A stretch of 64,000 nucleotides of DNA from an uncultured delta proteobacterium (GTDB lineage Bacteria > Desulfobacterota > RBG-13-43-22): NCBI GenBank assembly GCA_963821645.1, contig CAWGEQ010000039.1, forward strand, positions 5,766 through 69,765. Reading direction: 5' to 3'. Position 1 is the stretch's first letter. Every line of letters starts with the position of its first letter. Below, piece by piece: positions 1-64,000 of the stretch. The notes below the pieces were generated by a model. It had not been told where the DNA came from. It saw only the letters and a list, made by a program, of their open reading frames with translations, and did no database searches. A program made the translations under genes and the position numbers.

Positions 1-422
1 CTTACTATTGATATTCCAATAGAAGTAATAAAAGTGGGTAATTTATAATTACAAAAACGACATGTCAACCCTACCACTAAGACCATAAGGAACAAGGAAA
101 CAAAAATATTAATCCCGCACGCGCACGGGTAAGGAAGAAAGGAGTAAAATGAGAGTACAAGAACAGCAAACGGGGGGTCTGCAGGATATATTTTATAATA
201 CTTATATCCAAAAAATTTTAGTACATCATCAGCTATGACGGTATACACGGGTTGTCCATTCCAAAGTCTTTTTCCTGCGAAAGAACAATTTGGAAAGTCA
301 TAAGGAATTCGACCATCCAAACGCCGTGGTAGCTGAATTGAACAAAAATATACAAAAAAGGCGACAGCCATCGTTAATATAGATAGAGAGAATATCCAAA
401 TTAGAATTTTATTATATTTCAT
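1..422 (-). CDS. hypothetical membrane protein, 3' end outside window
   Basis: Minus-strand frame is open from ATG 422-420 (MKYNKILIWIFSLSILTMAVAFF...) to the left edge with no stop. Hydrophobic N-terminus, AT-rich, no family recognised. Confidence 0.35.
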   Translation of the reverse strand, partial: MKYNKILIWIFSLSILTMAVAFFVYFCSIQLPRRLDGRIPYDFPNCSFAGKRLWNGQPVYTVIADDVLKFFGYKYYKIYPADPPFAVLVLSFYSFLPYPCACGINIFVSLFLMVLVVGLTCRFCNYKLPTFITSIGISIV

Positions 423-554
423 CTGCTATTTATTCGTTCGACAAGTCTTTCTCAGTTTTATTAATCTCACAGGACCTTTTTGGGCCAAATCCTTGAATAC
501 CTTTTGTTGACTTTTGTGGAATGCGATCAACCATTTCTCATAAACGTGCAAAAG

Positions 555-2027
555 TCAAAGTTTTTTATAAAGAACCGCAGTCTTTGAACTGGACATTACC
601 GCCCATTCAAGGGACCTTGAAAATTGGCTGTCAAACCCAGACCCCTTTATGGTTAAAGCATAATCAAATGGATACTGATTGACCCAGCGCCTGAATTGTT
701 CAGGCTGACTACTTTCAGCCTCCAGATATTTTTTTATAAAATCATCTCCATAGAGTTCGCATCGGTCATCAATAAATACCCGTAACCTTGGGGTATAATA
801 CATGAGAAAACCCCCAAACAGGAATTCATTAAAAATGGGGGTGCCTTCCGGATTGGCCTGCTGGATTTGCAGCAATCCGGGTAAAACCTCTATCGGCCAA
901 TGCCCGGGATCCAGTTTTGCCCAACCTCTCCCCAAAAGCGGAATGGGCCAGTCGGCCCTCTGGCAGGTAAAGCCAATGATCATAAGCAGTATGGGAATAA
1001 AAATTAAACTCCTGTTTAATTTTTTGCGGCGATTGAAAATAGGTGTATTTTGGATTTTGATGATTTCACTCCCCCGGTCGGACAGCCATTTTACCCAACG
1101 GACATGGGGGAACATATCCCCAATGGCAATAGCGGCGAACACAGCAAACAAAGGGGCGTGTCGAACCCTCATCAGGGCCAGACAAAACCAGACAGCCGGG
1201 ATTAGCCAGGTAATCCTGGGCCATCCCGGCAGCGTGCCCAAAAGGCAGATGAAATAAAGAAGTGCAAAGGGCAGGACGGCATAGAAAGACCCGGAGGAAA
1301 AGAGAGGGGCATGTTCCTGAATCACCTGGGGCAGTAAAGGTGAATCCATAATCAAAAACCAGGTCTTGGGGAGGGCTAGGCCATAAGGGTTAACGAAGGC
1401 GGTAGAAAGGCAGGCTAAGATCAGCAGGAGCAGAGAAAAGATTTGTTGAAAAGTCAGGAGAGGGGGGCTTTTTTTGACTAATCTTATCAGTATCCATCCC
1501 GTTCCGGTAATGGCCAGGGTTGCCATCCCGCCCAGGACCCCTCCGTGAATATTCACCCACAGGGCAAAGAGAGGAATCAGCCAGAATAACCGGGAAAGTC
1601 GGATTTGTCCGGATTCGAAATCCGTCAATACGGCAAATAAGACAGCAGAAAAAATAATGGTTACCAGATGAGGACGCACATGAAAGTGGAATGAACTGGC
1701 GGCCATAGCCATGGCAATGATCAGTATGGCCAGCATCGGATGCATCCCTTTTCCCATCAGTCGAAGGATCAGCCAGGTATAAAGAGAGGCCAGGAGAGTC
1801 ACCGTAAACAAAAGGAGGCTGTCAAAACCGCCGATCCGGTGTATAACGGCCATGAGGCACTCCCCCAACCATTGCTGGGCAATCCAGGGTTTACCCGAAA
1901 AGGTAAAACTGAACGGATCGTTGTAAATAAAATGACCGGTCGATAATATCCGCTCCCCTATTACCAGGTGAGAGAAAGTCCCCGGATCACGCAATAAGTT
2001 GCTCCTACCGGCAAACATTAGAAGCAA
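555..2027 (-). CDS. polytopic integral membrane protein, possible GT-C-type glycosyltransferase
   Basis: 490-aa ORF with many hydrophobic helices and an N-terminal DPGTFSHL...DPFSFT...WIAQQWL motif region. Starts at TTG 2027 or at the ATG three codons later. Family assignment is tentative. Confidence 0.55.
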   Translation of the reverse strand: MLLMFAGRSNLLRDPGTFSHLVIGERILSTGHFIYNDPFSFTFSGKPWIAQQWLGECLMAVIHRIGGFDSLLLFTVTLLASLYTWLILRLMGKGMHPMLAILIIAMAMAASSFHFHVRPHLVTIIFSAVLFAVLTDFESGQIRLSRLFWLIPLFALWVNIHGGVLGGMATLAITGTGWILIRLVKKSPPLLTFQQIFSLLLLILACLSTAFVNPYGLALPKTWFLIMDSPLLPQVIQEHAPLFSSGSFYAVLPFALLYFICLLGTLPGWPRITWLIPAVWFCLALMRVRHAPLFAVFAAIAIGDMFPHVRWVKWLSDRGSEIIKIQNTPIFNRRKKLNRSLIFIPILLMIIGFTCQRADWPIPLLGRGWAKLDPGHWPIEVLPGLLQIQQANPEGTPIFNEFLFGGFLMYYTPRLRVFIDDRCELYGDDFIKKYLEAESSQPEQFRRWVNQYPFDYALTIKGSGFDSQFSRSLEWAVMSSSKTAVLYKKL

Positions 2028-2416
2028 CCATAGAGAGAGGAAAATGCCTGATCCCTAACAACAAAACTTTTTTATAACTTTCGTTTTGACGATCGGTCAA
2101 TTAGCACTCCGCTTTCATTTTAGTCATAAAAGCTTTTTCTCTGAAATCTTCGATGCCTTAGATTGGTTGGCCGCCATGGCTCTCATATCCCCGATCAGCG
2201 CGAACAAATGGTTCGATACTATGGCTTCTATAGTATCGTCTCCAATGGGCTTTGTCAAAAAAAACAAGAATCCTGGTTACCTTTCTTTCTATGGAAATAC
2301 TTACCGGCCGCCTCAATTCATGAAAGATGAAGGTTTCGAGATTCTCCTATGTAGCTCTTCGAGCTGACTGAAATCTGGACTTGAAATTTGCGCAATTATT
2401 TGCAAGGATTATTTTT

Positions 2417-3584
2417 ATGGATACCCGTAAACATATATTAGCTCTTGTGATTTTTCTGTCCACTTTGCAAGTGGGATTTTCTCTTTATCCGACTCCATCT
2501 CGATCATGATATTTTTTGGGACCTTGAAGTCTATAAGGCAGCCGTTGAAAATTTTGAAAATAATTCTAACCCTTATTCAATTGGAAATGAGCTATTGTTT
2601 ATATACCACCCTATAGTTCTTGAGTTATTTGGAATTTTGAACAAAATCAATCTTTGCTTTGGATTAGGCGTTTTTTATTCACTGTCTTTATTATTCATGT
2701 GGTTATCTTTAGGGAAAAAATATAGTCGAGAAATACTCCTATCTATCTCCTTTGGTGGAATAGGCTTATTGTCTTTTGCATCGGGCAATATAACCCCATT
2801 TTTACATCTTTTTTTGTTTGCTTTATTATTAAATGAGGTGCGAACCGATAAGTTTTTTTTATCCTATGCAGTAATCTTTATTTTTTCATTAATAAAGCCA
2901 TATTTTTGGCATATTATTTGGTACCAATTTTTGTTGATCAGAGAAATCTAAGGCAAAAAATTGGATTATGTTTATTTTTTATGGCTATATATGTAGCCAT
3001 AGTTATCCTTTACCAAACGTTAAACCCGGATATTGTTAGTCAGTATCATGCCGCCTTGCGTTATCAAATAGTTGGCAAGGAGGATGTTGGATTTTCATTT
3101 TTTTACTGGTTACTAAAATTAACCCACAGTAATCTTATTTCAATTATTTTGCACTCAATACTCTCCATTGCTCTAATTGGTATTATTTTATTTTTTTAGG
3201 GTTCGATGGAGCATGAAAGATTTATCTAAGGAAAACGCGCTTTATTTGACCTATTTTATACTTACAATCATAAACCCGAGGATGAAAGAATATGACTTAT
3301 TTCCGGCACTATTATCTCTTTTCATATTTGGTAAAAATGTTTTAGGGGAAAAGTTCTTAACCTGTTATGTCGCTTCGCTTACAGTCGTGTCCTTTCCCTT
3401 GTTCATATTAATTGTTGGTGTATTAGGTAACTTAAATCTCCCCGCATTGGGATATTTAATTTTTAATTATTTATGGCTGTCGGGCAGGTATCCTTGTTTT
3501 TTTTGCTGCACTCTTATTAAATGCAAGATCCATAAAATTAAAATCAAGAAATTTAAGTGCATCATCAAGGTGAGCCCCCTTTGA
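2417..3584 (+). pseudogene. AT-rich DUF2029/GT87-like membrane protein, at least 3 frameshifts
   Basis: ATG at 2417 (MDTRKHILALVIFLS...). It continues in ORFs 2595..2951, 2906..3199 and 3177..3584 in alternating frames. Contains HDIFWDLEVYKAAVENF...NPY and INPRMKEYDL motifs. Frame breaks lie at T-runs. About 30% GC by eye. Confidence 0.5.
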
Positions 3585-4035
3585 TACAAGGAAGTCCTTC
3601 GACGGCCTATCCGTCCCAGGAACAACCCGTTATTGTCCAAAACATGACAATTTTTTGTCCGATCATGGAGGTTAAAACCTGTCCCTCAGCCTATTCCTAT
3701 CCTTCAAAGGTCCCCTCTTAAACCTTAAGCTCACCAAAATAATTGTAATTTCACCGTTTAATAAATTAATGGCTTAATTGTTGCAAATAGAATATATAAA
3801 ACTAACTGGGAAAATGGGGTTTTCGGCTTTTACCAGAAAAAGGAATTTCTATGAGAAGTAAATAATATCGACCAGATTCTTCAATGCAACTGGTGAACTT
3901 TTTGAATATCATTGACAAATTTATTTTTACCGCCCGTTTGCTTCGCGCACTTGACCAAGATTAGACGAGAAAAGTAATTTGACTCTTTTGCCTTGAGGAG
4001 ATAAAAACAATCAGCCCCGGATGCGCACAGACCTT

Positions 4036-4243
4036 TGCGGACGATAGATTTTTTCATTGCCCGAAAAAACCCGGCAATGAAAAACCAGTCAGGCGCTACT
4101 GCGCCACTGGGCAGAGCCGGAATTTGCGCTTGGGGAGTGTCGCCCAAGGGCAAATATCCCAGTAATCCCGGTAATCAAGCGAGGGAACGAGCGGGCGGTT
4201 CCAAAGGGTTAAACTTTTAAAAATGACCAACTAATTTGGAGAT
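4036..4243 (+). repeat. copy A of a ~200-nt structured element (paralogs at 11752-11998 and 15446-15660, inverted)
   Basis: Aligns by eye with the reverse complement of 11752-11998. Shared blocks: cccggtaatcaagcgagg..cgagc..gcggttccaaa and atgaccaactaatt. Hairpins at 4051-4083 and 4124-4153. Confidence 0.55.
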
Positions 4244-4287
4244 GATCCAAAAGTTTTTATAATAATTCACAACCATAAAAGGAGCAA

Positions 4288-5442
4288 ATGCTAATGGACA
4301 CACCAGCAGGTAAGACACTTGATGCAAATCTTGATAATTCCTACTTTGACGTGAGCAAGGGTCCAAGCGGGTTCGGTCCCCTTGAGACCCTTATGGAAGA
4401 TCAAAGCGTCACGGACATCCTCGTCGATAATTTTGATAAGATCTACGTTGAGAGGAAAGGGAAACTGGAACCTACGGATCTCAAGTTCAAAAGCGAAGCC
4501 GAATTGCGGGCCCTCATAGACGCCATTCTCACCGCCGTAGGCCGCCGGGTGGATGAATCGTGGCCCATGGCGGACGCGAGGCTCGCTGATGGTTCCCGGG
4601 TCAACGTCATTATACCGCCGCTCGCCATTGACGGCCCGAGTATGTCCATACGACGCTTCCGGAAAGACCCGCTGCAACTTGAGGACCTGATCGCCTACAA
4701 GACGCTTACTCCGGTAATCGGAGAACTCTTGGAGGGCATCGTCCGGGCCAGGCTGAATGTCTTAATTTCGGGAGGAACGGGGAGCGGTAAGACCACCCTC
4801 CTCAATGTGCTTTCGGGTTTCATCCCTTCGGATGAACGTATTGTCTCTATCGAGGACTCCGCCGAGCTTCAACTGAAACAACAGTACGTGGTCCGTCTCG
4901 AAACGAGACCGGCCAATACCGAAGGAAAGGGGGAGGTTATCGCCAGGGACCTGGTGAAAAACAGCCTCCGGATGCGGCCGGACCGGATTGTGGTCGGCGA
5001 GGTAAGAGGGGGGGAAGTTTTAGACATGCTGCAGGCGATGAACACCGGGCACGACGGTTCTCTTTCCACGATTCACGCGAACTCCCCTCGCGACGCCCTG
5101 GCCCGCTTGGAAACGCTCGTAGCCATGTCCGGGCTCACCATTCCCCACGAGGCCGTCAGAAAGCAGATCAGTTCTGCCATCGATATCATTATTCAGGTAT
5201 CTCGCCTCGGCGACGGCAGCCGAAAATTGGTCAGTCTTCAGGAAATCGCCGGCATGGAAGGCAATGTGGTTACCATGACGGAGATGTTCTCCTTTGAGCA
5301 AACGGGGGTGACGGAGGAGGGGAGGGTCAAAGGCCTATTTCTGCCGAAGGGCGTCAGACCTAAGTTTGGCGAAAAGTTCCGTGCTCTTGGCATAGAATTC
5401 CCAAAGCACGCCTTCGACCCTAGTCACTGCGTCGAGATTTGA
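4288..5442 (+). CDS. CpaF/TadA-family type II/IV secretion ATPase
   Basis: 384 aa. Walker [10 protein letters not shown], Asp/His box region ([30 protein letters not shown]). RBS aaaggag 6 nt upstream. Confidence 0.85.
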
Positions 5443-5570
5443 AAAGGAATTTCTTGTCAAACAAACGGAATAGAATAATACTCTCATGGACCTGAAACCC
5501 TGAGATTGTAACCCTCTCTTTCAAAGCTGTCTTGACAAAGGGGGCTGCTTAAGGTTAGTAAGATTGCTCC

Positions 5571-7673
5571 ATGACAGATTCTGAGAACATAACTGACGCA
5601 CGAAACGAGCGGCTGGCTGTAGCCATGCTCACCTGCACCGTTTTCTTTGGGGCTGTACTTCTTTTCAGCCTGGAGCCCCTTGTCGGTCGACTGTTAACAC
5701 CCTATTTTGGCAGTGCCGCTCATGTTTGGCTGACTTGTCTCATGTTCTTTCAGGCCATGCTTCTCCTGGGGTATCTGTATGCCCATCTTCTCGCACGTAA
5801 ATTAGGAGCCTGGCATCTGCTTTTCCTGCTTATTCCCTTGGTGAGTCTGCCCTTGCGAATGGGTGCAAACCCCAATCCAGGCGCACCACTTCTCGCCATT
5901 CTCGCGACTCTGGTTTTTCATGTGGCACTCCCGTTTATTGCACTCTCAACCACAGCCGTGGTCGCTCAGACCTGGCTCGCCAATTCCCCGGCGGGACGAA
6001 ATAGGGAGCCATACCCGCTGTACGCCGCTTCAAACGCAGGTTCACTCCTCGCGCTTCTCGGATACGCTTTTCTGATTGAGCCCCTTTCCGGCCTGCGGGT
6101 GCAAAGCTTCGTCTGGTCAGGGGCATACATCGTTTATGTGTTGCTTGTCCTGGTCACCTGGTTCCAGCTTCGGCCAGGCAAAGAATACAAGGAGAACTCC
6201 GAGGCAAACATCGAGACGGTAACACCCCAACCGCTGAAGCTCACCGTGTATGCGCAATGGTTTTTGCTGAGCGCGCTTCCTTCTGCTTTTCTTCTGGCGA
6301 CCACCAACTACATTACACTCGAAGTCGGTTCATTCCCCTTTATCTGGGTCATTCCCCTCGCCCTCTACCTTGGCAGCTTCATCGTGACATTTCGCACCGG
6401 TGGGGGTATACCCGGGTTCATTGAATATCCTCTGGATAGAGATACTGCTTTTGGCCTCTCTGATGTATTTGGTGGGGCCTTCGAGCTGGCTCAGCATTAT
6501 CGGCTCACCTATGCCTCTTTTTTGCTATTTGCCTTGTTGCTCACGGCAACCTATACAAGCGACGACCCGCCACTGGCTATCTCACGAACTTCTATTTGAC
6601 CTCAGCACTCGGGGGATGGCTCGGCGGCGTCATGGTGAGTCTCGTAGCCCCGCTCCTGTTCACCGGATTGTTTGAATACCCTATCCTGTTGCTCTTATTT
6701 GCAGTCACCTTCTGGTGGTGCCACCATAATGATTTCTTCACCTTCTGGCGCCGTGTCTCGTTCATAGAGGGTGGCATACGGCTACTGTTCGTGACTATTA
6801 TAGTAGCCCTTATCGCGATAATGGGCAACAAAACATCGTCATGGAACCGACCAAATTTCGGCATCGAAATTTTTACGGTGCTTATCGTGTCGAAGACGAA
6901 CCAAGCAGAATAGATATGCCCGGTGGTCTTAGAAGGTTGTATCATGGAAGAACACTACATGGCGCCCAATTATTGCGCCAAGACCTGCGCTCGGTGCCCA
7001 CGACATACTATTACGCCGGCAGCGGAATTTCCGAGGTCCTGGAAACGACACCTTCGCCACGTAGAGTAGGCATCATCGGACTCGGATGCGGTGTTGTCTC
7101 TGCCTACGCAAAACCAAATGATACGATCACTTATTATGAAATAGATCCAGACGTTGAGAAAATTGCCCGTCGATGGTTTACCTATCTTGATGACTGCAAG
7201 GGAAGGGTCCAGATCCTTATTGGCGACGGCCGTTTGTTAATGCAAAGTGGTGGAAGAGGGACAACCGAATACGATGTCATCCTAATAGATGCTTTTACCG
7301 GGGACGGCATCCCAACGCACCTCCTTACACGAGAGGCCATCGAGATATATCTTCGCCACCTATCCCAAGGTGGCGTGATGGTGTTTCACATATCAAATCG
7401 TTACTACGATCTGCGACCAGTGCTCAAGGCAATAGCCGCCGAGCTGAAACTATTGGGTGCTAGTGCGAGAACTCTGGCCAGTCAAAGTTGAAACCGTACC
7501 AGATTGCCTCAGAACTACGTGGCCCTCACTCGATCTTCCGGAACGGCTCGAACCACTGTTGAAACGCGGATGGAAACAATTTAAGAACGGAGATGGCCTG
7601 AAAGAGTACCAAGATATGGACAGATGACCACATTAATATCATTAGCCCTTTAAATTTAAAGAGATTTCGGTAA
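5571..7673 (+). pseudogene. membrane-fused spermidine synthase-like protein, multiple frameshifts
   Basis: ORFs 5571..6599, 6596..6913 and 6841..7491 in three frames, plus a tail ending WTDDHINIISPL at 7617-7673. N-terminal polytopic domain. C-terminal class I MTase/spermidine synthase-like fold (VGIIGLGCGV, YDVILIDAFTGDGIP). Confidence 0.65.
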
Positions 7674-8073
7674 TCGACAAATCACCTTGTCGAAATTGCA
7701 GCACGACCAAACAAACATTAGGACTTACCGGGCTAAGGATATAAAGCGATTAGGTGATAACATCCCAGTCCGCAAACCATAGGGGGCTTTTTGAAAAATT
7801 ACTTCCTTGTACTCGATGATTGACTGATTTCGAGAATCCTGTAAGAGTACAAACGATAATGGTTGAAATATTGTGGCAGCGTTGTGAAACCAGGCGGTAA
7901 ACAAAAAAGTTAAACATCAACCTGCGGTATCTTAGGGAAACCGGTCTATTCGACTTAAAAAAATCCGGTTCCGCGACCAAACGTGCGGACAGTGGAAGAT
8001 GCTATATGAGGATGACGACGCTGTTGTGATGCAGCGGATCGGGCAATAAGCCAATCACAGGGAGAAACAAGTA

Positions 8074-9271
8074 TTGGAATCAACCCACGCCAACAGGCGT
8101 AACAGGCAACGCTGGATGTTGCTTGGTCTCATCGTTATGATGGCAATCCTTGTGTATCTAATCAGCAGATTGGTTGCCATCCCTGGGCTCCTCGCCAATG
8201 ACTACTTGGCGTATTGGGCTGCTGGGCGTCTCAACCTCACCGGCGGCAACCCTTACGCAGCCGATCAACTTCTCGCCTTACAGCGCGGCGAAGGGCGAAC
8301 CGCTGAAGCAGTGATGATGTGGAATCCACCTTGGACCTTGGCCTTGACAATGCCGCTGTCATTGCTTAGCTTTCCGATCAGTCGCCTGCTCTGGCTCGGC
8401 CTGAGCATAGTCATGATCCTGATTAGTACGAATTGGACTTGGGCACTCTTTAGAGAAGCGACCGCCTAAGCCATGGCTCGCCTGGACGCTGGCGTTCACC
8501 TTCTTTCCCACGATTTTTACACTGGGCATGGGACAGATCGGTCCGTTGCTTCTATTAGGCGTTGCGGGCTTCCTGCATTTCGAACGGAAGAAGCGATACT
8601 GGTTGGCAGGCGCCTTCGTCGCCCTGCTGGCGATCAAGCCGCATTTGCTGTACTTGGTTTGCCTGGCAATCCTGTTCTGGAGCTGGGCAGCCGGCAACGT
8701 TGGGCCATCATCGGTGGTGCAGCCATCATCGTGTTAGCTGCGACGCTGGCAGCGATGCTATTCAATCCACAGGTCATCAACCAGTACTTAATCCTGATGA
8801 GGTCTGGCTCGCCTCTTAGTATGGGCGACTCCGACGCTCGGCTGCCTTCTTCGACTGCTATTCGGCTCAGGGAAAACCTGGTTGCAGTTCGCTCCGATGG
8901 TGGGGGGTGTCGTCTGGTTTGCGCTCTATGGCATGAAGCATCGAAAAACTTGGCTGTGGGCAGATCGAATATCGTTGTTGTTGCTCGTTTCCGTAGTGAC
9001 GGCTCCTTACGGCTGGTCATTTGATCAAGTCGTGTTGATACCCGTAGTCCTGCAAGTGGCCTGTTTAATGCTGGATGTGCACGACACCCAAACCGCGTGG
9101 AAGGTGGCGATGCCCTACATTATCATTAACATCGTGGCCTTCGCTCTTCGTTATGGCAACATCTACGACCACTGGATGTTTTGGTACGCACCTGCAATGT
9201 TGGTGTGGTATCTTTCTGCTCTTCGATGGAGCAATAATGCTAAAAAGACCGTGTTACCTGTTTCGATCTGA
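8074..9271 (+). pseudogene. DUF2029/GT87-like glycosyltransferase, at least 3 frameshifts
   Basis: Protein-like membrane segments alternate between frame 1 (8074..8469, ~8700-8830) and frame 2 (8528..8737, 8882..9271). Motifs: NDYLAYWAAGRL..GGNPY, GQIGPLLLLGVAG, AIKPHL. Confidence 0.6.
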
Positions 9272-9387
9272 TCTCGTGTTTGCTGGACCCTATGGCTGAG
9301 CCTCTCCCCAAAAACTGGACAAGACAATATGGTGCATCTGAGCACTCCCAAACCGGAAATATAAGAAAAGCACCGGGCCTTAGCCGA

Positions 9388-9699
9388 TCAAAAGGACAGC
9401 AAACCAGCGGCCTCGGGATATTCCCCCAGTTGGAAGAGAAGCCGGCCCAGGTTGAACCGGGCTATTGGGTGGGATGGTTCTTTCTCTAAAAGGGCTTCGT
9501 AGGCTTCTTTGGCCTCATCAAACATATCGTAATGTTGATAGAGTAAGGCCAATCCGAAACGAGGGGCAACAGCCTGGGGATTGATTTCTATGGCCTTTGG
9601 TAAACCCGACGGCCGTAATCCCTCCCTTTCCAGGATATGAGCCGTTCGGATCAAAGCCTCGATGTTCCCCGGATCAATCTCCAGGACCTGTCTGTACAT
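9388..9699 (-). CDS. short TPR-repeat protein (possibly a truncated remnant)
   Basis: 103 aa with TPR-like repeats (YRQVLEIDPGNIEAL, EAKEAYEALLEKEPSHPIARFNLG). Confidence 0.45.
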   Translation of the reverse strand: MYRQVLEIDPGNIEALIRTAHILEREGLRPSGLPKAIEINPQAVAPRFGLALLYQHYDMFDEAKEAYEALLEKEPSHPIARFNLGRLLFQLGEYPEAAGLLSF

Positions 9700-9806
9700 C
9701 TGTTATGCGTAAAATACCCTTGACAAAGGGCTTAATTGATATAAACTTTAAATTAACCCTCGCCTATATTGCTTGAATATAATCCGATTTGCGGCGAAGT
9801 AGTTTT

Positions 9807-9934
9807 CATCCGGAAATTCAAGATTTCCGGATAGCTTTCAGCAGTTAGCCCAACTCTCCAATGATAAAAGGTTTTGCTGAAAGCTAAAAGCTGATGGCTT
9901 AATGCTCCATCCGGAAGAGGGTCGTTTCCGGATG
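9807..9934. repeat. tccggaaa-hairpin / TCAGCTN-heptamer element (R1)
   Basis: Hairpin tcatccggaaattcaagatttccggata, left arm ctttcagcagttagc, right arm gctgaaagctaaaagctgatggc, second hairpin catccggaagagggtcgtttccggatgg. Same family as 10563-10706, 13448-13599 and 60078-60196. Confidence 0.7.
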
Positions 9935-9959
9935 GATACTATTTACAAAGGAGGCCCAA

Positions 9960-10274
9960 ATGTCTAAAGAAAAAGAAATACGATGTTATGGGTTTCAAAC
10001 TTCTTCTGGGAGATGGCAAGGAGTATGCCTTGATTTTAACTTGGCCGCCGAAGCCGATACCATAGATCAGCTAAAGAGTAAAATGGGTGATATTATAAAA
10101 AGTTATATTGAAAGCGTTCTGGATACACCCGATAAATCCTCCATTATTGCCCTATTAAACCGTAAGGCTCCTTTCAAGAATTGGGTTCTTTATTATTTAA
10201 TAAAATCAATTATATTTATAAAAGAGATCCGCACCATAAGTACTTTTCAAAACACGGCCGATGTCCCGTTATAG
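9960..10274 (+). CDS. HicB-like antitoxin
   Basis: 104 aa. N-terminal HicB-like pattern (RWQGVCLDFNLAAEADTIDQLKSKMGDIIKSYIESV). Sits directly upstream of a HicA-like gene. RBS aaaggagg. Confidence 0.5.
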   Translation: MSKEKEIRCYGFQTSSGRWQGVCLDFNLAAEADTIDQLKSKMGDIIKSYIESVLDTPDKSSIIALLNRKAPFKNWVLYYLIKSIIFIKEIRTISTFQNTADVPL

Positions 10275-10280
10275 GTTCCG

Positions 10281-10526
10281 ATGGGGGGTCAATATCCACC
10301 ATTAGACCGCGAACAAGTAGAAAATATTCTTAAAAAGCTTAATTTCTCTCTAAAAAGGCAAAAATCCACCAGTCATGCTCAATGGGAGGGGTATATCAGA
10401 GGAGAGCGCCGGATCGTAACAGTTGATATAGAGAAAAGCAAAAAAGAAAAATATGGACGGTTTCTTCTCAATAAAATGATTCAGCAATCAGGTCTTTCCA
10501 AAAAAGAATTTTATTCATACCTCTAA
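10281..10526 (+). CDS. HicA-like mRNA interferase toxin
   Basis: 81 aa. YcfA/HicA-like pattern (ILKKLNFSLKRQKSTSHAQWEG...RIVTVD...LLNKMIQQSGLSKKEF). Confidence 0.6.
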   Translation: MGGQYPPLDREQVENILKKLNFSLKRQKSTSHAQWEGYIRGERRIVTVDIEKSKKEKYGRFLLNKMIQQSGLSKKEFYSYL

Positions 10527-10562
10527 GATTTTATGGACCTGGGCAGACTTGGTTCCAACTTT

Positions 10563-10706
10563 TCATCCGGAAATCCAAGATTTCCGGATAGCTTTCAGCA
10601 GTCAGCGCTCAGCATTTAGCCCAACTTCCCAATGATAAAGCATTTTGCTGAAAGCTAAGAGCTGATGGCTTCATGCTTCATCCGGAAGAGGGTCGTTTCC
10701 GGATGG
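10563..10706. repeat. tccggaaa-hairpin / TCAGCTN-heptamer element (R2)
   Basis: Near copy of 9807-9934 with extra heptamer units (gtcagcgctcagca). Confidence 0.7.
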
Positions 10707-10730
10707 ATACTATTTACAAAGGAGGCCCAA

Positions 10731-10951
10731 ATGTCTAAAGAAAAAGAAATACGATGTTATGGGTTTCGAACTTCTTCTGGGAGATGACAAGGAGTATGCC
10801 TTGATTTTAACTTGGCCGCCGAAGCTGATACTATAGATCAGCTAAAAGAGTAAAATGGGTGATATTATAAAAAGTTATATTGAAAGCGTTCTGGATACAC
10901 CCGATAAATCCACCATTATTGGCCTATTGAACCGTAAGGCTCCTTTCAGAA
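10731..10951 (+). pseudogene. decayed duplicate of the hicB-like gene
   Basis: Same first ~220 nt as 9960.., but with TGG to TGA (gggagatgacaagg) and a 1-nt insertion (gctaaaagagtaaaatg). Homology stops near 10951. Confidence 0.7.
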
Positions 10952-11086
10952 ATTTTGACTCCCGACCCTGGGAGTCAAAAAATTCCGCCTCCGATTTGTC
11001 GGGGTCTGGGATCTGACTCGGGGAGGGCATCGCCCGAGGGCAAAGAACATTCCGTCTTTATCAAGGTAGGCGGTGAGAGGCCGTGT

Positions 11087-11347
11087 TTACCTCCCCAACA
11101 CTTCCTTGTGGGTCCCTATAGCCGTAATGACCAGACCCCCCTCCGTTCTGAGATAGGTTGCCCGATAGTTCATGGTAATGGTGAAAGCCCAATGGGGAGT
11201 GCCTTTCAATTTTTCATTTCTCAAACCTGGGTAGGATGGGTCGGCTATAAGTTTTTCCAATTGGTCCCAGAATTTCAAGCGCACTTCCTTCGGCAGGTCG
11301 TTTAAAATTTTTATAATATTTTCCGGAATGATGATATTAGTCGCCAA
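11087..11347 (-). CDS. RelE/ParE-superfamily toxin
   Basis: 86 aa. Pattern ...GLRNEKLKGTPHWAFTITMNYRATY...ITAIGTHKEV. Overlaps the upstream antitoxin gene by 11 nt. Confidence 0.65.
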   Translation of the reverse strand: MATNIIIPENIIKILNDLPKEVRLKFWDQLEKLIADPSYPGLRNEKLKGTPHWAFTITMNYRATYLRTEGGLVITAIGTHKEVLGR

Positions 11348-11618
11348 AATGTTCGCGGCCTTCTTTTACCGAGCCAAATACCTTGACTTTTCCCTCTTTT
11401 AAGTTGTTTATTGAGGATTGAATCTCTGTTTGCCATTCCGGGCTCCAAAACAACGACTGGCCCCGGGGAACCTCGACCACCGGCCGGATAACGATCTCAT
11501 ATTCGCCAGCGATAACCTCGACCCGTTCCCCAACCTTTAAAGGAATTTTTTTTCGGACCTGTTCTGGAATGGTAACCTGGTATTTCTCCCTTACTTTAAC
11601 GGTAACTCCCATAATCAT
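11337..11618 (-). CDS. AbrB/MazE/SpoVT-family antitoxin
   Basis: 93 aa. N-terminal swapped-hairpin motif (YQVTIPEQVRKKIPLKVGERVEV). Confidence 0.7.
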   Translation of the reverse strand: MIMGVTVKVREKYQVTIPEQVRKKIPLKVGERVEVIAGEYEIVIRPVVEVPRGQSLFWSPEWQTEIQSSINNLKEGKVKVFGSVKEGREHFGD

Positions 11619-11751
11619 CTACCTTCACTTGAATATTATTTTATTACAATATTAAAATAATATTCCATTAATTACTTACTCGTCAAGAAAATATTGTTGA
11701 AACGGGATCGGACCAAGCCAATAGGCTCGAAAAGTAATAAAAAAGTGTTCT

Positions 11752-11998
11752 TCTCCCAATTAGTTGGTCATGAAAAAGTCTTTAGGTTTTGGAACCGCTT
11801 GCTCGTACCTCGCTTGATTACCGGGATAAAAAACGGGACATTTATTCTTGCCCTCGGGCGAAACTCCCCGAGGGCAACCCTTCAGCTCTGCTCTGCCGAG
11901 CTCCGGGATTGCAGGTTCGCGTCAGCGACAGGCTGTTTACCCGGCACAGGATCGTGCCGGAGGAAAAATATTATCCGTAATGGTCCAGTCGTGGTCAA
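11752..11998 (-). repeat. copy B of the ~200-nt structured element, with its own promoter-like signal
   Basis: Minus-strand TTGACC (11998-11993), 17 nt, GATAAT (11975-11970). Hairpins ccggcac/gtgccgg (~11941-11960) and 11848-11877. The 3' block cccggtaatcaagcgaggtacgagcaagcggttcc is shared with copy A. Confidence 0.5.
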
Positions 11999-12020
11999 GT
12001 GACCGAAGGGAACGGGCGGT

Positions 12021-13431
12021 TTATAAATAATCATTAACAATGCCCACCAAATCATAGGGGTGGGCCTCAATAATCTTGACTTGTACTATCTCCCCGATCT
12101 TCGGTTCCCCATCGGTAATATAGACCACTCCATCCACCTCCGGGGCCTGAAAACGGGTCCGGCCTTGAATCAATAACTCGCTTTCCGGACTGATCCCGCT
12201 TACCAGGACCGGCTCCAGAGAACCGATCCGGTTTTCATTCTTCTTAAGAGAAATTTTCTTCTGGGTCTCCATTAAGAGATCCAGCCGGGCCTTACCGATT
12301 TCTTCCGGCACCTGGTCCGCATAGCCGGCAGCCGGGGTGCCTTCTTCCCGGGAATATCTGAAAACTCCGAGATGATCGAACCCCGTCTCGGAAACAAAAT
12401 CAACCAGCTCCTGAAAATCTTCTTCTGTTTCCCCGGGAAAGCCCACCATGACCGTGGTCCGAAGGGCCGCTTGCGGGAGTGTGCGACGAATTTTTTGGAT
12501 CAAGTCCCTCAAGGCTTTTTGCCCGTAGGGCCGATTCATGGCCTTAAGAATCCGGTCGCTGATATGTTGTATGGGGATGTCTAAATAAGGACAGATCTTT
12601 TCCTCTTGGGCCATCAAGGCTAAAAGGTCCGGGGTAATCCTTTCCGGCCGCAAATAAAGCAGGCGCAGCCATTGAAGGGACTCTATCTTTAACAATTCAA
12701 CAATCAACTCGTTCAAAGAAAGCGGCTGAACAAGATCGGACCCGTAAGCCGTCGTATCCTGGGCGATCAGGATGAGTTCACGGACCCCCTGCCCTGCCAG
12801 GATCTGCGCTTCCTGAATCAGCACCTTTGGGTCGCGGCTGCGGAAGGGTCCCCGGATAGAAGGGATTGTGCAGTAGGCACAGCGATTGGAACACCCCTCG
12901 GCGATCTTCAAATAAGCCGTTCCCGGAGAGGTGGTCAGGAGACGGCCATGCGGTTCTGCCCACAGTCCGGGAACAGGATCCAAAATCATTTTATGCGTTT
13001 TTCTCCCGGCCAGAAGGGCGGATACCTGATCGGCCACGGTCAAAAAAGATTCCGTGCCCAGGAAGAGATCCACTTCGGGTAATTGATCTATCAACTCAAT
13101 TCCCATATCTTTGTGGAAAACACCCGGTGACCACCAGGATCTGACAGGCCCCTTCCTCCTTTAATCGGGCCGCCTCTAAAATAGTGTCGATGCTTTCCTG
13201 GGTGGCGGATTCGATAAAGCTGCAAGTATTGATCAGGATCACTTCAGCCTTATCAGGGTCCTGAGTCAAAGAAAAACCCTTGGCCTCCAATTGATGGAGC
13301 ATGATCTCGCTGTCCACCTGATTCTTGGCACAGCCGAGGCTGATGAAATAGATCTTGGGAAAAGAAGGGGTCGAGGGGTCCAGGATTCGAGGATTCGAGG
13401 GTTTCGTTTTTGGGTTTGATTTGCTTTTCAT
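12021..13431 (-). pseudogene. rimO: ribosomal protein S12 methylthiotransferase RimO, one frameshift near 13100 (or sequencing error)
   Basis: ORFs 13096..13431 (ISLGCAKNQVDSE, VVTGCFPQRYG) and 12021..13106 (radical-SAM CSNRCAYCTIPSIRGPFRSR, C-terminal TRAM) lie in different frames. Confidence 0.85.
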
Positions 13432-13447
13432 TTGACTCCTTAGTTCA

Positions 13448-13599
13448 TGTCCATCCGGAAACAGTATCTTTCCGGATGGAGCGGTCAGCTATCAGCTGTT
13501 AGCTTTCAGCAAAATCTTTTACATTAATGAGTTAGCTGAATGCTGATCGCTGACTGCTAAAAGCTTCATCCGGGAATTTTGGATTTCCGGATGAGAATA
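13448..13599. mobile_element. MITE-like copy (R3) of the tccggaaa/TCAGCTN element inserted in the rimO leader
   Basis: 152 bp between TTCA (13444-13447) and TTCA (13600-13603). The paralogous leader at 15401-15420 has a single TTCA and no insert. Confidence 0.6.
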
Positions 13600-13663
13600 T
13601 TCACCAGACACCGAGAACACCGAGCAGAATCTTGTTTTATGAAGAAACGGGAGCCCCGTTTCT

Positions 13664-13846
13664 TCATGAGCGTATGGAACCATTGGGTTGTTTAAGCTCT
13701 ACGTTCCGGCAAACCTCAATATAAACAACCGATGGGCTTACCTTATCCACTGCGGTTATTACCGCCGTGGAATAGGCGTCCAGCAGGTCCTCGTCGGAAG
13801 GGACCGGTCTGCCTTGCGTCTCGAGTCTGCATGCCAAATCTTTCAT
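13664..13846 (-). pseudogene. N-terminal fragment of an HtrA/DegP-like serine protease
   Basis: 60 aa, DEDLLDAYSTAVITAVDKVSPSVVYIEV matches the region preceding the trypsin-like domain and then stops. A 14-bp hairpin follows (13639-13669). Confidence 0.4.
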
Positions 13847-14062
13847 CGGATACTAATCTAAGAACCTTTTTCATTACTTTCTCCTGCAAGGTGCCGTATT
13901 CGAAATATTTAAATCTAATCATCCCAAGGGAGTTTTGCAACCGCAAACGATGAGGGATTAAGGCGGGTGGTCCACCTAACAATTTGAGGATGTTTATAAA
14001 AAAGGGCTGGCCGGAAGTTTTGTCCCCGGATTCAAAAACCGCATGGAGAACATTTGACCGCT

Positions 14063-14188
14063 AATTCGCCACGGTGCTGAAGGTCATACGGGTCCTCGGC
14101 TTGCGCCTGCACGCAACAACGGCACATTCATAACCTTCATCCCGGAAAGATAGCTCACCTGGGCGGATGGGCGGTTCCTAATATTCCC
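14063..14188. repeat. ~126-bp direct repeat, left copy, flanking higBA
   Basis: Aligns with 15042-15168 (aattcgcc..gtgctgaaggtcatacg...gcacgcaacaacggcacatt.ataaccttcatcccgg...ggcggatgg.cggttcc.aatatt). Internal dyad tgaaggtcat / ataaccttca. Confidence 0.7.
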
Positions 14189-14228
14189 CCAACTTATATT
14201 GTGTACCCGGAAAATCGTAATTTTTTTC

Positions 14229-14258
14229 TTGACAAATCGTAACCCGTGGGGTTACATT
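14229..14258 (+). promoter_or_regulatory. putative higBA promoter with palindromic operator
   Basis: TTGACA 14229-14234. Palindrome gtaacccgtggggttac 14239-14255 overlaps a -10-like tacatt. ATG follows at 14265 (near-leaderless). Confidence 0.45.
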
Positions 14259-14264
14259 TTGATC

Positions 14265-14543
14265 ATGATCAAGTCATTTAAGCATAAAGGTCTTGAGGAT
14301 TTCTTTTATACAGGAAAGAAGAAAGGTATAAAGCCTGAACATGGCGACCGGCTTGAGAGAATTCTTGATAGATTAAATTCCGCCAACGAATTAAAAGATA
14401 TGAATTATCCAGGTTCTCACCTCCACAAGTTGATGGGAGATAAAAAAGAGCACTATGCTGTAAAAGTATCCGGGAACTGGAGGCTTTTTTTTGAGTTCAG
14501 AGGCGGCGATGTCTATCTGGTTGATTACAACGATTATCACTGA
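14265..14543 (+). CDS. higB: HigB-type (RelE/ParE family) toxin
   Basis: MIKSFKHKGLEDFFYTGKKKGIKPEHGDRLERILDRL...NWRLFFEF..GDVYLVDYNDYH is the typical proteic-killer pattern. The internal ATG of ORF 14199..14543 is chosen as start. Confidence 0.8.
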   Translation: MIKSFKHKGLEDFFYTGKKKGIKPEHGDRLERILDRLNSANELKDMNYPGSHLHKLMGDKKEHYAVKVSGNWRLFFEFRGGDVYLVDYNDYH

Positions 14544-14554
14544 GAGGTAAGAGC

Positions 14555-14869
14555 ATGAGAAAAATCGGAAGAAAACCAACCCACCCTGGGAAGATTATAA
14601 AAGAAGATTATTTAAAACCATTATCCCTCACGATCAGCGAATTGGCCTCGACTCTCGGCGTTTCAAGAAAAACGTTATCAAAGATTATTAATGAAAGAGG
14701 CGCTGTTACTCCGGATATGGCACTTCGTTTATCCCGAGCCTTTGAAACGACCCCTGATCTTTGGCTTAATCTACAAAAGAATTACGATTTGTGGCAGGCA
14801 GAGCATACATCGGATGATTGGCAAACGGTAAAACCGCTCTCTCTACAGGTGCTTCATGCTCAGTCATAG
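14555..14869 (+). CDS. higA: HigA-family antitoxin (XRE HTH)
   Basis: HPGKIIKEDYLKPLSLTISELASTLGVSRKTLSKIINERGAVTPDMALRLSRAF. Confidence 0.85.
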   Translation: MRKIGRKPTHPGKIIKEDYLKPLSLTISELASTLGVSRKTLSKIINERGAVTPDMALRLSRAFETTPDLWLNLQKNYDLWQAEHTSDDWQTVKPLSLQVLHAQS

Positions 14870-15041
14870 ACAGGGCCGCAGAGACGGCCCTTGAGGAAGG
14901 AGACCCTGATGCTGTGCTGGCGGGCCGTCGCTTTGAGAAGGATATCAGTCCCGCGCCAAAGGAATGAGCCCGGATAGCTCTGAGACCGGGCTTGGGCGCA
15001 AAAGCCTGCATATAAGCGCCTTGTCTCCGAAGGAAATCCCA

Positions 15042-15168
15042 AATTCGCCCACAGTGCTGAAGGTCATACGAGCTCTGGGCTTAGCGCTTGCACGCAACAA
15101 CGGCACATTGATAACCTTCATCCCGGTAGATCTAATCCCTTTCCGGCGGATGGACGGTTCCAATATTG
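15042..15168. repeat. ~127-bp direct repeat, right copy, flanking higBA
   Basis: See 14063-14188. Confidence 0.7.
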
Positions 15169-15346
15169 CTCCCCAGTCCTTTAACCGGATTGAACTCAGA
15201 CCGACAGTACACAGAAATTTCTAAATGGAATGAAGAACCTCCCCTGGATCACTGGAAATTAATCCTGACAAATTTCGGCCCTACTCCCAAATTGGTCAAA
15301 TTGTCCCCTAATTGTCAATATAAAAGATTTGATCCCAATTACTTCG

Positions 15347-15445
15347 GAGGGGTCGAGGATTCGAGGGTTTCGATTTTGGGTTTGATTTGCTTTTCATTTG
15401 ACTCCTTGGTTCACCACGAGACACCGAGGACACCGAGTAAAATCC
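15347..15445 (-). repeat. duplicate of the rimO RBS plus first ~17 codons and the CACNGAG repeat
   Basis: Reverse complement reads gattttactcggtgtcctcggtgtctcgtggtgaaccaaggagtcaaatgaaaagcaaatcaaacccaaaatcgaaaccctcgaatcctcg. Matches 13365-13443 plus 13600-13630. Confidence 0.75.
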
Positions 15446-15660
15446 ATTTTTTTGCCACAGACAAAGGCAGGACGAGGTGGCGGTGACTTGCCGCCCCCTC
15501 ATTGTCAGGCCCTTCGGGCACTTGAAACCAGCTTCGCCACTCCAGGCTGACGGCTGGTTTACCCGGCCTGTTTTTGTTGGGCCGGGGAAACAATTTTTCG
15601 TCCAGTTTTGTCCGTGTGAGTCGGTGGCAAAAACATTTTAAAACAACTAAGGTGTTACAA
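15446..15660 (-). repeat. copy C (more diverged) of the ~200-nt structured element
   Basis: Shares ggctg.tttaccc-hairpin-g.aaa.aat.t..cgtccag and ttg.cac.gact with copy B. Bracketed by inverted CACNGAG-type arrays (15414-15445, 15666-15695). Confidence 0.4.
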
Positions 15661-15736
15661 AAATAGTCTTCTCTGTGTTCTCTGTGGCTCTGTGGTAAAA
15701 AATCTATCTTGGACAAGAATGATAGGCGAGATGGTT

Positions 15737-16651
15737 TTATCCGCCATAACTGCGAACCGTATAGAGATCTATGGCCGCGAACATAACCCCATAAAAGAAC
15801 AACCATAAGGGAACGGCTTGCCAGACAAAACCCTTTTCCCTTGCCCTCCGGGATTCCAACAACCCTAAAAATTGAACCAGGACAAAACATTCCACGGCAA
15901 AGGGCGGAAACCCGAAAAATCCTAAGACCGGCATTTCAAACAGCTTACTATTTCCCACCCAGGGAACGGCGTATACCCATTTGGCCTCGGCCCAAAAATT
16001 CCAAAATTCCCAGAGAAGGCCGCAGATCATTCCGGATAAAAGGAATTGAAGAAGGGTCCCGATTCTCCCCGCTTCCAGATCTTTCAAAAGGGAAGATCTC
16101 CCCGTGCGGTGGTTAAATGGCTCTAAAAGAAAAATAAAACCTATCCAAACCAGGGGAAAGCAGAAAAGCGGAAGGGTTAGAGGGAGTATGAGGCACAAGG
16201 TACCGGTGACGATCAAAGGCCGGTACCAGGACGGTTGAACGCGAACAGGAGTCAGGCGGCTTTTTTCAAAAATCCCCCAGGCCCATAGAAGGTCTCTGGT
16301 CTCCAGGATGGCCGGCAGGACCGTACCAAAAGCCACAAAATAGCCCGGCCAGCGCAGAAAGATGGATTTCGGCACCCCCAGATAATACCAGTTTTTAAGG
16401 ATCAGGTTGAATCCTTCAAAGATGAGCCAGATCACCACCGACCAGGGTATTAACAGGAAAAACTGCCTGGTCCGGTTGACAATCAGGGAATTCCCTTTCC
16501 GCCGATAGACCAGGCCGTCCACCATCAGGATATAAGACCACCAGACGAGCGAGTAAAAATAGGTGGTCACCGGCCGGAGCCTATAAACCAAGGCGATCTC
16601 AAAGACAACCAGGCCAGCCAGACCTATCCAGAGGTGAATCCCTTTTTTCAT
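15737..16651 (-). CDS. integral membrane protein, family not recognised
   Basis: 304 aa, about 8 hydrophobic segments, W/F-rich. Confidence 0.6.
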   Translation of the reverse strand: MKKGIHLWIGLAGLVVFEIALVYRLRPVTTYFYSLVWWSYILMVDGLVYRRKGNSLIVNRTRQFFLLIPWSVVIWLIFEGFNLILKNWYYLGVPKSIFLRWPGYFVAFGTVLPAILETRDLLWAWGIFEKSRLTPVRVQPSWYRPLIVTGTLCLILPLTLPLFCFPLVWIGFIFLLEPFNHRTGRSSLLKDLEAGRIGTLLQFLLSGMICGLLWEFWNFWAEAKWVYAVPWVGNSKLFEMPVLGFFGFPPFAVECFVLVQFLGLLESRRAREKGFVWQAVPLWLFFYGVMFAAIDLYTVRSYGG

Positions 16652-16767
16652 ATTTAGTCTTTGATGTTATCGTGTTTCTCTTTGTAAGGTGGACGCAGGC
16701 GGGGCAGGCGCCGGGGGGGGTGTCTGGCGAAAGCAGGGTTCAAGGAGTCAAGGGGCAAGGTTTCAAG

Positions 16768-18341
16768 ACATAAAGGCTTGAAGTTAAAAAAAGCGACCTG
16801 CCCCTTATCATCGTGGGTTATATTAGGGAGTGATCCCAATACAGAGCCAAAAATAAGGAGGCAGGTCATGAAACATTTTATCACAGTTGTCGGTATGGAT
16901 GTACACAAAGATTCCATAGAGATTGTAATCGCCGAAACCACAGGAACTCAAGAAGTTCGGCATTACGGAAAAATTAACGGCGACATGGCCTCATTGGACA
17001 AAGCAGTCAGAAAACTCAAAAGTACCAGTAGGGAACTGCACTTTGTCTATGAAGCTGGGCCATGTGGCTATGAGATTTACCGTCACCTATCCTCGCAGGG
17101 GTTTACTTGTGTGGTCGTTGCCCCCTCGAAGACTCCAAGACGGAGCGGCGACCGAATCAAAAACGATCGTCGCGATGCCGAGACACTGGCCCGGCTTTAT
17201 CGGGCCGGGGAGTTAACCCCAGTCTATGTTCCTCGACAGGACGACGAAGCCATGAGGGATTTGAACCGCGCCCGGGAAGATGCGGTCAAGGCCTTGCGCA
17301 CTGCCCATCAAGACTTAGGGGCTTTTCTGCTTCGGTATGGCCACAGGTACCCCGGTAAAACATCCTGGACACCTGCTCATATGCGTTGGCTATCGGACGT
17401 CACCATGCCTCACCCGGCCCAGCAGATTACGCTTCAGGAATATATCCACACGGTAAACGAGGGCACTCTGCGAGTCGGTCGTTTAGTCGACCAGATTCTG
17501 AAGCTGTTGCCCCAAGGGCGCCTGGCCCCAGTGGTTGAAGCCCTCCAGGCCCTCAGAGGGGTGGCTCCTATTGTGGCTATAACCACGGTCTCTGAGATCG
17601 GCGATATAACTCGTTTTGAGAACCCCCGGCAGTTTATGGCCTATCTGGGTCTGATTCCCTCGGAACACTCCAGCGGCCAGTCCGTCAAACGGGGCAGCAT
17701 CACCAAAACCGGCAATGGCCACGTCAGGCGCGTTCTCGTTGAAGCGGCGCAGGCCTATAGCTATCCGGCCCGGATAAGCAGGTTTCTGCTCAAACGACAA
17801 CAGGGACTGCCGCTGCCCTTCCGGGACATTGCCTGGAAAGCCAGGTTAGACTCTGCGGCCGGTTCAGAAGGCTTATGGCCCAAGGAAAAATGAAAACCAA
17901 AGTGGTCACCGCCATTGCCCGCGAGCTCTCCGGCTTCATGTGGGCTATTGCCAGGGAAGTTGATTTACAAAACGTGTAAGGTATGTCAAAAAACAAAACT
18001 TCTTAAAGGAGTACAGAGACAACAAATTATATCCTATCCAGGGGACCAGCAGAGACGCGACCACATTGGGAGAATCCTCGAGGAATCCAAGGAATAAGGT
18101 CATCCGAATTTCCGATCCTAGAGCGAGGCAGCTCCTGTGACGAAGTCAAGTCAGGCGTTCAAAATACGCGAATATCAGAATGATCAAACGTCGCTAAATC
18201 GGTCCCGTCTCTGCTTGTGCCCTGGATTAAAGTGAAAGGCTAACCCTCTACTAAGGGCCAGGAAGAATCTTTTTCTCTTGACAACTGTCAGCCATATCGG
18301 ATTCCGGCTTTCGCCGGAATGACGGATGGAAAAAATTAAAT
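16768..18341 (+). mobile_element. IS110-family insertion sequence (boundaries approximate)
   Basis: Transposase gene plus ~100 nt 5' and ~350 nt 3' non-coding sequence. The ~1.57-kb unit lies between inverted heptamer arms 16736-16767 (gggttcaaggagtcaaggggcaagg) and 18342-18363 (cccttgaaccctcgaatcctgg). Confidence 0.5.
16868..17979 (+). pseudogene. IS110-family DEDD transposase, C-terminal frameshift near 17838 (or sequencing error)
   Basis: MKHFITVVGMDVHKDS..., YEAGPCGY, RIKNDRRDA, TTVSEIGDITRFENPRQFMAYLGLIPSEHSSG..GSITKTGNGHVRR. After AWKA the canonical tail QVRLCGRFRRLMAQGKMKTKVVTAIARELSGFMWAIAREV continues in the +1 frame to TAA 17977-17979. Confidence 0.85.
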
Positions 18342-18406
18342 CCCTTGAACCCTCGAATCCTGGAAACAAAAGGATTTTCTTTGAGCTCCTTTTGACCCTA
18401 CTTAAA

Positions 18407-19252
18407 TCACGATTTTTCCTGGATCAATTTCCGGATCTTGGGCATGGCCTGTTTAGTGGCCTGAATGCCGGCATCCATCAATCGTTTCTTCTGGGTAAAA
18501 TCGGTCATGCCCACGTCCCCCACATTGGGTTCAATGAGCACATCATACCCCCTCGATTTGTAGGTACACAGTTCCCGCCCCATGATATCGATGGATTGCA
18601 GGATGACGTCGATCAGAGAATTGGCCGGAGGATTCTTAATATTCTTCTGGATACTGACGGCAATGATGATATCCGCTCCCCTGGCCCGGGCCACATCCAC
18701 CGGCAGAATGTCGGTCACTCCGCCGTCGACATACATCCTCCCGTTCATTTCCAAAGGCTGGAAAATGCCCGGAATGGAGGAACTGGCCCGCACGGCCTTG
18801 GCCACCGATCCTTTTTCAAAGACCCAGGTATTACCGGCATTCAGGTCCGTGGCCACGGCATAAAAAGGGATCTTCATCTGTTCCATGGTTTTCGCTTTGA
18901 CCTTGGTCTGGATAAATTTTTCCAGCCGCTCCCCCTGCACCGGCCCCATCTTGGAATAAATCAGCGAATAATCGAAGATGTCATCCTTTTCTATGGTGAA
19001 GGACAGCCATTCCAGGTTAAAACTGTTGGGATCGGAGGCATAAAGGGCCCCGATCAGGCTGCCCACACTGGTGCCGACGATCATGTTAATGGGGATCTTT
19101 TCCTGTTCCAGAACGCGGATGACCCCCACATGGGCAAACCCCCGGGCCGCCCCGCCCCCTAAAACCAAGGCGATCTTGGGGGGGCCTTTACGCTCTTTGG
19201 CCGTGGGAACGGTTCCACAGCCCCAGGCGGTCCCGAGTAGTGCCAATAACAA
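18407..19252 (-). CDS. patatin-like phospholipase (RssA-like), probable lipoprotein
   Basis: GGGAARG, GTSVG (GXSXG) and DGG motifs. TTG start at 19252. An upstream ATG (MKW..) with RBS is 1 nt out of frame, so the start is uncertain. Confidence 0.85.
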   Translation of the reverse strand: MLLALLGTAWGCGTVPTAKERKGPPKIALVLGGGAARGFAHVGVIRVLEQEKIPINMIVGTSVGSLIGALYASDPNSFNLEWLSFTIEKDDIFDYSLIYSKMGPVQGERLEKFIQTKVKAKTMEQMKIPFYAVATDLNAGNTWVFEKGSVAKAVRASSSIPGIFQPLEMNGRMYVDGGVTDILPVDVARARGADIIIAVSIQKNIKNPPANSLIDVILQSIDIMGRELCTYKSRGYDVLIEPNVGDVGMTDFTQKKRLMDAGIQATKQAMPKIRKLIQEKS

Positions 19253-19304
19253 ACCACATGCAATCCATTTACTGCCATTTCATAAAACGACCTCCATTGA
19301 ATAA

Positions 19305-19403
19305 AAGGTATAAGGTCCACGGTTTACGGGTTTTTAACCTTGGACCTCATACCTTGCACCTTTCACCTTTCACCTTGACCTTGAACCTTATACCTTGCAC
19401 CTT
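19305..19403. repeat. inverted AAGGTNC / GNACCTT heptamer array
   Basis: 19305-19324 pairs with 19336-19355 at 18/20, followed by further ACCTT-type units. Confidence 0.8.
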
Positions 19404-19407
19404 CTTT

Positions 19408-20151
19408 TCAAATCGCCACCAACTCCATCTTCCCCCAGACGCCTACCTGATCCCCAATAATGATCAAGACCCCTTCCACCTGGGGAATCTGCCGGGCCCA
19501 ATCCAAGGCCGGTTGAATATCGTTTTTGGTCTGTACCCGGTTACCTACGGCCGTAGCCAGGGCATCGGAGAGCACAGCCGAAGGAGATAACAGGGTTACC
19601 GCATCGGCCTTGCCGAAGCTTAGAGAATGACCCACCGTGCCCGACGAAGTGCAGAGTCCTCTGGGTGTTGGAGATGGGTCCAGCCGGATTCCTAATCTCT
19701 GACTCAAAGGAGACTGCCCGGCATAAATCCCGATGGTCAAAGGTTCAGGGCAAAGGATAAATAAATCCCCGCCGTTTTCAATGATAATGTCCTTCGATTC
19801 GGCCAATAAATCCTGACCGACAAATTGGGCCATGGCCCCGGCCACGGCCGCCATGGGGCCGACTCCGGCAATCCGAGCGGCTTGAAGCATGGCCTGGACA
19901 ATAGGCGGGGCCAGGGGGTCCAAGGCCAGGGGCTGGAGTGCTTCCTTGAATTCAGGGTTTTGTCGGATATAACTTTCCAGGGCATGGCGGTATTGATAAA
20001 CCCGTTCATACCCTTCGGCCGAAAGATTTTTCCTGGCCCGCACCCAGAGGTCGGTTTCTTTGACCTGGACGGTGAAAGAGACCCAATCCGGAGAATTGAT
20101 TTTACTGCGGTAGAACCGTTCCTGATGTTCAATCATAATAAAATGGTTCAA
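19408..20151 (-). CDS. UPF0280 / ApbE-like family protein
   Basis: 247 aa. GVGPMAAVAGAMAQFVG, IIENGGDLF, CTSSGTVGHSLSFGKADAVT, LSDALATAVGN. Confidence 0.7.
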   Translation of the reverse strand: MNHFIMIEHQERFYRSKINSPDWVSFTVQVKETDLWVRARKNLSAEGYERVYQYRHALESYIRQNPEFKEALQPLALDPLAPPIVQAMLQAARIAGVGPMAAVAGAMAQFVGQDLLAESKDIIIENGGDLFILCPEPLTIGIYAGQSPLSQRLGIRLDPSPTPRGLCTSSGTVGHSLSFGKADAVTLLSPSAVLSDALATAVGNRVQTKNDIQPALDWARQIPQVEGVLIIIGDQVGVWGKMELVAI

Positions 20152-20407
20152 GGTACAAGGTGCAAGGTTCGAGGTTAAAGGTCAAGGATCGAGGATCGAA
20201 CATCAAGGTCTAAGGTACAAGGTACAAGGTTCAAGGTTCAGAAGGTCCAAGGTCTGAGGTCACAAACCGTCCAAGTACCTTGCCTTTGTACTGACAAGCT
20301 ATGGTTTCCAACGGTTTATGCATCCAATACACGGCTTACGGCTTTTCCTTATCCCCTTGAACCTTGAACTTTTTACCTTGTGCCTTAAACCTTGAACCTT
20401 AAACCTT
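20145..20407. repeat. inverted AAGGTNC / GNACCTT heptamer array filling the whole UPF0280-dnaE spacer
   Basis: Left arm 20145-20262 (about 16 units), unique centre, right arm 20354-20407. Confidence 0.8.
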
Positions 20408-20410
20408 TTT

Positions 20411-23400
20411 CTATGGATAAACCACTTCCAAAATCGGATGGCAGGAGATGCCCTTTAGTTCTCTTCTTAACCTGGCCGAAGGCCGGATATTCTGGGTTTC
20501 CGGAAGGTTCAACAGGACCTGGCTTTTATCGGGAAGACAGGCGCAAATCTGGACCGGACAGGCGCCGGGATGTCCCTTTAAAAAATCGGATAACTCGATG
20601 ATCCGATCCCGGGTCAGACCTTCTACCGGAATCTTGAGAACGGCCTGCTGGGCCATTTTTTCTTCGGCCTCGGTCAGGAGCAGCATATCATTGGCAATCA
20701 CCTTGATCCCTTTTTCATCCTTGGTGGTAAACCCGGCAATCCACAAGGGACCTTCTTCTTTCAGGACCGTCGATGATTTTCGGTAAACATCCGAAAAAAT
20801 GATGACCTCACAGGAGCCGGTCAGATCTTCAATGGTGGCAAAGGCCATCCGCTCCCCTTTTTTGCTGTTGATCTCTTTCAAGGCCGCCACCATACCGACC
20901 AAACGCACATTTTCTTTGTCCTCATAGTCGGCCAAGGCCTGGATATCGACTGTCTTTAAGTCCGGTAAACTCTCGGCATAGCGGGTCAGGGGATGGCCGG
21001 TGATATAAAAACCCAGGATTTCCTTTTCATAGGAAAGCTTTTGGCTCTCTCTCCATTCTTCAGCCATCGGAGGCTCGATATCGGGGCGGGTTAACCCCGA
21101 ATCTCCTCCCATGGAAAAAAGACTGAACTGATTTTCGGTCTGTTCTTTTTGACGCTGCTGCCCTATCTCCAGGGCTTCGGGTAAAAAGGCCATCAGCCTG
21201 GCCCGGGCCACTCCCAGGGAATCAAAGGCCCCGCATTTAATCAGGCTTTCCACCACCCGGCGATTCACCCGGCGAAGATCCACCCGCTGACAAAAATCGA
21301 TCAGGGACTTGAAGGCCCCCTCCTTCTTTCTGGCCTCGAGGATGGACTCAATGGCCCCGGCCCCGACATTTTTCACCGCCGCCAACCCGAAACGGATCTT
21401 GTCTTCCACCACGGCAAAATCCAATGGACTCAGGTTCACATCGGGCGGCAGGACCACGATCCCTTTTTCCCGGCATTCGGTGATGCATTTGGTCACTTCC
21501 GTTGAATTGCCCATCTTGCTGGTCACCAAAGCGACCATAAAATCCAGAGGATAATGGGCCTTCAGATAGGCGGTCTGGTAGGTAATCAGGGCATAGGCGG
21601 CACTGTGGGACTTGTTGAAACCGTAGCCGCCGAAGGTCTCCATATTTTTAAAAATGGCTTCGGCCTTCTTTTGATCGATTTTTTTCTTTTTGGTCCCATC
21701 CAGAAAGCGGCTTTTCTGCTGGGCCATGACCTCGGGGATCTTTTTACCCATGGCCTTGCGCAAGATGTCGGCCTCTCCCATGGAATAATCGGCCATCAGA
21801 CCGGCGATCTGCATAACCTGCTCCTGATAGACGATAATCCCCAGGGTTTCTTTCAATACCCCTTCCAGGAGGGGATGCGGATATTCTACCGGTACTTCCC
21901 CATGTTTTCTCTTGATATAATCCGCCACCATCCCGCTATTTAAAGGGCCGGGGCGATAGAGGGCATTGAGGGCGATGAGGTCTTCAAAATTCTGGGGTTG
22001 GCTCTTGATCAAAAGGTCCTTCATGCCCGAACTTTCCAATTGAAACACCCCGGTAGTATCCCCTCGGGCTAATAGTTGGTAAGTTTCCGGATCATCCAAG
22101 GGGATCCGAATCAAATCAATCTTGAGGCCGTGGGTCCGTTCGATGGTCCTTAAGGCATACTGGATGATGGTCAGGTTGTTCAAGCCCAGGAGGTCGAACT
22201 TGATCAGGCCCATTTCCTGGACCGATTTCATTTCATACTGGGTCAGGATTTCACCCTTGGGGCCTTTGTATAAGGGAACGGTCTCGGTGATGGGATGGGG
22301 GGAAATGACCACGCCGGCGGCGTGGGTGGAGGCATGGCGGGGAAGTCCCTCCAGGGCTTCGGCAATGGTCAGCAGTTCTTTAATGGTCGGATCGGTTTCC
22401 TTCAGCTCTTTAAGCCGGGGCTCCGCCTCGAGGGCTTCTTTTAAAGTAATGTTTAATTTCGAAGGGATCAGCTTGGCGATCTTATCCACTTCGCCATAAG
22501 GGATATTCAGGGCCCGCCCCACATCCCGAATGACGGCCCGGGCCTGCATCTTTCCAAAAGTGATGATCTGGGCCACATGCTCTTGCCCATATTTCCCGGC
22601 AATGTATTTCAAGACCTCATCCCGCCGTTCTACGCAGAAATCCACGTCGATATCCGGGAGTTCTTTTCGTTCCAGGTTCAGAAAGCGCTCAAAGATCAGG
22701 CCGTAATCCAAAGGATCGATATCGGTAATCCCCAGGGAATAGGCCACCAGACTCCCGGCCCCGGAACCCCGGCCGGGTCCGACCGGAATCCCTTGCTGCT
22801 TGGCAAACCCCACATAATCGGCCACGACCAAAAAATATCCGGAAAATCCCGTTGTGGTGATTACCATCAGTTCCTTTTCCAGGCGGTCCCGATACTCTTT
22901 AAAACGCGACGGGGGAAAGGAGGGATCCAGTTGTTCCTTCATTGACAGTCTTTTCTCCAGACCGGCGCGGGCCTCATTTTTAAGCCGGCCGTCCATGGTC
23001 TCTTCCGGGGGCAAGGGATAGCGGGGGAGAAAAGATTGGCCGAAGTTCAATTCCAGGTTGCAGCGATCGGCAATGCGCAGGGTATTTTGGATGGCTTCCG
23101 GCAAGTCTGAAAAAAGGGCCGTCATCTCTTCCGGTGATTTGAAATAAAGCTGATTGGTGGAAAAACGCAACCGGTTGGGGTCTTCAACGGTCTTCCCGGT
23201 CTGGATGCAAAGCAAGACGTCATGGGCCTTGGACTCTTCCTGGGTCAGGTAATGACAATCGTTGGTGGCCACGATGGGTATGCCCAACTGACGGTGGATC
23301 TCCAGCAACCCCTTATTGACGATTTCCTGCTCGGGGATATCGTTTTTTTGCAGTTCAAGAAAAAAACGATCCTGATCGAAGATCTCGGCCATTTCCCGGG

Positions 23401-23836
23401 TGATTTTTAAAGCCCGGTCATAGTCGTTATTAAGCAAGGCATAGGGGATTTCGCCGTGAAGACAGGCCGACAGGGCGATCAATCCTTTATGATGCTCCTT
23501 CAGAAGCTCCCGGTCGATCCTGGGTTTATAATAAAAACCTTCAAAATAGGCCTGGGTCACCAATTTGACTAAGTTACGATAACCCTTTTCATTTTTGCAG
23601 AGCAAGACCAAGTGGAAGGCGTTTTCCCTGTGGGGATGGCCCTCTTTATCAAAGCGGCTTCCCGGGGCCACATACATTTCGCAGCCGATGATGGGTTTCA
23701 GTCCATGTTTCTGGGCCTGTTTATAAAACTCCACCATGCCGAAGATGTTGCCGTGATCGGTCATGGTTATGGCCGGGAGTTTGAAGGCCTGGGCCTTTTC
23801 AAACAACTCTTTGAGCCTTATCTCACCATCCAGCAA
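20411..23836 (-). CDS. dnaE: DNA polymerase III alpha subunit, downstream duplicate: complete C-terminus, lacks native start
   Basis: 1141 aa with PHP, polymerase core, OB and C-terminal domains. Frame is open only from a stop at 23915-23917. First usable start is TTG 23836, so the first 17 aa including part of HLHLHTQYS are missing. Confidence 0.85.
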   Translation of the reverse strand: MLDGEIRLKELFEKAQAFKLPAITMTDHGNIFGMVEFYKQAQKHGLKPIIGCEMYVAPGSRFDKEGHPHRENAFHLVLLCKNEKGYRNLVKLVTQAYFEGFYYKPRIDRELLKEHHKGLIALSACLHGEIPYALLNNDYDRALKITREMAEIFDQDRFFLELQKNDIPEQEIVNKGLLEIHRQLGIPIVATNDCHYLTQEESKAHDVLLCIQTGKTVEDPNRLRFSTNQLYFKSPEEMTALFSDLPEAIQNTLRIADRCNLELNFGQSFLPRYPLPPEETMDGRLKNEARAGLEKRLSMKEQLDPSFPPSRFKEYRDRLEKELMVITTTGFSGYFLVVADYVGFAKQQGIPVGPGRGSGAGSLVAYSLGITDIDPLDYGLIFERFLNLERKELPDIDVDFCVERRDEVLKYIAGKYGQEHVAQIITFGKMQARAVIRDVGRALNIPYGEVDKIAKLIPSKLNITLKEALEAEPRLKELKETDPTIKELLTIAEALEGLPRHASTHAAGVVISPHPITETVPLYKGPKGEILTQYEMKSVQEMGLIKFDLLGLNNLTIIQYALRTIERTHGLKIDLIRIPLDDPETYQLLARGDTTGVFQLESSGMKDLLIKSQPQNFEDLIALNALYRPGPLNSGMVADYIKRKHGEVPVEYPHPLLEGVLKETLGIIVYQEQVMQIAGLMADYSMGEADILRKAMGKKIPEVMAQQKSRFLDGTKKKKIDQKKAEAIFKNMETFGGYGFNKSHSAAYALITYQTAYLKAHYPLDFMVALVTSKMGNSTEVTKCITECREKGIVVLPPDVNLSPLDFAVVEDKIRFGLAAVKNVGAGAIESILEARKKEGAFKSLIDFCQRVDLRRVNRRVVESLIKCGAFDSLGVARARLMAFLPEALEIGQQRQKEQTENQFSLFSMGGDSGLTRPDIEPPMAEEWRESQKLSYEKEILGFYITGHPLTRYAESLPDLKTVDIQALADYEDKENVRLVGMVAALKEINSKKGERMAFATIEDLTGSCEVIIFSDVYRKSSTVLKEEGPLWIAGFTTKDEKGIKVIANDMLLLTEAEEKMAQQAVLKIPVEGLTRDRIIELSDFLKGHPGACPVQICACLPDKSQVLLNLPETQNIRPSARLRRELKGISCHPILEVVYP

Positions 23837-23938
23837 GCTGTACTGGGTATGGAGATGGAGATGGACAAACGGGGCTTGAGAACGGCTGCTGGGCCATTTT
23901 TTCTTCGGCCTCGGTCAGGAGCTGCATATCATTGGCAA

Positions 23939-26900
23939 TCACCTTGATCCCTTTTTCGCCTTGGTGGTAAACCCGGCAATCCACAAGGGACCTTCTTCTT
24001 TCAGAACCGTCGATGATTTTCGGTAAACATGAGAAAAAATGATGACCTCACAGGAGCCGGTCAGATCTTCAATGGTGGCAAAGGCCATCCGCTCCCCTTT
24101 TTTGCTGTTGATCTCTTTTAAGGCCGCCACCATACCGACCAAACGCACATTTTCTTTGTCCTCATAGTCGGCCAAGGCCTGGATATCGACTGTCTTTAAG
24201 TCCGGTAAACTCTCGGCATAGCGGGTCAGGGGATGGCCGGTGATATAAAAACCCAGGATTTCCTTTTCATAGGAAAGCTTTTGGCTCTCTCTCCATTCTT
24301 CAGCCATCGGAGGCTCGATATCGGGGCGGGTTAATCCAGAATCTCCTCCCATGGAAAAAAGACTGAACTGATTTTCGGTCTGTTCTTTCTGACGCTGCTG
24401 CCCTATCTCCAGGGCTTCGGGTAAAAAGGCCATCAGCCTGGCCCGGGCCACTCCCAGGGAATCAAAGGCCCCGCATTTAATCAGGCTTTCCACCACCCGG
24501 CGATTCACCCGGCGAAGATCCACCCGCTGACAAAAATCGATCAGGGACTTGAAGGCCCCCTCCTTCTTTCTGGCCTCTAAGATGGACTCAATGGCCCCGG
24601 CACCGACATTTTTCACCGCCGCCAACCCGAAACGGATCTTGTCTTCCACCACGGCAAAATCCAATGGACTCAGATTCACATCGGGCGGCAGGACCACGAT
24701 CCCTTTTTCCCGGCATTCGGTGATGCATTTGGTCACCTCCGTTGAATTGCCCATCTTGCTGGTCACCAAAGCGACCATAAAATCCAGAGGATAATGGGCC
24801 TTCAGATAGGCGGTCTGGTAGGTAATCAGGGCATAAGCGGCGCTGTGGGACTTGTTGAAACCGTAGCCGCCAAAGGTTTCCATATTTTTAAAAATGGCTT
24901 CGGCCTTCTTTTGATCAATTTTTTTCTTTTTGGTCCCATCCAGAAAGCGGCTTTTCTGCTGGGCCATGACCTCGGGGATCTTTTTACCCATGGCCTTGCG
25001 CAAGATGTCGGCCTCTCCCATGGAATAATCGGCCATCAGACCGGCGATCTGCATAACCTGCTCCTGATAGACGATAATCCCCAGGGTTTCTTTCAATACC
25101 CCTTCCAGGAGGGGATGCGGATATTCTACCGGTACTTCCCCATGTTTTCTCTTGATATAATCCGCCACCATCCCGCTATTTAAAGGGCCGGGGCGATAGA
25201 GGGCATTGAGGGCGATGAGGTCTTCAAAATTCTGGGGTTGGCTCTTGATCAAAAGGTCCTTCATGCCCGAACTTTCCAATTGAAACACCCCGGTAGTATC
25301 CCCTCGGGCCAATAGTTGGTAAGTTTCCGGATCATCCAAGGGGATCCGAATCAAATCAATCTTGAGGCCGTGGGTCCGTTCGATGGTCCTTAAGGCATAC
25401 TGGATGATGGTCAGGTTGTTCAAGCCCAGGAGGTCGAACTTGATCAGGCCCATATCCTGGACCGATTTCATTTCATACTGGGTCAGGATTTCACCCTTGG
25501 GGCCTTTATATAAGGGAACGGTCTCGGTGATGGGATGGGGGGAAATGACCACGCCGGCGGCGTGGGTGGAGGCATGGCGGGGAAGTCCCTCCAGGGCTTC
25601 GGCAATGGTCAGCAGTTCTTTAATGGTCGGATCGGTTTCCTTCAGCTCTTTAAGCCGGGGCTCCGCCTCAAGGGCTTCTTTTAAAGTAATGTTTAATTTC
25701 GAAGGGATCAGCTTGGCGATCTTATCCACTTCGCCATAAGGGATATTCAGGGCCCGCCCCACATCCCGAATGACGGCCCGGGCCTGCATCTTTCCAAAAG
25801 TGATGATCTGGGCCACATGCTCTTGCCCGTATTTCCCGGCAATGTATTTTAAGACCTCATCCCGCCGTTCTACGCAGAAATCCACGTCGATATCCGGGAG
25901 TTCTTTTCGTTCCACGTTCAGAAAGCGCTCAAAGATCAGGCCGTAATCCAACGGATCGATATCGGTAATCCCCAGGGAATAGGCCACCAGACTCCCGGCC
26001 CCGGAACCCCGGCCGGGTCCGACCGGAATCCCTTGCTGCTTGGCAAACCCCACATAATCGGCCACGACCAAAAAATATCCGGAAAATCCCGTTGTGGTGA
26101 TTACCGTGAGTTCCTTTTCCAGGCGGTCCCGATACTCTTTAAAACGCGACGGGGGAAAGGAGGGATCCAGTTGTTCCTTCATGGACAGTCTTTTCTCCAG
26201 ACCGGCGCGGGCCTCATTTTTAAGCCGGCCGTCCATGGTCTCTTCCGGGGGCAAGGGATAGCGGGGGAGAAAAGATTGGCCGAAGTTCAATTCCAGGTTG
26301 CAACGATCGGCAATGCGCAGGGTATTTTGGATGGCTTCCGGCAAGTCTGAAAAAAGGGCCGTCATCTCTTCCGGTGATTTGAAATAAAGCTGATTGGTGG
26401 AAAAACGCAACCGGTTGGGGTCTTCAACGGTCTTCCCGGTCTGGATGCAAAGCAAGACGTCATGGGCCTTGGCCTCTTCCTGGGTCAGATAATGACAGTC
26501 ATTAGTAGCCACTATGGGGAGACCCAACTGACGGCTGATTTCCAACAAACCCTTGTTGACGATTTCCTGTTCCGGGATATCATTCTTTTGCAGTTCAAGA
26601 AAAAAACGATCCTGATCGAAGATCTCGGCCATTTCCCGGGTGATTTTTAAAGCCCGGTCATAGTCTTTATTAAGCAAGGCATAGGGGATTTCGCCGTGAA
26701 GACAGGCCGACAGGGCGATCAATCCTTTATGATGCTCCTTCAGGAGTTCCCGGTCGATCCTGGGTTTATAATAAAAACCTTCGAAATAGGCCTGGGTCAC
26801 CAATTTGACTAAGTTACGATAACCCTTTTCATTTTTGCAGAGCAAGACCAGGTGGAAGGCGTTTTCCCTGTGGGGATGGCCCTCTTTATCGAAGCGGCTT

Positions 26901-27124
26901 CCCGGGGCCACATACATTTCGCAGCCGATGATGGGTTTCAGTCCATGTTTCTGGGCCTGTTTATAAAACTCCACCATGCCGAAGATGTTGCCGTGATCGG
27001 TCATGGTTATGGCCGGGAGTTTGAAGGCCTGGGCCTTTTCAAACAACTCTTTGAGCCTTATCTCCCCATCCAGCAAGCTGTACTGGGTATGGAGATGGAG
27101 ATGGACAAACGGGGCGTGGGGCAT
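23939..27124 (-). CDS. dnaE: DNA polymerase III alpha subunit, upstream duplicate: native start, C-terminally truncated by a 1-nt deletion
   Basis: Starts MPHAPFVHLHLHTQYSLLDG (ATG 27124). Collinear with the other copy, with 8 aa differences. Ends ...GFTTKAKKGSR, about 100 aa short. Confidence 0.85.
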   Translation of the reverse strand: MPHAPFVHLHLHTQYSLLDGEIRLKELFEKAQAFKLPAITMTDHGNIFGMVEFYKQAQKHGLKPIIGCEMYVAPGSRFDKEGHPHRENAFHLVLLCKNEKGYRNLVKLVTQAYFEGFYYKPRIDRELLKEHHKGLIALSACLHGEIPYALLNKDYDRALKITREMAEIFDQDRFFLELQKNDIPEQEIVNKGLLEISRQLGLPIVATNDCHYLTQEEAKAHDVLLCIQTGKTVEDPNRLRFSTNQLYFKSPEEMTALFSDLPEAIQNTLRIADRCNLELNFGQSFLPRYPLPPEETMDGRLKNEARAGLEKRLSMKEQLDPSFPPSRFKEYRDRLEKELTVITTTGFSGYFLVVADYVGFAKQQGIPVGPGRGSGAGSLVAYSLGITDIDPLDYGLIFERFLNVERKELPDIDVDFCVERRDEVLKYIAGKYGQEHVAQIITFGKMQARAVIRDVGRALNIPYGEVDKIAKLIPSKLNITLKEALEAEPRLKELKETDPTIKELLTIAEALEGLPRHASTHAAGVVISPHPITETVPLYKGPKGEILTQYEMKSVQDMGLIKFDLLGLNNLTIIQYALRTIERTHGLKIDLIRIPLDDPETYQLLARGDTTGVFQLESSGMKDLLIKSQPQNFEDLIALNALYRPGPLNSGMVADYIKRKHGEVPVEYPHPLLEGVLKETLGIIVYQEQVMQIAGLMADYSMGEADILRKAMGKKIPEVMAQQKSRFLDGTKKKKIDQKKAEAIFKNMETFGGYGFNKSHSAAYALITYQTAYLKAHYPLDFMVALVTSKMGNSTEVTKCITECREKGIVVLPPDVNLSPLDFAVVEDKIRFGLAAVKNVGAGAIESILEARKKEGAFKSLIDFCQRVDLRRVNRRVVESLIKCGAFDSLGVARARLMAFLPEALEIGQQRQKEQTENQFSLFSMGGDSGLTRPDIEPPMAEEWRESQKLSYEKEILGFYITGHPLTRYAESLPDLKTVDIQALADYEDKENVRLVGMVAALKEINSKKGERMAFATIEDLTGSCEVIIFSHVYRKSSTVLKEEGPLWIAGFTTKAKKGSR

Positions 27125-27133
27125 CTTTAATCC

Positions 27134-27355
27134 AGGTATAAGGTACAAGGTGCAAGGTGTAAGGTTAAAAACAACAAACTTCCTCTATGCTTTGAGCTTA
27201 TTTGTTTGCAATATATTTTTCTCCCTCTTACATCCCACATCTTATCCCTTGCCTCCTGATCCCTTAATTCTTTGGGTTTGCACCCTGCGTCTTAACCTTG
27301 CACCTTGGACCTTATACCTTGAACCCTTCACCTTGTACCTTGGGCCTTGCACCTT
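27134..27355. repeat. inverted AAGGTNC / GNACCTT heptamer array (dnaE-guaA spacer)
   Basis: Left arm 27134-27167, ~125-nt centre, right arm 27293-27355. Confidence 0.8.
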
Positions 27356-27359
27356 TCTT

Positions 27360-28919
27360 TCATTCCCACTCGATCGTACTGGGGGGCTTGGAAGAGATAT
27401 CGAAGACAACCCGGTTGACCCCTTTGACTTCATTGATGATCCGGTTGGAAAGGCGACTTAAAAGGTCATAGGGGATCCGGGTCCAGTCCGCCGTCATGGC
27501 ATCCAGACTGTCGACGATGCGCAAGGCGATGACATGTTCATAGGTTCGCTCATCCCCCATGACTCCCACGGTCTTGATCGGCAGCAGAACGGCAAAAGAC
27601 TGCCAGACCTTGGTGTACAAGTCGGCCTTTCTTATCTCTTCCCAGACGATGGTATCGGCCTGACGGAGGATGGACAAACGGGCCTCGGTCACCTCCCCCA
27701 GGATACGGATGGCCAGTCCCGGCCCGGGGAAAGGCTGCCGGTTGACGACCTCTTCGGGCAGGCCAAGGTTGCGGCCCACTTCACGCCCCTCATCTTTAAA
27801 CAACTCCCGCAGGGGCTCGATGAGTTTTAATTTCATTCGGGCCGGAAGTCCGCCCACATTATGATGGGTCTTGATCGTAGCCGAAGGGCCTCTAAACGAG
27901 ACCGATTCGATCACATCCGGATACAGGGTGCCCTGGGCCAGGAAACGGACGGGGCCGATCTTTCTGGCCTCGGCTTCAAAAATTCGGATAAATTCATGAC
28001 CGATGATGGTCCGCTTTTTTTCCGGGTCGATCACCCCTTGGAGTTTTTTTAGAAATGACCTGGAGGCATCCACATAAACCAAGGGGATATGATAATGGCC
28101 CCGGAAAAGTTTGACCACCTTCTCGGCCTCTCCGCTGCGCAGCACCCCATTGTTGACAAAGATACAGGTCAATTGTTTGCCGATGGCCTGATGGAGCAGG
28201 ACCGCCACCACCGAAGAATCTACCCCGCCGGAAAGGGCGCAGATCACTTTTTCGTGGCCCACCTGTTGTCGAATGGCGGTGATGGTCTGTTTGATAAAAG
28301 AACTGGGGGTCCATAAAGGTTTCAGACGGCAGACCTTAAAAAGAAAATTCTTCAGGATCCGCTGCCCGGATGGGGTATGGACCACTTCAGGATGGAACTG
28401 GACCCCGAAGACCGTGCGGGCCTGGTTACCCATGGCCGCCACCGGCGCATTATGGCTTTGGGCAATGGCTACAAAACCTTTGGGAAGCTTTTCGATCCGG
28501 TCCCCATGACTCATCCAGACGACCTGACTCTTTTTCCCTCCCCCTTTGTCCAGTCCGAAGAAGAGGTCTTGAAAATCCAGAAAATTGAGTTCCACCCGGC
28601 CGTATTCTCTTTTGGCCGACCGCCCTACCCGGCCTTTTAACTGATGGGTGATCCACTGCATGCCATAACAGATTCCCAAAATCGGGATCCCTAAATCCAA
28701 AATTTTCGGGTCCGGGATAGGGGCCTTGGGATCATAAACGCTGGCCGGGCTTCCGGACAGGATAATCCCCTTGGGATCGAAGGCCTTGATTTTTTCCCAA
28801 GGCCAATTAAAGGGATGGATCTCGCAGTAAACCTTGGCCTCCCGGACCCGGCGGGCAATGAGCTGGGTCGTCTGGGAGCCAAAATCTAAAATGAGGACTT
28901 TTTGACTGTGTATGTCCAT
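27360..28919 (-). CDS. guaA: GMP synthase (glutamine-hydrolysing)
   Basis: 519 aa. GATase (GICYGMQ), ATP-PPase SGGVDSS, C-terminal ...PPSTIEWE. Confidence 0.95.
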
Positions 28920-28934
28920 TTTTAATACCTATTG

Positions 28935-28970
28935 GGTTTAAGGTTCAAGGTATAAGGTCTACGGTTGAGG
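28935..28970. repeat. AAGGTNC-type arm flanking the four-helix-bundle gene
   Basis: ggtttaaggttcaaggtataaggtctacggttgagg. 13-nt perfect complement (caaggtataaggt) to 29365-29398. Confidence 0.75.
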
Positions 28971-28978
28971 AAAAAACA

Positions 28979-29335
28979 TTAATTCTTTGATCTGGCTTGA
29001 ATCAATTTTGTTAACATACTTGAAATGGCTTGACATTCATTCTGTATGTGGATGAGATTTTCCTGATTTATGTAACCTATTTCAAAAGAAATAAGCGCTT
29101 GTGTTAATAGTTCGGCCAGAGAACCTTTAGCCATAAAAAAATACTGAACAGATTGCTTGTTGGTTTTTAATTCATCTCCTTCTGCGATATTGCTCGGAAC
29201 GGATACCGCAGCCCGACGAATCTGGTCTCTCAAACCATAATCTTTGGAAAAAGGTCCTTCATTGGTTAATTGGTAAATAAAAACGGCCAAAATTTTTGCT
29301 CGTTGCCAGACTTTTAAGTCGAAGAAGTTTCCCAT
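28979..29335 (-). CDS. four-helix-bundle protein (23S rRNA intervening-sequence protein family)
   Basis: 118 aa. DLKVWQRA, LRDQIRRAAVSVPSNIAEG, AKGSLAELLTQ. More AT-rich than guaA/guaB. Confidence 0.85.
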   Translation of the reverse strand: MGNFFDLKVWQRAKILAVFIYQLTNEGPFSKDYGLRDQIRRAAVSVPSNIAEGDELKTNKQSVQYFFMAKGSLAELLTQALISFEIGYINQENLIHIQNECQAISSMLTKLIQARSKN

Positions 29336-29364
29336 GACTTCTCCTCTATTTTCATTTTTTTATT

Positions 29365-29397
29365 TACCTTGGACCTTACACCTTATACCTTGGACCT

Positions 29398-29398
<1 letters not shown>
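29365..29398. repeat. GNACCTT-type arm flanking the four-helix-bundle gene
   Basis: taccttggaccttacaccttataccttggacctt. Abuts the guaB stop codon. Confidence 0.75.
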
Positions 29399-31029
<1,631 letters not shown>

Positions 31030-31030
31030 T

Positions 31031-32068
31031 TTATATGATCATCCCCTCCAGCAGACCGGCATCGCTGACCAGCAGGTCCTCTTGGGAAAAATGATCCAAA
31101 ATTTCCAAAACCAGCAAAAGCCCGGCGGCAATGACATCGGCCCTTCCGGGTTCTAATCCGGCTAATTTCGCCCGTCGGTCCAAAGGCAGGGCGAAGATTT
31201 CTTCGGATAATTGCCGAAGACGATCTTTAGTCAGCACCGTCCCATTAATCTGATCCGGGTCATAGTCGAAAAGCTTTTTGACCATGGCGGCCAAAGTGGT
31301 AACCGTGCCGGCTGTTCCGATTAAATTTTTTATATTATCATTATTCATTAAATTTTTCTTTAAAATATTTTGACAATGGCCCTTAAGCAATTCCGATTCA
31401 TCCGGGCCTGGGGGATCGGATTTTAGAAAACGCTCAGTTAAGGCCACGACCCCGAGGGGCAGACTAAGCCTGTCGGCCATTTGTCCTTCTTTCATAAAGA
31501 CAAATTCGGTGCTTCCGCCGCCCATATCAAATATAACGGTTTCCCCGGACCTTGAGGGAAACATAGAAAGGACCCCCTGAGCCATGAGTCGGGCCTCTTC
31601 CAGACCCGAGATAATCCGCACCGGTAGACGGGTTTCCTTTTCGATCCGGTCTAAAAAAGTGGCAATATTTTTGGCCTCCCGCAAAACGCCTGTTCCGACT
31701 GCAAAAATGTTGGTTACCCCTTCACGGTCGGCCCTGATTTTAAATCTTTTTAAGACCTTCACGGCGGATTCGATGGCCCGGGCGGAAAGGAGTCGGTCCG
31801 GATAAAAATTCCTCCCCAACCGGACGATCTCCCGATCCCGACAGACCGGATAAAACCCTTGTGCTGATTTTTCGGCGATTAACAGTCGTAAGGTATTGGA
31901 ACCGATGTCAATGGAGGCAATTTTTCCCAACGTGGCGGCATCATGGTTAGTGGTTGATTTCTGGAAAGTTATAACAAATCTCCTCTTTGATTTCAAGGAG
32001 ATTATGGGTTCTCCTCTTTCTTGACATAGTTCATCACTTATGAGACACTTCATTCCGTTTAACTCCAA
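31031..32068 (-). CDS. Ppx/GppA-family phosphatase
   Basis: IASIDIGSNTLRLLIAE, DMGGGSTEF. Start uncertain: TTG 32068, ATG 32053 or TTG 31930. Confidence 0.8.
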   Translation of the reverse strand: MELNGMKCLISDELCQERGEPIISLKSKRRFVITFQKSTTNHDAATLGKIASIDIGSNTLRLLIAEKSAQGFYPVCRDREIVRLGRNFYPDRLLSARAIESAVKVLKRFKIRADREGVTNIFAVGTGVLREAKNIATFLDRIEKETRLPVRIISGLEEARLMAQGVLSMFPSRSGETVIFDMGGGSTEFVFMKEGQMADRLSLPLGVVALTERFLKSDPPGPDESELLKGHCQNILKKNLMNNDNIKNLIGTAGTVTTLAAMVKKLFDYDPDQINGTVLTKDRLRQLSEEIFALPLDRRAKLAGLEPGRADVIAAGLLLVLEILDHFSQEDLLVSDAGLLEGMII

Positions 32069-32097
32069 AATAATTTCACTATCTTTCAGGAGAGGCT

Positions 32098-32325
32098 ATG
32101 CCCACCAAAAACCCGAGAATCAATGTCGTCCTTGATAAACCCCTTTATCAAAACATCCAATTCCTGGCTAAAAAGGACGGAGTATCTTTATCCACCAAAC
32201 TGAGAGATCTGATTAAAGAAGCGTTGGATGTCCAAGAAGATGTCTATTTGACCAAGGTGGCCGAAAAACGGGAAAAGTCTTTTAAGGACTCCCGGGCGTT
32301 TAGCCATGAGGAAGTCTGGGCTTGA
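32098..32325 (+). CDS. ribbon-helix-helix antitoxin (RelB/CopG-like)
   Basis: 75 aa. NPRINVVLDKPLYQNIQFLAKKDGVSLSTKLRDLIKEAL. RBS ggagagg. Confidence 0.6.
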   Translation: MPTKNPRINVVLDKPLYQNIQFLAKKDGVSLSTKLRDLIKEALDVQEDVYLTKVAEKREKSFKDSRAFSHEEVWA

Positions 32326-32338
32326 TTACCAGGTTGCT

Positions 32339-32521
32339 GAAACGGGTACCGCCCCGTAGGGGTGGGAGTAAGCCGCGATGTGGGCGAAAAAAGGCCCATC
32401 TATTGCGTTCCCCTCACCCCTCGTCATTGCGGCGTACTTCTATGTACGCCTCATTCCTCGGGATTTCTTCGCATCGAGGGCGCTGCTCAGTCCCACCCCT
32501 TCGGGGCGGGTTCCCGGTTTC
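32339..32521. mobile_element. ~183-bp TIR-bounded structured insertion between antitoxin and toxin genes
   Basis: Left end gaaacgggtaccgccccgtaggggtgggagt. Reverse complement of right end is gaaaccgggaacccgccccgaaggggtgggact. Internal hairpins ggcgtac-ttctat-gtacgcc and cctcg..cgagg. Confidence 0.45.
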
Positions 32522-32607
32522 GGGCGCCTTATATCTGGACCTTTTTGAGCAACCTGTCAAAAAAGAGTTTTTCCGCATCCTGTTGTTTGAATAAGGGCTT
32601 AAATCAG

Positions 32608-32898
32608 ATGACTTTTGAACTTGCCTATCATCCAGAAGTAAAAAAAATGGACTTGCCCAGGATCGACTTAAAAAATAAGGCCATGATTAAAAAAGCCATT
32701 GAGGAACGCTTAACTACCGGGCCAGAACTTTACGGAAGACCTTTACGACGAACTCTCAAGGGATACTGGAAACTTAGGGTTGGAGAATATCGGATCGTTT
32801 TTAAAATAACGGGGAGGAAAATTTTTATTTTTGGAATTATCCATAGAAAAGATATTTATCCTCAGGTAACCAGACGAGCCATCAGGGAAATCTCATGA
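32608..32898 (+). CDS. RelE/StbE-family toxin
   Basis: MTFELAYHPEVKKMDLPRIDLKNKAMIKKAIEERL...LKGYWKLRVGEYRIVFKI. Internal ATG of ORF 32362..32898. Confidence 0.75.
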   Translation: MTFELAYHPEVKKMDLPRIDLKNKAMIKKAIEERLTTGPELYGRPLRRTLKGYWKLRVGEYRIVFKITGRKIFIFGIIHRKDIYPQVTRRAIREIS

Positions 32899-34608
32899 AA
32901 CCAGCCGATGATTTAAAAAAGACCCTGTTCCGCATTCATGACAAGGGCTATAAGGCCTATCAGGACATTGAAGGCCTGTATCTCTTTTCCCAATATGAAC
33001 TGTCCATCGACCGCGTCCAGGCAGATCCTTTTGCCCCTCCCTCCCGGGTCCGAGCCATAATCTCTCTAAAAAAATGGCGAATTTTTTCGGACCTCTGGGA
33101 AACCAAGACCCGTCGCATCGCCTTTGGCGATTTTATCGGCCGCCAGGTCCAGCAGGCCATCCGCAATCTTTCCTCCAAGCACCGGGGAACCGGGAAGAGC
33201 GGAATGATCGCTATTGAGGCCGGGGGACCCGAAATCCTGGAACGGTCGGCCGTGGTGATTCATGGAGAAACCCTGGAACTGCGTCTGACCGTGGGACTGC
33301 CCGCGGCCGGTCGGACTGTCCTGGGGATGGAAGCGGTGTCCATTTTTTTCGAAGACCTGCCCAAGGTCATCCAGCAAGGGGTTTTTCAGTTCCCCAACAT
33401 GGGGCTGGAAGTCAAACATTTTGTGGACGCCTACGAGGACCAGGAGTGGCTGCGAGTCGGCCCTTGCGGGAAAAGGGCTGGTGGCCTTTATCCCTGAGGG
33501 GGCCATCCTGCCCCGGGAAAGCGGCATCAGTTCCCGGCCCCTGGCCATGGGAACCGTCCCATTTTATCCTCCCCAGGAGGCATCGATGACCTTCCAGCTT
33601 CCCCACAAAGGGTCGATCACCGGCTTGGGGCTGGCTAAAGGGGTGACCTTGATCGTCGGCGGGGGCTTTCACGGAAAGTCCACGCTGCTAAAGGCCCTGG
33701 AATTAGGGATCTACAGCCACATCCCGGGAGACGGCCGGGAATATGTGGTCACCGATGCCAAGGCCGTCAAGATCAGGGCCGAAGACGGGAGGTTTGTGGA
33801 AAAGGTCAACATCAGCCCCTTTATCAAATCACTTCCCTTACTTCGGGACACGGTCCGCTTCAGCACCGATAACGCCAGCGGCAGCACCTCCCAGGCCGCC
33901 AATATCATGGAGGCCCTGGAAATGGGGGCCAGGGTCTTGCTGATCGATGAGGATACCTCGGCCACTAATTTTATGATCCGGGACCGGCGCATGCAGGAAT
34001 TAGTCAAAAAGGCCCATGAACCGATTACCCCTTTTATCGACAAGGTCCGCCAGCTCTATCAGGACCAGGGAGTTTCCACCCTCTTGGTCATGGGTGGCAC
34101 CGGTGACTATTTTGAAGCGGCCGATACGGTCATCTGGATGAACAATTATCGGCCCTTTTGCGTCACTCAGGAAGCCCGGGCCATTGCCGAAAAATTTCCT
34201 GTCCATCGCCTTCCCGAGGGTGGGGAGAATTTCGGAGAGATTTCCCCGCGTCAGCCCAAACCGGACAGCTTTAATCCGAGTATGGGGCACAAGGAGGTGC
34301 GCATCGAAGCCAAGGGTTTGGAAACCCTGATTTACGGGGAACAGGCCATTGACCTGTCTTTCCTGGAACAGTTAGCGGAGACCGGACAGACCCGGGCCAT
34401 CGGCCGGATCATTCATCTTTATGCCTCGAAGTATTTAACAGGTAGTGCCGATCTCAAGGAAGGGCTGGAAAAGACCTTGGCCGAGATCGAAGAGAAAGGG
34501 TTAGACGACCTCATGCCCTATAAGGTGGGAAACCTGGCCAAACCCCGACTCTTTGAAATCGCCGGGGCCATCAACCGCCTGCGAAGCTTGCAAATAAAAC
34601 CGAAATAG
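32895..34608 (+). pseudogene. ABC-class ATPase (COG3044-like), one frameshift near 33460 (or sequencing error)
   Basis: ORFs 32895..33497 and 33421..34608. TLIVGGGFHGKSTLL (P-loop), LLIDEDTSATNFM. Start ATG overlaps the relE-like stop (ATGA). Confidence 0.7.
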
Positions 34609-34616
34609 GTTCCATG

Positions 34617-34716
34617 AAGCGGTCAGCCGTCAGCTTTTAGCTTTCAGCGAACCCCGCCACCATTACATGAAATTGATTTTCGGCGAACGTTGAACGTTAA
34701 AGAACCTTGAACGGTA
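34617..34716. repeat. hybrid spacer: TCAGCTN-type units followed by GAACGTT/GAACCTT units
   Basis: gcggtcagccgtcagcttttagctttcagcg ... gaacgttgaacgttaaagaaccttgaacgg. Confidence 0.5.
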
Positions 34717-34717
34717 T

Positions 34718-35269
34718 TTAAACCTTCCCATCCCGGATAAACCCGGCCCCTGTTTCCAGTGCGGTGGTATTGATGGGAATCATCTTGTGGTAGCGTTTGT
34801 CCAGGGCGCGGGAAAAGGCCTTAACCACGGCCTCCGCGGTGAGTACCTTTGTTTCTTCGATAACGGCCCCCAGCATGGCCATGTTGGCTAATCGCTGGTC
34901 CCCGGCCTTGGCGGCCAAATCAATGGTCGGGACCTTGATCATTTTGGTTTCCGGGTAGTCCCCTTCCTGAGTATCGATCAAAGAAGAATTGACGAAGAGC
35001 CAGCCTCCGGGTTTGACCATGGGTCCGAATCTCAAAAGAGAGGGTTTATTCATGACTATGGCGGATACCGGGTGATGGATTACCGGAGAGCCGATCTCCT
35101 GGTCGGATATGACTACCGTGCAGTTGGCCGTCCCGCCGCGCATCTCCACCCCATAAACGGGCATATAGGTGACATGACGGCCTTCTTCCATGGCCCCATA
35201 AGTCAGGAGATTCCCGATCAACAGGACCCCCTGTCCTCCAAAACCGGCTACAATGACATCGAAGTACAT
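34718..35269 (-). CDS. 2-oxoacid:ferredoxin oxidoreductase gamma subunit
   Basis: 183 aa. VAGFGGQGVLLIGNLL, YGVEMRGGTANCTVVIS. Confidence 0.85.
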   Translation of the reverse strand: MYFDVIVAGFGGQGVLLIGNLLTYGAMEEGRHVTYMPVYGVEMRGGTANCTVVISDQEIGSPVIHHPVSAIVMNKPSLLRFGPMVKPGGWLFVNSSLIDTQEGDYPETKMIKVPTIDLAAKAGDQRLANMAMLGAVIEETKVLTAEAVVKAFSRALDKRYHKMIPINTTALETGAGFIRDGKV

Positions 35270-35284
35270 GAATACAGCTCCTAA

Positions 35285-35323
35285 AGCTCTTAGCTATTAG
35301 CTGTCAGCTTTCAGCTTTCAGCT
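35285..35323. repeat. TNAGCTN-type heptamer arm
   Basis: agctcttagctattagctgtcagctttcagctttcagc. Roughly complementary to 35676-35708. Confidence 0.65.
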
Positions 35324-35375
35324 TGTTGATGAATGAGATAACATCTTTTTCACTTCGAGCAATTCTTGGTTTAAT

Positions 35376-35668
35376 TCATTCATAATCAAAGTTGTTTAAA
35401 AAACCTAAATCGTGGGCAAGTAATAGATGATATTCCAACTCACTGGCGGAACCCATAGCTATTTGAAAAAAGCGGGCCATTTCAGCTTCGCTATTTCTGC
35501 CACACCCTTCCGCAATATTGGCCGGGAATAGAGATACAGGCCCTTCTAACCTGGCTGGTCAATCCGTAACAATTCTTCCTTTGGAAAGCTTAATGTCTTC
35601 TTATACACTTTCAGAGTTAATTGATGGCTTTTCTGCCAAACCATCAATTCTTTAAAATTTTTCAGATG
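35376..35668 (-). pseudogene. decayed four-helix-bundle (23S rRNA IVS-protein family) gene
   Basis: Minus strand reads [40 protein letters not shown]. The +1 frame then reads [47 protein letters not shown]. No start codon, one frameshift. Confidence 0.7.
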
Positions 35669-35675
35669 GCCGCCT

Positions 35676-35708
35676 CGCTTTCAGCTGAATCGCTAATCGC
35701 TAATTGCT
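35676..35708. repeat. GCTNANN-type heptamer arm
   Basis: cgctttcagctgaatcgctaatcgctaattgc. Overlaps the 3' end of the beta-subunit gene. Confidence 0.6.
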
Positions 35709-36458
35709 TCCTGGCTGTATTTCTTTAAATATCCCCAATGGGAAATAGGGGATCATCTCTTCCCCGACCCGCTTGTTAGCCTTTTCCGGGGACATCTTCC
35801 AGTTGGTGGGACAACTGGAGAGGAATTCCACAAAGGAAAATCCCTGATTCTTGATCTGGACTTCAAAGGCCTTTTTCAACATCTTTTTGGCCTGCATCAG
35901 ATTTTTGGGAGTATCGACGGCCACCCGGGCGGAAAAGGTCGTTCCTCCCAGCATGGTCATGAGTTCGGCCATGCGGATCGGATACCCTTCACGGCGAAAA
36001 TCCCGTCCGAATGGGGAGGTGGTCGTGGCCTGACCCAACATGGTCGTCGGGGCCATCTGACCCCCGGTCATCCCATAAACAGTGTTGTTGACAAAGATGA
36101 TGGTAATATTTTCCCCACGATTGGCGGCATGAAGACCCTCGGCAATACCCAGGGCAGCCAGGTCCCCGTCTCCCTGATAGGTAAAGACAAAATTCTCCGG
36201 TCTGGCCCTTTTGATCCCCGTGGCCACGGCCGCCGCCCTTCCATGGGGGGACTCACAGACATCGATGTCAAAATAGTCATACATAAAGACCGAGCAACCC
36301 ACCGAGGCGGCACAGATGGTCTTTTCCCGAAGATCATAGGCATCGAGGCATTCGGCCACCAGTCGGTGGATGACGCCGTGATGACACCCGGGACAAAAAT
36401 GAAAGGGCACATCTTTCAAACTCTTGGGACGTTTAAATACCTGTTTCATTACCTTCAC
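35700..36458 (-). CDS. 2-oxoacid:ferredoxin oxidoreductase beta subunit (TPP-binding)
   Basis: 252 aa. [12 protein letters not shown]...[11 protein letters not shown]. Confidence 0.9.
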
Positions 36459-37507
36459 CGATATACTTTCTTAATCTCTTCAAACAATTCATCGGGGGTG
36501 GGGATCGAACCGGGCGGCCGGCCGTAAAAATCCACATTGGCCCCCTTGTTCACCGAGAGTTTCACATCCTCGACCATCTGACCCGTATTGAGTTCGACCA
36601 CAAAAAAATGATTCTTTTTTTGCGATAGCTCCCTTAGCGCTTCTTCAGGATAAGGATAAAGGGTAATGGGGCGGAAGAGGCCGACCTTCATCCCCTTTTC
36701 CCGGGCCATATTGACGGATGATTTTATAATACGGGCCACGGACCCGAAAGAAACCACCACCATGTCGGCATCATCGGTCAAATAGGTCTGGTATTGGATC
36801 TCGGCCTTCATCTGTTGGTATTTTTGGAACAACTTCCAGTTATGCTGGGTCAGGTCCCCTTCGTTCAGGTAAAGGCTTTTTAAAAAACGTGCATCACGAC
36901 CTTCGGCGCCGGTCAAGGCCCAGGGCTTGTCAATCTCCTGGGGGATATAAGACCGGAGGACGATGGGCTCCTTCATCTGCCCCAGAAGGGCATCACCTAA
37001 AATCATAACGGGGTTACGATACTTATCGGCCAGATCAAAGGCCTTCATGGTCAGGTCATAATTTTCCTGAACTGAAAAAGGGGCCAGGACGATGACCCGG
37101 TAATCTCCGTGACCTCCTCCGCGGGTAGCCTGAAAATAATCTCCTTGTGATGGAGAAATGCCTCCCAAGCCCGGCCCGCTGCGGCTCATATTGACGATGA
37201 CTCCCGGAATCTCGGACCCGGCCATGTAGGAAATGCCTTCCTGTTTTAAGGAGATGCCCGGGCTGGAAGAAGAGGTCATGGCCCTGGCCCCGGTGGCCCC
37301 TGCACCAAGAAGCATGTTGATGGAGGCGATTTCACTCTCGGCCTGTATAAAGGTCCCTCCAACCGCCGGCAGGTGTTTAGACAAATATTCCGGGATCTCA
37401 TTTTGGGGGGTGATGGGGTATCCGAAATAAAATTTACAGTTGGCGGCCATGGCCCCCCTGGCTATCGCTTCGTTTCCGTTTACCAGTTCAATATCAGGTT
37501 TTGACAT
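36455..37507 (-). CDS. 2-oxoacid:ferredoxin oxidoreductase alpha subunit
   Basis: Start at [19 protein letters not shown] (RBS ggag). [14 protein letters not shown]. Confidence 0.9.
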
Positions 37508-37515
37508 AGGGACTC

Positions 37516-37719
37516 CTACTTCCAGACCTCGATAACGCAATCGGGGCACATCTCCGCGCAAAGGGCGCAACCGGTGCATTGGTCCTCATGTTTGATTTTC
37601 GCCACCGTATAGCCTTGGTTATTAATTTTTTTGCTGATAACGATACTTTTCTTGGGGCAGGCCAGGACGCAAAGTCCGCAACCCTTGCACCGTTCTTCTT
37701 GAAAGGCAATCTTTGGCAT
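37516..37719 (-). CDS. 2-oxoacid:ferredoxin oxidoreductase delta subunit (2x[4Fe-4S] ferredoxin)
   Basis: 67 aa. CKGCGLCVLACP and CTGCALCAEMCP. Confidence 0.85.
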   Translation of the reverse strand: MPKIAFQEERCKGCGLCVLACPKKSIVISKKINNQGYTVAKIKHEDQCTGCALCAEMCPDCVIEVWK

Positions 37720-37830
37720 AACAATTCCCTATTACTTCCAAAATTTTTTCCCTTCCCCAATCCCCATAGGAGGTAAGGAATAGAGGAGGAGTAATTTTAC
37801 AGAAATCGATCGGCTGAGGGCAAAGGGTCT

Positions 37831-38772
37831 TCAGCCTTTTTCTGCGGAGGCCAAGGCGTCCAAGGACTTCAGGTCTTCCACATTATACGACCGGTATTCA
37901 TAATCCCTGGGCAGGCATTTTCGGACCAAACCGAGGAGGACCTTTTTGGGACCTACTTCCACAAAACGGGATACCCCTTGAGTCATCAGATTCCCGACCA
38001 GTTCCACCCAACGGACAGGATGATTAATCTGACTCCCCATAATTTCTTTTATCTTTATCGGATCGCTTTCTGCTTTTCCGGTTACATTAAATAAAATGGT
38101 CTTTAGGGGTGGATTAAATTTTATCGGGGAAAGGACTTCCCTAAAGGCCTCCATGGCCTCCTCCATCAAAGGGCTGTGCCAGGCCCCGCTGACCGCCAGA
38201 GGAACGGCCTTGCCTCCGCTTTGGGTTACCCGAAGAGAGGCCTTTTCAACCAATTCCCTGGTCCCGGAGATCACGGTTTGGTCCGGCGTATTATAATTAG
38301 CCGCCCCGATGGCCCCTTCCCGCCCCAATTCAGAAAGGATGGTCTGCAACGTTTCAGGGACCAGCCCTATGACGGCCGCCATGGCCCCGGGGTTTTTCCG
38401 TGCCGCCTCGTCCATTAAGGCCCCCCGGGCCTTGACCAGCCTGAGGGTATCTTCCAGGCCGATCACGCCGGCGCAACAAAGGGCCGAATATTCACCCAGA
38501 CTATGTCCGGCCGTAACCGCTGGGGTCAGACCCTTCTCCTCCAAACAGGCCAATACCGCCAAATTGACCGCGGTTATAGCCGGTTGCAGGTTGGCAGTCA
38601 AGGTTAATTGTTCCAGGGGACCATTAAAACATAATTCTCTTAACGGCAATCCGGTTATCTCTTCTGCTTTTTTAAAAAGTCCCTTGGCCGCGGGGTATTG
38701 ATCATGGATTTCCTTCCCCATTCCCACATACTGGGAACCCTGCCCCGGAAATAAAAAAGCCTTAAAATTCAT
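37831..38772 (-). CDS. fabD: malonyl CoA-ACP transacylase
   Basis: FLFPGQGSQYVGMG, GHSLGEYSAL. Start at MNFKAF. Confidence 0.9.
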   Translation of the reverse strand: MNFKAFLFPGQGSQYVGMGKEIHDQYPAAKGLFKKAEEITGLPLRELCFNGPLEQLTLTANLQPAITAVNLAVLACLEEKGLTPAVTAGHSLGEYSALCCAGVIGLEDTLRLVKARGALMDEAARKNPGAMAAVIGLVPETLQTILSELGREGAIGAANYNTPDQTVISGTRELVEKASLRVTQSGGKAVPLAVSGAWHSPLMEEAMEAFREVLSPIKFNPPLKTILFNVTGKAESDPIKIKEIMGSQINHPVRWVELVGNLMTQGVSRFVEVGPKKVLLGLVRKCLPRDYEYRSYNVEDLKSLDALASAEKG

Positions 38773-38850
38773 ACGGGTCTTCTCCTGGAAATTTTGCTTA
38801 TTATATAAATCCAAAATCATTATAATTCAAGGAAAAACCAACAGCGGTGA

Positions 38851-38879
38851 TTGACTTTTATAAAACTTTAGACTATGTT
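38851..38879 (+). promoter_or_regulatory. putative sigma70-type promoter of hpt
   Basis: TTGACT, 17 nt, TATGTT, about 45 nt upstream of the hpt ATG. Confidence 0.35.
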
Positions 38880-38925
38880 TTCTAAAAAAAGCGGTAATTT
38901 AAAGAAAACACCCCTTTAAAAAATA

Positions 38926-39453
38926 ATGCCTATTCCGGCCAAAAAAAAACGGTTGTATACCCGGCGCGAGATCCAGAAAAGGGTCCAAGAACTGGCCGGC
39001 ATCATTTCGGAAGATTACCGGAAGGAGGAACTGATCCTGATCGGCGTCTTGAAAGGGGCCTTTGTCTTCCTCTCCGATCTGGCCAGAAATCTCTCCATTC
39101 CGGTCAAGCTGGATTTTGTCAGGCTGGCCAGTTACGGCAGCCGGAGCCAAACCCAAGGAGAAGTGCGTCTCACTAAAACCATTGAAATCCCGATCAAGGA
39201 TAAACACATCCTGGTGGTCGAAGACATCGTAGACAGCGGACTGACCCTGAATTTCCTCCTGGAATTCCTAAAAAATGAAAATCCCAAATCGGTCCGGATT
39301 TGTGCTTTGATTAATAAAAGCGAGCGACGGGAAGTGGCGGTTAACATCGATTACGTTGGATTTTCAGTCTCTCAAGGGTTTATTGTGGGTTACGGGCTTG
39401 ATTTTGATGAACGGTACCGCCACCTCCCGGCATTATATCAACTTGATTTTTAA
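38926..39453 (+). CDS. hpt: hypoxanthine phosphoribosyltransferase
   Basis: 175 aa. ILVVEDIVDSGLTL (PRPP motif), GFIVGYGLDFDERYRHLP. Confidence 0.9.
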   Translation: MPIPAKKKRLYTRREIQKRVQELAGIISEDYRKEELILIGVLKGAFVFLSDLARNLSIPVKLDFVRLASYGSRSQTQGEVRLTKTIEIPIKDKHILVVEDIVDSGLTLNFLLEFLKNENPKSVRICALINKSERREVAVNIDYVGFSVSQGFIVGYGLDFDERYRHLPALYQLDF

Positions 39454-39483
39454 TTAATGCCTTTTTTGTATAAGGAGGCCCTC

Positions 39484-40259
39484 TTGATCATTCGATGTGA
39501 ACGATGCACAACCACCTATCATTTAGATCAAAAATTTGTCGAGCCCTTCGGTTCCAAAGTTCGGTGCACGCGCTGTGGCCATATCTTCTGGGTCGAACCT
39601 GCCTTTTTTCGGAGACTCCACCTCGTTTGGAATCGGTCCCCGAACTGGGCCCTTCGATGGTCCTGGAGGATGAGAAGGAAACGGGGGTCCAGCAAAGGCA
39701 GCCGTCTAAGAAAACCCTTTGGGTTTTGGGGACCATCCTATTGTTTGTTCTGCTGGCCCCGGCCGGTCGTTTTTTAGTGATCCAACACCATCATCCCAAT
39801 TGGACCTTTGCCGATATCTGGTCGAACGTCTTTTTCCTTCCTATTGACCCGGAGGGAAACCAAAAAATAAGCCTGATTAATATAAAAAAAAATTTTAAAG
39901 ATAATCCGAAAATAGGCCGATTTTTTGTGATCGAAGGAGAAATAAAAAACGGCTACCCGAACCCACGTCAGAAAATCAAAATCCGGGGCTCTTTGAGAAC
40001 AGCGGAAAATCGAGTGGCCGCCAGCCGGGAAGTCTATTCAGGTTGGACCTTAACCGACGCGGAATTGGAAACCCTCTCACTGGAGGAAATAAACAAACTG
40101 ATTTTATCCCAACCTGACCGGTTTTCCACCAACATCCGGGTTGCTCCCGGGAAAACACTGCCTTTTATGATCCTTTTTCCGCCCCTGCTTCCGGGCTCGA
40201 CCCAGGTCTCTATAGAGGTGGTCAGTTCTCAAAAGGCCATTTTGTCTTCAACGCCTTAA
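39484..40259 (+). pseudogene. MJ0042-type zinc-ribbon / DUF3426 membrane protein, frameshift at T6 run 39604-39609 (or sequencing error)
   Basis: (M)IIRCERCTTTYHLD...KVRCTRCGHIFWVEP in frame 1. Then ...TLWVLGTILLFVLL... and the DUF3426-like tail continue in ORF 39504..40259. Confidence 0.6.
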
Positions 40260-40275
40260 TCCATTTGGGGATTAA

Positions 40276-41379
40276 ATGCGATTTGCAAGCCGTTTTATTT
40301 TCGACCTCTTCATCTTTGCGCTGATTCTAATCGGGGGTTGGATCGGATACATGGTCATCGAAGGCTGGAATGGCCTCGACGCCCTCTATATGACGATCAC
40401 CACCATTACCACCGTAGGTTTTCAAGAAGTCCATCCTTTAAGCCAAAACGGAAGGATCTTTACCATGTTTTTGATCCTCTTCGGAGTGGGCTTTTTCCTT
40501 TATTTTCTGGGCAGTATAACCGGGATGGTCGTCCAGGGGACCTTAAAGGACATGTTCGGGAGGAGAAAGTTGGAAAAGCAAATCCTTCATCTAAACGGTC
40601 ACTATATCATTTGCGGGTATGGCCGCATCGGCAGAACCGTCACCCAACTGCTGCAAGAAAAACCCATCGAGGTGGTGGTCATCGAAAAAGACCCGGAGAC
40701 TATCCCCATTTTTCAAGAAAAAAATCTCCTCTACGTTATGGGGGAGGCCGCCTCGGAAGAGAATCTGCTCAAGGCCGGAATCGAAAAGGCCAGGGGTTTG
40801 GTGGCGGCCGCTTCCTCAGACGCCGACAATGTCTATATCACCTTGACAGCCAGAGGGTTAAACCCCGATTTATTCATTTTGGCCCGGGCCGCCGAAGAAT
40901 CTTCGATTAAAAAATTGACCCGGGCCGGGGCCGACAAGGTCATCTCCCCTTATGATATCGGGGCCCGCAGAATGGCCAACACCATTCTGCGGCCCACCGT
41001 CATTGACTTTATCGAACTGGCCGTACACAATCGCAATCTGGATTTACAGATGGAGGAATTGCTCGTGGGAAGGGATTCCGAAATCAAGGAGTCCACCTTA
41101 ATGGAATCGGCTATACGAAGAGATTATGATCTGATCGTGGTGGCCATCAAGAAAAAATCCGGTGAAATGATCTTTAATCCATCATCTCAGGCCAAGATCC
41201 AGGAAGGAGATGTTTTAGTGGCCATGGGAGATCGGAAAAATCTGAATCGGTTGGAAAAAAAATTAGGGATTAAGGCGCTAATCCTAAAAAACAAGTTCGG
41301 AGTTTGTAATGAGTCGGAGAGAAGCCCTGACAAAAGCCTGAAAACTCCAACTCCCCACCCCGAACTAATTTTATCTTAG
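40276..41379 (+). CDS. 2-TM pore / RCK (TrkA-N, TrkA-C) potassium-channel-like protein
   Basis: Two TM helices, pore loop TTITTVGFQEV, Rossmann ICGYGRIGR, C-terminal TrkA-C (DVLVAMGD). Confidence 0.8.
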   Translation: MRFASRFIFDLFIFALILIGGWIGYMVIEGWNGLDALYMTITTITTVGFQEVHPLSQNGRIFTMFLILFGVGFFLYFLGSITGMVVQGTLKDMFGRRKLEKQILHLNGHYIICGYGRIGRTVTQLLQEKPIEVVVIEKDPETIPIFQEKNLLYVMGEAASEENLLKAGIEKARGLVAAASSDADNVYITLTARGLNPDLFILARAAEESSIKKLTRAGADKVISPYDIGARRMANTILRPTVIDFIELAVHNRNLDLQMEELLVGRDSEIKESTLMESAIRRDYDLIVVAIKKKSGEMIFNPSSQAKIQEGDVLVAMGDRKNLNRLEKKLGIKALILKNKFGVCNESERSPDKSLKTPTPHPELILS

Positions 41380-42236
41380 GCCGTGCCGTAACTGTGAAGT
41401 CCGGATAAAATAAAATTGACCCCGAAGTAGGTAAAGAGGACACAGGCAAACCCGATGATCGAGAGCCAGGCGACCCGGCTTCCATGCCAGCCCTTCATCA
41501 TCCGGGCATGCAAAAAAGCGGCATAGAGCAGCCAGGTGATCAGGGACCAGGTTTCTTTGGGGTCCCAACTCCAATAGGTTCCCCAGGCCGAATGGGCCCA
41601 GACCGAACCGGTCGCGATCCCCAGGGTCAGCAACAAGAAGCCGATGATAATCGTTTGGTAAATCAAATCATCCAGCACCGAAATCCCGGGGAAATAGGAT
41701 AAAAGTCCGCCGTTTTCTTTTTTCTTTTCATTCAGCGGTTTCTTGAGCAGATACATGATGCTCAGACTGCAGGAGACAGCAAAGGCGGCATATCCCAGGA
41801 AGCAGGTGATCACATGGGCGATCAGCCAGTTACTTTGAAGGGCCGGTAAGAGAGGCTGGATCCGGTCATTCATGTTAGGGGAAAAAGAGGCATAGGCCAT
41901 GGAAAGAAAGGCAAAGGGGGTAGCAAAAACTCCGATCGTTCTGGATTTCGTCTTCCATTCGATCCAGATGTAAATCAGGGCGATAGTCCAGGCGAAAAAA
42001 ATCAAGGACTCATAAAGATTGGAAAGCGGGGCATGGCCGATCCCCATTTGATAAGATTCAATCCAGCGCAGGATAATGGCCCCGGTTTGGACTAAAAAAA
42101 CGGCCCGGATGATCCAGGAGGCTAATCGGCCGATCCCCTCTTTTTTGAGCACCAGGGAAATCAAATAGAAAAAGGCTGAAAAAAAATAGCCAAAGGTTAC
42201 CAGGCCAAGTAAAAAAGAACTGTTCATCTCAACCAC
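41376..42236 (-). CDS. ccsA: cytochrome c biogenesis protein CcsA/ResC (System II)
   Basis: WGTYWSWDPKETWSLITWL (WWD motif), polytopic. Confidence 0.85.
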   Translation of the reverse strand: MVEMNSSFLLGLVTFGYFFSAFFYLISLVLKKEGIGRLASWIIRAVFLVQTGAIILRWIESYQMGIGHAPLSNLYESLIFFAWTIALIYIWIEWKTKSRTIGVFATPFAFLSMAYASFSPNMNDRIQPLLPALQSNWLIAHVITCFLGYAAFAVSCSLSIMYLLKKPLNEKKKENGGLLSYFPGISVLDDLIYQTIIIGFLLLTLGIATGSVWAHSAWGTYWSWDPKETWSLITWLLYAAFLHARMMKGWHGSRVAWLSIIGFACVLFTYFGVNFILSGLHSYGTA

Positions 42237-43590
42237 TCCGAAGCTTCTCGGTTAATTGTTCCATCTTGTGTACAAAGGCCCCCCGGTTTTTGTGAGCGGT
42301 CCCGCCTACCTGGATCTCCGTCCTCAATCTCCCTTTAGAATCTTTCTTTTCCCGGACCCAAATCCAGATCTGTCGATGGGAAATATAAAAGGCAATGATA
42401 AATCCGATCAGCATCAAAGAAGACCCGACCCAGATAAACCAGACACCCGGATCGCGATTGACCTGCAGACCGGACAGGTATTGGAGCTTGACTTCATTGA
42501 TCCTGAGACGATATTCGCCCAACTGGTTGCCGTGAAATTCAGGATGATTGGCCAGGATCCAGGTATGATCGACTTCTTCCCCATCTTTAAGAAGGACCAC
42601 CCCCAAGGCCGGCCCCATATTGGACAGGTCGTTTACATACCGGACCGCCATCAACGAAAAGGGGCTATCGGACAGAGGAACCTTCTGGTCCATCTTGAGC
42701 CATAACTCCGATTCCTGGTCCCCTTTTTTTAAAGACAGCCTTATGGACGAGGGAAACTGATCCCAGGACGATTGGTAAAAAGTGATGCCCTTATAAGTAA
42801 AAGGGTCATTGACCCTGATCACCGTCTTCTCTTTTTCTTGGCCCTGTTCCCAGACACTCAGATCGGACCGATATTCTTTGGGCATCCCGTTGGGGTAAAA
42901 GGCCATATTAAATTTATCCAACTTGACGGAGAAATCCAGTCTTTTTACGGATTGAGGGCCTTTGATGGAAATCTGGTCTCGGCTCTCCCCTTCCCTAAGC
43001 TCCAAGAATCCCTTGAAGCCGTAAAGGGATCCTATTACGGTCCCTAAAAAAATAATTAACAGGCTGAGATGTACCAAATAAACCCCCAGCCGGCTGAATC
43101 GACCCCTTTCCAGATAAAAGGCCGTTCCCTGGGATGAGGGAAGGGAAACCGGACTGCCGAAATGCCTGCCTAACAGGGATCGGGTCCAGGCCAGGGAATC
43201 AATGGGGTGTTCTTTAAAGGAAAATTTTTGATTAAAAGGAAGGGAGGTGAACAAGGTATCGGAAACAACCCGAGGAGGGGCCTTGATCACTCTCCAGGTA
43301 GTAGAAAAACGTTTAAGGGAACAAACAATTAGATTAAGGGTTAAGAGAAACAAGAGCCACAGGAACCACCAGGAATGGTACATATCATAAAGTTGAAAAA
43401 ATTGGATCAGTTTGCCGGCCAGAGGACTGGTGCCCTCTGTAACCATCTCCAGAGGTTGACCCTGAGGCAGAACAGTCCCCAGGATAGAGGTGACGGCCAA
43501 GGTGATCAGGAGAACCAGGGCCAGCTTAACCGAAGCAAAAAAATCAATTATTTTAGATAAAATTCCTTTGGGAGCTTTCTCCGGGGGCAT
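42229..43590 (-). CDS. cytochrome c biogenesis protein ResB/Ccs1
   Basis: 453 aa. N-terminal ASVKLALVLL..., large periplasmic domain. Overlaps ccsA by 8 nt. Confidence 0.8.
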   Translation of the reverse strand: MPPEKAPKGILSKIIDFFASVKLALVLLITLAVTSILGTVLPQGQPLEMVTEGTSPLAGKLIQFFQLYDMYHSWWFLWLLFLLTLNLIVCSLKRFSTTWRVIKAPPRVVSDTLFTSLPFNQKFSFKEHPIDSLAWTRSLLGRHFGSPVSLPSSQGTAFYLERGRFSRLGVYLVHLSLLIIFLGTVIGSLYGFKGFLELREGESRDQISIKGPQSVKRLDFSVKLDKFNMAFYPNGMPKEYRSDLSVWEQGQEKEKTVIRVNDPFTYKGITFYQSSWDQFPSSIRLSLKKGDQESELWLKMDQKVPLSDSPFSLMAVRYVNDLSNMGPALGVVLLKDGEEVDHTWILANHPEFHGNQLGEYRLRINEVKLQYLSGLQVNRDPGVWFIWVGSSLMLIGFIIAFYISHRQIWIWVREKKDSKGRLRTEIQVGGTAHKNRGAFVHKMEQLTEKLRSG

Positions 43591-43715
43591 CCTTATTATT
43601 TCCAGTCAGTCAACTCGAATTTTTTCTTAAAATAATACCTTGATTAAAAAAGTCAATAAATCTATCATAAATTTCCGGTATCGACAAGAACATTTACTCT
43701 GGGAGGAATGAGGTC

Positions 43716-45002
43716 ATGTTGGACCTAAAACTGATTCGGGAACGGTTGGCCTGGGTCAAGGATCGGCTGTCCCTGCGCGGCCAGGATTTGCCCTGGGAAA
43801 CCTTTGAGTCTTTAGATAAGGAACGCCGGGAGATCCTCCAAGAGACAGAGTCCTTAAAGCACCGTCGCAATGTGGTTTCCGAGCAGATCGGCAGGAAGAA
43901 ACAGGAAAAACAAGAGGCCCGGGAAGCCATTGAGGAAATGCGTCAAGTTTCAAAAAGGATCAAGGAATTTGATGATGCCTTAACCCTGATTGAAGAGAAA
44001 TTCTCGGCCATACTGCTTACCTTGCCCAATATTCCTCATGAATCGGTTCCCGTCGGTTATTCCAGCGATGACAACCCGGTCGTTCGCACCTGGGGCGACA
44101 AACCGATTTTTTCTTTCTCCCCCCGGCCCCACTGGGAGATCGGAGAAGCCTTGGATATCCTCGACTTCGAAAGGGCCACCCGGATGACCGGGGCCCGTTT
44201 TGTAGTTTATAAAGGGCCGGGGGCCAGACTGGAACGGGCCCTGATCAATTTTATGCTCGACCTGCACACCAAAACCCATGGATACACCGAAATCCTCCCC
44301 CCTTTCATGGTCAACAGCCAAAGCATGACCGGCACCGGTCAATTGCCCAAATTTAGGGATGAGCTGTTTAAATTGGAAGGATGGGATTATTATTTGATCC
44401 CCACGGCCGAAGTGCCGGTGACCAACCTCTTTCAGCAGGAAACCCTTTCCGCCCAGGAACTGCCCAAATATTTTGTGGCCTGTACCCCTTGCTTTCGATC
44501 CGAAGCCGGTTCTTACGGCAAAGATACCCGTGGCCTTATACGCCAGCATCAGTTCAACAAAGTGGAGTTGGTGAAATTCAGTCTCCCTGAAGATTCTTAC
44601 GCCGAGCTGGAAGCTTTGCTGGGAAACGCCGAAGAGGTCCTTAAACGGTTGCAGTTGCCCTATCAGGTGGTCAGCCTTTGTACCGGCGATCTGGGGTTTT
44701 CTTCGGCCAAGACCTATGATATCGAAGTATGGCTCCCCGGACAAAATCTATACCGGGAAATATCTTCCTGCAGCAATTTTGAAGATTTTCAGGCTCGCCG
44801 GGCCAATATCCGTTTTCGTCGGGAAGGCAGGTCCAAGACCGAGCTGGTCCACACCTTGAATGGCTCCGGCTTGGCTGTGGGCCGAACCCTGGTAGCCCTC
44901 TTAGAAAACTACCAGCAAGCCGACGGCAGCATCCTGATCCCGCCGGCCTTGCAGCCTTACATGGACGGCATCGAGCGGATAACCAAAAGGTGCAAGGTAT
45001 AA
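43716..45002 (+). CDS. serS: seryl-tRNA synthetase
   Basis: 428 aa. N-terminal coiled coil, class II motifs ([16 protein letters not shown]). Confidence 0.95.
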
Positions 45003-45091
45003 GGTATAAGGTTCAAGATACAAGAAAAAATTTAAAAACCTTACGACCTTGGCATCAACCCGTGAACCTTATACCTTGGACCGTGGACCTT
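44987..45091. repeat. inverted heptamer array between convergent serS and queD
   Basis: aaggtgcaaggtataaggtataaggttcaag ... aaccttacgaccttgg..gtgaaccttataccttggaccgtggacctt. The last 5 serS codons lie in the left arm. Confidence 0.75.
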
Positions 45092-45098
45092 TTTCTTC

Positions 45099-45470
45099 TT
45101 ATTCCTCAAGATAGGTGGCACAGGACGTATCGGATTCCCAAACCGAGACCTTGCTCACCTTGGCCCTTTCATCGTTTAGAAGACGGCTCAATTGCCGAAA
45201 GAGATAGCGGGCGATATGTTCCGAGGAAGGGTTTTCTTCTTGAAAAGGAGTGAGTTCGTTTAAATAATGATGGTCCAGCCCATTTAAAATTTCCTGGGTC
45301 GTTGTTTTAATTTCTCCAAAATCCCGTACCAGTCCTGCGGAATCCAGTTGATCGGCCAGGACAAAAACCTCCACCTTCCAGTTGTGCCCGTGGAGTTGTT
45401 CGCATTTCCCCTGAAAATTCCTCAACCGATGGGCAGCGGCAAATTGGGTGATGATCTTTAATTCGAACAT
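45099..45470 (-). CDS. queD: 6-carboxy-5,6,7,8-tetrahydropterin synthase
   Basis: 123 aa. FAAAHRL...CEQLHGHNWKVEV. Confidence 0.9.
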   Translation of the reverse strand: MFELKIITQFAAAHRLRNFQGKCEQLHGHNWKVEVFVLADQLDSAGLVRDFGEIKTTTQEILNGLDHHYLNELTPFQEENPSSEHIARYLFRQLSRLLNDERAKVSKVSVWESDTSCATYLEE

Positions 45471-45598
45471 TTCTAATTTTCCCCTAATGAAAGACGGATA
45501 TCAACCCGGAGGGTTTCAGGCAGTATAAAATTTCTCCCCTCATTTGTAGTGCCCGGTTTTTAAACCGGCCCCTGCAGGGATCGAGTTTTACGAATCCA

Positions 45599-45904
45599 TC
45601 AACTTGAAGTCTTTAACATTTTTAAACGGTTCTGGTACTTCTGGATTAATCCCTGTAAGTCCGACTGCAGACCGGCCAGACCCTGGTGTCTTTTCCCCAA
45701 GATGCGCTCCAATTCCGTCAGCCCATATTGGACCACCTCGATCTCTTTTTTCCGAAGCTCTTCCTGAACCCGTTGATTGATTTGTTTAATGAGTTCCAGA
45801 TCCATGATCGTCCGAAGTTCCCTTCTCCATAAAATGAATTGGGCTTTAAAATAACTATGAAAGAATCTCTTCACAATGTCAAGGAATGGATTCGGTTGAC
45901 TCAA
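45599..45904 (-). CDS. hypothetical small coiled-coil protein
   Basis: 101-aa ORF. No family recognised. Start may be the internal MDLELIKQ. Confidence 0.35.
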   Translation of the reverse strand: MSQPNPFLDIVKRFFHSYFKAQFILWRRELRTIMDLELIKQINQRVQEELRKKEIEVVQYGLTELERILGKRHQGLAGLQSDLQGLIQKYQNRLKMLKTSS

Positions 45905-45930
45905 TACAGGGTTGACAGAATCGAAATGGC

Positions 45931-47673
45931 ATGGTATTTTTCGACATTATGAAAACAAATAACCGGTTCACCCCAATTTTCACCCGCACCATGTGGTTAT
46001 GTCTGTCGGGGATTTTCCTTATCCTTTTTTCCTTTCTCTGTCTGCCCTCCTGGGCCGCAGAGACAAAACGACTGGCCATTCTTCCCTTAAGCCTGAATGC
46101 TCCCGAAAAGATGGCCTATTTACGCGAAGGAGTTGAGGATATGCTTTCCTCACGATTGGCCTGGGAGGGAAAGGTCTTGGTCTTGAACCGTTCCCAGGTG
46201 CAGCAGGGTACGGAAAAAATTTCCGGCCCCTTCGACGAATCCCTTGCCCTGCGGATAGGAAAACAATTGGGAGTGCAGGTCGTTCTTTGGGGAAGCATCA
46301 ATGTCATCGGCACCAATGTTAGTTTGGATTTTAGCGTCTTAGATTTTTCCGAAAATCAACCCGTGAAAAAATTTTATAGCCAGGCCAAGGGAATGGATGA
46401 AGTCATCCTTCGGGTCACCGAAATTTCAGATGAGATCAATGAAAAAGTCTTTGGCCGCCCGAAAACGGCCTTGGCTTCCCCGGCTGCAGGAGAAACCTCA
46501 CAACCTAAAAATCCGGAGGCTTCGCCAGGACAGTCTGTTCCCGGAAAGGCCCCGGCCCCGCTATCGCTCAAAAACTTTATCATTAATCCCCTTTCACCCC
46601 AGATCATTATGAATGCCGGAGGGTTTGACGTGACCGGGGTCTGGCGCAGTACGGTCCTTCCTTTTGCCATTGTCGATATGGCCTTTGGGGATTTGGACGG
46701 CGACGGCAAGATAGAAACGGTCCTGATCAGCAAAAATAAAATCACTATCTGCCGTTTTGTCCAGGACCGCTTTGAGATCATCAAAGAAATTCCAGGAGAT
46801 CGCTGGGACAATTATGTCGCCGTTGATGTGGGAGATATCAACGGAACCGGCCGACCCCAAATTTTCGTGACCAATTACCGCAGAGATGGTTTGAGGTCCA
46901 AGGCCCTCTCCTGGGAACAGGGAGAGTACAAGACGATCGCCAAGGATATCCCCTATCACCTTCGAATCCATCATATCCCCAGGAGGGGGGCTGTGCTTTT
47001 AGGCCAGAAACAGATTATCAATAATCCCTTTGGCTCGGGGATACATATTTTGTCCTGGAAAGACGGAAAGTATGTTCCCGTTGAAACATTAAAGCTCCCG
47101 GATGACTTTACCGTATTTAATTTTATTTTCTTGGATTTAAATACCGATGGCTCTCAGCAGTACCTGTATTTGAACTCCTATAACCGACTCATGGTCCTGA
47201 CCGAAAAAGGCAAGGTCGAATATTCCAGCAGCGAATCCTACGGGGGATCCACCAACCTGATATTGACGGGGGAAGGTGATTCTGACTCCTATTCGTCACC
47301 AAACAGGACCAACGAGAAAAACACTTTCTATATCCCGGCTCGCATGGTGGTCACTTCAGTCTTGAATCGGGGGAAAAAGGAGATCATCATCAACAAAAAC
47401 AAGGGCTCCTTTGCCAACTTCCTGGAACGCTACAAGTCCTATACCAGCGGAGAAATATTTTCTCTTTCCTGGGACGGGGCGGTCATGAAGGAAAACTGGC
47501 GTACCCAGATCATAAACGACTACGTAGCCAATTACGGCGTGGCTGATTTTAAGAATAACGGACAACAGCAGTTGGTGGTTGGGGTGGTTCAATCGACCGG
47601 ACTCCCCTTGGTCTCCAATGCCCGCAGTGTCTTGTATTGTTATGACCTGGGTACGATTACCGGGCAAAAATAG
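45931..47673 (+). CDS. secreted FG-GAP/VCBS-repeat protein
   Basis: Signal peptide (LCLPSWAAE). DLDGDGKIE, DVGDINGTGRPQ, LDLNTDGSQQ repeats. Confidence 0.7.
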   Translation: MVFFDIMKTNNRFTPIFTRTMWLCLSGIFLILFSFLCLPSWAAETKRLAILPLSLNAPEKMAYLREGVEDMLSSRLAWEGKVLVLNRSQVQQGTEKISGPFDESLALRIGKQLGVQVVLWGSINVIGTNVSLDFSVLDFSENQPVKKFYSQAKGMDEVILRVTEISDEINEKVFGRPKTALASPAAGETSQPKNPEASPGQSVPGKAPAPLSLKNFIINPLSPQIIMNAGGFDVTGVWRSTVLPFAIVDMAFGDLDGDGKIETVLISKNKITICRFVQDRFEIIKEIPGDRWDNYVAVDVGDINGTGRPQIFVTNYRRDGLRSKALSWEQGEYKTIAKDIPYHLRIHHIPRRGAVLLGQKQIINNPFGSGIHILSWKDGKYVPVETLKLPDDFTVFNFIFLDLNTDGSQQYLYLNSYNRLMVLTEKGKVEYSSSESYGGSTNLILTGEGDSDSYSSPNRTNEKNTFYIPARMVVTSVLNRGKKEIIINKNKGSFANFLERYKSYTSGEIFSLSWDGAVMKENWRTQIINDYVANYGVADFKNNGQQQLVVGVVQSTGLPLVSNARSVLYCYDLGTITGQK

Positions 47674-47682
47674 GTTCTTTAC

Positions 47683-47759
47683 GGCGGTGTAGCTCAGGTG
47701 GTCAGAGCATGCGGCTCATATCCGCAGTGTCCGGGGTTCAACTCCCTGCACCGCCACCA
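47683..47759 (+). tRNA. tRNA with CAT anticodon (elongator Met, or Ile2 if lysidine-modified)
   Basis: Cloverleaf: acceptor ggcggtg/caccgcc, D arm gctc..gagc, anticodon arm tgcgg-ctCATat-ccgca, T arm cgggg-ttcaact-ccctg, encoded CCA. G1-C72, so not an initiator. Confidence 0.9.
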
Positions 47760-47882
47760 TTTAACAGTCCGACACAATCCCAAGAAGTACAAAACCCGTT
47801 AGAAATAACGGGTTTTGTATTGCCTGAGATGATTGCCGACAGATTCCTTCACCAGGTTCCCCAGTACCCAATCCATCCAATT

Positions 47883-47916
47883 AAAAAAAAGCCCCCGAAA
47901 ATAAGGGGGCTTTTTT
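47883..47916. terminator. bidirectional rho-independent terminator (groEL / tRNA side)
   Basis: A8 - gccccc gaaaataa gggggc - T6. Confidence 0.7.
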
Positions 47917-47940
47917 GCTTACCATAAAAAGGTTGACGAT

Positions 47941-49587
<1,647 letters not shown>

Positions 49588-49599
49588 TTACTTCCTCCT

Positions 49600-49887
49600 T
49601 TATTCTATTACGCCTAAGATATCATCTTCTCGCATCATTAGATACTCTTCGCCTTCGATTTTGATCTCGGTCCCGGAATACTTTCCAAAGAGGATCTTGT
49701 TGCCCACCTTGACGTCCAGGGCAAGCTTGGTCCCGTTCTCCAAAATCTTCCCGGTTCCAACGGCAATGACTTTGCCTTCCTGGGGTTTTTCCTTGGCGGT
49801 ATCCGGGATAATAATCCCTCCTTTGGTCTTTTCTTCTTCCTCAAGTCTCTGTACAATGACTCGATCATGTAATGGCCTAATTTTCAT
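49600..49887 (-). CDS. groS: co-chaperonin GroES
   Basis: [41 protein letters not shown] aaggag. Confidence 0.95.
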
Positions 49888-49924
49888 AGGTTTACGCTCC
49901 TTCTTTAAAGAAATTATTGGATTT

Positions 49925-49951
49925 TTAGCACTCAATGTAGTTGAGTGCTAC
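49925..49951. promoter_or_regulatory. CIRCE operator (HrcA binding site) upstream of groES
   Basis: ttagcactc-aatgtagtt-gagtgctac, versus consensus TTAGCACTC-N9-GAGTGCTAA. Confidence 0.85.
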
Positions 49952-50252
49952 TTTTTAATATAAGCTTAAAATTTTAAAATTCAAGTAAAAAATTCAAACA
50001 TTTGAAATATCCCCCTTTAGAATCCAATTAAGCCATCTCATGGTATCCTCCCCCCTCCCTTTTGAGGGTTTCACCTGTTTCGGGTACACGGGATATAAGA
50101 ATGCCCGGTTTGGCCTATGGTGTATTATCGAAAGGCCGAGCAAGAGGCATGGATCGACCGAGATGGAAAGGCTCGGTTCTTCACCACGTCCGGTTCCTCC
50201 ACACAAAGGTACAAGCTGGTGGTGAGGGATCACGAGTGGCACCTTTCGAGGA

Positions 50253-50576
50253 ATGGGGTCACTACAGGTAATGCAGACGGTGGCAGATTGGGTGTTTCCC
50301 TTCAAGTCCCGCGTCAACGATACCCTCGAATTGCTGTTTGAGCAGCGCGGAAAGGTCTTTCTGGTGTATAAAGCGGGGAGCAGAGAGGAAGAGATTAAAC
50401 GCATCAATGGGGAGTGGTGTTACGACGTGACCGCCCACTGGCAGGATTTTGACACTGTGTGGGATGATCTCATGGAACCTGAGAAAAAGAATCCATCAGC
50501 AGCAGAAAAGTTAATACTCAAATTCATGAAGGGACGGAGGCCGTATTGGTGGCGGGTATTATACAACACTCCCTGA
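50253..50576 (+). CDS. hypothetical protein
   Basis: 107-aa ORF (…VADWVFPFKSRVNDTLELLFEQRGKVFLVYKAG…). Overlaps protein-like ORF 50117..50341 in another frame. No family recognised. Confidence 0.3.
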   Translation: MGSLQVMQTVADWVFPFKSRVNDTLELLFEQRGKVFLVYKAGSREEEIKRINGEWCYDVTAHWQDFDTVWDDLMEPEKKNPSAAEKLILKFMKGRRPYWWRVLYNTP

Positions 50577-51023
50577 CGACTCATTTCTCCAGCGAGGCAA
50601 AAGGGTCAGAACCGAACTATAGTGACCCCCCTTGGATCAAATTGGTGTTGCATTAATTGCTGCTCTTGGGCTAATATGATTCACTGTTGGAATGGTTCTT
50701 TTTCACGGCAGCCAATGTTTTTTGGGGTATTTTGGCGGGTATGACTAAAGCGGCTACTTGATAAACAGCCGTTATTTAATCTGTCATGCAATCAGTTCAA
50801 TGGACTGCACCCCCATTAATCAAAAGACATTGACGGACGTTATCGCTGATCATAAAATATTTATAAACCGAGTTTAGACCATGAAATAGTAAGAACCATG
50901 ACCCGTTTTCTTTATTATTTTTATATTTTCATTTGGGCGGCTGCCTGGATCAATAAGGAATAAACCTTTAAATCCAATTGACCAAAGGCAGTCGCCGCAG
51001 GTGCTGCCCATGGTTATCCTAAA

Positions 51024-51056
51024 AGCCCTGGGCTTTTGAACCAGGGCTTTTTTTTT
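51024..51056 (+). terminator. strong rho-independent terminator with no annotated upstream gene
   Basis: agccctgg-gcttttgaa-ccagggct followed by T8. Ends 2 nt before ATG 51059. Confidence 0.6.
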
Positions 51057-51058
51057 GA

Positions 51059-52654
51059 ATGATGGGAAAAAAATCACTTTATCTTTCACCCAGCCAGGTT
51101 GAAAAAAAATTTAAAGATGCCCGTCTGGGACTCAAAGAGACGCTGTCTTTGATAGAAATGACCTGGGAGGACCCCCCCCGGAGTTCGGTCCTTAAACCTT
51201 CCAGTCGATTATTTAATCCCCTGGATCGGTTGTCCCGTTCGACGGTCAGGGGGAGCCGGATCCAACGATTCAGGCCCAACGGTCCCACTCAACCTTTTCA
51301 AGTGTTTGAGGTCTATACCCAGGAAAAAGAGGTATTGGCCTATTTAAACTTGCTTTATTTGCGCAAACCCCTTCCCTGCTATTATTTGGTTTACGTGGAA
51401 GTAACTCCTTCATTACGAGGAAAAGGATTGGGAAACCGGATACTGGAGGCCTTTCGTGACCTGGTTGAAGAAAAGGGGGCGCTGGGCCTTTTGGATAATA
51501 TCATCCCCCCCGAAGACCCTACCTTTGATATTTATACCAAACTGGGCTGGACCTCCCTTGATAACCTGATCGGGTCCGACGAAGGCTTGAATCAAGGCCA
51601 TTATATGATCTACCACCCCACAAGTTTAAAAACGAAGTCTTTTAAACTCAAGCTTTCCCAGTTGATTTTCAATCTCGAGAAAAAAAGGCCCGTGATTGAG
51701 ATGCAGGACAACGAATTAATGGTTCAACGAACCATCCGGGAGTTCAATGACCTCCATTCGGCCTTGAAAAGGCTCTTTAAAAAAGAGCTTGAATCCGGAA
51801 ACAGTTCCCCCCTGATGCGTTTTATGTTCACCAAATTTACCACCCGATTGTTGGGTTTTCAAAGACGTATCCAGGAATTATTGGGTTATACCGGCGGTGA
51901 GTCCTTAAAACAAATCGCGCTCTCTTCCCATATCTGTTCTCTGCCCATTCAGCCCTTCAACTTTGTTCCGGAAGGAAACGATTTTAAACTATTCGGAGAT
52001 CCTTCTTTATGGACGTCTTTACCCCATGCCATAAAGGCCAATCCTACTCTGGCCATTGAAAGATTGCCCTTATATCAAAGACCCTATCTGAAACAATGGA
52101 TGGAGGAAAAAGGATGTTCCGAGCCTCTCAGGCTGACCATTGCCGACCTTTTGGATCTTGGTTTCGATCCCACCCGCTTGAGGGAACTGGCCCTCCCGGA
52201 TCGCGTTTTTATGTTTGAGCGGATCTCCCCCGTCCTCCTCGATGAAATTGAGGAAAGAAAAGACTTAGTCCATAAAATAGATCGGAAAACTCGAGAAATC
52301 AGGATTCAGCAGGCTCAAGTCAAAATCAATCCACCCCTTCTCTGGATTCACGACCGGGGAAACGGTTATATTTTACGAAGAAAGATAGAGGGGATCCACT
52401 GGGAGGAAGCGGTTTATCAACTCAAACAAAATCCGGACCTCCGGTTTCTCAATCAGCACCTGTTATTGGATCAAAAACTGACTAAAATCATAGGAGAGAC
52501 AATGAACTGGATTAAGGCCCACATCCGGGTCTCCGATCCGTCGATCATTCAAGACTTGGCCTATTTTGTCCCCTGGAACCTGGAGAAGAACCGTCCGCTG
52601 TTCTCCATTGACAACGCCAATGTCCCCTATTTAGAAAAGATTTGGGTGGCCTGA
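51059..52654 (+). CDS. GNAT-domain protein with long uncharacterised C-terminal region
   Basis: 531 aa. GNAT motif A-like VEVTPSLRGKGLGNRILEAF. The remaining ~380 aa are not recognised. Start uncertain (no RBS). Confidence 0.55.
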   Translation: MMGKKSLYLSPSQVEKKFKDARLGLKETLSLIEMTWEDPPRSSVLKPSSRLFNPLDRLSRSTVRGSRIQRFRPNGPTQPFQVFEVYTQEKEVLAYLNLLYLRKPLPCYYLVYVEVTPSLRGKGLGNRILEAFRDLVEEKGALGLLDNIIPPEDPTFDIYTKLGWTSLDNLIGSDEGLNQGHYMIYHPTSLKTKSFKLKLSQLIFNLEKKRPVIEMQDNELMVQRTIREFNDLHSALKRLFKKELESGNSSPLMRFMFTKFTTRLLGFQRRIQELLGYTGGESLKQIALSSHICSLPIQPFNFVPEGNDFKLFGDPSLWTSLPHAIKANPTLAIERLPLYQRPYLKQWMEEKGCSEPLRLTIADLLDLGFDPTRLRELALPDRVFMFERISPVLLDEIEERKDLVHKIDRKTREIRIQQAQVKINPPLLWIHDRGNGYILRRKIEGIHWEEAVYQLKQNPDLRFLNQHLLLDQKLTKIIGETMNWIKAHIRVSDPSIIQDLAYFVPWNLEKNRPLFSIDNANVPYLEKIWVA

Positions 52655-52700
52655 TTCCGCTTTTTTCTTGACAAGCCGGATTGACCATGAATACCTTAAA

Positions 52701-52752
52701 AAGGTCAAAGGTCAAAGGTCAAAGGTCAAAGGTCAAAGGTCAACAGGTCAAA
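52701..52752. repeat. six perfect tandem AAGGTCA units plus one variant
   Basis: aaggtca x6 (52701-52742), then acaggtca. Confidence 0.9.
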
Positions 52753-52772
52753 GCCGCTCCAAGGTTTCCCAA

Positions 52773-53456
52773 ATGATAAACTGGTCTAAAAAAACCCTCG
52801 GGGTTCTCTTGTTTTTTTTAGGGACAGGGCTGGCCGTTTCCGCCCCTCTGGCCCCTTCTTTAAAAATTCCTTCCCCGGACTATGACTTTGGGGAGGTCGA
52901 AGAAGGGAGTATCCTGTCCCACGACTACCTGATAAAAAATACCGGTCCTGGAATCCTGGAAATAGTTAATGTTCGACCCGGCTGAGGCTGTTCCGTGGCC
53001 CATTTTGACCGGGCCGTCTCCCCAGGAGGGGAAGGGAAAATTTCCTTAACGGTAAATTTAAAAAGGTATCATGGACAGGTCTGGAAATCAGCCACGATTG
53101 TCAGCAACGACCCGGAAAAGCCAAATGTAACGTTGAGCTTTCATGGAAAGATCCGCCCTTTTATTGAATTACTCCCCACATCTTCCATCGAATTCAGGAG
53201 TAAGGGGCCGGGGCAAGAAGAAAAAACCATCGATATCCTGGCCACCTCACACCCCTTTCATATCCAAAAGATAGAAAACGGACTTACCGAGAAAATCAGA
53301 TATCGTTTAGAGACCGTTAAAGATGGTCAGCACTATCGGCTCAAAATTACCAGGATTCAAAAATCAGGAAAATTTTTTGGATTCATTAAGTGTTTCACCG
53401 ATCACCCCCAAAAACCGGAAATTCAAATCCCGATTATAAACAATCTCGACGGGTGA
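52773..53456 (+). CDS. secreted DUF1573-family protein with in-frame TGA (52983-52985) at the first Cys of the CGC motif; candidate selenoprotein or nonsense pseudogene
   Basis: ORFs 52668..52985 and 52995..53456 share one frame. Signal peptide MINWSKKTLGVLLFFLGTGLAVSA. YDFGEVEEGS...IKNTGPGILEIVNVRPG[TGA]GCSVA...PGGEGKISL...IVSNDP. Confidence 0.6.
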
Positions 53457-53465
53457 CCTGAAACC

Positions 53466-54686
53466 ATGCATCTTGTCGCCCTTACCCATCTCTTTTCCCC
53501 GGCCAGGGGAGGGACGGAAAACGCCCTCCTCGATTTGGCCAAAGGACTGGTTAAAAAGGGACATCGGGTAACCGTGGTCACATCCAATCAAATCCGCCTG
53601 GAAGATTTTAGAAAGCCTCGACCCAATCCTTCCCTGCCGGGGGAAGAATTCAAAGAGGGCATTCATATTATCCGTTTACCCCTTTCTCCAAGCCAACGGT
53701 TCATCTTAGCCAAAATAGGGGCCCTGGCCCTGCGCAGTGGTCTTATGGGTGGAGAAACCTTCTGGTTCATGACCCATGTCCCCCACCTTCCCCAGATGAT
53801 CAAGAAGGCCCGGGAACTCAACCCGGACCTTGTCTATGCCGTCCCCTTCCCGACCGCATCCATTTATTATGCTTCGGCGGCCGCTAAAAAAATAGGCCGC
53901 CCGTGGGTCATTCAACCCCATCTTCATTTTAATGACTTAAATGCCTCCCTGGTAAAAATCATCCGCTGGATCTTCCCCAAGGCTTCAGCCATATTGACCA
54001 ATACCCCGGCTGAAAAAAATTATTTAATCCAACAAGGTCTTCAGGGCGACAAGATTCATGCCTTGGGACAAGGGCTTGACCTTACCCTTCTGGAAGGGGG
54101 GGACGGCTGCCGTTTCCGTTCAACCCTTGGTCTCACCGACGAACCCCTGATCCTTTTTCTGGGCCGCAAGGTGCAGGATAAGGGGATCGACATCCTCTTA
54201 GACACCATGCCCTTGATCTGGAAAGAGGAACCCCGCTCGGTCTTAATCTTGGCCGGTCGGACCAGCCCCTATTTTAAGACCTTATACAACGGCCATTCCC
54301 TTTCTAAAGATTCCCGTATCATTTCTTTGGATGATTTTCCGGATGAAAAAAAATTGGACCTCCTGGCGGCTTGTGACCTGCTCATCCTTCCTTCCCGGGT
54401 CGAAAGTTTTGGGGTGGTTTTTTTGGAGGCCTGGGCCAAGGGAAAACCGGTCATCGGGGCCCCCATACCGGCTGTCGCCGACCTGATCGATCAGGGGGAA
54501 GATGGGTTTTTAGTCACCTACGGCGATCGACTCGGCCTGGCCGCCGCAGCGACCAGACTGATAAAAGATCCTGCCCTCCGAAGGACTATGGGAGAAAGAG
54601 GGAAGCTCAAGGTGCAGGAGCGATTTGAAATCGGCCGAATTACCGATCGCATGGAGGCTTTATTTTTGAGCCTCATAAAGTCATGA
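53466..54686 (+). CDS. glycosyltransferase family 4 (GT-B)
   Basis: 406 aa. GGTENALLDLAKGL, C-terminal ESFGVVFLEAWAKGKPVI..., EDGFLV. Confidence 0.85.
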   Translation: MHLVALTHLFSPARGGTENALLDLAKGLVKKGHRVTVVTSNQIRLEDFRKPRPNPSLPGEEFKEGIHIIRLPLSPSQRFILAKIGALALRSGLMGGETFWFMTHVPHLPQMIKKARELNPDLVYAVPFPTASIYYASAAAKKIGRPWVIQPHLHFNDLNASLVKIIRWIFPKASAILTNTPAEKNYLIQQGLQGDKIHALGQGLDLTLLEGGDGCRFRSTLGLTDEPLILFLGRKVQDKGIDILLDTMPLIWKEEPRSVLILAGRTSPYFKTLYNGHSLSKDSRIISLDDFPDEKKLDLLAACDLLILPSRVESFGVVFLEAWAKGKPVIGAPIPAVADLIDQGEDGFLVTYGDRLGLAAAATRLIKDPALRRTMGERGKLKVQERFEIGRITDRMEALFLSLIKS

Positions 54687-55546
54687 CTGAAGTCGCCCTT
54701 ACAGTATCGGTGGTCATTTGTACCTTAAACCGCGAAGAGTCCCTGATCCATGTCCTCAAACTCTTGAAAGATCAGACCAGGCCACCATTGGAGATCCTGG
54801 TTATGGATCAAAGCCGGGAGCATAAGCCGGAGACCTGGGATTACCTGAAGGAAAACCAAGACCGGATCCGCCTCTTGCCCTTGCCTTTCCCGTCCACTAC
54901 CGGGGCCCGCAACATGGCCCGGAAAGACGTACGGGGGGACATCGTCCTCTTCCTGGATGATGATGTCCTGTTTCATCCCACCTTGATTGAAACCCATCTG
55001 GAAAACTATCGGGATGAACCTCTGGGGGCCGTCAGCGGCAAGGTCCTTTACGACGGCTGTACGGAAAATGACTGGCCCTGGGCGGCTCGAATTACCCCGA
55101 GCGGGAAATACCTCCGGAATTTTACCACCGATCAAAGATGCCTGGTTCCGACCTTGTACGGCTGTAATATGTCCATCCGGAATAAGGTCCTTCAGGAGGT
55201 CGGGGAATTCGACCTGAATTACTGGGGTAACTTTTTATGGGAGGAGGTGGATTATGCCCTTCAGATCCGAAAGCATGGGTATCAGATCCTCTATGAGCCA
55301 AGGGCGGCGGTATTTCATGTCATGGAAAAGCAGGGAGGGAGCAGAACCCCCCCTCCTCGAAGGTATCTGGAAAGTACGGTTTTCAACGACTGGTATTTTT
55401 TCTTTAAATATATCCCCAAAAAATTTTGGCCCTTTTTGTTATACCGGCAGAAAAGGACCTGGTTTGAATACCTCAAGGTAAACCGGGGGAATATCCTTCC
55501 CCTGCTTAAACAAATAAGCCTGGCCCATAAAAAAATATTCCCCTGA
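54683..55546 (+). CDS. glycosyltransferase family 2
   Basis: 287 aa. VSVVICTLNREE, FLDDDV (DXD), GCNMSIR. Confidence 0.85.
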   Translation: MTEVALTVSVVICTLNREESLIHVLKLLKDQTRPPLEILVMDQSREHKPETWDYLKENQDRIRLLPLPFPSTTGARNMARKDVRGDIVLFLDDDVLFHPTLIETHLENYRDEPLGAVSGKVLYDGCTENDWPWAARITPSGKYLRNFTTDQRCLVPTLYGCNMSIRNKVLQEVGEFDLNYWGNFLWEEVDYALQIRKHGYQILYEPRAAVFHVMEKQGGSRTPPPRRYLESTVFNDWYFFFKYIPKKFWPFLLYRQKRTWFEYLKVNRGNILPLLKQISLAHKKIFP

Positions 55547-55756
55547 CGAGGAATAAATATTTAAAAAAATCTTGACTTGCGTAGATAAGGCTATTAAAGT
55601 CCTTTGTCATTAAATCCGTCATTGACCCAGGTTGGCGTGGATGACGGTCGAAGTTGGTGAACAACTCGACGGGCTCAGGCATCGGAGAAACTCTCCTCGG
55701 TGCTTTTTTTTTGGCAAGTCGGCCCCCAACTTGAGAAATACTTCAAGAGGAGGGAT

Positions 55757-55966
55757 ATGACTATGCCTGAAGGACGCGTAAAGTGGTTCAACGAAAACAA
55801 GGGTTATGGCTTTATTGAAGTTGATGATCAGGATAAGGATGTTTTTATCCACCATTCAGCGATCAGTATGCAGGGTTTCAGGACCTTGCAAGAAGGCCAG
55901 CGGGTAAGCTTTGATATCGAGCAGGGTAAAAAAGGCCCGGCTGCGGTCAATGTAAAGGCCCTGTAA
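55757..55966 (+). CDS. cspA: cold-shock protein (CspA family)
   Basis: [15 protein letters not shown] (RNP1), VFIHHSAI (RNP2). Long 5' UTR. Start at 55757 or 55763. Confidence 0.95.
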
Positions 55967-55990
55967 CCTTTCGTTAATCATCAAAAAGCA

Positions 55991-56024
55991 AAGGGGGATG
56001 AAGGTCTATTCGTCCCCTTTTTTA
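55991..56024 (+). terminator. rho-independent terminator after csp
   Basis: aagggga...tcccctt followed by a T-run. Confidence 0.6.
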
Positions 56025-56147
56025 TGACCACCGAAGACCACCGCTTCTTTTTTTCTCCTTGACCCCTCTTTAGGCCTATCTTATATTCTCCCTGTAAAAT
56101 ATTGAGTACAATTTTTCCTAACGATCCATCCAAAAACGGAGGACCCT

Positions 56148-56639
56148 ATGGCCAAGTCTTCCCTGATCACCGATGAGGCCCGGGCACTCATCGGGAAAGA
56201 GTCCGAACCGGTCACCGGAGAAGTGTACGCCAAAGACATCCGCCGATTTTGTTACGCCGTTGGGGACCTGAACCCCCTTTACCTGGATGAGGAGTTTGCC
56301 AACCAGACCAGCTTTGGCGGAATCGTCGCACCCCCCATGTTTTTTGACATCCCGACACTTCCGGAATATCCCCAGGACCGGTTGAAAGAGGACGGCCTGC
56401 CCCAAACCGGATTAGGGCCGCCGCTCAAGGTGACCCGGGCCATGGCCGGCGGAAACGAGATCGGGTTCTTCAAACCCATACGAGTCGGCGACCGGATCAC
56501 CCGAGTGAGCAAGATCGCCGAGATCTACGAAAAGGAAGGACGCTCCGGAACTCTGGTATTCACGGTTTACGAACACCGATATTCAAACCAGGATGGCGAT
56601 CTGGTGGCCGTGGAGCGGATGACCGGGATTTCCTGGTGA
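56148..56639 (+). CDS. MaoC/FAS1-like dehydratase N-terminal-type hotdog subunit
   Basis: 163 aa. FCYAVGDLNPLYLDEEFA...GGIVAPPMFF. Confidence 0.75.
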   Translation: MAKSSLITDEARALIGKESEPVTGEVYAKDIRRFCYAVGDLNPLYLDEEFANQTSFGGIVAPPMFFDIPTLPEYPQDRLKEDGLPQTGLGPPLKVTRAMAGGNEIGFFKPIRVGDRITRVSKIAEIYEKEGRSGTLVFTVYEHRYSNQDGDLVAVERMTGISW

Positions 56640-56649
56640 GGAGGGCGGA

Positions 56650-57084
56650 GTGAATCGTCGGCAGCGATACTTCGAGGACGTGCAGGTCGGGGAAGAGATG
56701 CCTGACATGGCCAGGGTCCCCACGCGGGCCCAGCTTTTCATGTACAGCGCCGTCAGTTGGAACGTACACCGGATCCATTATGATCAGGATTACGCCAAGA
56801 GCGAAGGACATCCGGCTGTCCTCGTCCACGGTCCGCTTCAGGGTGCCTTTTTGGGTCAATATCTGACCGACTGGGCAGGGCCGGAAGGAAGACTCAGAAA
56901 AATCGGTTGGATCAACAGGGGCCGGGCCTTCGCCGAAGAACCCTATATCATCAAAGGCCGGGTGAAGGCCAAGCGGAACGCCGCCGGGGAGGACCTCGTC
57001 GACTGTGAGATTTGGAGCGAGAACCACGGGGGCGAGCGGCTAATCGTCGGCGAAGCCACCGTCTCCCTTCCTTCCCGCCGGTGA
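56650..57084 (+). CDS. MaoC-like dehydratase hotdog subunit
   Basis: 144 aa. YSAVSWNVHRIHYDQDYA...VHGPLQGAFL. GTG start. Confidence 0.8.
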   Translation: MNRRQRYFEDVQVGEEMPDMARVPTRAQLFMYSAVSWNVHRIHYDQDYAKSEGHPAVLVHGPLQGAFLGQYLTDWAGPEGRLRKIGWINRGRAFAEEPYIIKGRVKAKRNAAGEDLVDCEIWSENHGGERLIVGEATVSLPSRR

Positions 57085-57113
57085 GGGTCCAAGCGGGTTA
57101 ATATTAGGTTGTC

Positions 57114-57142
57114 TTGACACGCTAACCGCTTTTCCCTATACT
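57114..57142 (+). promoter_or_regulatory. near-consensus sigma70-type promoter
   Basis: TTGACA (57114-57119), 17 nt, TATACT (57137-57142). About 260 nt upstream of the peptidase start. Confidence 0.45.
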
Positions 57143-57406
57143 TTTTCAAAATATTCCTTACCATGGAAATAAGGTTCAAACCCTGGAGAGTTTAACCATG
57201 GATGATGGAAGGGTTGGGCATTCCCTCGGGGTGCGGGAGTGATGGTAGAAGGGTGCTATCAAGGGCGATGGGAATAGACAACCAATCGGTTCTGCCCCGC
57301 ACCTCCGTGGGGGAGACGGTTTCGGAAATTTTTTACGCCTTTGTCAACCATGGAGATGATTTTTCTGACGGTTAAACAAAATCTGGAGAATGTACAGGAA
57401 GAAACT

Positions 57407-60076
57407 ATGAGAAAAAAGTCAAAATTCATTTTGCGGGTCTGTCTGTGGATGGCCTTGCTTTTGGTGCTTTCCGTCATCGAGACGGCTGCGGCGGTCGATA
57501 GTGTCCGGGCCACCCTTAATAACGGCCTTAAAGCCGTGGTGGTTCGGAATCAACTGGCCCCGGTGGTGACGACCATGGTCAATTATTTAGCCGGCTCCAA
57601 TGAAGCCCCGGAGGGCTTTCCCGGAATGGCCCATGCCCAGGAACACATGATGTTCCGGGGCAGCCCGGGCCTTTCGGCCGCACAACTTTCCAATCTCATC
57701 GCGGCCATGGGCGGTAATTTTAATGCCAACACCCAGCAGACGGTCACCCAATACTATTTCACCGTACCGGCTGAAGACCTGGCCTTGGCCCTTAAAATCG
57801 AGGCCGTCCGGATGCAGAATGTGCTGAACGAACAGAAATTGTGGGAACAGGAACGGGGGGCCATCGAACAGGAGGTCGCCCAGGATTATTCAAACCCCAT
57901 GTATATCTTCTACAGCACCCTCCTTTCCAAAATGTTTGCCGGGACCCCCTATGCCCATGATGCCCTGGGGACCCGGCCCTCGTTTCAGAAAACCACCGGC
58001 GCCATGCTTAAAGAATATTACGACCGATGGTACGGCCCGAATAACGCCATCCTGATTGTTGTGGGTGATGTGGACCCGGAGGCGACCCTCGGCCTTGTCA
58101 AAGAAATATTCGAGGCTATTCCCTCGCGGCCCGTGCCTCCCCGGCCTGAAATCCATCTCCAGCCACTCAAACCGGAGATGATCCGATTGAATACCGATTT
58201 GCCCTACGGTCTTTCCGTGGTGGCCTATCGTTTCCCGGGATACGGCAATCCGGATTTCGCCGCCGGGCAGGTCCTGGGAGATATCCTGGACAGCCAACGG
58301 AGCGACCTCTTTGAACTGGTGACTAAGGGAAAGGCCTTGATGTCCGGGTTCAACACGACCGCCCTTCCCCAGGCGGGAATGGGCTATACCCTGGCCGCCT
58401 TCCCCAAGGGGAAAGACGGCCAGGGCATGATCAAGACCTTGAAGGAGATTATCGCCCGATATGGCGAAAAGGGCTTTTCGGAAGACCTGGTGGAGGCCTC
58501 AAAACGCCGCCAGGTGGCCAATGCCGAATTTCAGAAAAATTCGGTTGAAGGCCTGGCGTCTGCCTGGTCCCAGGCACTGGCCATAGAAGGCCATCATTCT
58601 CCGGATGACGACATTGAGGCCATTAAGCGGGTCTCGGTGGAGGATGTCAATCGGGTGGCCAGGACCTACCTGATTAATGATACCGCGGTCACGGCCGTTT
58701 TGACACCCCAACCCCAGGGGAAAGTCGTTTCATCCAAGCCTTTTCACGGCCGGGAGTCTTTTGCCCCCAAAGAAACCAAATCGGTCAGCCTGCCGGATTG
58801 GGCGGAAAAGGTTTTGAAACCCCCATCCCTGCCGGTCTTCAAGGTGAATCCCCAGGTAACTATCCTGCCCAATGGTTTGCGTTTGATCATCCAGCCCGAG
58901 AAGATCAGCCGAACCGTCAGCCTCTTCGGACGGGTTAAAAACAAACCGGATCTACAGACCCCTAAAGGCCAGGAAGGGGTGTCCGATATCCTTGAGGACC
59001 TCTTTACCTACGGGACGGTCACCCTGGACCGGCTGGCTTTCAGAAAAGCGGCCGACGACATCGCCGCTGATCTTCAGGCCGGCAGCACCTTCTCCCTCCA
59101 GGTCTTGAGAGATCAATTTGACAAAGGGGTGCAGCTATTGGCCGATAATCTGCTTCATCCGGCCTTGCCGGAATCGGCCTTCAAGGTCGTCAAGCAAGAA
59201 AATATCGAACTGACAGCGGGGAAATTAAAAAGCCCCGGATATTTAGTGCGGCGGTCCCTTCTCCGCTCCCTTTACCCCGAGAAAGATCCGACCCTTCGTC
59301 AAGCCACACCCAAGACACTGGCTTCTGTCTCATTGGCCGATGTTAAAGAGTATTACCAAAAGACCTTTCGGCCCGACCTGACCACCATCGTTATACTGGG
59401 AGACGTAACCCCCGAACAGGCCACGGAGGTCGTCAAAAAATATTTCCAGGAGTGGAAAGCCGTCGGCCCGAAGCCGCGGACCGATCTTCCTCCCGTCCCT
59501 CCTAATAAGGCCTCCCGTACGGCGGTTCCCGATGCCAGCCGGGTACAGGATGAGGTGACCCTGGCCCAGACCCTTGGGCTGACCCGCTCCCATCCGGACT
59601 ATTATGCCCTGCAGGTGGGGAACAACGTCTTGTCCGGGGCCTTTTATGCCACCCGCTTATACCGGGATCTTCGCGAAAAGGCCGGGTTGGTATACACCGT
59701 GGAATCTCACCTGGAAGCCGGCAAGACCCGGGCCATTTTTCAGATCAGCTATGCCTGCGATCCCCCGAACGTCCCCAAGGCCAGAACCATGATCGTCGAG
59801 AATCTAAAAAAAATGCAGACCACGCCGGTGACCCCGGAAGAACTCCGGCAGGCCAAAACCTTGCTGCTTCGGAGAATCATTCTTTCCGAATCCAGGGTCA
59901 GCGGAATCGGTGAACGACTTCTGGAGTTAGCCCTCAAAGATTTACCTTTAGATGAGCCCTTGAGGGCAGCCAGGCGTTATCTGACCGCTACGGCCGACGA
60001 AGTGCAAGCCGCCTTCACCAAGTGGATAAGACCCCTGGACCTGGTCCAGGTGAGCGTCGGCCCAAAACCCAAGTAA
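57407..60076 (+). CDS. two-module M16-family (pitrilysin/insulinase) zinc peptidase, secreted
   Basis: Signal peptide MRKKSKFILRVCLWMALLLVLS. HAQEHMMFRG (HXXEH). Start at the internal ATG of ORF 57341..60076. Confidence 0.9.
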   Translation: MRKKSKFILRVCLWMALLLVLSVIETAAAVDSVRATLNNGLKAVVVRNQLAPVVTTMVNYLAGSNEAPEGFPGMAHAQEHMMFRGSPGLSAAQLSNLIAAMGGNFNANTQQTVTQYYFTVPAEDLALALKIEAVRMQNVLNEQKLWEQERGAIEQEVAQDYSNPMYIFYSTLLSKMFAGTPYAHDALGTRPSFQKTTGAMLKEYYDRWYGPNNAILIVVGDVDPEATLGLVKEIFEAIPSRPVPPRPEIHLQPLKPEMIRLNTDLPYGLSVVAYRFPGYGNPDFAAGQVLGDILDSQRSDLFELVTKGKALMSGFNTTALPQAGMGYTLAAFPKGKDGQGMIKTLKEIIARYGEKGFSEDLVEASKRRQVANAEFQKNSVEGLASAWSQALAIEGHHSPDDDIEAIKRVSVEDVNRVARTYLINDTAVTAVLTPQPQGKVVSSKPFHGRESFAPKETKSVSLPDWAEKVLKPPSLPVFKVNPQVTILPNGLRLIIQPEKISRTVSLFGRVKNKPDLQTPKGQEGVSDILEDLFTYGTVTLDRLAFRKAADDIAADLQAGSTFSLQVLRDQFDKGVQLLADNLLHPALPESAFKVVKQENIELTAGKLKSPGYLVRRSLLRSLYPEKDPTLRQATPKTLASVSLADVKEYYQKTFRPDLTTIVILGDVTPEQATEVVKKYFQEWKAVGPKPRTDLPPVPPNKASRTAVPDASRVQDEVTLAQTLGLTRSHPDYYALQVGNNVLSGAFYATRLYRDLREKAGLVYTVESHLEAGKTRAIFQISYACDPPNVPKARTMIVENLKKMQTTPVTPEELRQAKTLLLRRIILSESRVSGIGERLLELALKDLPLDEPLRAARRYLTATADEVQAAFTKWIRPLDLVQVSVGPKPK

Positions 60077-60077
60077 T

Positions 60078-60196
60078 CCGCATCCGGAAATTCAAGATTT
60101 CCGGATGCGGCGTTCAGCGTATGGCGTCGCGTTTAACCAAATCGATTTTTACAGGAGTTTTGCCGAAAGCTGAAAGCTGATCACTGATTGCTCCAT
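60078..60196. repeat. tccggaaa-hairpin / GCTGAAA element (R7), truncated at the right end
   Basis: Perfect 13-bp hairpin ccgcatccggaaa-ttcaaga-tttccggatgcgg (60078-60110) right after the peptidase stop, then gccgaaagctgaaagctgatcactgattgc. Confidence 0.7.
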
Positions 60197-60208
60197 GAAA
60201 GGAAACCC

Positions 60209-60823
60209 ATGAACACCATCCCAGTCCTGGAAATTTTTTCAGACTATGTCTGACCCTGGTGCTATTTCATTACCGGGCGTATTGATCGATTACAAAAGAC
60301 TTATGAAATTGATGTCCGCTGGACGGCCTTTCCCCTCCATCCCGAAACCCCCGAGGAAGGGCAAACCCTTGAACAACTTTTCTCCGGACGTCTGGACCTC
60401 GACCAGGTTATGGCCAGGCTGAAACAGGCGGCCCGAGATGCCGGACTGCCCTTCGGCGATCGAAAAATGACCTATAACAGCCGATTAGCCCAGGAACTGG
60501 CCAAATGGGCCGGTTCCAAGGAAAAAGAAGACCAATTTCACCAGGCGATTTTCCAGGCCTATTTTGTCAAAGGCATCAATATCGGGAAAATTGCCGAGCT
60601 GGCCAGACTGGCCGAATCCATCGGGCTCCCCGGAAAAGAAGCCGAAGAGGTTTTGCAGAAGAGGACTTTTAAAGAGGCTGTTGATAGCGATTGGCTCAGA
60701 TCGCGTCAAATGGGCATCCAAGCCGTTCCCACCTTGGCCTTGGACCGTTGTGTCCTGGTTGGTGCCCAGCCCTACGAAAAGATGGCGGAGTTTTTGGAGG
60801 CGGCTAGTGTACGAAAGTCCTGA
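60209..60823 (+). CDS. DsbA/FrnE-like thiol oxidoreductase with in-frame TGA (60251-60253) at the first Cys of CPWC; probable selenoprotein (UPWC)
   Basis: MNTIPVLEIFSDYV[TGA]PWCYFITGRIDRL... is in frame with ORF 60410..60823 (…VPTLALDRCVLVGAQPYE). Confidence 0.7.
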
Positions 60824-61838
60824 ATCCATCCAACCGGCCCTGATCTACCCCTACACCTTGTTCGAAGAAGAAGCCTTGGCCTGGTCGATCCTTTTATGTA
60901 ACCAGGCCGTATTGCTGCACCCTTTTCCTTTACCCTTGCCACCATCTTATCTCCCCTTAATGGACCAGGGATTGCTTCAGGTCCGCTCATTAGAGCGGAC
61001 CCGGGAGGAAATCCGGATAAAGGAAAGAAACTTGAGGGCCGTCCAAACCTATATTGCCGGCCTTCCGGACCAAGGTTTTCTAAAAACCCTCAAAGGACTG
61101 ACCTCCGGGGAGGCCCTGGAAACCCAGGAAGAAATAGTCGGTCTTTTGAAAGGAGAAACTTCCAAGAAGAATCCGGAATATCCTTCAGCCATTGACGGTC
61201 AGACCCTCCTCTGCCTTATTCACCAATGGCTGATGCAGGAATGGGAAATGGAGGCCTCTGTGGCTATGGCCGAGGAACAGGAAAAGACCCTGACTATGGG
61301 CTGGCAGGAAAATCCGGAAGAGACAGTGACCTGGTCCCCCCCGGTCCCGTCTGTTTTGAGAAAGAACGAAACCGAGCTCCCCTGTCCCTTGGCCTTGACC
61401 GCCTGGAAAGAATTAAGGGATCAATTAGCCCCTGAACCTTTAAATCTTTTCACTACTCAGTGGTGGGCCTGGACCGAGCATTACGGCCTGGATCCGGATG
61501 AAGAACCACCTGTTTCCATTCCCCTGCCGGACTTGGGTCCCTTAGACGCTTCAAATTTCCAAAAACAATTAGAGGCCCGGGGTCCTTCAAAAACAGGATC
61601 TACCGTCTCAAGGTTTCCGGAAGGGCCTTTAAGGTCCCTGCTGGTTTCCCCTCAAGAAGGCGCGATCGTCGATTTTCAAAAGGCCCTATCGGGCTTAGGG
61701 TTGCCGCCCAACGGTCGATATTGTCTGATTCTTCCCCCGATAAAACTTTCCCTAAAAGGGCCGGAGGCCTATCGAAGACAAAATGGGTGGGGACCATTGA
61801 TCCTCCTTTCCCTTAGGCCCTTTGGGTTAAGAGGCTGA
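60807..61838 (+). CDS. hypothetical protein
   Basis: GTG 60807 with RBS ggagg 6 nt upstream, overlapping the DsbA-like 3' end. 343 aa, P/L/E-rich, no family recognised. Confidence 0.5.
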   Translation: MYESPESIQPALIYPYTLFEEEALAWSILLCNQAVLLHPFPLPLPPSYLPLMDQGLLQVRSLERTREEIRIKERNLRAVQTYIAGLPDQGFLKTLKGLTSGEALETQEEIVGLLKGETSKKNPEYPSAIDGQTLLCLIHQWLMQEWEMEASVAMAEEQEKTLTMGWQENPEETVTWSPPVPSVLRKNETELPCPLALTAWKELRDQLAPEPLNLFTTQWWAWTEHYGLDPDEEPPVSIPLPDLGPLDASNFQKQLEARGPSKTGSTVSRFPEGPLRSLLVSPQEGAIVDFQKALSGLGLPPNGRYCLILPPIKLSLKGPEAYRRQNGWGPLILLSLRPFGLRG

Positions 61839-61936
61839 GGAAGTACGGTGCTTTTCCCTTGACAACTTTTTTTATTTTCCCTAAAAAGTCTTAGACACCC
61901 TTTTGGTTTAAAATTCAAACAGGAAAGAGAAGAATC

Positions 61937-62122
61937 ATGTTTAAGGTCGAAGTAGACCCGGATAAGTGCGTCGGCGACGAAGAATGTGTCGAGGTCTGTC
62001 CGGTAGATGTTTTTGAGCTTCAAGACGGGAAAGCCGTTCCCGTTCAGGCCGATGAATGCCTGGGATGTGAAAGCTGTATCGAGGTCTGTGAATTTAAAGC
62101 GATAACGGTAACCGAGGTCTGA
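61937..62122 (+). CDS. small [4Fe-4S] ferredoxin
   Basis: 61 aa. CVGDEECVEVCP and CLGCESCIEVC. Confidence 0.9.
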   Translation: MFKVEVDPDKCVGDEECVEVCPVDVFELQDGKAVPVQADECLGCESCIEVCEFKAITVTEV

Positions 62123-62168
62123 AACAAAAAGGCCTGCCGGAATGATTCTCAGCAGGCCTTTTGTTTTC
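62123..62168. terminator. bidirectional rho-independent terminator (ferredoxin / cytochrome c3)
   Basis: aaacaaaaa-ggcctgc...gcaggcc-ttttgtttt. Confidence 0.7.
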
Positions 62169-62181
62169 AATCTGAAACTGC

Positions 62182-62619
62182 TTACTTCTTTACATGACAT
62201 TGGGCGCAGAGAGTCGGCCCTGTCTTCTTGCCCTCGGTCTTCAATTTGGTGTGACAATCCTTGCAGTTTTTGTGAAAGGCATTTTGAAGGGTCGGCTTCT
62301 TGCCTTCTTCGACCGCCTTGTGGCATTCGCTGCACTTTTGAACTTTATCGCCTTCTTTCCAGATATTTTTACCATCTTTATAGTTATGGTGACATTGGGT
62401 ACAGGCGATTTTGTGGTCCTTCACATGTTTCAGGTGGGAAAACTCTACGGGTGGCTTTGTCCGTTTGCCGTCCTTGAACAAAGCCTTGTCATTATCGATT
62501 TTAACGGTATCCGGGGGTTTAACGGCAGCGGCATAAACCCAGGCCACCAACCCTAAGGAAAAGACAAACGCCGTTATAAGAGACATGATCACCAGGCCTT
62601 TTTTCATCTTTTGATTCAC
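62182..62619 (-). CDS. tetraheme cytochrome c3 family protein
   Basis: Signal peptide plus four CXXCH motifs (CTQCH, CSECH, CKDCH, CAQCH). Confidence 0.9.
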   Translation of the reverse strand: MNQKMKKGLVIMSLITAFVFSLGLVAWVYAAAVKPPDTVKIDNDKALFKDGKRTKPPVEFSHLKHVKDHKIACTQCHHNYKDGKNIWKEGDKVQKCSECHKAVEEGKKPTLQNAFHKNCKDCHTKLKTEGKKTGPTLCAQCHVKK

Positions 62620-62807
62620 CTCCCTCCCCTTTTTTTATCGAAAAACTTTTCTATTTTTTTATCTTAAGGTCGATCTTAATCGATCCCAAAATTTGAAGCT
62701 CCCTGCCCCAAAGGTGCAGTCCGTCACGTTGGACGGGAAATGCGCTCAACCTCCATGTTCAATAATCATCTCATATAATCAAACCCGGTACTTCTGTCAA
62801 GAAAAAG

Positions 62808-62836
62808 TTGACAGACCCTTTGGGTTCTGTTATAAA
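62808..62836 (+). promoter_or_regulatory. putative sigma70-type promoter upstream of tatA
   Basis: TTGACA, 17 nt, TATAAA. Confidence 0.45.
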
Positions 62837-63081
62837 AAACAACAATAATATTCTATTATTTGGGGAGGTTTTCTTACGGAAACATTCACCACTCATAGTG
62901 TCTGGAGTATTTTACCCTGGCAAGTCCCCTGGGATTTAGGTCATGCCTTTTTTCTCGGCCTTACCTATCTGGTTCTATGCATTTTGGGGGTTACCTTAAC
63001 CATTGCGGCCTTGAGGACTCGCCGGTCTCTGAAAAATCCTCCCCATTAAACCCTTGATGGCCTCTAATTTAAGGAGCTCCG

Positions 63082-63294
63082 ATGTTCGGTCTGGGAAATC
63101 AAGAATTAATCATTATCCTGGTCATTGTCTTTTTCATCTTTGGGGCCAAAAAATTGCCTGAAATCGGCAAGGGTCTGGGAAAAAGTATTCGTGAGTTTAA
63201 AGACAGTATAAGCGGTATGAGCGACGGGGGAGAAAATACCACCCCCCACAAACCCAAAGAAGAAAAAAAAGATTCCCCGGGACCGACCCCCTAA
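63082..63294 (+). CDS. tatA: twin-arginine translocase TatA/E
   Basis: [40 protein letters not shown]. Confidence 0.9.
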
Positions 63295-63326
63295 AGCCGG
63301 CCGGCGGCCCTGGTCAAACTAAGCCT

Positions 63327-64000
63327 TTATTCCGATTCTTTTACCTTGCTCCACAATTCTTCCCACTCCCCTATGGACAAAGACGGCAAAGAAGATGAGA
63401 TACCCTCATCCGGGGATCGGGCTTCGCTGATCATGGCGCGAAAGCGTCTTAAAAATTTTTGATTGGTTTTTCGCAGGGCGTTCTCGGCCGGAACGCCCAA
63501 AAATCTTCCCACATTGACCAGGGAGAACAACACGTCCCCCAACTCTTCTCCGGCCGCCTCCGGATCATTTTTCCCGATGGCCTCTTCTAATTCCCTAAAT
63601 TCCTCCCGGACCTTTTCCAATACCCCGTTGATGTGGGGCCAATCAAACCCTAATCCGGCGGCCCTTTGAGAAATTCGATGGGCCTTGAGTAATGAGGGTA
63701 CGTCAACCGGAATGGATTCAAAAGGATCCTGCCCCTTATTCTCCCCGGCCTTGATATCCTGCCAGCCCTGAACGACCTGTTCAGCATTTTCCCATTTTTT
63801 ATCGCCGAAGATATGGGGATGACGACGAACCATCTTTTGATAAATGGCCTCGATGACCCGGCTCAAATCAAATTGACCCTCTTCCTCATAGATCCGACAC
63901 AAGAAAACGACCTGAAACAAGAGATCCCCCAATTCCTCTTTGATCTCCGCAACGGCCTTCCGATCCAGGGCGTCGGCCAACTCGTAGGTTTCCTCCAAGA
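63327..64000 (-). CDS. mazG: MazG nucleoside triphosphate pyrophosphohydrolase, 5' end outside window
   Basis: Tandem MazG domains (EETYELADA..ELGDLLFQVV, EEFRELEEA..ELGDVLFSLV). The frame is open to the right edge. Confidence 0.85.
   Translation of the reverse strand, partial: LEETYELADALDRKAVAEIKEELGDLLFQVVFLCRIYEEEGQFDLSRVIEAIYQKMVRRHPHIFGDKKWENAEQVVQGWQDIKAGENKGQDPFESIPVDVPSLLKAHRISQRAAGLGFDWPHINGVLEKVREEFRELEEAIGKNDPEAAGEELGDVLFSLVNVGRFLGVPAENALRKTNQKFLRRFRAMISEARSPDEGISSSLPSLSIGEWEELWSKVKESE

What the first reader, a model, noticed from the sequence alone, without database searches (positions are those of the whole stretch)
28935..29398. Four-helix-bundle (23S rRNA IVS-protein family) gene nested exactly between inverted heptamer arms inside guaB-guaA
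The 118-aa four-helix-bundle gene (28979..29335) is the only content between an AAGGTNC arm (28935-28970) and a GNACCTT arm (29365-29398). The arms share a 13-nt perfect complement (caaggtataaggt / accttataccttg). The unit sits between guaB and guaA on the same strand and is more AT-rich than both. This topology mirrors rRNA intervening sequences, where an ORF of this family sits in the loop of a long stem excised by RNase III. Here the host is an mRNA spacer. It suggests the cargo-less arrays elsewhere are empty versions of the same element, and that this protein family (which also includes DGR Avd) travels with them.
Basis: partly seen in the sequence, partly recalled or inferred. Interest (0 to 1): 0.75.

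Follow-up and report, generated by a model that had tools for sequence, protein, structure and literature searches.

The report
Four-helix-bundle gene inside heptamer-repeat hairpin
A small, conserved gene of the "23S rRNA intervening-sequence protein" family sits between guaB and guaA, enclosed by two complementary arrays of 7-base repeats, and the same gene-plus-heptamer packaging recurs around this gene family in many bacterial phyla and in ANME-1 archaea, linking two long-unexplained features of prokaryotic genomes.

Summary
On the minus strand, guaB (29398-30870) is followed by about five AAGGTNN heptamers (29364-29398) and a Shine-Dalgarno sequence. Next come an intact 118-aa PF05635/TIGR02436 gene (28979-29335), about five complementary heptamers (28934-28967) and guaA.

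- **Stem:** the arms close the predicted fold of the 491-nt transcript (z = -4.1).
- **Inheritance:** nine orthologous guaB-gene-guaA loci all keep the gene and both arms. The gene is under purifying selection (dN/dS 0.09).
- **Ancestral state:** more distant relatives have a 5-14 nt guaB-guaA junction, so the cassette is an insertion.
- **Generality:** in 76 relatives from many phyla, both flanks show 7-nt periodicity (lag-7 identity 0.47 against 0.25 in controls). The unit core A-A-G-G-Y is shared across phyla.
- **Other clades:** a second, decayed copy in the window and cyanobacterial plasmid copies carry other heptamers. These largely track protein clade.
- **Cargo-less hairpins:** hairpins of the same units fill other spacers.

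I read it as an rRNA-IVS-type cassette living in an mRNA spacer. RNase III processing and protein binding to the repeats are inferred, not shown. I found no prior description beyond a note on Coxiella's IVS. I rate it a new variant of a known kind.

The parts
29398..30870 (-). guaB (IMP dehydrogenase). Its stop codon TGA lies at 29398-29400 and its last base is the first base of the 5' arm.
   Evidence: PF00478 at E 3e-162. Orthologs are 489 aa. The longest ORF runs to 30963.
29364..29398 (-). 5' arm in mRNA sense: AAGGTCC AAGGTAT AAGGTGT AAGGTCC AAGGTAA.
   Evidence: Period-7 array, inverted repeat, sequence. It pairs with the 3' arm in the minimum-energy fold.
29336..29363 (-). A-rich leader inside the loop, with the Shine-Dalgarno sequence GAGGAG (29341-29346) 5 nt before the ATG.
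   Evidence: Read directly. An SD-like motif is present upstream in 54 of 77 family loci.
28979..29335 (-). 118-aa four-helix-bundle protein gene (PF05635 / TIGR02436), intact.
   Evidence: Family matches. AlphaFold model pLDDT 92.7, four long helices plus a short helical turn, TM 0.84 to 2GSC. dN/dS 0.086 across orthologs.
28934..28967 (-). 3' arm in mRNA sense: CAACCGT AGACCTT ATACCTT GAACCTT AAACCC.
27360..28919 (-). guaA (GMP synthase). Its start lies 14 nt after the 3' arm.
   Evidence: PF00117 and PF00958.
27134..27355 (.). Cargo-less AAGGTNN/ACCTT hairpin in the guaA-dnaE spacer.
   Evidence: Fold energy -66.2 kcal/mol.
30895..31029 (.). Cargo-less heptamer hairpin between the Ppx/GppA gene and guaB.
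   Evidence: Fold energy -35.2 kcal/mol. Ppx-GppA identified.
20145..20407 (.). Large cargo-less AAGGTNN hairpin that also contains AGGATCG units.
   Evidence: Fold energy -100.7 kcal/mol.
19305..19403 (.). Cargo-less hairpin with unequal arms (4 against 10 heptamers) and a short loop.
44987..45091 (.). Cargo-less AAGGTNN hairpin between convergent genes.
52700..52753 (+). Single array (AAAGGTC) x 7.6 with no complementary arm seen.
35330..35680 (-). Second PF05635 copy from a different clade. It is decayed by frameshifts and a premature stop. It lies between the beta and gamma subunit genes of a 2-oxoacid:ferredoxin oxidoreductase.
   Evidence: hmmsearch E 1.6e-7 and 6.9e-5 on two frames. Translations. 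Neighbours identified.
35684..35712 (-). 5' arm of the second copy: AGCAATT AGCGATT AGCGATT CAGCTGA.
   Evidence: It pairs with the 3' arm in the fold.
35285..35324 (-). 3' arm of the second copy: AGCTGAA AGCTGAA AGCTGAC AGCTAAT AGCTAAG.

Best explanation
This is an intervening-sequence-type cassette lodged in an operon spacer rather than in 23S rRNA. The unit has four parts:
- a 5' arm of about five AAGGTNN heptamers;
- a short A-rich leader with its own Shine-Dalgarno sequence;
- a PF05635 four-helix-bundle gene;
- a 3' arm of about five complementary heptamers.

**How it most likely works**
1. It has no promoter or terminator of its own, so it is read through as part of the guaB-guaA transcript.
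2. In that RNA the two arms pair into an imperfect duplex of roughly 23-30 bp. The duplex closes off the roughly 400-nt AT-rich insert.
3. As in rRNA intervening sequences, this duplex is most likely cut by RNase III. That would separate the guaB, cassette and guaA RNAs and make the insertion tolerable.
4. The protein is made and has a function. Its relatives are pentameric rings and one of them (Avd) grips an RNA stem-loop. I infer that it binds the heptamer stem or arrays of its own type.
5. Gene and arms belong together as one repeat-bounded element family. Cargo-less hairpins of the same unit populate other spacers of the same genome.
6. Spread probably needs no transposase. Homologous recombination between arrays would be enough.

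**Shown here:** the anatomy, conservation, selection, periodicity, the link between unit and protein clade, and the pairing potential.

**Inferred:** co-transcription, RNase III cleavage, protein-repeat binding and the mode of spread.
For: - **Anatomy and stem:** (z = -4.1).
- **Transcription signals:** no promoter-like or terminator-like site lies in either spacer. A strong SD sits inside the loop.
- **Orthologs:** nine orthologous loci (window, L001, L002, L006, L015, L016, L174, L176, L177) keep gene and arms. Arm-arm duplexes are -34 to -47 kcal/mol while heptamer number and sequence change. L006 carries an ACGGT/ACCGT double change.
- **Selection:** dN/dS is 0.086 for the gene, against 0.071 for guaA and 0.045 for guaB, at dS near 1.
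- **Insertion:** relatives at 72% identity or less have 5-14 nt guaB-guaA spacers. The ORF is 36% GC against 54% for its neighbours. It is more AT-rich than its flanks in 74 of 77 loci.
- **Periodicity in 76 loci from many phyla:** lag-7 identity is 0.48 upstream and 0.46 downstream against 0.25 in controls, with harmonics at 14 and 21. Lag 7 is the top lag in 55 and 57 of 76 flanks, against 25 of 380 control windows.
- **Arm arrangement and size:** arms are inverted in 52 of 77 loci. Median arm length is 35 nt, or five units.
- **Unit core:** AAGGY, with a GG core in 108 of 112 arrays.
- **Unit tracks protein clade:** the window's second copy and its relatives use AGCT-type units. Nostoc edaphicum and Geminocystis proteins are 72% identical and use GGGAACA and GGGAAGA.
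- **Cargo-less arrays match:** distant arrays in the same loci share the unit type of the gene's arms in 35 of 56 cases. Both heptamer families with cargo-less arrays in the window are the two that flank its two gene copies.
- **Operon setting:** the gene is co-oriented with both neighbours in 46 of 66 loci, with gaps of about 90 nt. Examples are cas6|gene|cas4, cmr2|gene|cmr3 and parA|gene|parB in cultured cyanobacteria.
- **Unit order matters:** the real order of units pairs better than permuted order in 24 of 30 loci.
- **Protein relatives:** the structural matches 2GSC, 2RLD and Avd 4DWL each have five chains. Avd binds an RNA stem-loop in the DGR ribonucleoprotein (bioRxiv 10.1101/2023.10.23.563531).
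- **Precedent:** Coxiella's IVS is cut by RNase III at the first of its tandem heptamers (PMC4990558).
Against: - No RNA data exist for this organism. Cleavage and co-transcription are inferences.
- Cognate arms pair no better than arms swapped between orthologs (-40.3 against -38.5 kcal/mol). Pairing could therefore follow from both arms being drawn from one degenerate repeat, without selection for a stem.
- The unit-order effect is modest. Only 23% of loci beat 95% of permutations.
- Heptamer arrays also occupy 33% of other spacers near these genes and 24% of spacers in the window. The arrays do not need the gene locally.
- In 18 of 77 loci the gene lies inside one arm, so a closing stem around the ORF is not obligatory.
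- Riemerella's protein is only 28% identical to the window's yet has AAGGTTN arms. The clade-unit rule has exceptions.
- Cargo-less loops show no homology to the cassette.
- The protein has no recognisable catalytic or nucleic-acid-binding motif beyond family resemblance.
Confidence: 0.5

Rival explanations
1. Passenger model. The heptamer hairpins are autonomous host intergenic repeats of the REP/STRR kind. They would act, for example, as mRNA stabilisers, processing sites or terminators. The PF05635 gene is merely a selfish or neutral passenger that lands in them by homologous recombination. Its protein has nothing to do with the repeats.
For: - Arrays are frequent without the gene: 49 of 148 other spacers near it and 9 of 38 spacers in the window.
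- The gene's position within the arrays varies between loop and arm.
- Cargo-less loops are unrelated to the cassette.
- Cognate and swapped arms pair equally well.
- The ORF is AT-rich relative to its host in 74 of 77 loci, as expected for a transferred gene.
Against: - The unit core AAGGY follows the protein clade across phyla and into archaea, rather than following the host.
- Two clades in one genome sit in two different heptamer families (L026 and L040).
- The gene is under strong purifying selection through long vertical descent.
- Arrays are 2.2 times more frequent next to the gene than in other spacers of the same loci. They are 14 times more frequent than in unrelated guaA-anchored loci.
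Confidence: 0.25
2. DNA-site model. The arrays are double-stranded DNA binding sites, as proposed for the paired hepta- and octanucleotide arrays of Geobacter. The four-helix-bundle protein would be a DNA-binding regulator or nucleoid protein that autoregulates through the sites flanking its own gene. The RNA hairpin would be incidental.
For: - Geobacter metallireducens has paired tandem heptanucleotide arrays annotated as putative global-regulator sites (PMC2700814).
- About five units per arm match a pentameric protein.
- Unit type tracks protein clade.
Against: - The polarity is nearly always G-rich arm first, then C-rich arm (42 against 2). The arrangement is also usually inverted. Both suggest a folded single strand rather than a row of duplex sites.
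- The only family member with a known ligand binds an RNA stem, together with a reverse transcriptase.
- The gene lies within operons, not upstream of them.
Confidence: 0.12
3. A guanine-nucleotide-specific accessory gene. The protein would be a dedicated regulator or subunit for the guaBA pathway, which would explain its conserved place between guaB and guaA.
For: The guaB-gene-guaA order is conserved in nine loci, and dN/dS is as low as for guaA.
Against: - Close homologs (57-73% identical) sit in unrelated contexts. More distant family members lie between cas, par and tra genes.
- Relatives with tight guaB-guaA junctions lack it.
- Its composition is foreign to the operon.
Confidence: 0.03
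4. An orphan Avd left behind by a diversity-generating retroelement.
For: There are weak matches to Avd models: NF033474 at E 3e-4 and phrog_3206 at E 1.7e-4. The fold resembles 4DWL with TM about 0.8.
Against: - NF033474 scores 21 bits against a cut-off of 80.
- The neighbours are guaB and guaA, with no reverse transcriptase.
- The closest structures are the non-DGR proteins 2GSC and 2RLD.
- No clade-1 relative was found in 2.9 million viral contigs.
Confidence: 0.02

Closest known systems
23S rRNA intervening sequences that carry a PF05635 ('S23p') ORF (Leptospira, Coxiella burnetii), excised by RNase III
   Same: The ORF family is the same. The ORF sits in the loop of a long stem formed by terminal inverted repeats. 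Coxiella's stem contains tandem heptamers (GACAGAT x 3-4), and the RNase III site is at the first repeat (PMC4990558). The insert is AT-rich.
   Different: - The host here is an intercistronic mRNA spacer (guaB-guaA), not helix 25 or 45 of 23S rRNA.
- The ORF is intact, has a strong SD and is under purifying selection. In Coxiella it is decaying and probably untranslated.
- The arms consist entirely of heptamer arrays. The same arrays are also dispersed without cargo.
Short tandemly repeated repetitive (STRR) heptamers of cyanobacteria, and the paired heptanucleotide arrays of Geobacter
   Same: They are tandem 7-nt units in intergenic regions, often as inverted pairs (PMC2700814). Cyanobacterial PF05635 genes on plasmids are flanked by such arrays.
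   Different: In what I could search, those repeats were described without any associated gene. Here they bracket a specific gene family, and the unit type follows the protein clade.
REP/REPIN elements and their RAYT transposases
   Same: A single protein gene is flanked by inverted copies of a short repeat. That repeat is also scattered through intergenic regions as cargo-less hairpins.
   Different: RAYTs are HUH/Y1 transposases with catalytic motifs. The four-helix bundle has none. The repeats are tandem heptamers, not 20-35 nt palindromes. No mobility has been shown.
Avd, the accessory protein of diversity-generating retroelements
   Same: It has the same fold and superfamily. It is a pentameric barrel and binds an RNA stem-loop.
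   Different: There is no reverse transcriptase, template repeat or variable repeat here. The Avd equivalog model fails its cut-off.

Membership tests
PF05635 / TIGR02436 four-helix-bundle ('23S rRNA IVS protein') family | Profile match above the curated threshold | tested here: met
   PF05635 scores 117.2 bits against a cut-off of 33.8. TIGR02436 scores 112.5 bits against 24.
PF05635 / TIGR02436 four-helix-bundle ('23S rRNA IVS protein') family | Four-helix-bundle fold like XCC0516 (2GSC) | tested here: met
   The AlphaFold model has pLDDT 92.7 with long helices at 4-24, 33-55, 59-85 and 91-116. It matches 2GSC at TM 0.84-0.85 and rmsd 1.5-1.7. Sequence E-value to 2GSC is 6e-17.
PF05635 / TIGR02436 four-helix-bundle ('23S rRNA IVS protein') family | Conserved R..S...N..EG motif | tested here: met
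   R40, S45, N49, E52 and G53 are invariant in alignment A1. The motif is described in PMC3936711.
PF05635 / TIGR02436 four-helix-bundle ('23S rRNA IVS protein') family | Homopentameric ring | not testable with these tools
   Only a monomer could be modelled. The homologs 2GSC, 2RLD and 4DWL each have five chains.
rRNA intervening sequence (IVS) | Inserted within a 23S rRNA gene | tested here: not met
   It lies between guaB and guaA. No rRNA is present in the window.
rRNA intervening sequence (IVS) | Long terminal inverted-repeat stem enclosing the insert | tested here: met
   The same holds in nine orthologs.
rRNA intervening sequence (IVS) | Excised from the transcript by RNase III | not testable with these tools
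   This needs RNA end mapping or an enzyme assay.
DGR Avd | Equivalog model above cut-off, and an adjacent reverse transcriptase with template and variable repeats | tested here: not met
   NF033474 scores 21.1 bits against a cut-off of 80. The neighbours are guaB and guaA.
REPIN/RAYT system | The flanked gene encodes a Y1/HUH transposase | tested here: not met
   The only Pfam match is PF05635.
REPIN/RAYT system | The gene is flanked by inverted copies of a repeat that is dispersed through the genome | tested here: met
STRR-type tandem heptamer repeats | Tandem units of 7 nt in intergenic DNA | tested here: met
Anti-phage defence systems (PADLOC) | Match to a defence-protein model | tested here: not met
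   No family matched.

The most novel reading that the evidence does not exclude
PF05635 four-helix-bundle proteins may be the dedicated trans-acting partners of tandem-heptamer hairpin elements. Each protein clade would recognise its own heptamer core and promote the maintenance or spread of those arrays. That would make a RAYT/REPIN-like but transposase-free system. It would unify three things as one widespread class of element in bacteria and archaea: rRNA intervening sequences, cyanobacterial STRR repeats, and the intercistronic hairpins seen here.
Probability: 0.3. Interest if true: 0.85.

Novelty: new variant of a known kind. Interest (0 to 1): 0.72.

Why it matters
Three puzzles have stood for more than thirty years:
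- what the "23S rRNA intervening-sequence proteins" do;
- where rRNA intervening sequences come from;
- what the tandem heptamer (STRR-type) repeats of cyanobacteria and other bacteria are for.

The evidence here ties the three together. The same gene family is packaged in heptamer-repeat hairpins in mRNA spacers across phyla and in ANME-1 archaea. Repeat type largely follows protein clade, and cargo-less hairpins of the same type sit nearby.

That turns vague questions into direct experiments. One can ask whether the protein binds its cognate heptamer RNA or DNA. One can ask whether RNase III cuts the stem, and whether arrays change when the gene is removed.

It also matters for annotation. 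These genes appear inside cas, par and housekeeping operons as insertions, not as functional partners of their neighbours.

Tried and rejected
1. **Arm co-evolution.** I paired each ortholog's 5' arm with every ortholog's 3' arm. Cognate pairs were no better than swapped ones (-40.3 against -38.5 kcal/mol). There is therefore no covariation claim beyond one ACGGT/ACCGT case in L006.
2. **A poor null for pairing.** Mismatched upstream and downstream flanks from different loci also pair strongly (median -36 against -49.6 kcal/mol). This is because nearly all 5' arms are G-rich and nearly all 3' arms are C-rich. I replaced this control with dinucleotide shuffles (median z -2.9) and unit permutation.
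3. **Cargo-less hairpins as deletion derivatives.** Their loops show no significant similarity to the cassette interior. Rejected.
4. **The nearest relative without the gene (L094).** It has heptamer arrays of another unit in the guaB-guaA spacer, but the fold is not significant (z -1.3). It is not a clean empty hairpin.
5. **Clade 1 in viral contigs.** None were found. Clade 2 gave only 7 loci.
6. **Exact-sequence look-up of the window protein.** It is not on record.
7. **Rfam.** Nothing was found in the window but one tRNA.
8. **Defence-system models.** No match.
9. **Literature.** Six full-text searches found no description of the gene-heptamer association apart from the Coxiella IVS note. 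Subscription-only papers and database family comments were not searchable, so prior mention cannot be excluded.
Full report
**What is in the window.** All relevant genes are on the minus strand. Reading in mRNA sense:
- guaB (PF00478, E 3e-162) ends with a TGA at 29398-29400.
- The last base of that stop is the first base of five tandem heptamers, AAGGTCC AAGGTAT AAGGTGT AAGGTCC AAGGTAA (29364-29398).
- A 28-nt A-rich leader follows, with GAGGAG 5 nt before an ATG.
- Next is a 118-codon ORF (28979-29335), then 11 nt.
- Then come five roughly complementary heptamers, CAACCGT AGACCTT ATACCTT GAACCTT AAACCC (28934-28967).
- After 14 more nt, guaA starts (PF00117 and PF00958).

The ORF matches PF05635 (E 5e-34) and TIGR02436 (E 1e-32). 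Its AlphaFold model (pLDDT 92.7) is a four-helix bundle. The model superposes on XCC0516 (2GSC, TM 0.84), BT_0352 (2RLD) and the DGR protein Avd (4DWL, TM about 0.8). Each of those was solved with five chains.

**Is it more than chance?** Several results say yes.
- Tandem Repeats Finder reports both arms as period-7 arrays, and the repeat finder pairs them.
- AAGGTNC occurs 77 times in the window against 37 +/- 5.6 in shuffles.
- The minimum-energy fold of the 491-nt transcript is closed by the arm-arm stem, with z = -4.1.
- The cassette is 36% GC (GC3 34%) between genes of 54% GC (GC3 66%).
- No promoter-like or terminator-like site lies in either spacer.

**History at this locus.** Proteins 81-97% identical to the window's are encoded in metagenome contigs and MAGs labelled Thermodesulfobacteriota or Deltaproteobacteria. 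They always sit in the order Ppx/GppA - guaB - gene - guaA - dnaE.
- All nine distinct orthologous loci have an AAGGTNN 5' arm abutting the guaB stop and an ACCTT-type 3' arm before guaA.
- The number and sequence of heptamers differ between them. Every pair of arms can still form a duplex of -34 to -47 kcal/mol.
- The ORF evolves under purifying selection. Median dN/dS is 0.086 at dS about 0.9, compared with 0.071 for guaA and 0.045 for guaB.
- One ortholog (L016) has an in-frame stop.
- The next relative (L094; guaB 87% and guaA 78% identical) lacks the gene. Its 142-nt spacer holds heptamers of another unit, but its fold is not significant.
- At 72% identity or less, guaB and guaA are 5-14 nt apart.

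So a tight ancestral junction was invaded. The cassette has since been inherited vertically as a functional gene.

**Generality.** A scan of 185,579 species genomes with an alignment of this clade found 515 relatives. I studied the best 80. They come from Thermodesulfobacteriota, Nitrospirota, Bacteroidota, Cyanobacteriota, Brocadiaceae, Ignavibacteriaceae and ANME-1 archaea, at 57-85% identity. The results below come from the 76-77 of those loci with a full-length copy (66 where both neighbouring genes could be called).
- Mean sequence identity at lag 7 is 0.48 upstream and 0.46 downstream, against 0.25 in control windows. Harmonics appear at lags 14 and 21.
- Lag 7 is the best lag between 4 and 12 in 55 of 76 upstream and 57 of 76 downstream flanks. 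The control figure is 25 of 380. Most of the remaining flanks have period 8.
- The arms are inverted in 52 of 77 loci. In 18 the same array lies on both sides, because the gene sits inside one long arm and the complementary arm lies further on.
- The median arm is 35 nt, or five units.
- The gene is co-oriented with both neighbours in 46 of 66 loci, with gaps of about 90 nt.
- The gene is more AT-rich than its surroundings in 74 of 77 loci.
- The hairpins almost always run G-rich arm first, then C-rich arm (42 against 2). That polarity reads the same on either strand.

**Unit type follows the gene.**
- Across all these phyla the unit is A-A-G-G-Y-N-N. A GG core occurs in 108 of 112 arrays, with AGGC 33 times, AGGT 23 and AGGG 12.
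- The window holds a second, decayed copy from another clade (about 34% identical) at 35330-35680. It lies between the beta and gamma subunit genes of a 2-oxoacid:ferredoxin oxidoreductase. Its arms are AGCGATT and AGCTNNN arrays, which also pair.
- Relatives of that clade carry related units: AAAAGCT in Pseudanabaena, AGCTGTT in Calothrix, AGCTATT in one viral contig, and TCGGCNN in a sister group.
- The Nostoc edaphicum and Geminocystis proteins are 72% identical and have GGGAACA and GGGAAGA arms.
- Loci L026 and L040 each hold two clades with two different repeat units.
- Riemerella is the exception, with a 28%-identical protein and AAGGTTN arms.
- The plasmid examples come from complete sequences of cultured strains. 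There the gene lies between cas6 and cas4, cmr2 and cmr3, and parA and parB. The pattern is therefore not a metagenome assembly artefact.

**Cargo-less arrays.**
- The window has AAGGTNN hairpins in the spacers Ppx-guaB, guaA-dnaE, dnaE-next gene and the one after. It has another between convergent genes near 45 kb. Fold energies run from -33 to -101 kcal/mol.
- It also has short AGCT-type arrays at 13485, 34630 and 60165. These two families account for essentially all the period-7 arrays in the window.
- By one criterion, heptamer arrays occupy 48 of 67 spacers adjacent to clade-1 genes and 49 of 148 other spacers in the same loci. The figures are 9 of 38 for the window and 8 of 152 for unrelated guaA-anchored loci.
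- Distant arrays share the unit type of the local gene's arms in 35 of 56 cases.
- Their loops are unrelated to the cassette.

Thus the arrays are a genome-wide feature of genomes that carry the gene. They are enriched next to it and matched to it in type, but they do not depend on it locally.

**Mechanism.** The closest precedent is the 23S rRNA intervening sequence. In Coxiella a PF05635 ORF lies in the loop of a 28-bp terminal stem. The stem contains three or four GACAGAT heptamers, and RNase III cuts at the first of them (PMC4990558). The window element has the same architecture in an mRNA.

I therefore propose that it is co-transcribed with guaB and guaA. The arms would form an imperfect duplex of roughly 23-30 bp, and RNase III would cut it, insulating the operon from the insert. 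Unlike the Coxiella ORF, this one has a strong SD inside the loop and is under purifying selection, so the protein acts. Avd, the one family member with a known ligand, is a pentamer that binds an RNA stem-loop (bioRxiv 10.1101/2023.10.23.563531). That fact, the clade-unit correspondence and the five-unit arms lead me to infer that the protein binds its own heptamer stem or arrays. The arms give 35-100 nt of homology with every other array of the same type, so homologous recombination could move the gene between hairpins without a transposase.

None of these four steps (co-transcription, cleavage, binding, recombination) is demonstrated here.

**Cautions.**
- Arms swapped between orthologs pair as well as cognate arms. 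Permuting the order of units weakens pairing in 24 of 30 loci, but significantly in only 23%. Much of the stem potential therefore comes simply from both arms being arrays of one degenerate unit.
- The passenger model remains a serious rival. In it, host repeats are merely used as landing pads.
- A DNA-site model, as proposed for the Geobacter arrays (PMC2700814), is also open.

**Novelty.**
- PF05635 ORFs in rRNA IVSs, STRR heptamers and paired heptanucleotide arrays are each known.
- PF05635 genes inside cas operons have been noted without explanation (PMC3936711).
- In six full-text searches I found no statement that this gene family is generally embedded in tandem-heptamer hairpins, or that unit type follows protein clade.
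- Paywalled papers and database comments could not be checked.

I rate it a new variant of a known kind, with a plausible larger reading given under the novel case.

Noticed in passing
window 20633-23875 and 23875-27115: There is a head-to-tail duplication of 3.24 kb, 98.15% identical over 3243 nt. It gives two dnaE ORFs of 1141 and 1069 aa. Relatives have a single dnaE of 1157 aa after guaA. This is either a recent tandem duplication or an assembly artefact.
   Followed up: partly
window 20185-20200; L094 2459-2600: AGGATCG units are nested inside the large AAGGTNN hairpin of the window. The same unit, with GCATCCA, fills the guaB-guaA spacer of the nearest relative that lacks the gene. This is a third heptamer family with no associated gene seen.
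   Followed up: partly
window 52700-52753: A nearly perfect (AAAGGTC) x 7.6 array (95% matches) stands alone after a gene end, with no complementary arm nearby.
   Followed up: no
window 13366-13401 and 13485-13510: A period-8 array (AGGGGTCG x 4.5) lies about 90 nt from an AGCT-type heptamer array (TCAGCTA x 3.7) in one spacer.
   Followed up: no
L048, L052, L064 (ANME-1 / Methanophagales contigs): Archaeal contigs encode clade-1 proteins 64-67% identical to the bacterial one in the window. L048 and L052 have AAGGCNA-type arms, which implies transfer between domains of gene and repeats together. L064 had no callable start codon and its flanks were not analysed.
   Followed up: partly
window 28979-29335 compared with L001: Between the window and its closest relative, synonymous divergence of the small gene (dS 0.34) is more than three times that of the flanking guaA (0.10) and guaB (0.06). 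This could be small-sample noise or gene conversion from another copy.
   Followed up: no
window 32098-32898: A small antitoxin-like ORF (32098-32325) is followed by a RelE/ParE-like ORF. The homologous position in L001 carries a ParE_toxin gene.
   Followed up: no
L047 3001-3366 and flanks: Here the gene is buried in very long composite arrays. Heptamers (GCGGTAT and similar) alternate with longer units (GGAAAAGAACGG), repeated over more than 500 nt on both sides.
   Followed up: no
L185 (Pseudanabaena galeata plasmid pPg_01) 1040-1200 and 1560-1665: Between cas6 and cas4 the gene is flanked by 16 perfect AAAAGCT units upstream and 10 AAAAGCC units downstream. The two arrays are in direct orientation.
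   Followed up: partly

Follow-up and report, generated by a model that had tools for sequence, protein, structure and literature searches.

A decaying S23p-family gene between inverted heptamer arrays in the beta-gamma spacer of an oxidoreductase operon from an uncultured delta proteobacterium

The beta and gamma subunit genes of 2-oxoacid:ferredoxin oxidoreductase usually lie close together, and the operon present in the window (the whole stretch of 64,000 nucleotides analysed here) raises the question of what occupies the 430 nt (window 35270-35699) that separate them and how this material came to be there. The original prediction had described a 430-nt insert carrying a decayed four-helix-bundle gene between two inverted arms of heptamers. 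The gap was confirmed by comparison with 78 related operons having both genes, in which it usually measures -5 to +30 nt, is shorter than 100 nt in 74 cases and exceeds 100 nt in four. A gene of the family described below was absent from all 80 related oxidoreductase loci searched. The beta subunit is 72% identical to its closest species-level Desulfobacterota MAG orthologues, and no record matched the gamma subunit exactly. The features of the locus, and of a related locus in the window, are collected in Table 1.

Table 1. Features of the beta-gamma locus and of the sister cassette (window coordinates).
Feature	Position	Strand	Description
Gamma subunit	34718..35269	-	PF01558, E = 2.5e-35; downstream neighbour of the cassette
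3' arm	35285..35324	-	heptamer array (AAGCTGA)x3, then CAGCTAA TAGCTAA GAGCTTT
PF05635/TIGR02436 pseudogene ('23S rRNA intervening sequence protein', S23p)	35304..35665	-	frame-corrected HMM match and intact orthologues
5' arm, upstream of the pseudogene	35676..35709	-	heptamer array AGCAATT AGCGATT AGCGATT CAGCTGA AAGC
Beta subunit (TPP-binding)	35700..36458	-	PF02775, E = 2.4e-22; upstream neighbour of the cassette
Alpha subunit	36455-37579	-	same operon; PF01855, PF17147 / Fer4 families for alpha and delta
Delta/ferredoxin subunit	37516-37719	-	same operon; PF01855, PF17147 / Fer4 families for alpha and delta
Sister cassette, second subfamily	28935..29398	-	intact 118-aa PF05635 gene at 28979-29335, E = 5e-34

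The sole sigma-70-like promoter match on the operon strand is located upstream of the delta gene (37823-37794) and none was found within the spacer, so that the inserted element is expected to be transcribed as part of the operon mRNA; the gamma subunit is probably expressed by read-through across it. The search of Rfam returned no family in the spacer (E up to 1), and one tRNA and no rRNA across the whole window.

The spacer contains the remains of a gene of the PF05635/TIGR02436 family. The frame-corrected product matched PF05635 with 122.8 bits (cut-off 33.8, E = 9e-36) and TIGR02436 with 133 bits (cut-off 24), and showed 86% identity to the intact 119-aa protein P0001 over 99% coverage and 79% identity to the intact protein P0002. 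The uncorrected fragments also matched the family HMM (E = 7e-22, 2e-10 and 2e-6), the matches spanning profile positions 1-33, 27-48, 46-95 and 95-110, each from a different frame. Mapping against the intact orthologues located four 1-nt indels, of which three add a base (near 35569, 35528 and 35378) and the fourth removes one after 35336; in place of the ancestral start codon TTG there is CTG at 35663-35665, and the stop codon is the TGA at 35304-35306. The region 35304-35665 has no intact reading frame of about 115-125 codons with a start codon, and it is a pseudogene and not a functional member of the family. The family assignment of the original prediction was upheld by these results, as was its description of the gene as frameshifted and startless; the extent proposed there, 35376-35668, had to be revised to 35304-35665, and the one frameshift became four indels.

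It could be argued that the frameshifts are assembly errors, or that programmed frameshifting overcomes them to yield a functional protein, and one of the extra bases does fall in a short homopolymer (CCC near 35528). Such an explanation is extremely improbable, since the four indels (+1, +1, +1, -1) and the lost start occur within 362 nt while the neighbouring genes are all intact. Moreover, the independent assembly of a close relative (L163) has two of the lesions in common with the window, the change of the start codon to CTG and the additional base near 35528, which makes an assembly origin unlikely, and it adds lesions of its own. The genes flanking the pseudogene in L163 are 97-99% identical to those of the window and the pseudogene only 92%, i.e. 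a divergence of about 8% against 1-3% in the flanks.

The intact genes for P0001 and P0002 are found between the TPP_enzyme_C (beta) and POR (gamma) genes in two metagenome contigs, and at one such locus (L082) the next gene, for an ABC_ATPase, is shared with the window. The intact cassette of L082 has an uninterrupted arm helix of about 18 bp, and the alignment of the orthologues showed the same 3' array, with gain and loss of units between close relatives. With respect to L081 and L082 the flanking genes and the inserted gene have diverged in parallel (81-85%), which indicates vertical inheritance, and the insertion is older than the split from lineages whose flanking genes are about 81-83% identical. 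The word insert in the original prediction should therefore not be read as recent. The spacer represents the real decay of an old, vertically inherited insertion, as the two lesions found also in L163 attest.

The two arms are heptamer arrays that overlap the adjacent coding sequences. The 5' arm includes the stop codon of the beta gene (35700-35702); Tandem Repeats Finder (TRF) reported period 7 at 35688-35708, and the paired strand of the predicted stem runs from 35669 to 35721. In the 3' arm periods 7 and 14 were reported at 35292-35324, the paired strand running from 35271 to 35322, and the pseudogene takes its final codons and its stop (K L K A E S *) from the inner units. The bracket around the cargo is thus present as predicted, with the amendment that the 3' arm is a part of the gene and not merely adjacent to it. 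The Shine-Dalgarno sequence of the gamma gene (AGGAG, 35276-35280) lies just outside the 3' array; a possible occlusion of it by the base of the stem is seen in the fold of the window sequence and not in those of L081, L082 and L163, and this observation is not relied on here.

The arms were found to pair in both the minimum free energy (MFE) and the centroid fold of the 461-nt RNA (z = -2.85, with none of 100 shuffled sequences as stable), and co-folding of the arms gave 38 intermolecular base pairs and -50.7 kcal/mol, with a small internal loop at roughly every heptamer (every 6-7 bp). In the MFE, centroid and co-fold predictions alike, terminal inverted repeats form a long stem enclosing the element, and the S23p-family pseudogene is contained in the stem-to-stem span 35271-35721 of an element of about 0.4 kb. 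The best ungapped inverted match between the arms comprises 18 nt with 83% complementarity, the consensus units of the arms agree at only 4/7 positions in a rotation-aware comparison, and the helix score of this locus alone, 37, lies between the 90th and 95th percentile of the control distribution. This score is unexceptional, hence the expression 'roughly complementary' used in the original prediction is apt, and the significance of the pairing comes from the orthologues and from the pattern across the family. The two outcomes that had been named beforehand as speaking against the prediction, a translation with no match to the family HMM and arms that are not complementary, did not occur (E = 9e-36 and 38 bp, respectively). 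There is no sign that the hairpin has been kept up after the death of the reading frame, because the stem is interrupted here, the helix score stays at about the 90th-95th percentile, and the arms of L163 pair over 17 bp only in the co-fold.

The same cargo family and the same topology had been announced for a second locus of the window, where an intact gene was indeed found between two arrays. This sister cassette is located between guaB (29398-30963) and guaA (27360-28919), and its arms, (NNAAGGT)n at 29366-29398 (minus-strand reading; GGTTNAA-type) and (ACCTTNN)n at 28935-28966, gave 35 bp in the co-fold; the orthologous loci with the gene between guaB and guaA have the same arms. The scan of the six frames of the 64 kb with the family HMM yielded these two copies only, and the alignment of the two four-helix-bundle sequences, suggested as a check, gave about 34% identity in the best-aligned protein segment. 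At least eight cargo-less hairpins in the window are built from the same two heptamer families. The arms are therefore not exclusive to the cargo and may serve a genome-wide function unrelated to it. The idea that the cargo-less hairpins are deletion derivatives of cassettes was unsupported, their loops showing neither remnants of the gene by HMM nor similarity to the cassette interiors by blastn-short. Target-site duplication was not seen at the arm ends; the window has two highly diverged cassettes and numerous cargo-less hairpins.

The arm-cargo-arm layout recurs around this gene family at about a hundred loci from unrelated samples. The subfamily of P0001 was sampled at 77 loci, which include two orthologue loci and near-duplicates (e.g. 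L122/L124, L110/L117 and L087/L088), the effective n being below 77. Period-7 arrays were present upstream of the gene at 52 of these loci and at its 3' end at 71, and their density was 5.8 per kb at the gene ends and 0.29 per kb in the remainder of these loci, an enrichment of about 20-fold. The cassette of the beta-gamma gap has (NNTCAGC)n as its upstream array and (GCTGANN)n as its 3' array, and in this subfamily the 3' array itself supplies the final codons and the stop (KLKAES* or KLKADR*); in the second subfamily the same layout is built from AAGGT/ACCTT or AAGGC/GCCTT heptamers. Most arms, upstream and 3' alike, are 4-5 units long. The heptamer families distinguished number at least 18, each accompanied by its complement, and the complementary core pairs include CAGC/GCTG, TAGC/GCTA, CAGT/ACTG, CGGC/GCCG, AAGGT/ACCTT, AAGGC/GCCTT, GGGAATT/AATTCCC and GGAGAGT/ACTCTCC. 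About a quarter to a third of the subfamily loci are devoid of a recognisable 5' array, which means that the hairpin is not obligatory, and Rfam returned nothing in eight loci lacking the 5' arm.

The pairing of the arms was measured by a penalised local helix score and by the length of the longest helix; duplex folding of 110-nt flanks was dropped, random controls already reaching about -55 kcal/mol. The median helix score was 46 at the 77 loci and 26 in shifted controls (P = 5e-17), uninterrupted helices of at least 14 bp occurred at 39% of the loci and in 1% of the controls, and those of at least 18 bp at 22% and 0%, respectively. The arm belonging to the same locus outscored the arms of other loci (P = 2e-5) and was the best or tied best partner in 15/77. 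The complementarity and the claim that the topology is not due to chance, for which the original prediction had only two occurrences to offer, are thus borne out by the 77 loci, by the second subfamily and by the orthologous intact cassettes in the same gap. In a strand-asymmetry test based on G.U/A.C pairs, sense and antisense strands paired equally well (36 and 37 loci, P = 0.62); selection on the RNA of the coding strand finds no support in this result, with which pairing at the DNA level is equally compatible.

The cassettes occupy many unrelated gene contexts in any orientation relative to their neighbours. Residence in operons only was rejected as a rule, co-directional neighbours being found at ordinary frequency (51/74 upstream, 38/59 downstream), and a phage origin was rejected with only 10 matches in 2.9 million viral contigs. 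At the same time some positions are orthologously conserved over large divergence (beta-gamma, guaB-guaA and lexA-imuB), and neither a transposase nor a recombinase was found in or beside the cassettes examined. P0001 matched PDB entry 2GSC, deposited as five chains (E = 1.8e-19), and most members of the subfamily gave weak matches to PF22296.

The closest known system is the S23p-encoding intervening sequence (IVS) of 23S rRNA genes, described for Coxiella burnetii, Leptospira, Brucella and Xanthomonas (PMC4990558). The Coxiella IVS of 428 nt has a 28-bp stem of terminal inverted repeats with RNase III cleavage sites, and its decaying S23p open reading frame is immediately preceded by heptamers in tandem (GACAGAT) (PMC4990558). 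The cassette resembles these elements in the cargo family, a PF05635/S23p four-helix bundle, in its size of about 426-451 nt, in terminal inverted repeats that form a long stem enclosing the reading frame, in the tandem heptamers of the 5' terminal region, in the persistence of the element while its reading frame is prone to decay, and in being embedded in a host transcript. It differs from them in that its host is an mRNA operon junction between two protein-coding genes and not helix 25 or 45 of 23S rRNA, and in that both arms are whole arrays of 4-6 degenerate heptamers, of which the 3' one overlaps the stop codon. Cleavage by RNase III has been demonstrated for the rRNA elements and would apply to the present cassette by analogy. 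The literature search for a link between four-helix-bundle/S23p genes and heptamer repeats returned only the Coxiella IVS paper (PMC4990558).

A second resemblance concerns the paired tandem-heptanucleotide 'global regulator binding sites' of Geobacter metallireducens (class 3, consensus MTYCTGA), which are pairs of inverted arrays on opposite strands, each with about five heptamers in tandem, located in intergenic or intra-operon gaps (proB-proA, moaA-mosC) of a Desulfobacterota genome (PMC2700814). The locus studied here likewise has two opposite-strand arrays (35285-35324 and 35676-35709) in one intra-operon gap, and the Geobacter sites, with their CTGA-like core, correspond to the cargo-less hairpins found throughout the window. 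Unlike the arms of the cassette, the pair Gmet_I301A/B is separated by about 100 bp, the distance between paired sites being called variable (PMC2700814). A term search of that paper and its supplements revealed no link to PF05635.

Among further systems, the accessory protein Avd of diversity-generating retroelements (DGR; bAvd, PF22296 / NF033474) belongs to a homologous four-helix-bundle fold family. The NF033474 equivalog model, however, scored P0001 at 26.4 bits (cut-off 80) and did not match the pseudogene, and there is no adjacent reverse transcriptase or template/variable repeat, the neighbours being housekeeping genes (here the oxidoreductase subunits), so that the element is not assigned to the DGRs as an Avd component. 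The arms also recall REP/BIME elements and further hairpin repeats of operons, as well as cyanobacterial STRR and the TAACTGA repeats of Beggiatoaceae (PMC4679880), all of which are short, lie in intergenic or intra-operon positions and can form hairpins or tandem heptamer arrays; the TCAGTTA units of some 5' arms (e.g. at L111) read TAACTGA on the opposite strand. In contrast to the cassette, a REP consists of one palindromic unit, mobilised by a RAYT transposase, and not of a heptamer array, and the descriptions of TAACTGA concern almost exclusively direct repeats that precede start codons and enclose no gene (PMC4679880).

The reading that we favour, with a probability of roughly 0.6, is that the spacer is a decaying IVS-type cassette residing in mRNA, the hairpin of which is proposed, on the model of the rRNA elements, as an RNase III-type site. 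The cassette consists of a PF05635/TIGR02436 gene of about 119 codons held in the loop of a long imperfect hairpin formed by inverted arrays of 4-5 degenerate heptamers. It entered the beta-gamma junction in an ancestor and has stayed intact in related lineages; in the present lineage the start codon was lost and frameshifts were gained, with the reading frame and the arms both drifting now. Transcribed as part of the operon mRNA, the arms should fold into an interrupted double-stranded stem of 30-40 bp, which, by analogy with the S23p-bearing IVS of 23S rRNA, may be a site of RNase III-type processing or of transcript stability. Cutting there would release the small-gene RNA from its host transcript, or insulate it, and would separate the beta from the gamma mRNA. 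At this locus the protein part is dead and the hairpin, as RNA or DNA, alone is left as a relic.

The hairpin might alternatively act at the level of single-stranded or supercoiled DNA and not of RNA, the arrays being the ends of a mobile or recombination-prone cassette, iteron-like protein-binding sites or cruciforms recognised in trans by an enzyme encoded elsewhere. The arms do resemble terminal inverted repeats, the cassette is present or absent across related operons and occurs in many gene contexts and orientations, the strand-symmetry test revealed no RNA-specific signature, and the differing unit numbers of close relatives are those expected of slippage-prone DNA; in addition, the authors of the Geobacter work interpreted the paired heptamer sites, without experiments, as DNA sites for IHF/HU-like proteins and noted that IS elements had inserted close to paired sites of the related class 1, which are octanucleotides (PMC2700814). 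We nevertheless regard a DNA-level element as rather unlikely, given the lack of a transposase or recombinase in or next to the cassettes examined, of near-identical copies in the window and of visible target-site duplications at the arm ends, the ragged arrays in place of defined termini, the scarcity of viral matches and the orthologous positions kept over large divergence, as well as the one experimentally studied relative, which is processed at the RNA level (PMC4990558). The arrays might also be putative binding sites of the encoded protein, an array of 4-5 units (28-35 nt) wrapping one pentamer at one heptamer per subunit, with autoregulation of the cassettes and regulation of the cargo-less hairpins in trans; this proposal rests on PF05635 and Avd-type proteins being positively charged homopentamers. 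The related DGR protein Avd binds nucleic acid together with its reverse transcriptase, which is counted in its favour. The same holds for the clustering of arm length at 4-5 units, the association of CAGC/GCTG heptamers with the P0001 group and of AAGGT/ACCTT or AAGGC/GCCTT with the second group, the construction of the cargo-less hairpins from the same two heptamer families, and 2GSC, which among solved structures is the nearest and has been characterised as a toroid of five identical subunits (PMC4990558). Co-inheritance of gene and arms as one unit would explain the subfamily correlation without recognition, many heptamer cores occur within one closely related protein subfamily, and AGCT-type hairpins persist although the AGCT-type gene of the window is dead, an argument that holds for the 64 kb seen, as other copies may exist; recognition by the pentamer is consequently considered decidedly improbable.

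It could finally be supposed that there is no specific link at all, heptamer hairpins being generic in intergenic DNA and the four-helix-bundle genes merely lying between two of them. The eight or more cargo-less array pairs of the window could be cited for this, together with the self-complementary AGCT core, owing to which any two such arrays pair partly, and the modest helix score and 4/7 consensus agreement of the locus itself. The supposition was nonetheless largely refuted by the arm complementarity, its locus-specificity, the 20-fold enrichment at the gene ends in unrelated contigs whose other intergenic regions are mostly without arrays, and the non-palindromic cores (AAGGT/ACCTT, CGGC/GCCG, GGGAATT/AATTCCC), which are always accompanied by their complement on the opposite side. 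Furthermore, in this subfamily the 3' array forms part of the coding sequence, and the 5' arrays lie outside the protein query by which the loci were collected and are hence unselected, so that a chance neighbourhood is left as very improbable.

Returning to the IVS-type reading, PF05635 genes carry the IVS architecture wherever they are located, and the IVS of rRNA may be recast as one instance of a general cassette. To our knowledge, PF05635/TIGR02436 is a very large family of which the DGR protein Avd has the only assigned function. It is tempting to speculate, as a tentative possibility that we hold to be less probable than not, that the S23p-bearing IVS are the minority, resident in rRNA, of hairpin cassettes that form a much larger and as yet undescribed class, the arms of which co-evolve with each other and possibly with a pentameric protein that may bind them, and which would serve as RNA-processing or insulation modules in ordinary operons (oxidoreductase beta-gamma, guaB-guaA, lexA-imuB-dnaE2); the cargo-less hairpins of Desulfobacterota, including the 'global regulator sites' of Geobacter, would then belong to the same system, and the pattern may explain the paired heptamer sites of that genus. 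For the present locus the implications are limited: the relic is dead, makes the spacer between beta and gamma longer and may still force a hairpin onto the operon transcript. The odd conservation of the peptide KLKADR/KLKAES at the C-terminus finds its explanation in a nucleic-acid repeat that is translated.

The four-gene 2-oxoacid:ferredoxin oxidoreductase operon lies on the minus strand at 34.7-37.7 kb of the window, with a spacer of 430 nt (35270-35699) between its beta and gamma genes. The comparison with 80 related operons from species-representative genomes (beta 55-72% identical) showed that the usual beta-gamma gap is -5 to +30 nt, exceeding 100 nt in only four of the 78 operons in which it was measurable, and that a relative of the four-helix-bundle gene of the spacer (IVP, also known as S23p, the 23S rRNA intervening sequence protein) is encoded in none of the 80 loci. 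Compared with the usual operon layout, the spacer is therefore inserted DNA, as the original prediction of a 430-nt insert had stated. Desulfobacterota/Thermodesulfobacteriota MAGs are the source of the nearest beta subunits and of many IVP homologues. The gaps of the closest species-level relatives (L001, L003 and L004) are without the cassette but hold small hairpins or heptamer runs; heptamer hairpins are thus recurrent at the beta-gamma junction.

Features of the operon, the beta-gamma spacer and the cargo-less pairs (window positions, unless a related operon is named)
Feature	Position	Strand	Content
delta subunit	37516-37719	minus	Pfam Fer4
alpha subunit	36455-37579	minus	Pfam POR_N, PFOR_II
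beta subunit	35700-36458	minus	Pfam TPP_enzyme_C
gamma subunit	34718-35269	minus	Pfam POR
upstream arm	35676-35709		read on minus: AGCAATT AGCGATT AGCGATT CAGCTGA AAGC; includes beta stop codon
downstream arm	35285-35324		read on minus: (AAGCTGA)x3 CAGCTAA TAGCTAA GAGCTTT
pseudogene piece, frame 2		minus	KELMVWQKSHQLTLKVYKKTLSFPKEE
pseudogene piece, frame 3		minus	15 residues
pseudogene piece, frame 1		minus	48 residues
pseudogene piece, frame 2 (second)		minus	LNQELLEVKKML
pseudogene piece, frame 1 (last)		minus	ISFINKLKAES*
lesion	35663-35665		start lost, ancestral TTG to CTG
lesion	near 35569		extra base
lesion	near 35528		extra base
lesion	near 35378		extra base
lesion	after 35336		one base missing
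beta-gamma gap, L001	6729-6818		hairpin GGGTTCAAGG...CCTTGAACCC
beta-gamma gap, L003	6729-6801		(TAGAACN)x3 run
beta-gamma gap, L004	6729-6934		inverted AATT[AT]AGGGA-type heptamers around G/C-rich hairpin
cargo-less pair	9829/9876 (9829-9896)
cargo-less pair	10586/10647 (10586-10667)
cargo-less pair	13485/13533 (13485-13562)
cargo-less pair	19303/19337 (19303-19405)
cargo-less pair	20145/20355 (20145-20409)
cargo-less pair	27134/27278 (27134-27355)
cargo-less pair	30895/30996 (30895-31031)
cargo-less pair	44985/45037 (44985-45093)

The pieces of one protein are spread over all three minus-strand frames of the spacer and, once joined, give a product of 114 residues, whose closest homologue is the intact IVP P0001 (119 aa, 86% identity, 99% of the query aligned). 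The original prediction had staked the identity of the gene on a significant HMM match to the family, and this was obtained both with PF05635 (E = 9e-36, 122.8 bits, cut-off 33.8, run on the 91-residue core) and with TIGR02436 (133 bits, cut-off 24). The lesions were positioned by DNA alignment with intact orthologues. The sequence is that of the PF05635/TIGR02436 family and the integrity of the reading frame is lost, so the element is a pseudogene. The decayed gene had been correctly recognised; the single frameshift proposed for it gives way to four indels, and the proposed extent of 35376-35668 to one of 35304-35665, in which the last seven codons, including the stop, fall within the heptamer array.

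Intact copies, P0001 and P0002 (the latter 79% identical to the pseudogene product), are located between TPP_enzyme_C and POR genes on the metagenome contigs L081 and L082, and L082 continues with the same convergent ABC_ATPase gene as the window does after gamma. In a third, more distant copy (L107) the downstream gene begins with MYFDVI, the first residues of gamma. Between the window and L081/L082 the flanks and the IVP have diverged in parallel (81-85%), the pattern that an old insertion would show if inherited vertically together with its flanks. The syntenic contig of a close relative, L163, was reached through the other (guaB-guaA) cassette; its flanking genes show 97-99% nucleotide identity to the window, whereas the beta-gamma IVP remnant shows only 92%, with five gaps. 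Both carry the CTG start and the surplus base near 35528, the other three window indels are absent from L163, and two indels are private to it. Decay thus started before the split and then went on independently, so that neither assembly error nor programmed frameshifting can explain the lesions. An artefact, or a functional gene that is merely frameshifted, is effectively excluded as the source of the broken frames, and the beta-gamma IVP is an orthologous relic.

Period-7 arrays were detected by TRF and a repeat finder at both ends of the spacer, the gamma Shine-Dalgarno sequence AGGAG standing directly after the downstream one. In the 461-nt RNA fold the arms pair together in the MFE structure and likewise in the centroid one (z = -2.85, 0 of 100 shuffles as stable); co-folded alone they give 38 bp and -50.7 kcal/mol, the helix being broken by a small internal loop roughly once per heptamer. 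The unit consensus of the two arms agrees at 4/7 positions; for the outer sub-arrays, by-eye reading of the sequence gave agreement at 6/7. The earlier description of the arms as roughly complementary is accurate, and their pairing, taken alone, is only moderately unusual, the helix score being 37 against 35 and 39 at the 90th and 95th percentiles of the controls.

A metagenome scan with internal protein motifs only (NI[AS]EGCGR, GSA[ST]ELEY) yielded 80 further loci, and 77 loci were scorable, L081 and L082 included and some being near-duplicates. Nearly all loci have (NNTCAGC)n upstream and (GCTGANN)n at the 3' end, where the array overlaps the coding sequence (AAG CTG AAA GCT GAT CGC TGA = K L K A D R *). 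Period-7 arrays were present at most 130 nt upstream of the IVP in 52 of the 77 loci, and at the 3' end in 71; a quarter to a third of all loci have no recognisable 5' array. The 3' array is part of the C-terminus of the query protein, so that the unbiased evidence is limited to the 5' arrays. The arms have a median of 4.6 units (mode 4-5), and arrays occur at 5.8 per kb at the IVP loci vs 0.29 per kb in the remainder of those loci. The median arm-arm helix score was 46, compared with 26 in geometry-matched shifted controls (P = 5e-17), and uninterrupted helices of at least 14 bp occurred in 39% of IVP loci vs 1% of controls (at least 18 bp: 22% vs 0%). For each 5' arm, its own 3' arm outpaired those of other loci (mean percentile 0.65, P = 2e-5) and ranked first, alone or jointly, in 15 of 77. 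When second-subfamily, viral-contig and window loci were added, arrays were clear at both ends in 50 of the 93 loci scored; the 3' unit agreed with the reverse complement of the 5' unit at 6/7 positions or more in 54% of these 50 loci vs 23% of comparisons between loci, and the complementary pairs comprised 18 distinct units. Any heptamer on one side has its complement on the other, and this architecture is characteristic of the gene family; coincidence with generic intergenic repeats is effectively excluded.

Eight loci (L122, L124, L130, L133, L135, L139, L148 and L158) are without a 5' heptamer array and have a divergently transcribed upstream gene. About 60 nt before the gene they carry a small conserved hairpin, GATCATCGGACAGRGGNCCGNTGGAAATCCAG, without an Rfam match, and they keep the 3' array inside the last codons. 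In the same-subfamily loci L083-L162, the C-terminal KLKADR/KLKAES/KLKADS (last 7 columns of the protein alignment A1) is the heptamers AAGCTGA AAGCTGA TCGCTGA translated in three successive phases, and its conservation probably reflects the nucleic-acid repeat and not protein function.

The closest characterised system is the S23p-bearing intervening sequence (IVS) of 23S rRNA. That of Coxiella is 428 nt long, with a 28-bp stem formed by terminal inverted repeats and with three tandem GACAGAT heptamers and one degenerate copy just upstream of the S23p ORF; the copy number differs among strains, the RNase III cut falls in the stem at the first repeat, the ORF is in decay, and the authors conclude that the RNA outweighs the protein in importance (PMC4990558). 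The window element shares with it the cargo family, the size, the stem-loop layout, the heptamers and the decay of the ORF, and differs in the host transcript, which would be the oxidoreductase operon RNA instead of 23S rRNA. Every structural feature of an rRNA IVS is present and its defining location is absent, no rRNA being found in the window; the element appears to be built like, or to work like, an IVS without being one. The DGR Avd assignment was rejected (NF033474 26 vs cut-off 80, no reverse transcriptase). No Rfam family covers the arms, and in the searchable literature the Coxiella paper alone links the S23p/IVP family with heptamer repeats. We rate the beta-gamma element as an IVS-type S23p cassette in an mRNA operon, with arms of co-varying heptamer arrays. 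The locus itself is a relic of modest consequence, and its chief interest is the general pattern that it exposes.

The spacer contains no sigma-70-like promoter, the only match on the minus strand lying upstream of delta; gamma would thus be expressed by read-through, with the cassette co-transcribed as part of the operon RNA. By analogy with Coxiella, the arms are proposed to form a double-stranded stem acting as an RNase III-type processing or stability site, which would set the cassette RNA apart from the beta and gamma parts of the transcript. This reading competes with a DNA-level element, in which the arms would either terminate a mobile or recombining cassette or serve as iterons bound by protein, and with a model in which the pentameric IVP itself recognises the arrays of 4-5 units. 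The one computational test able to favour RNA- over DNA-level pairing, the strand asymmetry of G.U vs A.C, was null (36 loci vs 37, P = 0.62). The arms of the dead cassette in L163 already pair poorly (17 bp on co-folding), so there is no sign of a hairpin kept for the benefit of the operon.

Heptamer arms are not exclusive to the IVP cargo. At least eight gene-less inverted pairs of the same two families (AGCT/CAGC or AAGGT/ACCTT) occur in intergenic gaps of the window, with loops of about 5-110 nt in which no IVP remnant was detected by HMM and no similarity to the cassette interiors was found. Their equivalents in Geobacter metallireducens are eight pairs of five tandem MTYCTGA heptamers on opposite strands, e.g. 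between proB and proA and between moaA and mosC; in the account of these repeats the authors read them, without experiments, as putative global-regulator binding sites and draw no link to IVP genes (PMC2700814). A composite dispersed repeat (9800-9940, 10560-10700, about 13455-13562 and about 60080-60190) consists, in this order, of a terminator-like hairpin CATCCGGAAAT...ATTTCCGGATAG, AGCT-family inverted arms enclosing some 27 nt of loop and, in two of the copies, a further hairpin CCATCCGGAAGAGGGTCGTTTCCGGATGG; an ORF (9960-10274) lies between the first two copies. The longest and cleanest heptamer array of the window, a near-perfect direct (AAAGGTC)x7 at 52698-52750, has no inverted partner nearby. 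A tandem duplication of 3216 nt (20660-23875 and 23901-27115, 98.2% identity), yielding two large dnaE-like ORFs on the minus strand (20411-23836 and 23939-27148), could be real and recent or an assembly artefact; L163 has a single copy of this region.

The intact IVP gene of the window (28979-29335, 118 aa) belongs to a second subfamily, with orthologues between guaB and guaA (AAGGT/ACCTT arms) and paralogues between lexA and imuB/dnaE2 (AAGGC/GCCTT arms). Between the window and L163 it shows 93.6% DNA and 97% protein identity, which indicates purifying selection. Distant relatives on 'viral' contigs have CGGC/GCCG, TTAGC/GCTAA, GGGAATT/AATTCCC and GGAGAGT/ACTCTCC arms. The intact guaB-guaA cassette (window 27360-30963) is kept in several metagenome/MAG contigs (L163-L170) with 82-97% protein identity. 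The paralogous cassettes L171-L175 sit in the SOS mutagenesis operon (gene 2001-2405 in L171), and L175 has an extra cargo-less AAGGC/GCCTT-family hairpin just downstream of the cassette.

What the first reader, a model, noticed from the sequence alone, without database searches (positions are those of the whole stretch)
52773..53456. In-frame UGA replacing the first Cys of the conserved CGC motif of a secreted DUF1573 protein: candidate new selenoprotein
ORFs 52668..52985 and 52995..53456 are in the same frame and separated only by TGA 52983-52985. Read through, the product is a typical DUF1573 domain: ...FGEVEEGS...IKNTGPGILEIVNVRPG-U-GCSVA...PGGEGKISL...IVSNDP. In this family the corresponding position is the invariant ..sCGCT.. 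motif, so the TGA sits exactly on a conserved Cys. That is the classic Sec/Cys signature. A hairpin ggccc-attttgacc-gggcc starts 13 nt after the TGA (extendable by G-U pairs). A second hairpin (ctcccc-agga-ggggaa) follows. A second UGA-at-Cys gene lies 7 kb away (60251). I do not know of DUF1573 being listed as a selenoprotein family.
Basis: partly seen in the sequence, partly recalled or inferred. Interest (0 to 1): 0.7.

Follow-up and report, generated by a model that had tools for sequence, protein, structure and literature searches.

The report
Known DUF1573 (OS_HP2) selenoprotein gene
The in-frame TGA is real and almost certainly encodes selenocysteine, but the protein belongs to a selenoprotein family described in 2007 (OS_HP2, DUF1573 with a U-G-C motif), so this is an unannotated member of a known family and not a new one.

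Summary
One 227-codon gene (52773-53456, + strand) carries an in-frame TGA at 52983-52985, on the first Cys of the DUF1573 C-G-C motif.

- **Conservation of the TGA.** Of 80 homologous loci from different species, 74 have TGA at this column, 5 have TGT or TGC, and 1 has ACA.
- **Hairpin.** A 5-bp hairpin (52997-53001 paired with 53011-53015) starts 11 nt after the TGA. All five pairs show compensatory changes, including at synonymous third-codon positions. The Cys forms lose the pairing. This is what a SelB-type bacterial SECIS looks like.
- **UGA is not reassigned.** It still ends genes in the window, including this one.
- **Second selenoprotein gene.** A DsbA-like U-x-x-C gene lies at 60209-60823.
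- **Novelty claim fails.** NCBIfam has the model NF041425, "OS_HP2 family (seleno)protein". The window protein scores 99.4 bits against a cutoff of 100, and nine orthologs score 100.6-120.4. [quoted passage not shown]
- **Not shown.** No selA, selB, selC or selD lies in the 64-kb window. The biochemical function is unknown.

Interest is low.

The parts
52644..52662 (+). Terminator-like hairpin with a T-run at the end of the upstream GNAT-like gene (51059-52654). It suggests the selenoprotein gene starts its own transcript.
   Evidence: Consensus scan; Pfam hit of the upstream gene. This is only a consensus match.
52700..52753 (+). Heptamer tandem repeat AAAGGTC, 7.6 copies, in the 5' leader 20 nt before the start codon. 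Copy number varies among close relatives.
   Evidence: TRF. L002 and L081 have 8 copies, L001 has 2, and L083 and L084 have none. The short-read contig L085 breaks inside the repeat.
52773..53456 (+). Complete coding sequence of the OS_HP2/DUF1573 selenoprotein: 227 codons including Sec71, ending at stop TGA 53454-53456.
   Evidence: The start M-I-N-W-S-K-K is conserved in L001, L002, L083 and P0074.
52773..52844 (+). Predicted Sec-type signal peptide MINWSKKTLGVLLFFLGTGLAVSA. There is no lipobox Cys.
   Evidence: Read from the sequence: a KK n-region, a hydrophobic core and A-V-S-A. This is inference; no signal-peptide predictor was available.
52866..53150 (+). DUF1573 / HYDIN-like Ig-like beta-sandwich domain (residues 32-126) carrying the U-G-C motif.
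   Evidence: Pfam PF07610 E 2.7e-19 and PF22544 E 7.6e-09. NCBIfam NF041425 scores 99.4 bits over residues 33-127.
52983..52985 (+). UGA codon read as selenocysteine (residue 71) in the motif R-P-G-U-G-C.
   Evidence: TGA in 74 of 80 homologous loci, Cys codons in 5. The frame is open for at least 63 codons upstream and at least 61 downstream in every Sec locus.
52997..53015 (+). SECIS hairpin: stem 52997-53001 paired with 53011-53015, 9-nt loop AUUUUGACC. It can be extended by U.G and G.U pairs (52995-52996 with 53016-53017).
   Evidence: All 5 pairs change on both sides and 89.9% of cells are paired. The covariation score is 0.234 against 0.097 for shuffles, with 0 of 500 shuffles reaching it. 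Third-codon-position pair 15/33 gives chi-square p 8e-10; the six loci without TGA (five Cys, one Thr) are only 60% paired.
53019..53032 (+). Second small hairpin (UCCCC/AGGA/GGGGA) over the Pro-Gly-Gly-Glu codons. Probably a by-product of coding.
   Evidence: Three of its 5 pairs are invariant or nearly so, fixed by codon positions 1 and 2. It is 72% paired overall, and one pair forms in only 3 of 73 sequences. The same CCNCCNGGNGG string occurs in the Cys forms.
53154..53453 (+). Second beta-rich domain (residues 128-227) with no Pfam hit. Many relatives carry a third domain that is missing here.
   Evidence: The AF2 model of Cys homolog P0036 shows three consecutive beta-sandwich domains at pLDDT 89.5. 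Downstream ORF lengths fall into groups of about 156 and about 260-300 codons.
53466..54686 (+). GT4 glycosyltransferase gene, 9 nt after the selenoprotein stop codon. Probably co-transcribed.
   Evidence: Pfam. The order OS_HP2-GT4-GT2 is kept in 13 related loci.
54683..55546 (+). GT2 glycosyltransferase gene, overlapping the GT4 stop codon by 4 nt.
   Evidence: Pfam; synteny.
60209..60823 (+). Second selenoprotein gene in the window: DsbA-like, F-S-D-Y-V-U-P-W-C, with TGA at 60251-60253.
   Evidence: The TGA is kept in L081 and L083. In NCBI assembly GCA_049792855.1 the ortholog is called as 204 aa across the TGA. PF01323 is recorded for the ortholog fragment. 'DsbA-like protein form 1, PF01323, UxxC' is a listed selenoprotein family (PMC13188914).

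Best explanation
Window 52773-53456 is one gene for a secreted protein made of two Ig-like domains. It belongs to the OS_HP2 / DUF1573 selenoprotein family. During translation the UGA at 52983 is read as selenocysteine. The hairpin in the mRNA 11 nt downstream (52997-53015) acts as a bacterial SECIS. It recruits SelB carrying Sec-tRNA(Sec) to the ribosome, so the chain continues instead of ending. The product carries a U-G-C motif in a turn between two beta strands of the DUF1573 domain. The motif most likely works as a redox pair, a selenenylsulfide formed with Cys73, or as a binding site for a soft metal, in the periplasm or cell envelope. What is shown: the gene is continuous, the TGA is conserved, Sec and Cys alternate at that column, and the hairpin co-varies. 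What is inferred: SelB dependence, export, and above all the biochemical role.
For: (1) TGA occupies this column in 74 of 80 loci from different species. These include the cultured strains Desulfacinum infernum DSM 9756, D. hydrothermale DSM 13146, Desulforhabdus sp. TSK, Desulfoferrobacter suflitae and strain NaphS2. Five loci have Cys codons.
(2) Amino-acid conservation runs through the TGA, and codon substitution patterns are similar on both sides.
(3) All five hairpin pairs show compensatory changes, for example GGCCC/GGGCC becoming GGUGG/CCACC in L021, L025 and L043. At the synonymous pair 15/33 the counts are G-C 17, C-G 10, U-A 7 and A-U 2. Pairing drops in the Cys forms.
(4) NF041425 'OS_HP2 family (seleno)protein' scores 99.4 bits here and 100.6-120.4 bits on nine orthologs.
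(5) The literature lists DUF1573/UGC as a selenoprotein family.
(6) UGA still ends genes in this window: this gene, the GNAT-like gene, GT4 and the DsbA-like gene.
(7) A second selenoprotein gene of a known family lies 7 kb away.
(8) Thermodesulfobacteriota are among the phyla richest in selenoproteins (PMC13188914).
(9) A separate short-read assembly reproduces the TGA.
Against: No selA, selB, selC or selD lies in the 64-kb window, and the rest of the genome could not be read. The folding energy of the region is no better than that of shuffled sequence (z = 0.25), so the hairpin rests on covariation alone. The invariant loop bases U22, G25 and A26 are also fixed by the Phe and Asp codons. No Rfam SECIS model matches. 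The NCBIfam score is 0.6 bits under the curated cutoff. There is no experimental evidence of Se incorporation for this family in what I read. The redox or metal role is an analogy and was not tested.
Confidence: 0.9

Rival explanations
1. The TGA is a nonsense mutation, a pseudogene lesion or a base-call error, and the gene is dead in this organism.
For: Gene callers split the gene. The 98% identical ortholog in GenBank is annotated only as a 153-aa hypothetical protein.
Against: The same TGA is present in 74 of 80 species. It also appears in a separate short-read assembly of the identical sequence. Both halves stay open and conserved, and the downstream hairpin co-varies.
Confidence: 0.01
2. 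UGA terminates here, and two separate products are made: a 70-residue exported peptide and a 153-residue protein started at GTG 52995.
For: GTG 52995 lies three codons after the TGA, and many databases carry the 153-aa form.
Against: The split would cut the DUF1573 beta-sandwich in the middle (Pfam match 32-126 spans the TGA). It would also leave the C-terminal part without a signal peptide. Cys homologs are single chains (P0019, P0036). The [MV]AHFDR 'start' is simply a Val codon (GTN) in the conserved sequence C-[SAT]-V-A-H-F-D.
Confidence: 0.03
3. UGA is read through without selenium, by a near-cognate tRNA inserting Trp or Cys, or under a reassigned genetic code.
For: One database entry (P0074) shows W at this position. 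Sec machinery was not seen.
Against: UGA ends conserved genes in the same window, so the code is not reassigned. The W in P0074 most likely comes from the gene caller's code table. Alternation with Cys, a co-varying hairpin at SECIS distance, and a second U-x-x-C gene all point to Sec.
Confidence: 0.04

Closest known systems
[quoted passage not shown]
   Same: The domain, the U-G-C motif, the position of Sec, the host phylum (Deltaproteobacteria / Thermodesulfobacteriota), and TGA followed by a hairpin. Nine orthologs pass the model's cutoff.
   Different: The window protein scores 99.4 bits against a cutoff of 100. Its clade has two domains where many members have three. The gene sits upstream of GT4 and GT2 glycosyltransferase genes, whereas many members follow genes for an S41 peptidase and a polysaccharide deacetylase. 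The 2007 paper reported no Cys homologs; several exist now.
Cys-type DUF1573 proteins (PF07610) with the C-G-C motif
   Same: The same Ig-like fold and the same motif column. P0019 and P0036 are 42-45% identical and read RP[GS]CGCTAA.
   Different: They have Cys where this protein has Sec. The downstream hairpin is degraded, mainly because Thr ACN replaces Ala GCN at nt 31-33 and breaks pair 17-31. Their function is also unknown.
Escherichia coli fdhF SECIS / SelB recoding
   Same: A stem-loop inside the coding sequence just 3' of the UGA (PMC9312934). From my own knowledge, not tested here: the minimal E. coli element is a short upper hairpin placed 11 nt after the UGA, which is the spacing seen here, and it has G and U in the loop.
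   Different: The sequence is different, the stem is only 5 bp in this window (up to 7 bp in relatives), and the loop has 9 nt. No Rfam model matches. SelB binding was not tested.
DsbA-like selenoprotein form 1 (PF01323, UxxC), the neighbour at 60209-60823
   Same: It shows that the same organism carries another Sec-for-Cys gene of a listed family.
   Different: It has a thioredoxin fold with a classical U-x-x-C redox motif, unrelated to the Ig-like OS_HP2 protein.

Membership tests
OS_HP2 family (seleno)protein, NCBIfam NF041425 | HMM score at or above the curated cutoff of 100 bits | tested here: not met
   99.4 bits, E 1.1e-28, covering model positions 2-97 of 98. Nine reconstructed homologous domains, including one at 89% identity, score 100.6-120.4 bits. 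The shortfall is 0.6 bits, and homology is not in doubt.
OS_HP2 family (seleno)protein, NCBIfam NF041425 | U-G-C (or C-G-C) motif at the conserved column of a DUF1573 domain | tested here: met
   R-P-G-U-G-C at residues 68-73. The motif is listed as 'UGC' in PMC9312934 and PMC13188914.
OS_HP2 family (seleno)protein, NCBIfam NF041425 | DUF1573 (PF07610) domain | tested here: met
   69.4 bits against a gathering score of 26.1.
Bacterial selenoprotein gene (general) | In-frame UGA aligned with Cys in homologs and conserved in orthologs | tested here: met
   74 TGA, 5 Cys codons and 1 Thr codon among 80 loci.
Bacterial selenoprotein gene (general) | SECIS stem-loop immediately 3' of the UGA | tested here: met
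   Hairpin at +15 to +33 counted from the U of UGA. Five of 5 pairs show compensatory change and 89.9% of cells are paired. Energy alone is not significant.
Bacterial selenoprotein gene (general) | selA, selB, selC (tRNA-Sec) and selD in the same genome | not testable with these tools
   None lies in the 64-kb window: the only tRNA is tRNA-Met, and Pfam scans of 30 ORFs found none. No tRNA-Sec lies in the 80 fetched loci. The rest of the genome cannot be fetched. Indirect support comes from the second selenoprotein gene in the window.
Bacterial selenoprotein gene (general) | Selenium shown in the protein | not testable with these tools
   Needs 75Se labelling or mass spectrometry.
Thiol-disulfide oxidoreductases of the thioredoxin fold | Thioredoxin fold with a C/U-x-x-C/U motif | tested here: not met
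   The fold is an Ig-like beta-sandwich (Pfam PF22544; AF2 model of homolog P0036). PDB fold matches are tandem Ig-like, HYDIN-like and cadherin-like domains. The motif is U-x-C, not U-x-x-C.

The most novel reading that the evidence does not exclude
The window's clade may be a functionally distinct branch of OS_HP2. It has two domains, scores just under the NF041425 cutoff, and is always followed by a GT4 and a GT2 glycosyltransferase gene. In that reading, a periplasmic Ig-like protein with a Sec-Gly-Cys loop takes part in building or modifying an envelope glycan. Its expression would be tuned by the hypervariable heptamer repeat in the 5' leader, which has 0, 2, 7.6 or 8 copies among relatives that are 89-98% identical.
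Probability: 0.1. Interest if true: 0.4.

Novelty: new member of a known kind. Interest (0 to 1): 0.15.

Why it matters
The practical value is for annotation. This clade falls 0.6 bits under the NCBIfam cutoff. The 98% identical ortholog in GenBank assembly GCA_049792855.1 is deposited as a 153-residue hypothetical fragment, although the DsbA-like selenoprotein on the same contig is called correctly. Lowering the cutoff slightly or adding these sequences to the seed would recover a whole clade of missed selenoproteins.

The 75-sequence alignment also gives clean covariation support for the SECIS of this family. The function of OS_HP2/DUF1573 is still unknown. The cultured carriers found here (Desulfacinum, Desulforhabdus, NaphS2) make it testable.

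None of this changes what is known about selenium biology.

Tried and rejected
- **Rfam.** At gathering thresholds over the whole window, Rfam found only tRNA-Met. With permissive E-values around both TGAs it found no SECIS family, only noise.
- **Folding energy.** The region downstream of the TGA folds no better than shuffled sequence (z = 0.25). The DsbA-like gene gives z = -0.38. Energy was dropped as evidence in favour of covariation.
- **Sec machinery.** ARAGORN found no tRNA-Sec in the window or in the 80 loci. Pfam scans of 30 window ORFs found no SelA, SelB or SelD.
- **Other candidates.** A scan of all six frames for other in-frame TGAs with long open stretches on both sides gave only 52983 and 60251 as convincing cases.
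- **Solved structures.** Sequence search gave only a weak hit of the family profile to the uncharacterised protein 2qsv (E 1.4e-06), and nothing useful for the single protein.
- **Structure prediction.** Its fold matches are generic tandem Ig-like domains and give no functional lead.
- **Literature.** A search for the 11-nt SECIS spacing rule returned an unrelated paper, so that point rests on my own knowledge.
- **Second hairpin.** It was considered as a functional RNA element and rejected as a by-product of coding.

Full report
**Observation**

ATG 52773 opens a frame that runs to the stop TGA at 53454-53456 and is interrupted only by TGA 52983-52985. ORFs 52668-52985 and 52995-53456 share this frame. 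With Cys put in place of the TGA, the 227-residue product matches Pfam DUF1573 (PF07610, E 2.7e-19, residues 32-126) and the HYDIN/VesB-like Ig domain PF22544. The domain match spans the TGA.

The N-terminus MINWSKKTLGVLLFFLGTGLAVSA reads as a signal peptide. This is my inference from the sequence. The start M-[IS]-N-W-S-K is conserved in relatives.

A separate assembly from the short reads of run ERR11523651 (L085) gives the identical sequence, TGA included. A base-call error is therefore excluded.

**Is the TGA conserved?**

A protein search returned mostly 153-residue fragments that begin [MV]AHFDR. Gene callers restart just after the TGA in many organisms. It also returned full-length Cys forms such as P0019 and P0036, which read RP[GS]CGCTAA.

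A scan of one genome per species returned 80 homologous loci at 33-89% identity, all from Thermodesulfobacteriota or 'delta proteobacteria'. They include the cultured strains Desulfacinum infernum DSM 9756, D. hydrothermale DSM 13146, Desulforhabdus sp. TSK, Desulfoferrobacter suflitae and strain NaphS2.

| Codon at the column of window 52983 | Loci |
|---|---|
| TGA | 74 |
| TGT or TGC (Cys) | 5 |
| ACA (Thr) | 1 |

In every TGA locus the frame is open for at least 63 codons upstream and at least 61 downstream. Substitution patterns are similar on both sides of the TGA.

UGA is not reassigned in this organism. It ends this gene, the upstream GNAT-like gene, the GT4 gene and the DsbA-like gene.

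**The hairpin**

Count the U of UGA as position 1. The stem then pairs positions 15-19 with 29-33 (window 52997-53001 with 53011-53015), leaving an 11-nt spacer and a 9-nt loop.

I aligned the 75 TGA-containing sequences without gaps. On that alignment:

- All five pairs show changes on both sides, and 89.9% of cells form a standard pair.
- The covariation score for the structure tested (both hairpins) is 0.234, against 0.097 for shuffles (0 of 500 reach it) and at most 0.112 when the 3' partners are slid by 1-3 columns.
- L021, L025 and L043 have GGUGG/CCACC in place of GGCCC/GGGCC.
- L010, L011 and L014 have A-U in place of G-C at pair 16/32.
- Pair 15/33 joins the third positions of a Val and an Ala codon, so it is free of protein constraint. 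Among the 47 sequences with GTN and GCN it reads G-C 17, C-G 10, U-A 7, U.G 3, G.U 2, A-U 2 and unpaired 6. The chi-square p is 8e-10, not corrected for phylogeny.

The six loci without TGA (five Cys, one Thr) pair in only 60% of cells, and the five Cys loci in 13 of 25. The main cause is Thr ACN replacing Ala GCN, which breaks pair 17/31.

Folding energy alone is not significant (z = 0.25), and no Rfam model matches. The invariant loop bases U22, G25 and A26 are also fixed by the Phe and Asp codons, so they cannot be credited to the RNA alone.

The second hairpin (53019-53032) is mostly invariant because it codes Pro-Pro-Gly-Gly. It is 72% paired, one of its pairs forms in only 3 of 73 sequences, and it is also present in the Cys forms. 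I treat it as a by-product of coding.

**Is it known?**

Yes.

- **NCBIfam model.** NCBIfam carries NF041425, 'OS_HP2 family (seleno)protein'. The window protein scores 99.4 bits against a cutoff of 100. Nine reconstructed homologous domains score 100.6-120.4 bits.
- **First report.** OS_HP2 was reported as a new selenoprotein family from the Olavius algarvensis symbionts in 2007 (PMC1976440, Table 2).
- **Catalog listing.** The 2022 and 2026 catalogs list 'DUF1573 domain-containing protein, PF07610, motif UGC' and cite that work (PMC9312934, PMC13188914).

A small practical point follows from the 0.6-bit shortfall. In GenBank assembly GCA_049792855.1 the 98% identical ortholog is deposited as a 153-residue hypothetical protein. 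The DsbA-like selenoprotein on the same contig is called across its TGA as 204 residues.

**Does the organism use Sec?**

The window holds no selA, selB, selD or tRNA-Sec. The rest of the genome could not be fetched. Support is indirect:

- A second gene, 60209-60823, reads F-S-D-Y-V-U-P-W-C. Its TGA is kept in L081 and L083.
- That gene belongs to the listed family 'DsbA-like form 1, PF01323, UxxC'.
- The phylum is among the richest in selenoproteins.

A six-frame scan found no further convincing in-frame TGA in the window.

**Protein and context**

An AlphaFold2 model of the Cys homolog P0036 has mean pLDDT 89.5 and shows three consecutive beta-sandwich domains. The C-G-C lies in the turn between strands 79-86 and 91-95. 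PDB fold matches are generic tandem Ig-like domains. The window protein has only the first two domains.

The gene is followed 9 nt later by a GT4 glycosyltransferase gene and then by an overlapping GT2 gene. This order is kept in 13 related loci, down to about 50% identity.

Across the 80 loci the neighbouring genes are as follows:

| Neighbour | Position | Loci |
|---|---|---|
| YibQ-like polysaccharide deacetylase | upstream | 28 |
| S41 C-terminal processing peptidase | upstream | 22 |
| GT4 and GT2 glycosyltransferases | downstream | 13 |
| Rex-like regulator | upstream | 8 |
| Rhodanese | mixed | 7 |
| DsbD/CcdA-type membrane protein | upstream | 6 |

These neighbours point to the cell envelope and hint weakly at periplasmic redox chemistry. 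They do not fix a function.

**Mechanism**

My best account has two parts. The first is SelB-dependent insertion of Sec at UGA 52983, directed by the hairpin at 52997-53015. The genetics are shown; the SelB step is inferred. The second is an exported Ig-like protein whose U-G-C loop acts as a selenenylsulfide redox pair or a soft-metal site. That part is an inference by analogy with C-x-C redox motifs and rests on my own knowledge.

**Verdict**

This is a real selenoprotein gene and an unannotated member of a known family. The novelty is low and the interest is low.

Noticed in passing
window 52700-52753: A heptamer tandem repeat (AAAGGTC, 7.6 copies) sits in the 5' leader of the selenoprotein gene. 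L002 and L081 have 8 copies with alternating C and G, and L001 has 2. The 98% identical relatives L083 and L084 have none and carry an unrelated leader of about 40 nt instead. The short-read contig L085 breaks inside the repeat. It is a hypervariable leader of unknown effect.
   Followed up: partly
window 60209-60823: A second selenoprotein gene: DsbA-like (PF01323) with U-P-W-C and TGA at 60251-60253. The TGA is kept in L081 and L083, and NCBI calls the ortholog across the TGA. A hairpin starts at the A of the TGA, but its energy is not significant.
   Followed up: partly
window 20411-23836 and 23939-27148, minus strand: Two tandem copies of dnaE (DNA polymerase III alpha) are 99% identical over 1043 residues. 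Each ORF lacks a different end. This is either a recent tandem duplication or an assembly artefact.
   Followed up: partly
window 12021-13431, minus strand: A radical SAM + TRAM ORF of the RimO/MiaB type (by Pfam domains; 12021-13106) follows a 111-codon ORF (13096-13431) that lies in a different frame and was not scanned. If that ORF is the missing N-terminal part, this is a frameshift, a pseudogene or a sequencing error. It is not a Sec site.
   Followed up: no
L036, about 3127-3200 (MAG Syntrophobacteraceae T3Sed10_239): This homolog has ACA (Thr) at the Sec column yet keeps the most stable hairpin of all (-16.4 kcal/mol). It could be a recent loss of Sec or an error in the MAG.
   Followed up: no
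protein P0074: This database entry shows W at the Sec position (VQPGWGCSVAH). The gene caller evidently read TGA as Trp under another code table, which is an annotation artefact.
   Followed up: no
L083 4321-4782 (GCA_049792855.1, JBARBH010000018.1): The 98% identical ortholog is deposited as a 153-aa hypothetical protein (WA974_00360). The likely reason is that this clade scores just under the NF041425 cutoff: 99.4 bits for the window protein against 100.
   Followed up: yes
window 16778-17893; L081 1-6800: An IS110-family transposase lies in the window. The 90% relative L081 has a cluster of IS91, DDE and Y2 transposases just upstream of the syntenic block, so this region is prone to rearrangement.
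   Followed up: no
genomes behind L019/L024, L020/L047, L023/L041, L025/L032, L026/L057, L028/L030, L034/L037, L042/L058: Several genomes carry two OS_HP2 paralogs. In some, one copy has Sec and the other Cys (L028 Sec with L030 Cys; L025 Sec with L032 Cys).
   Followed up: no
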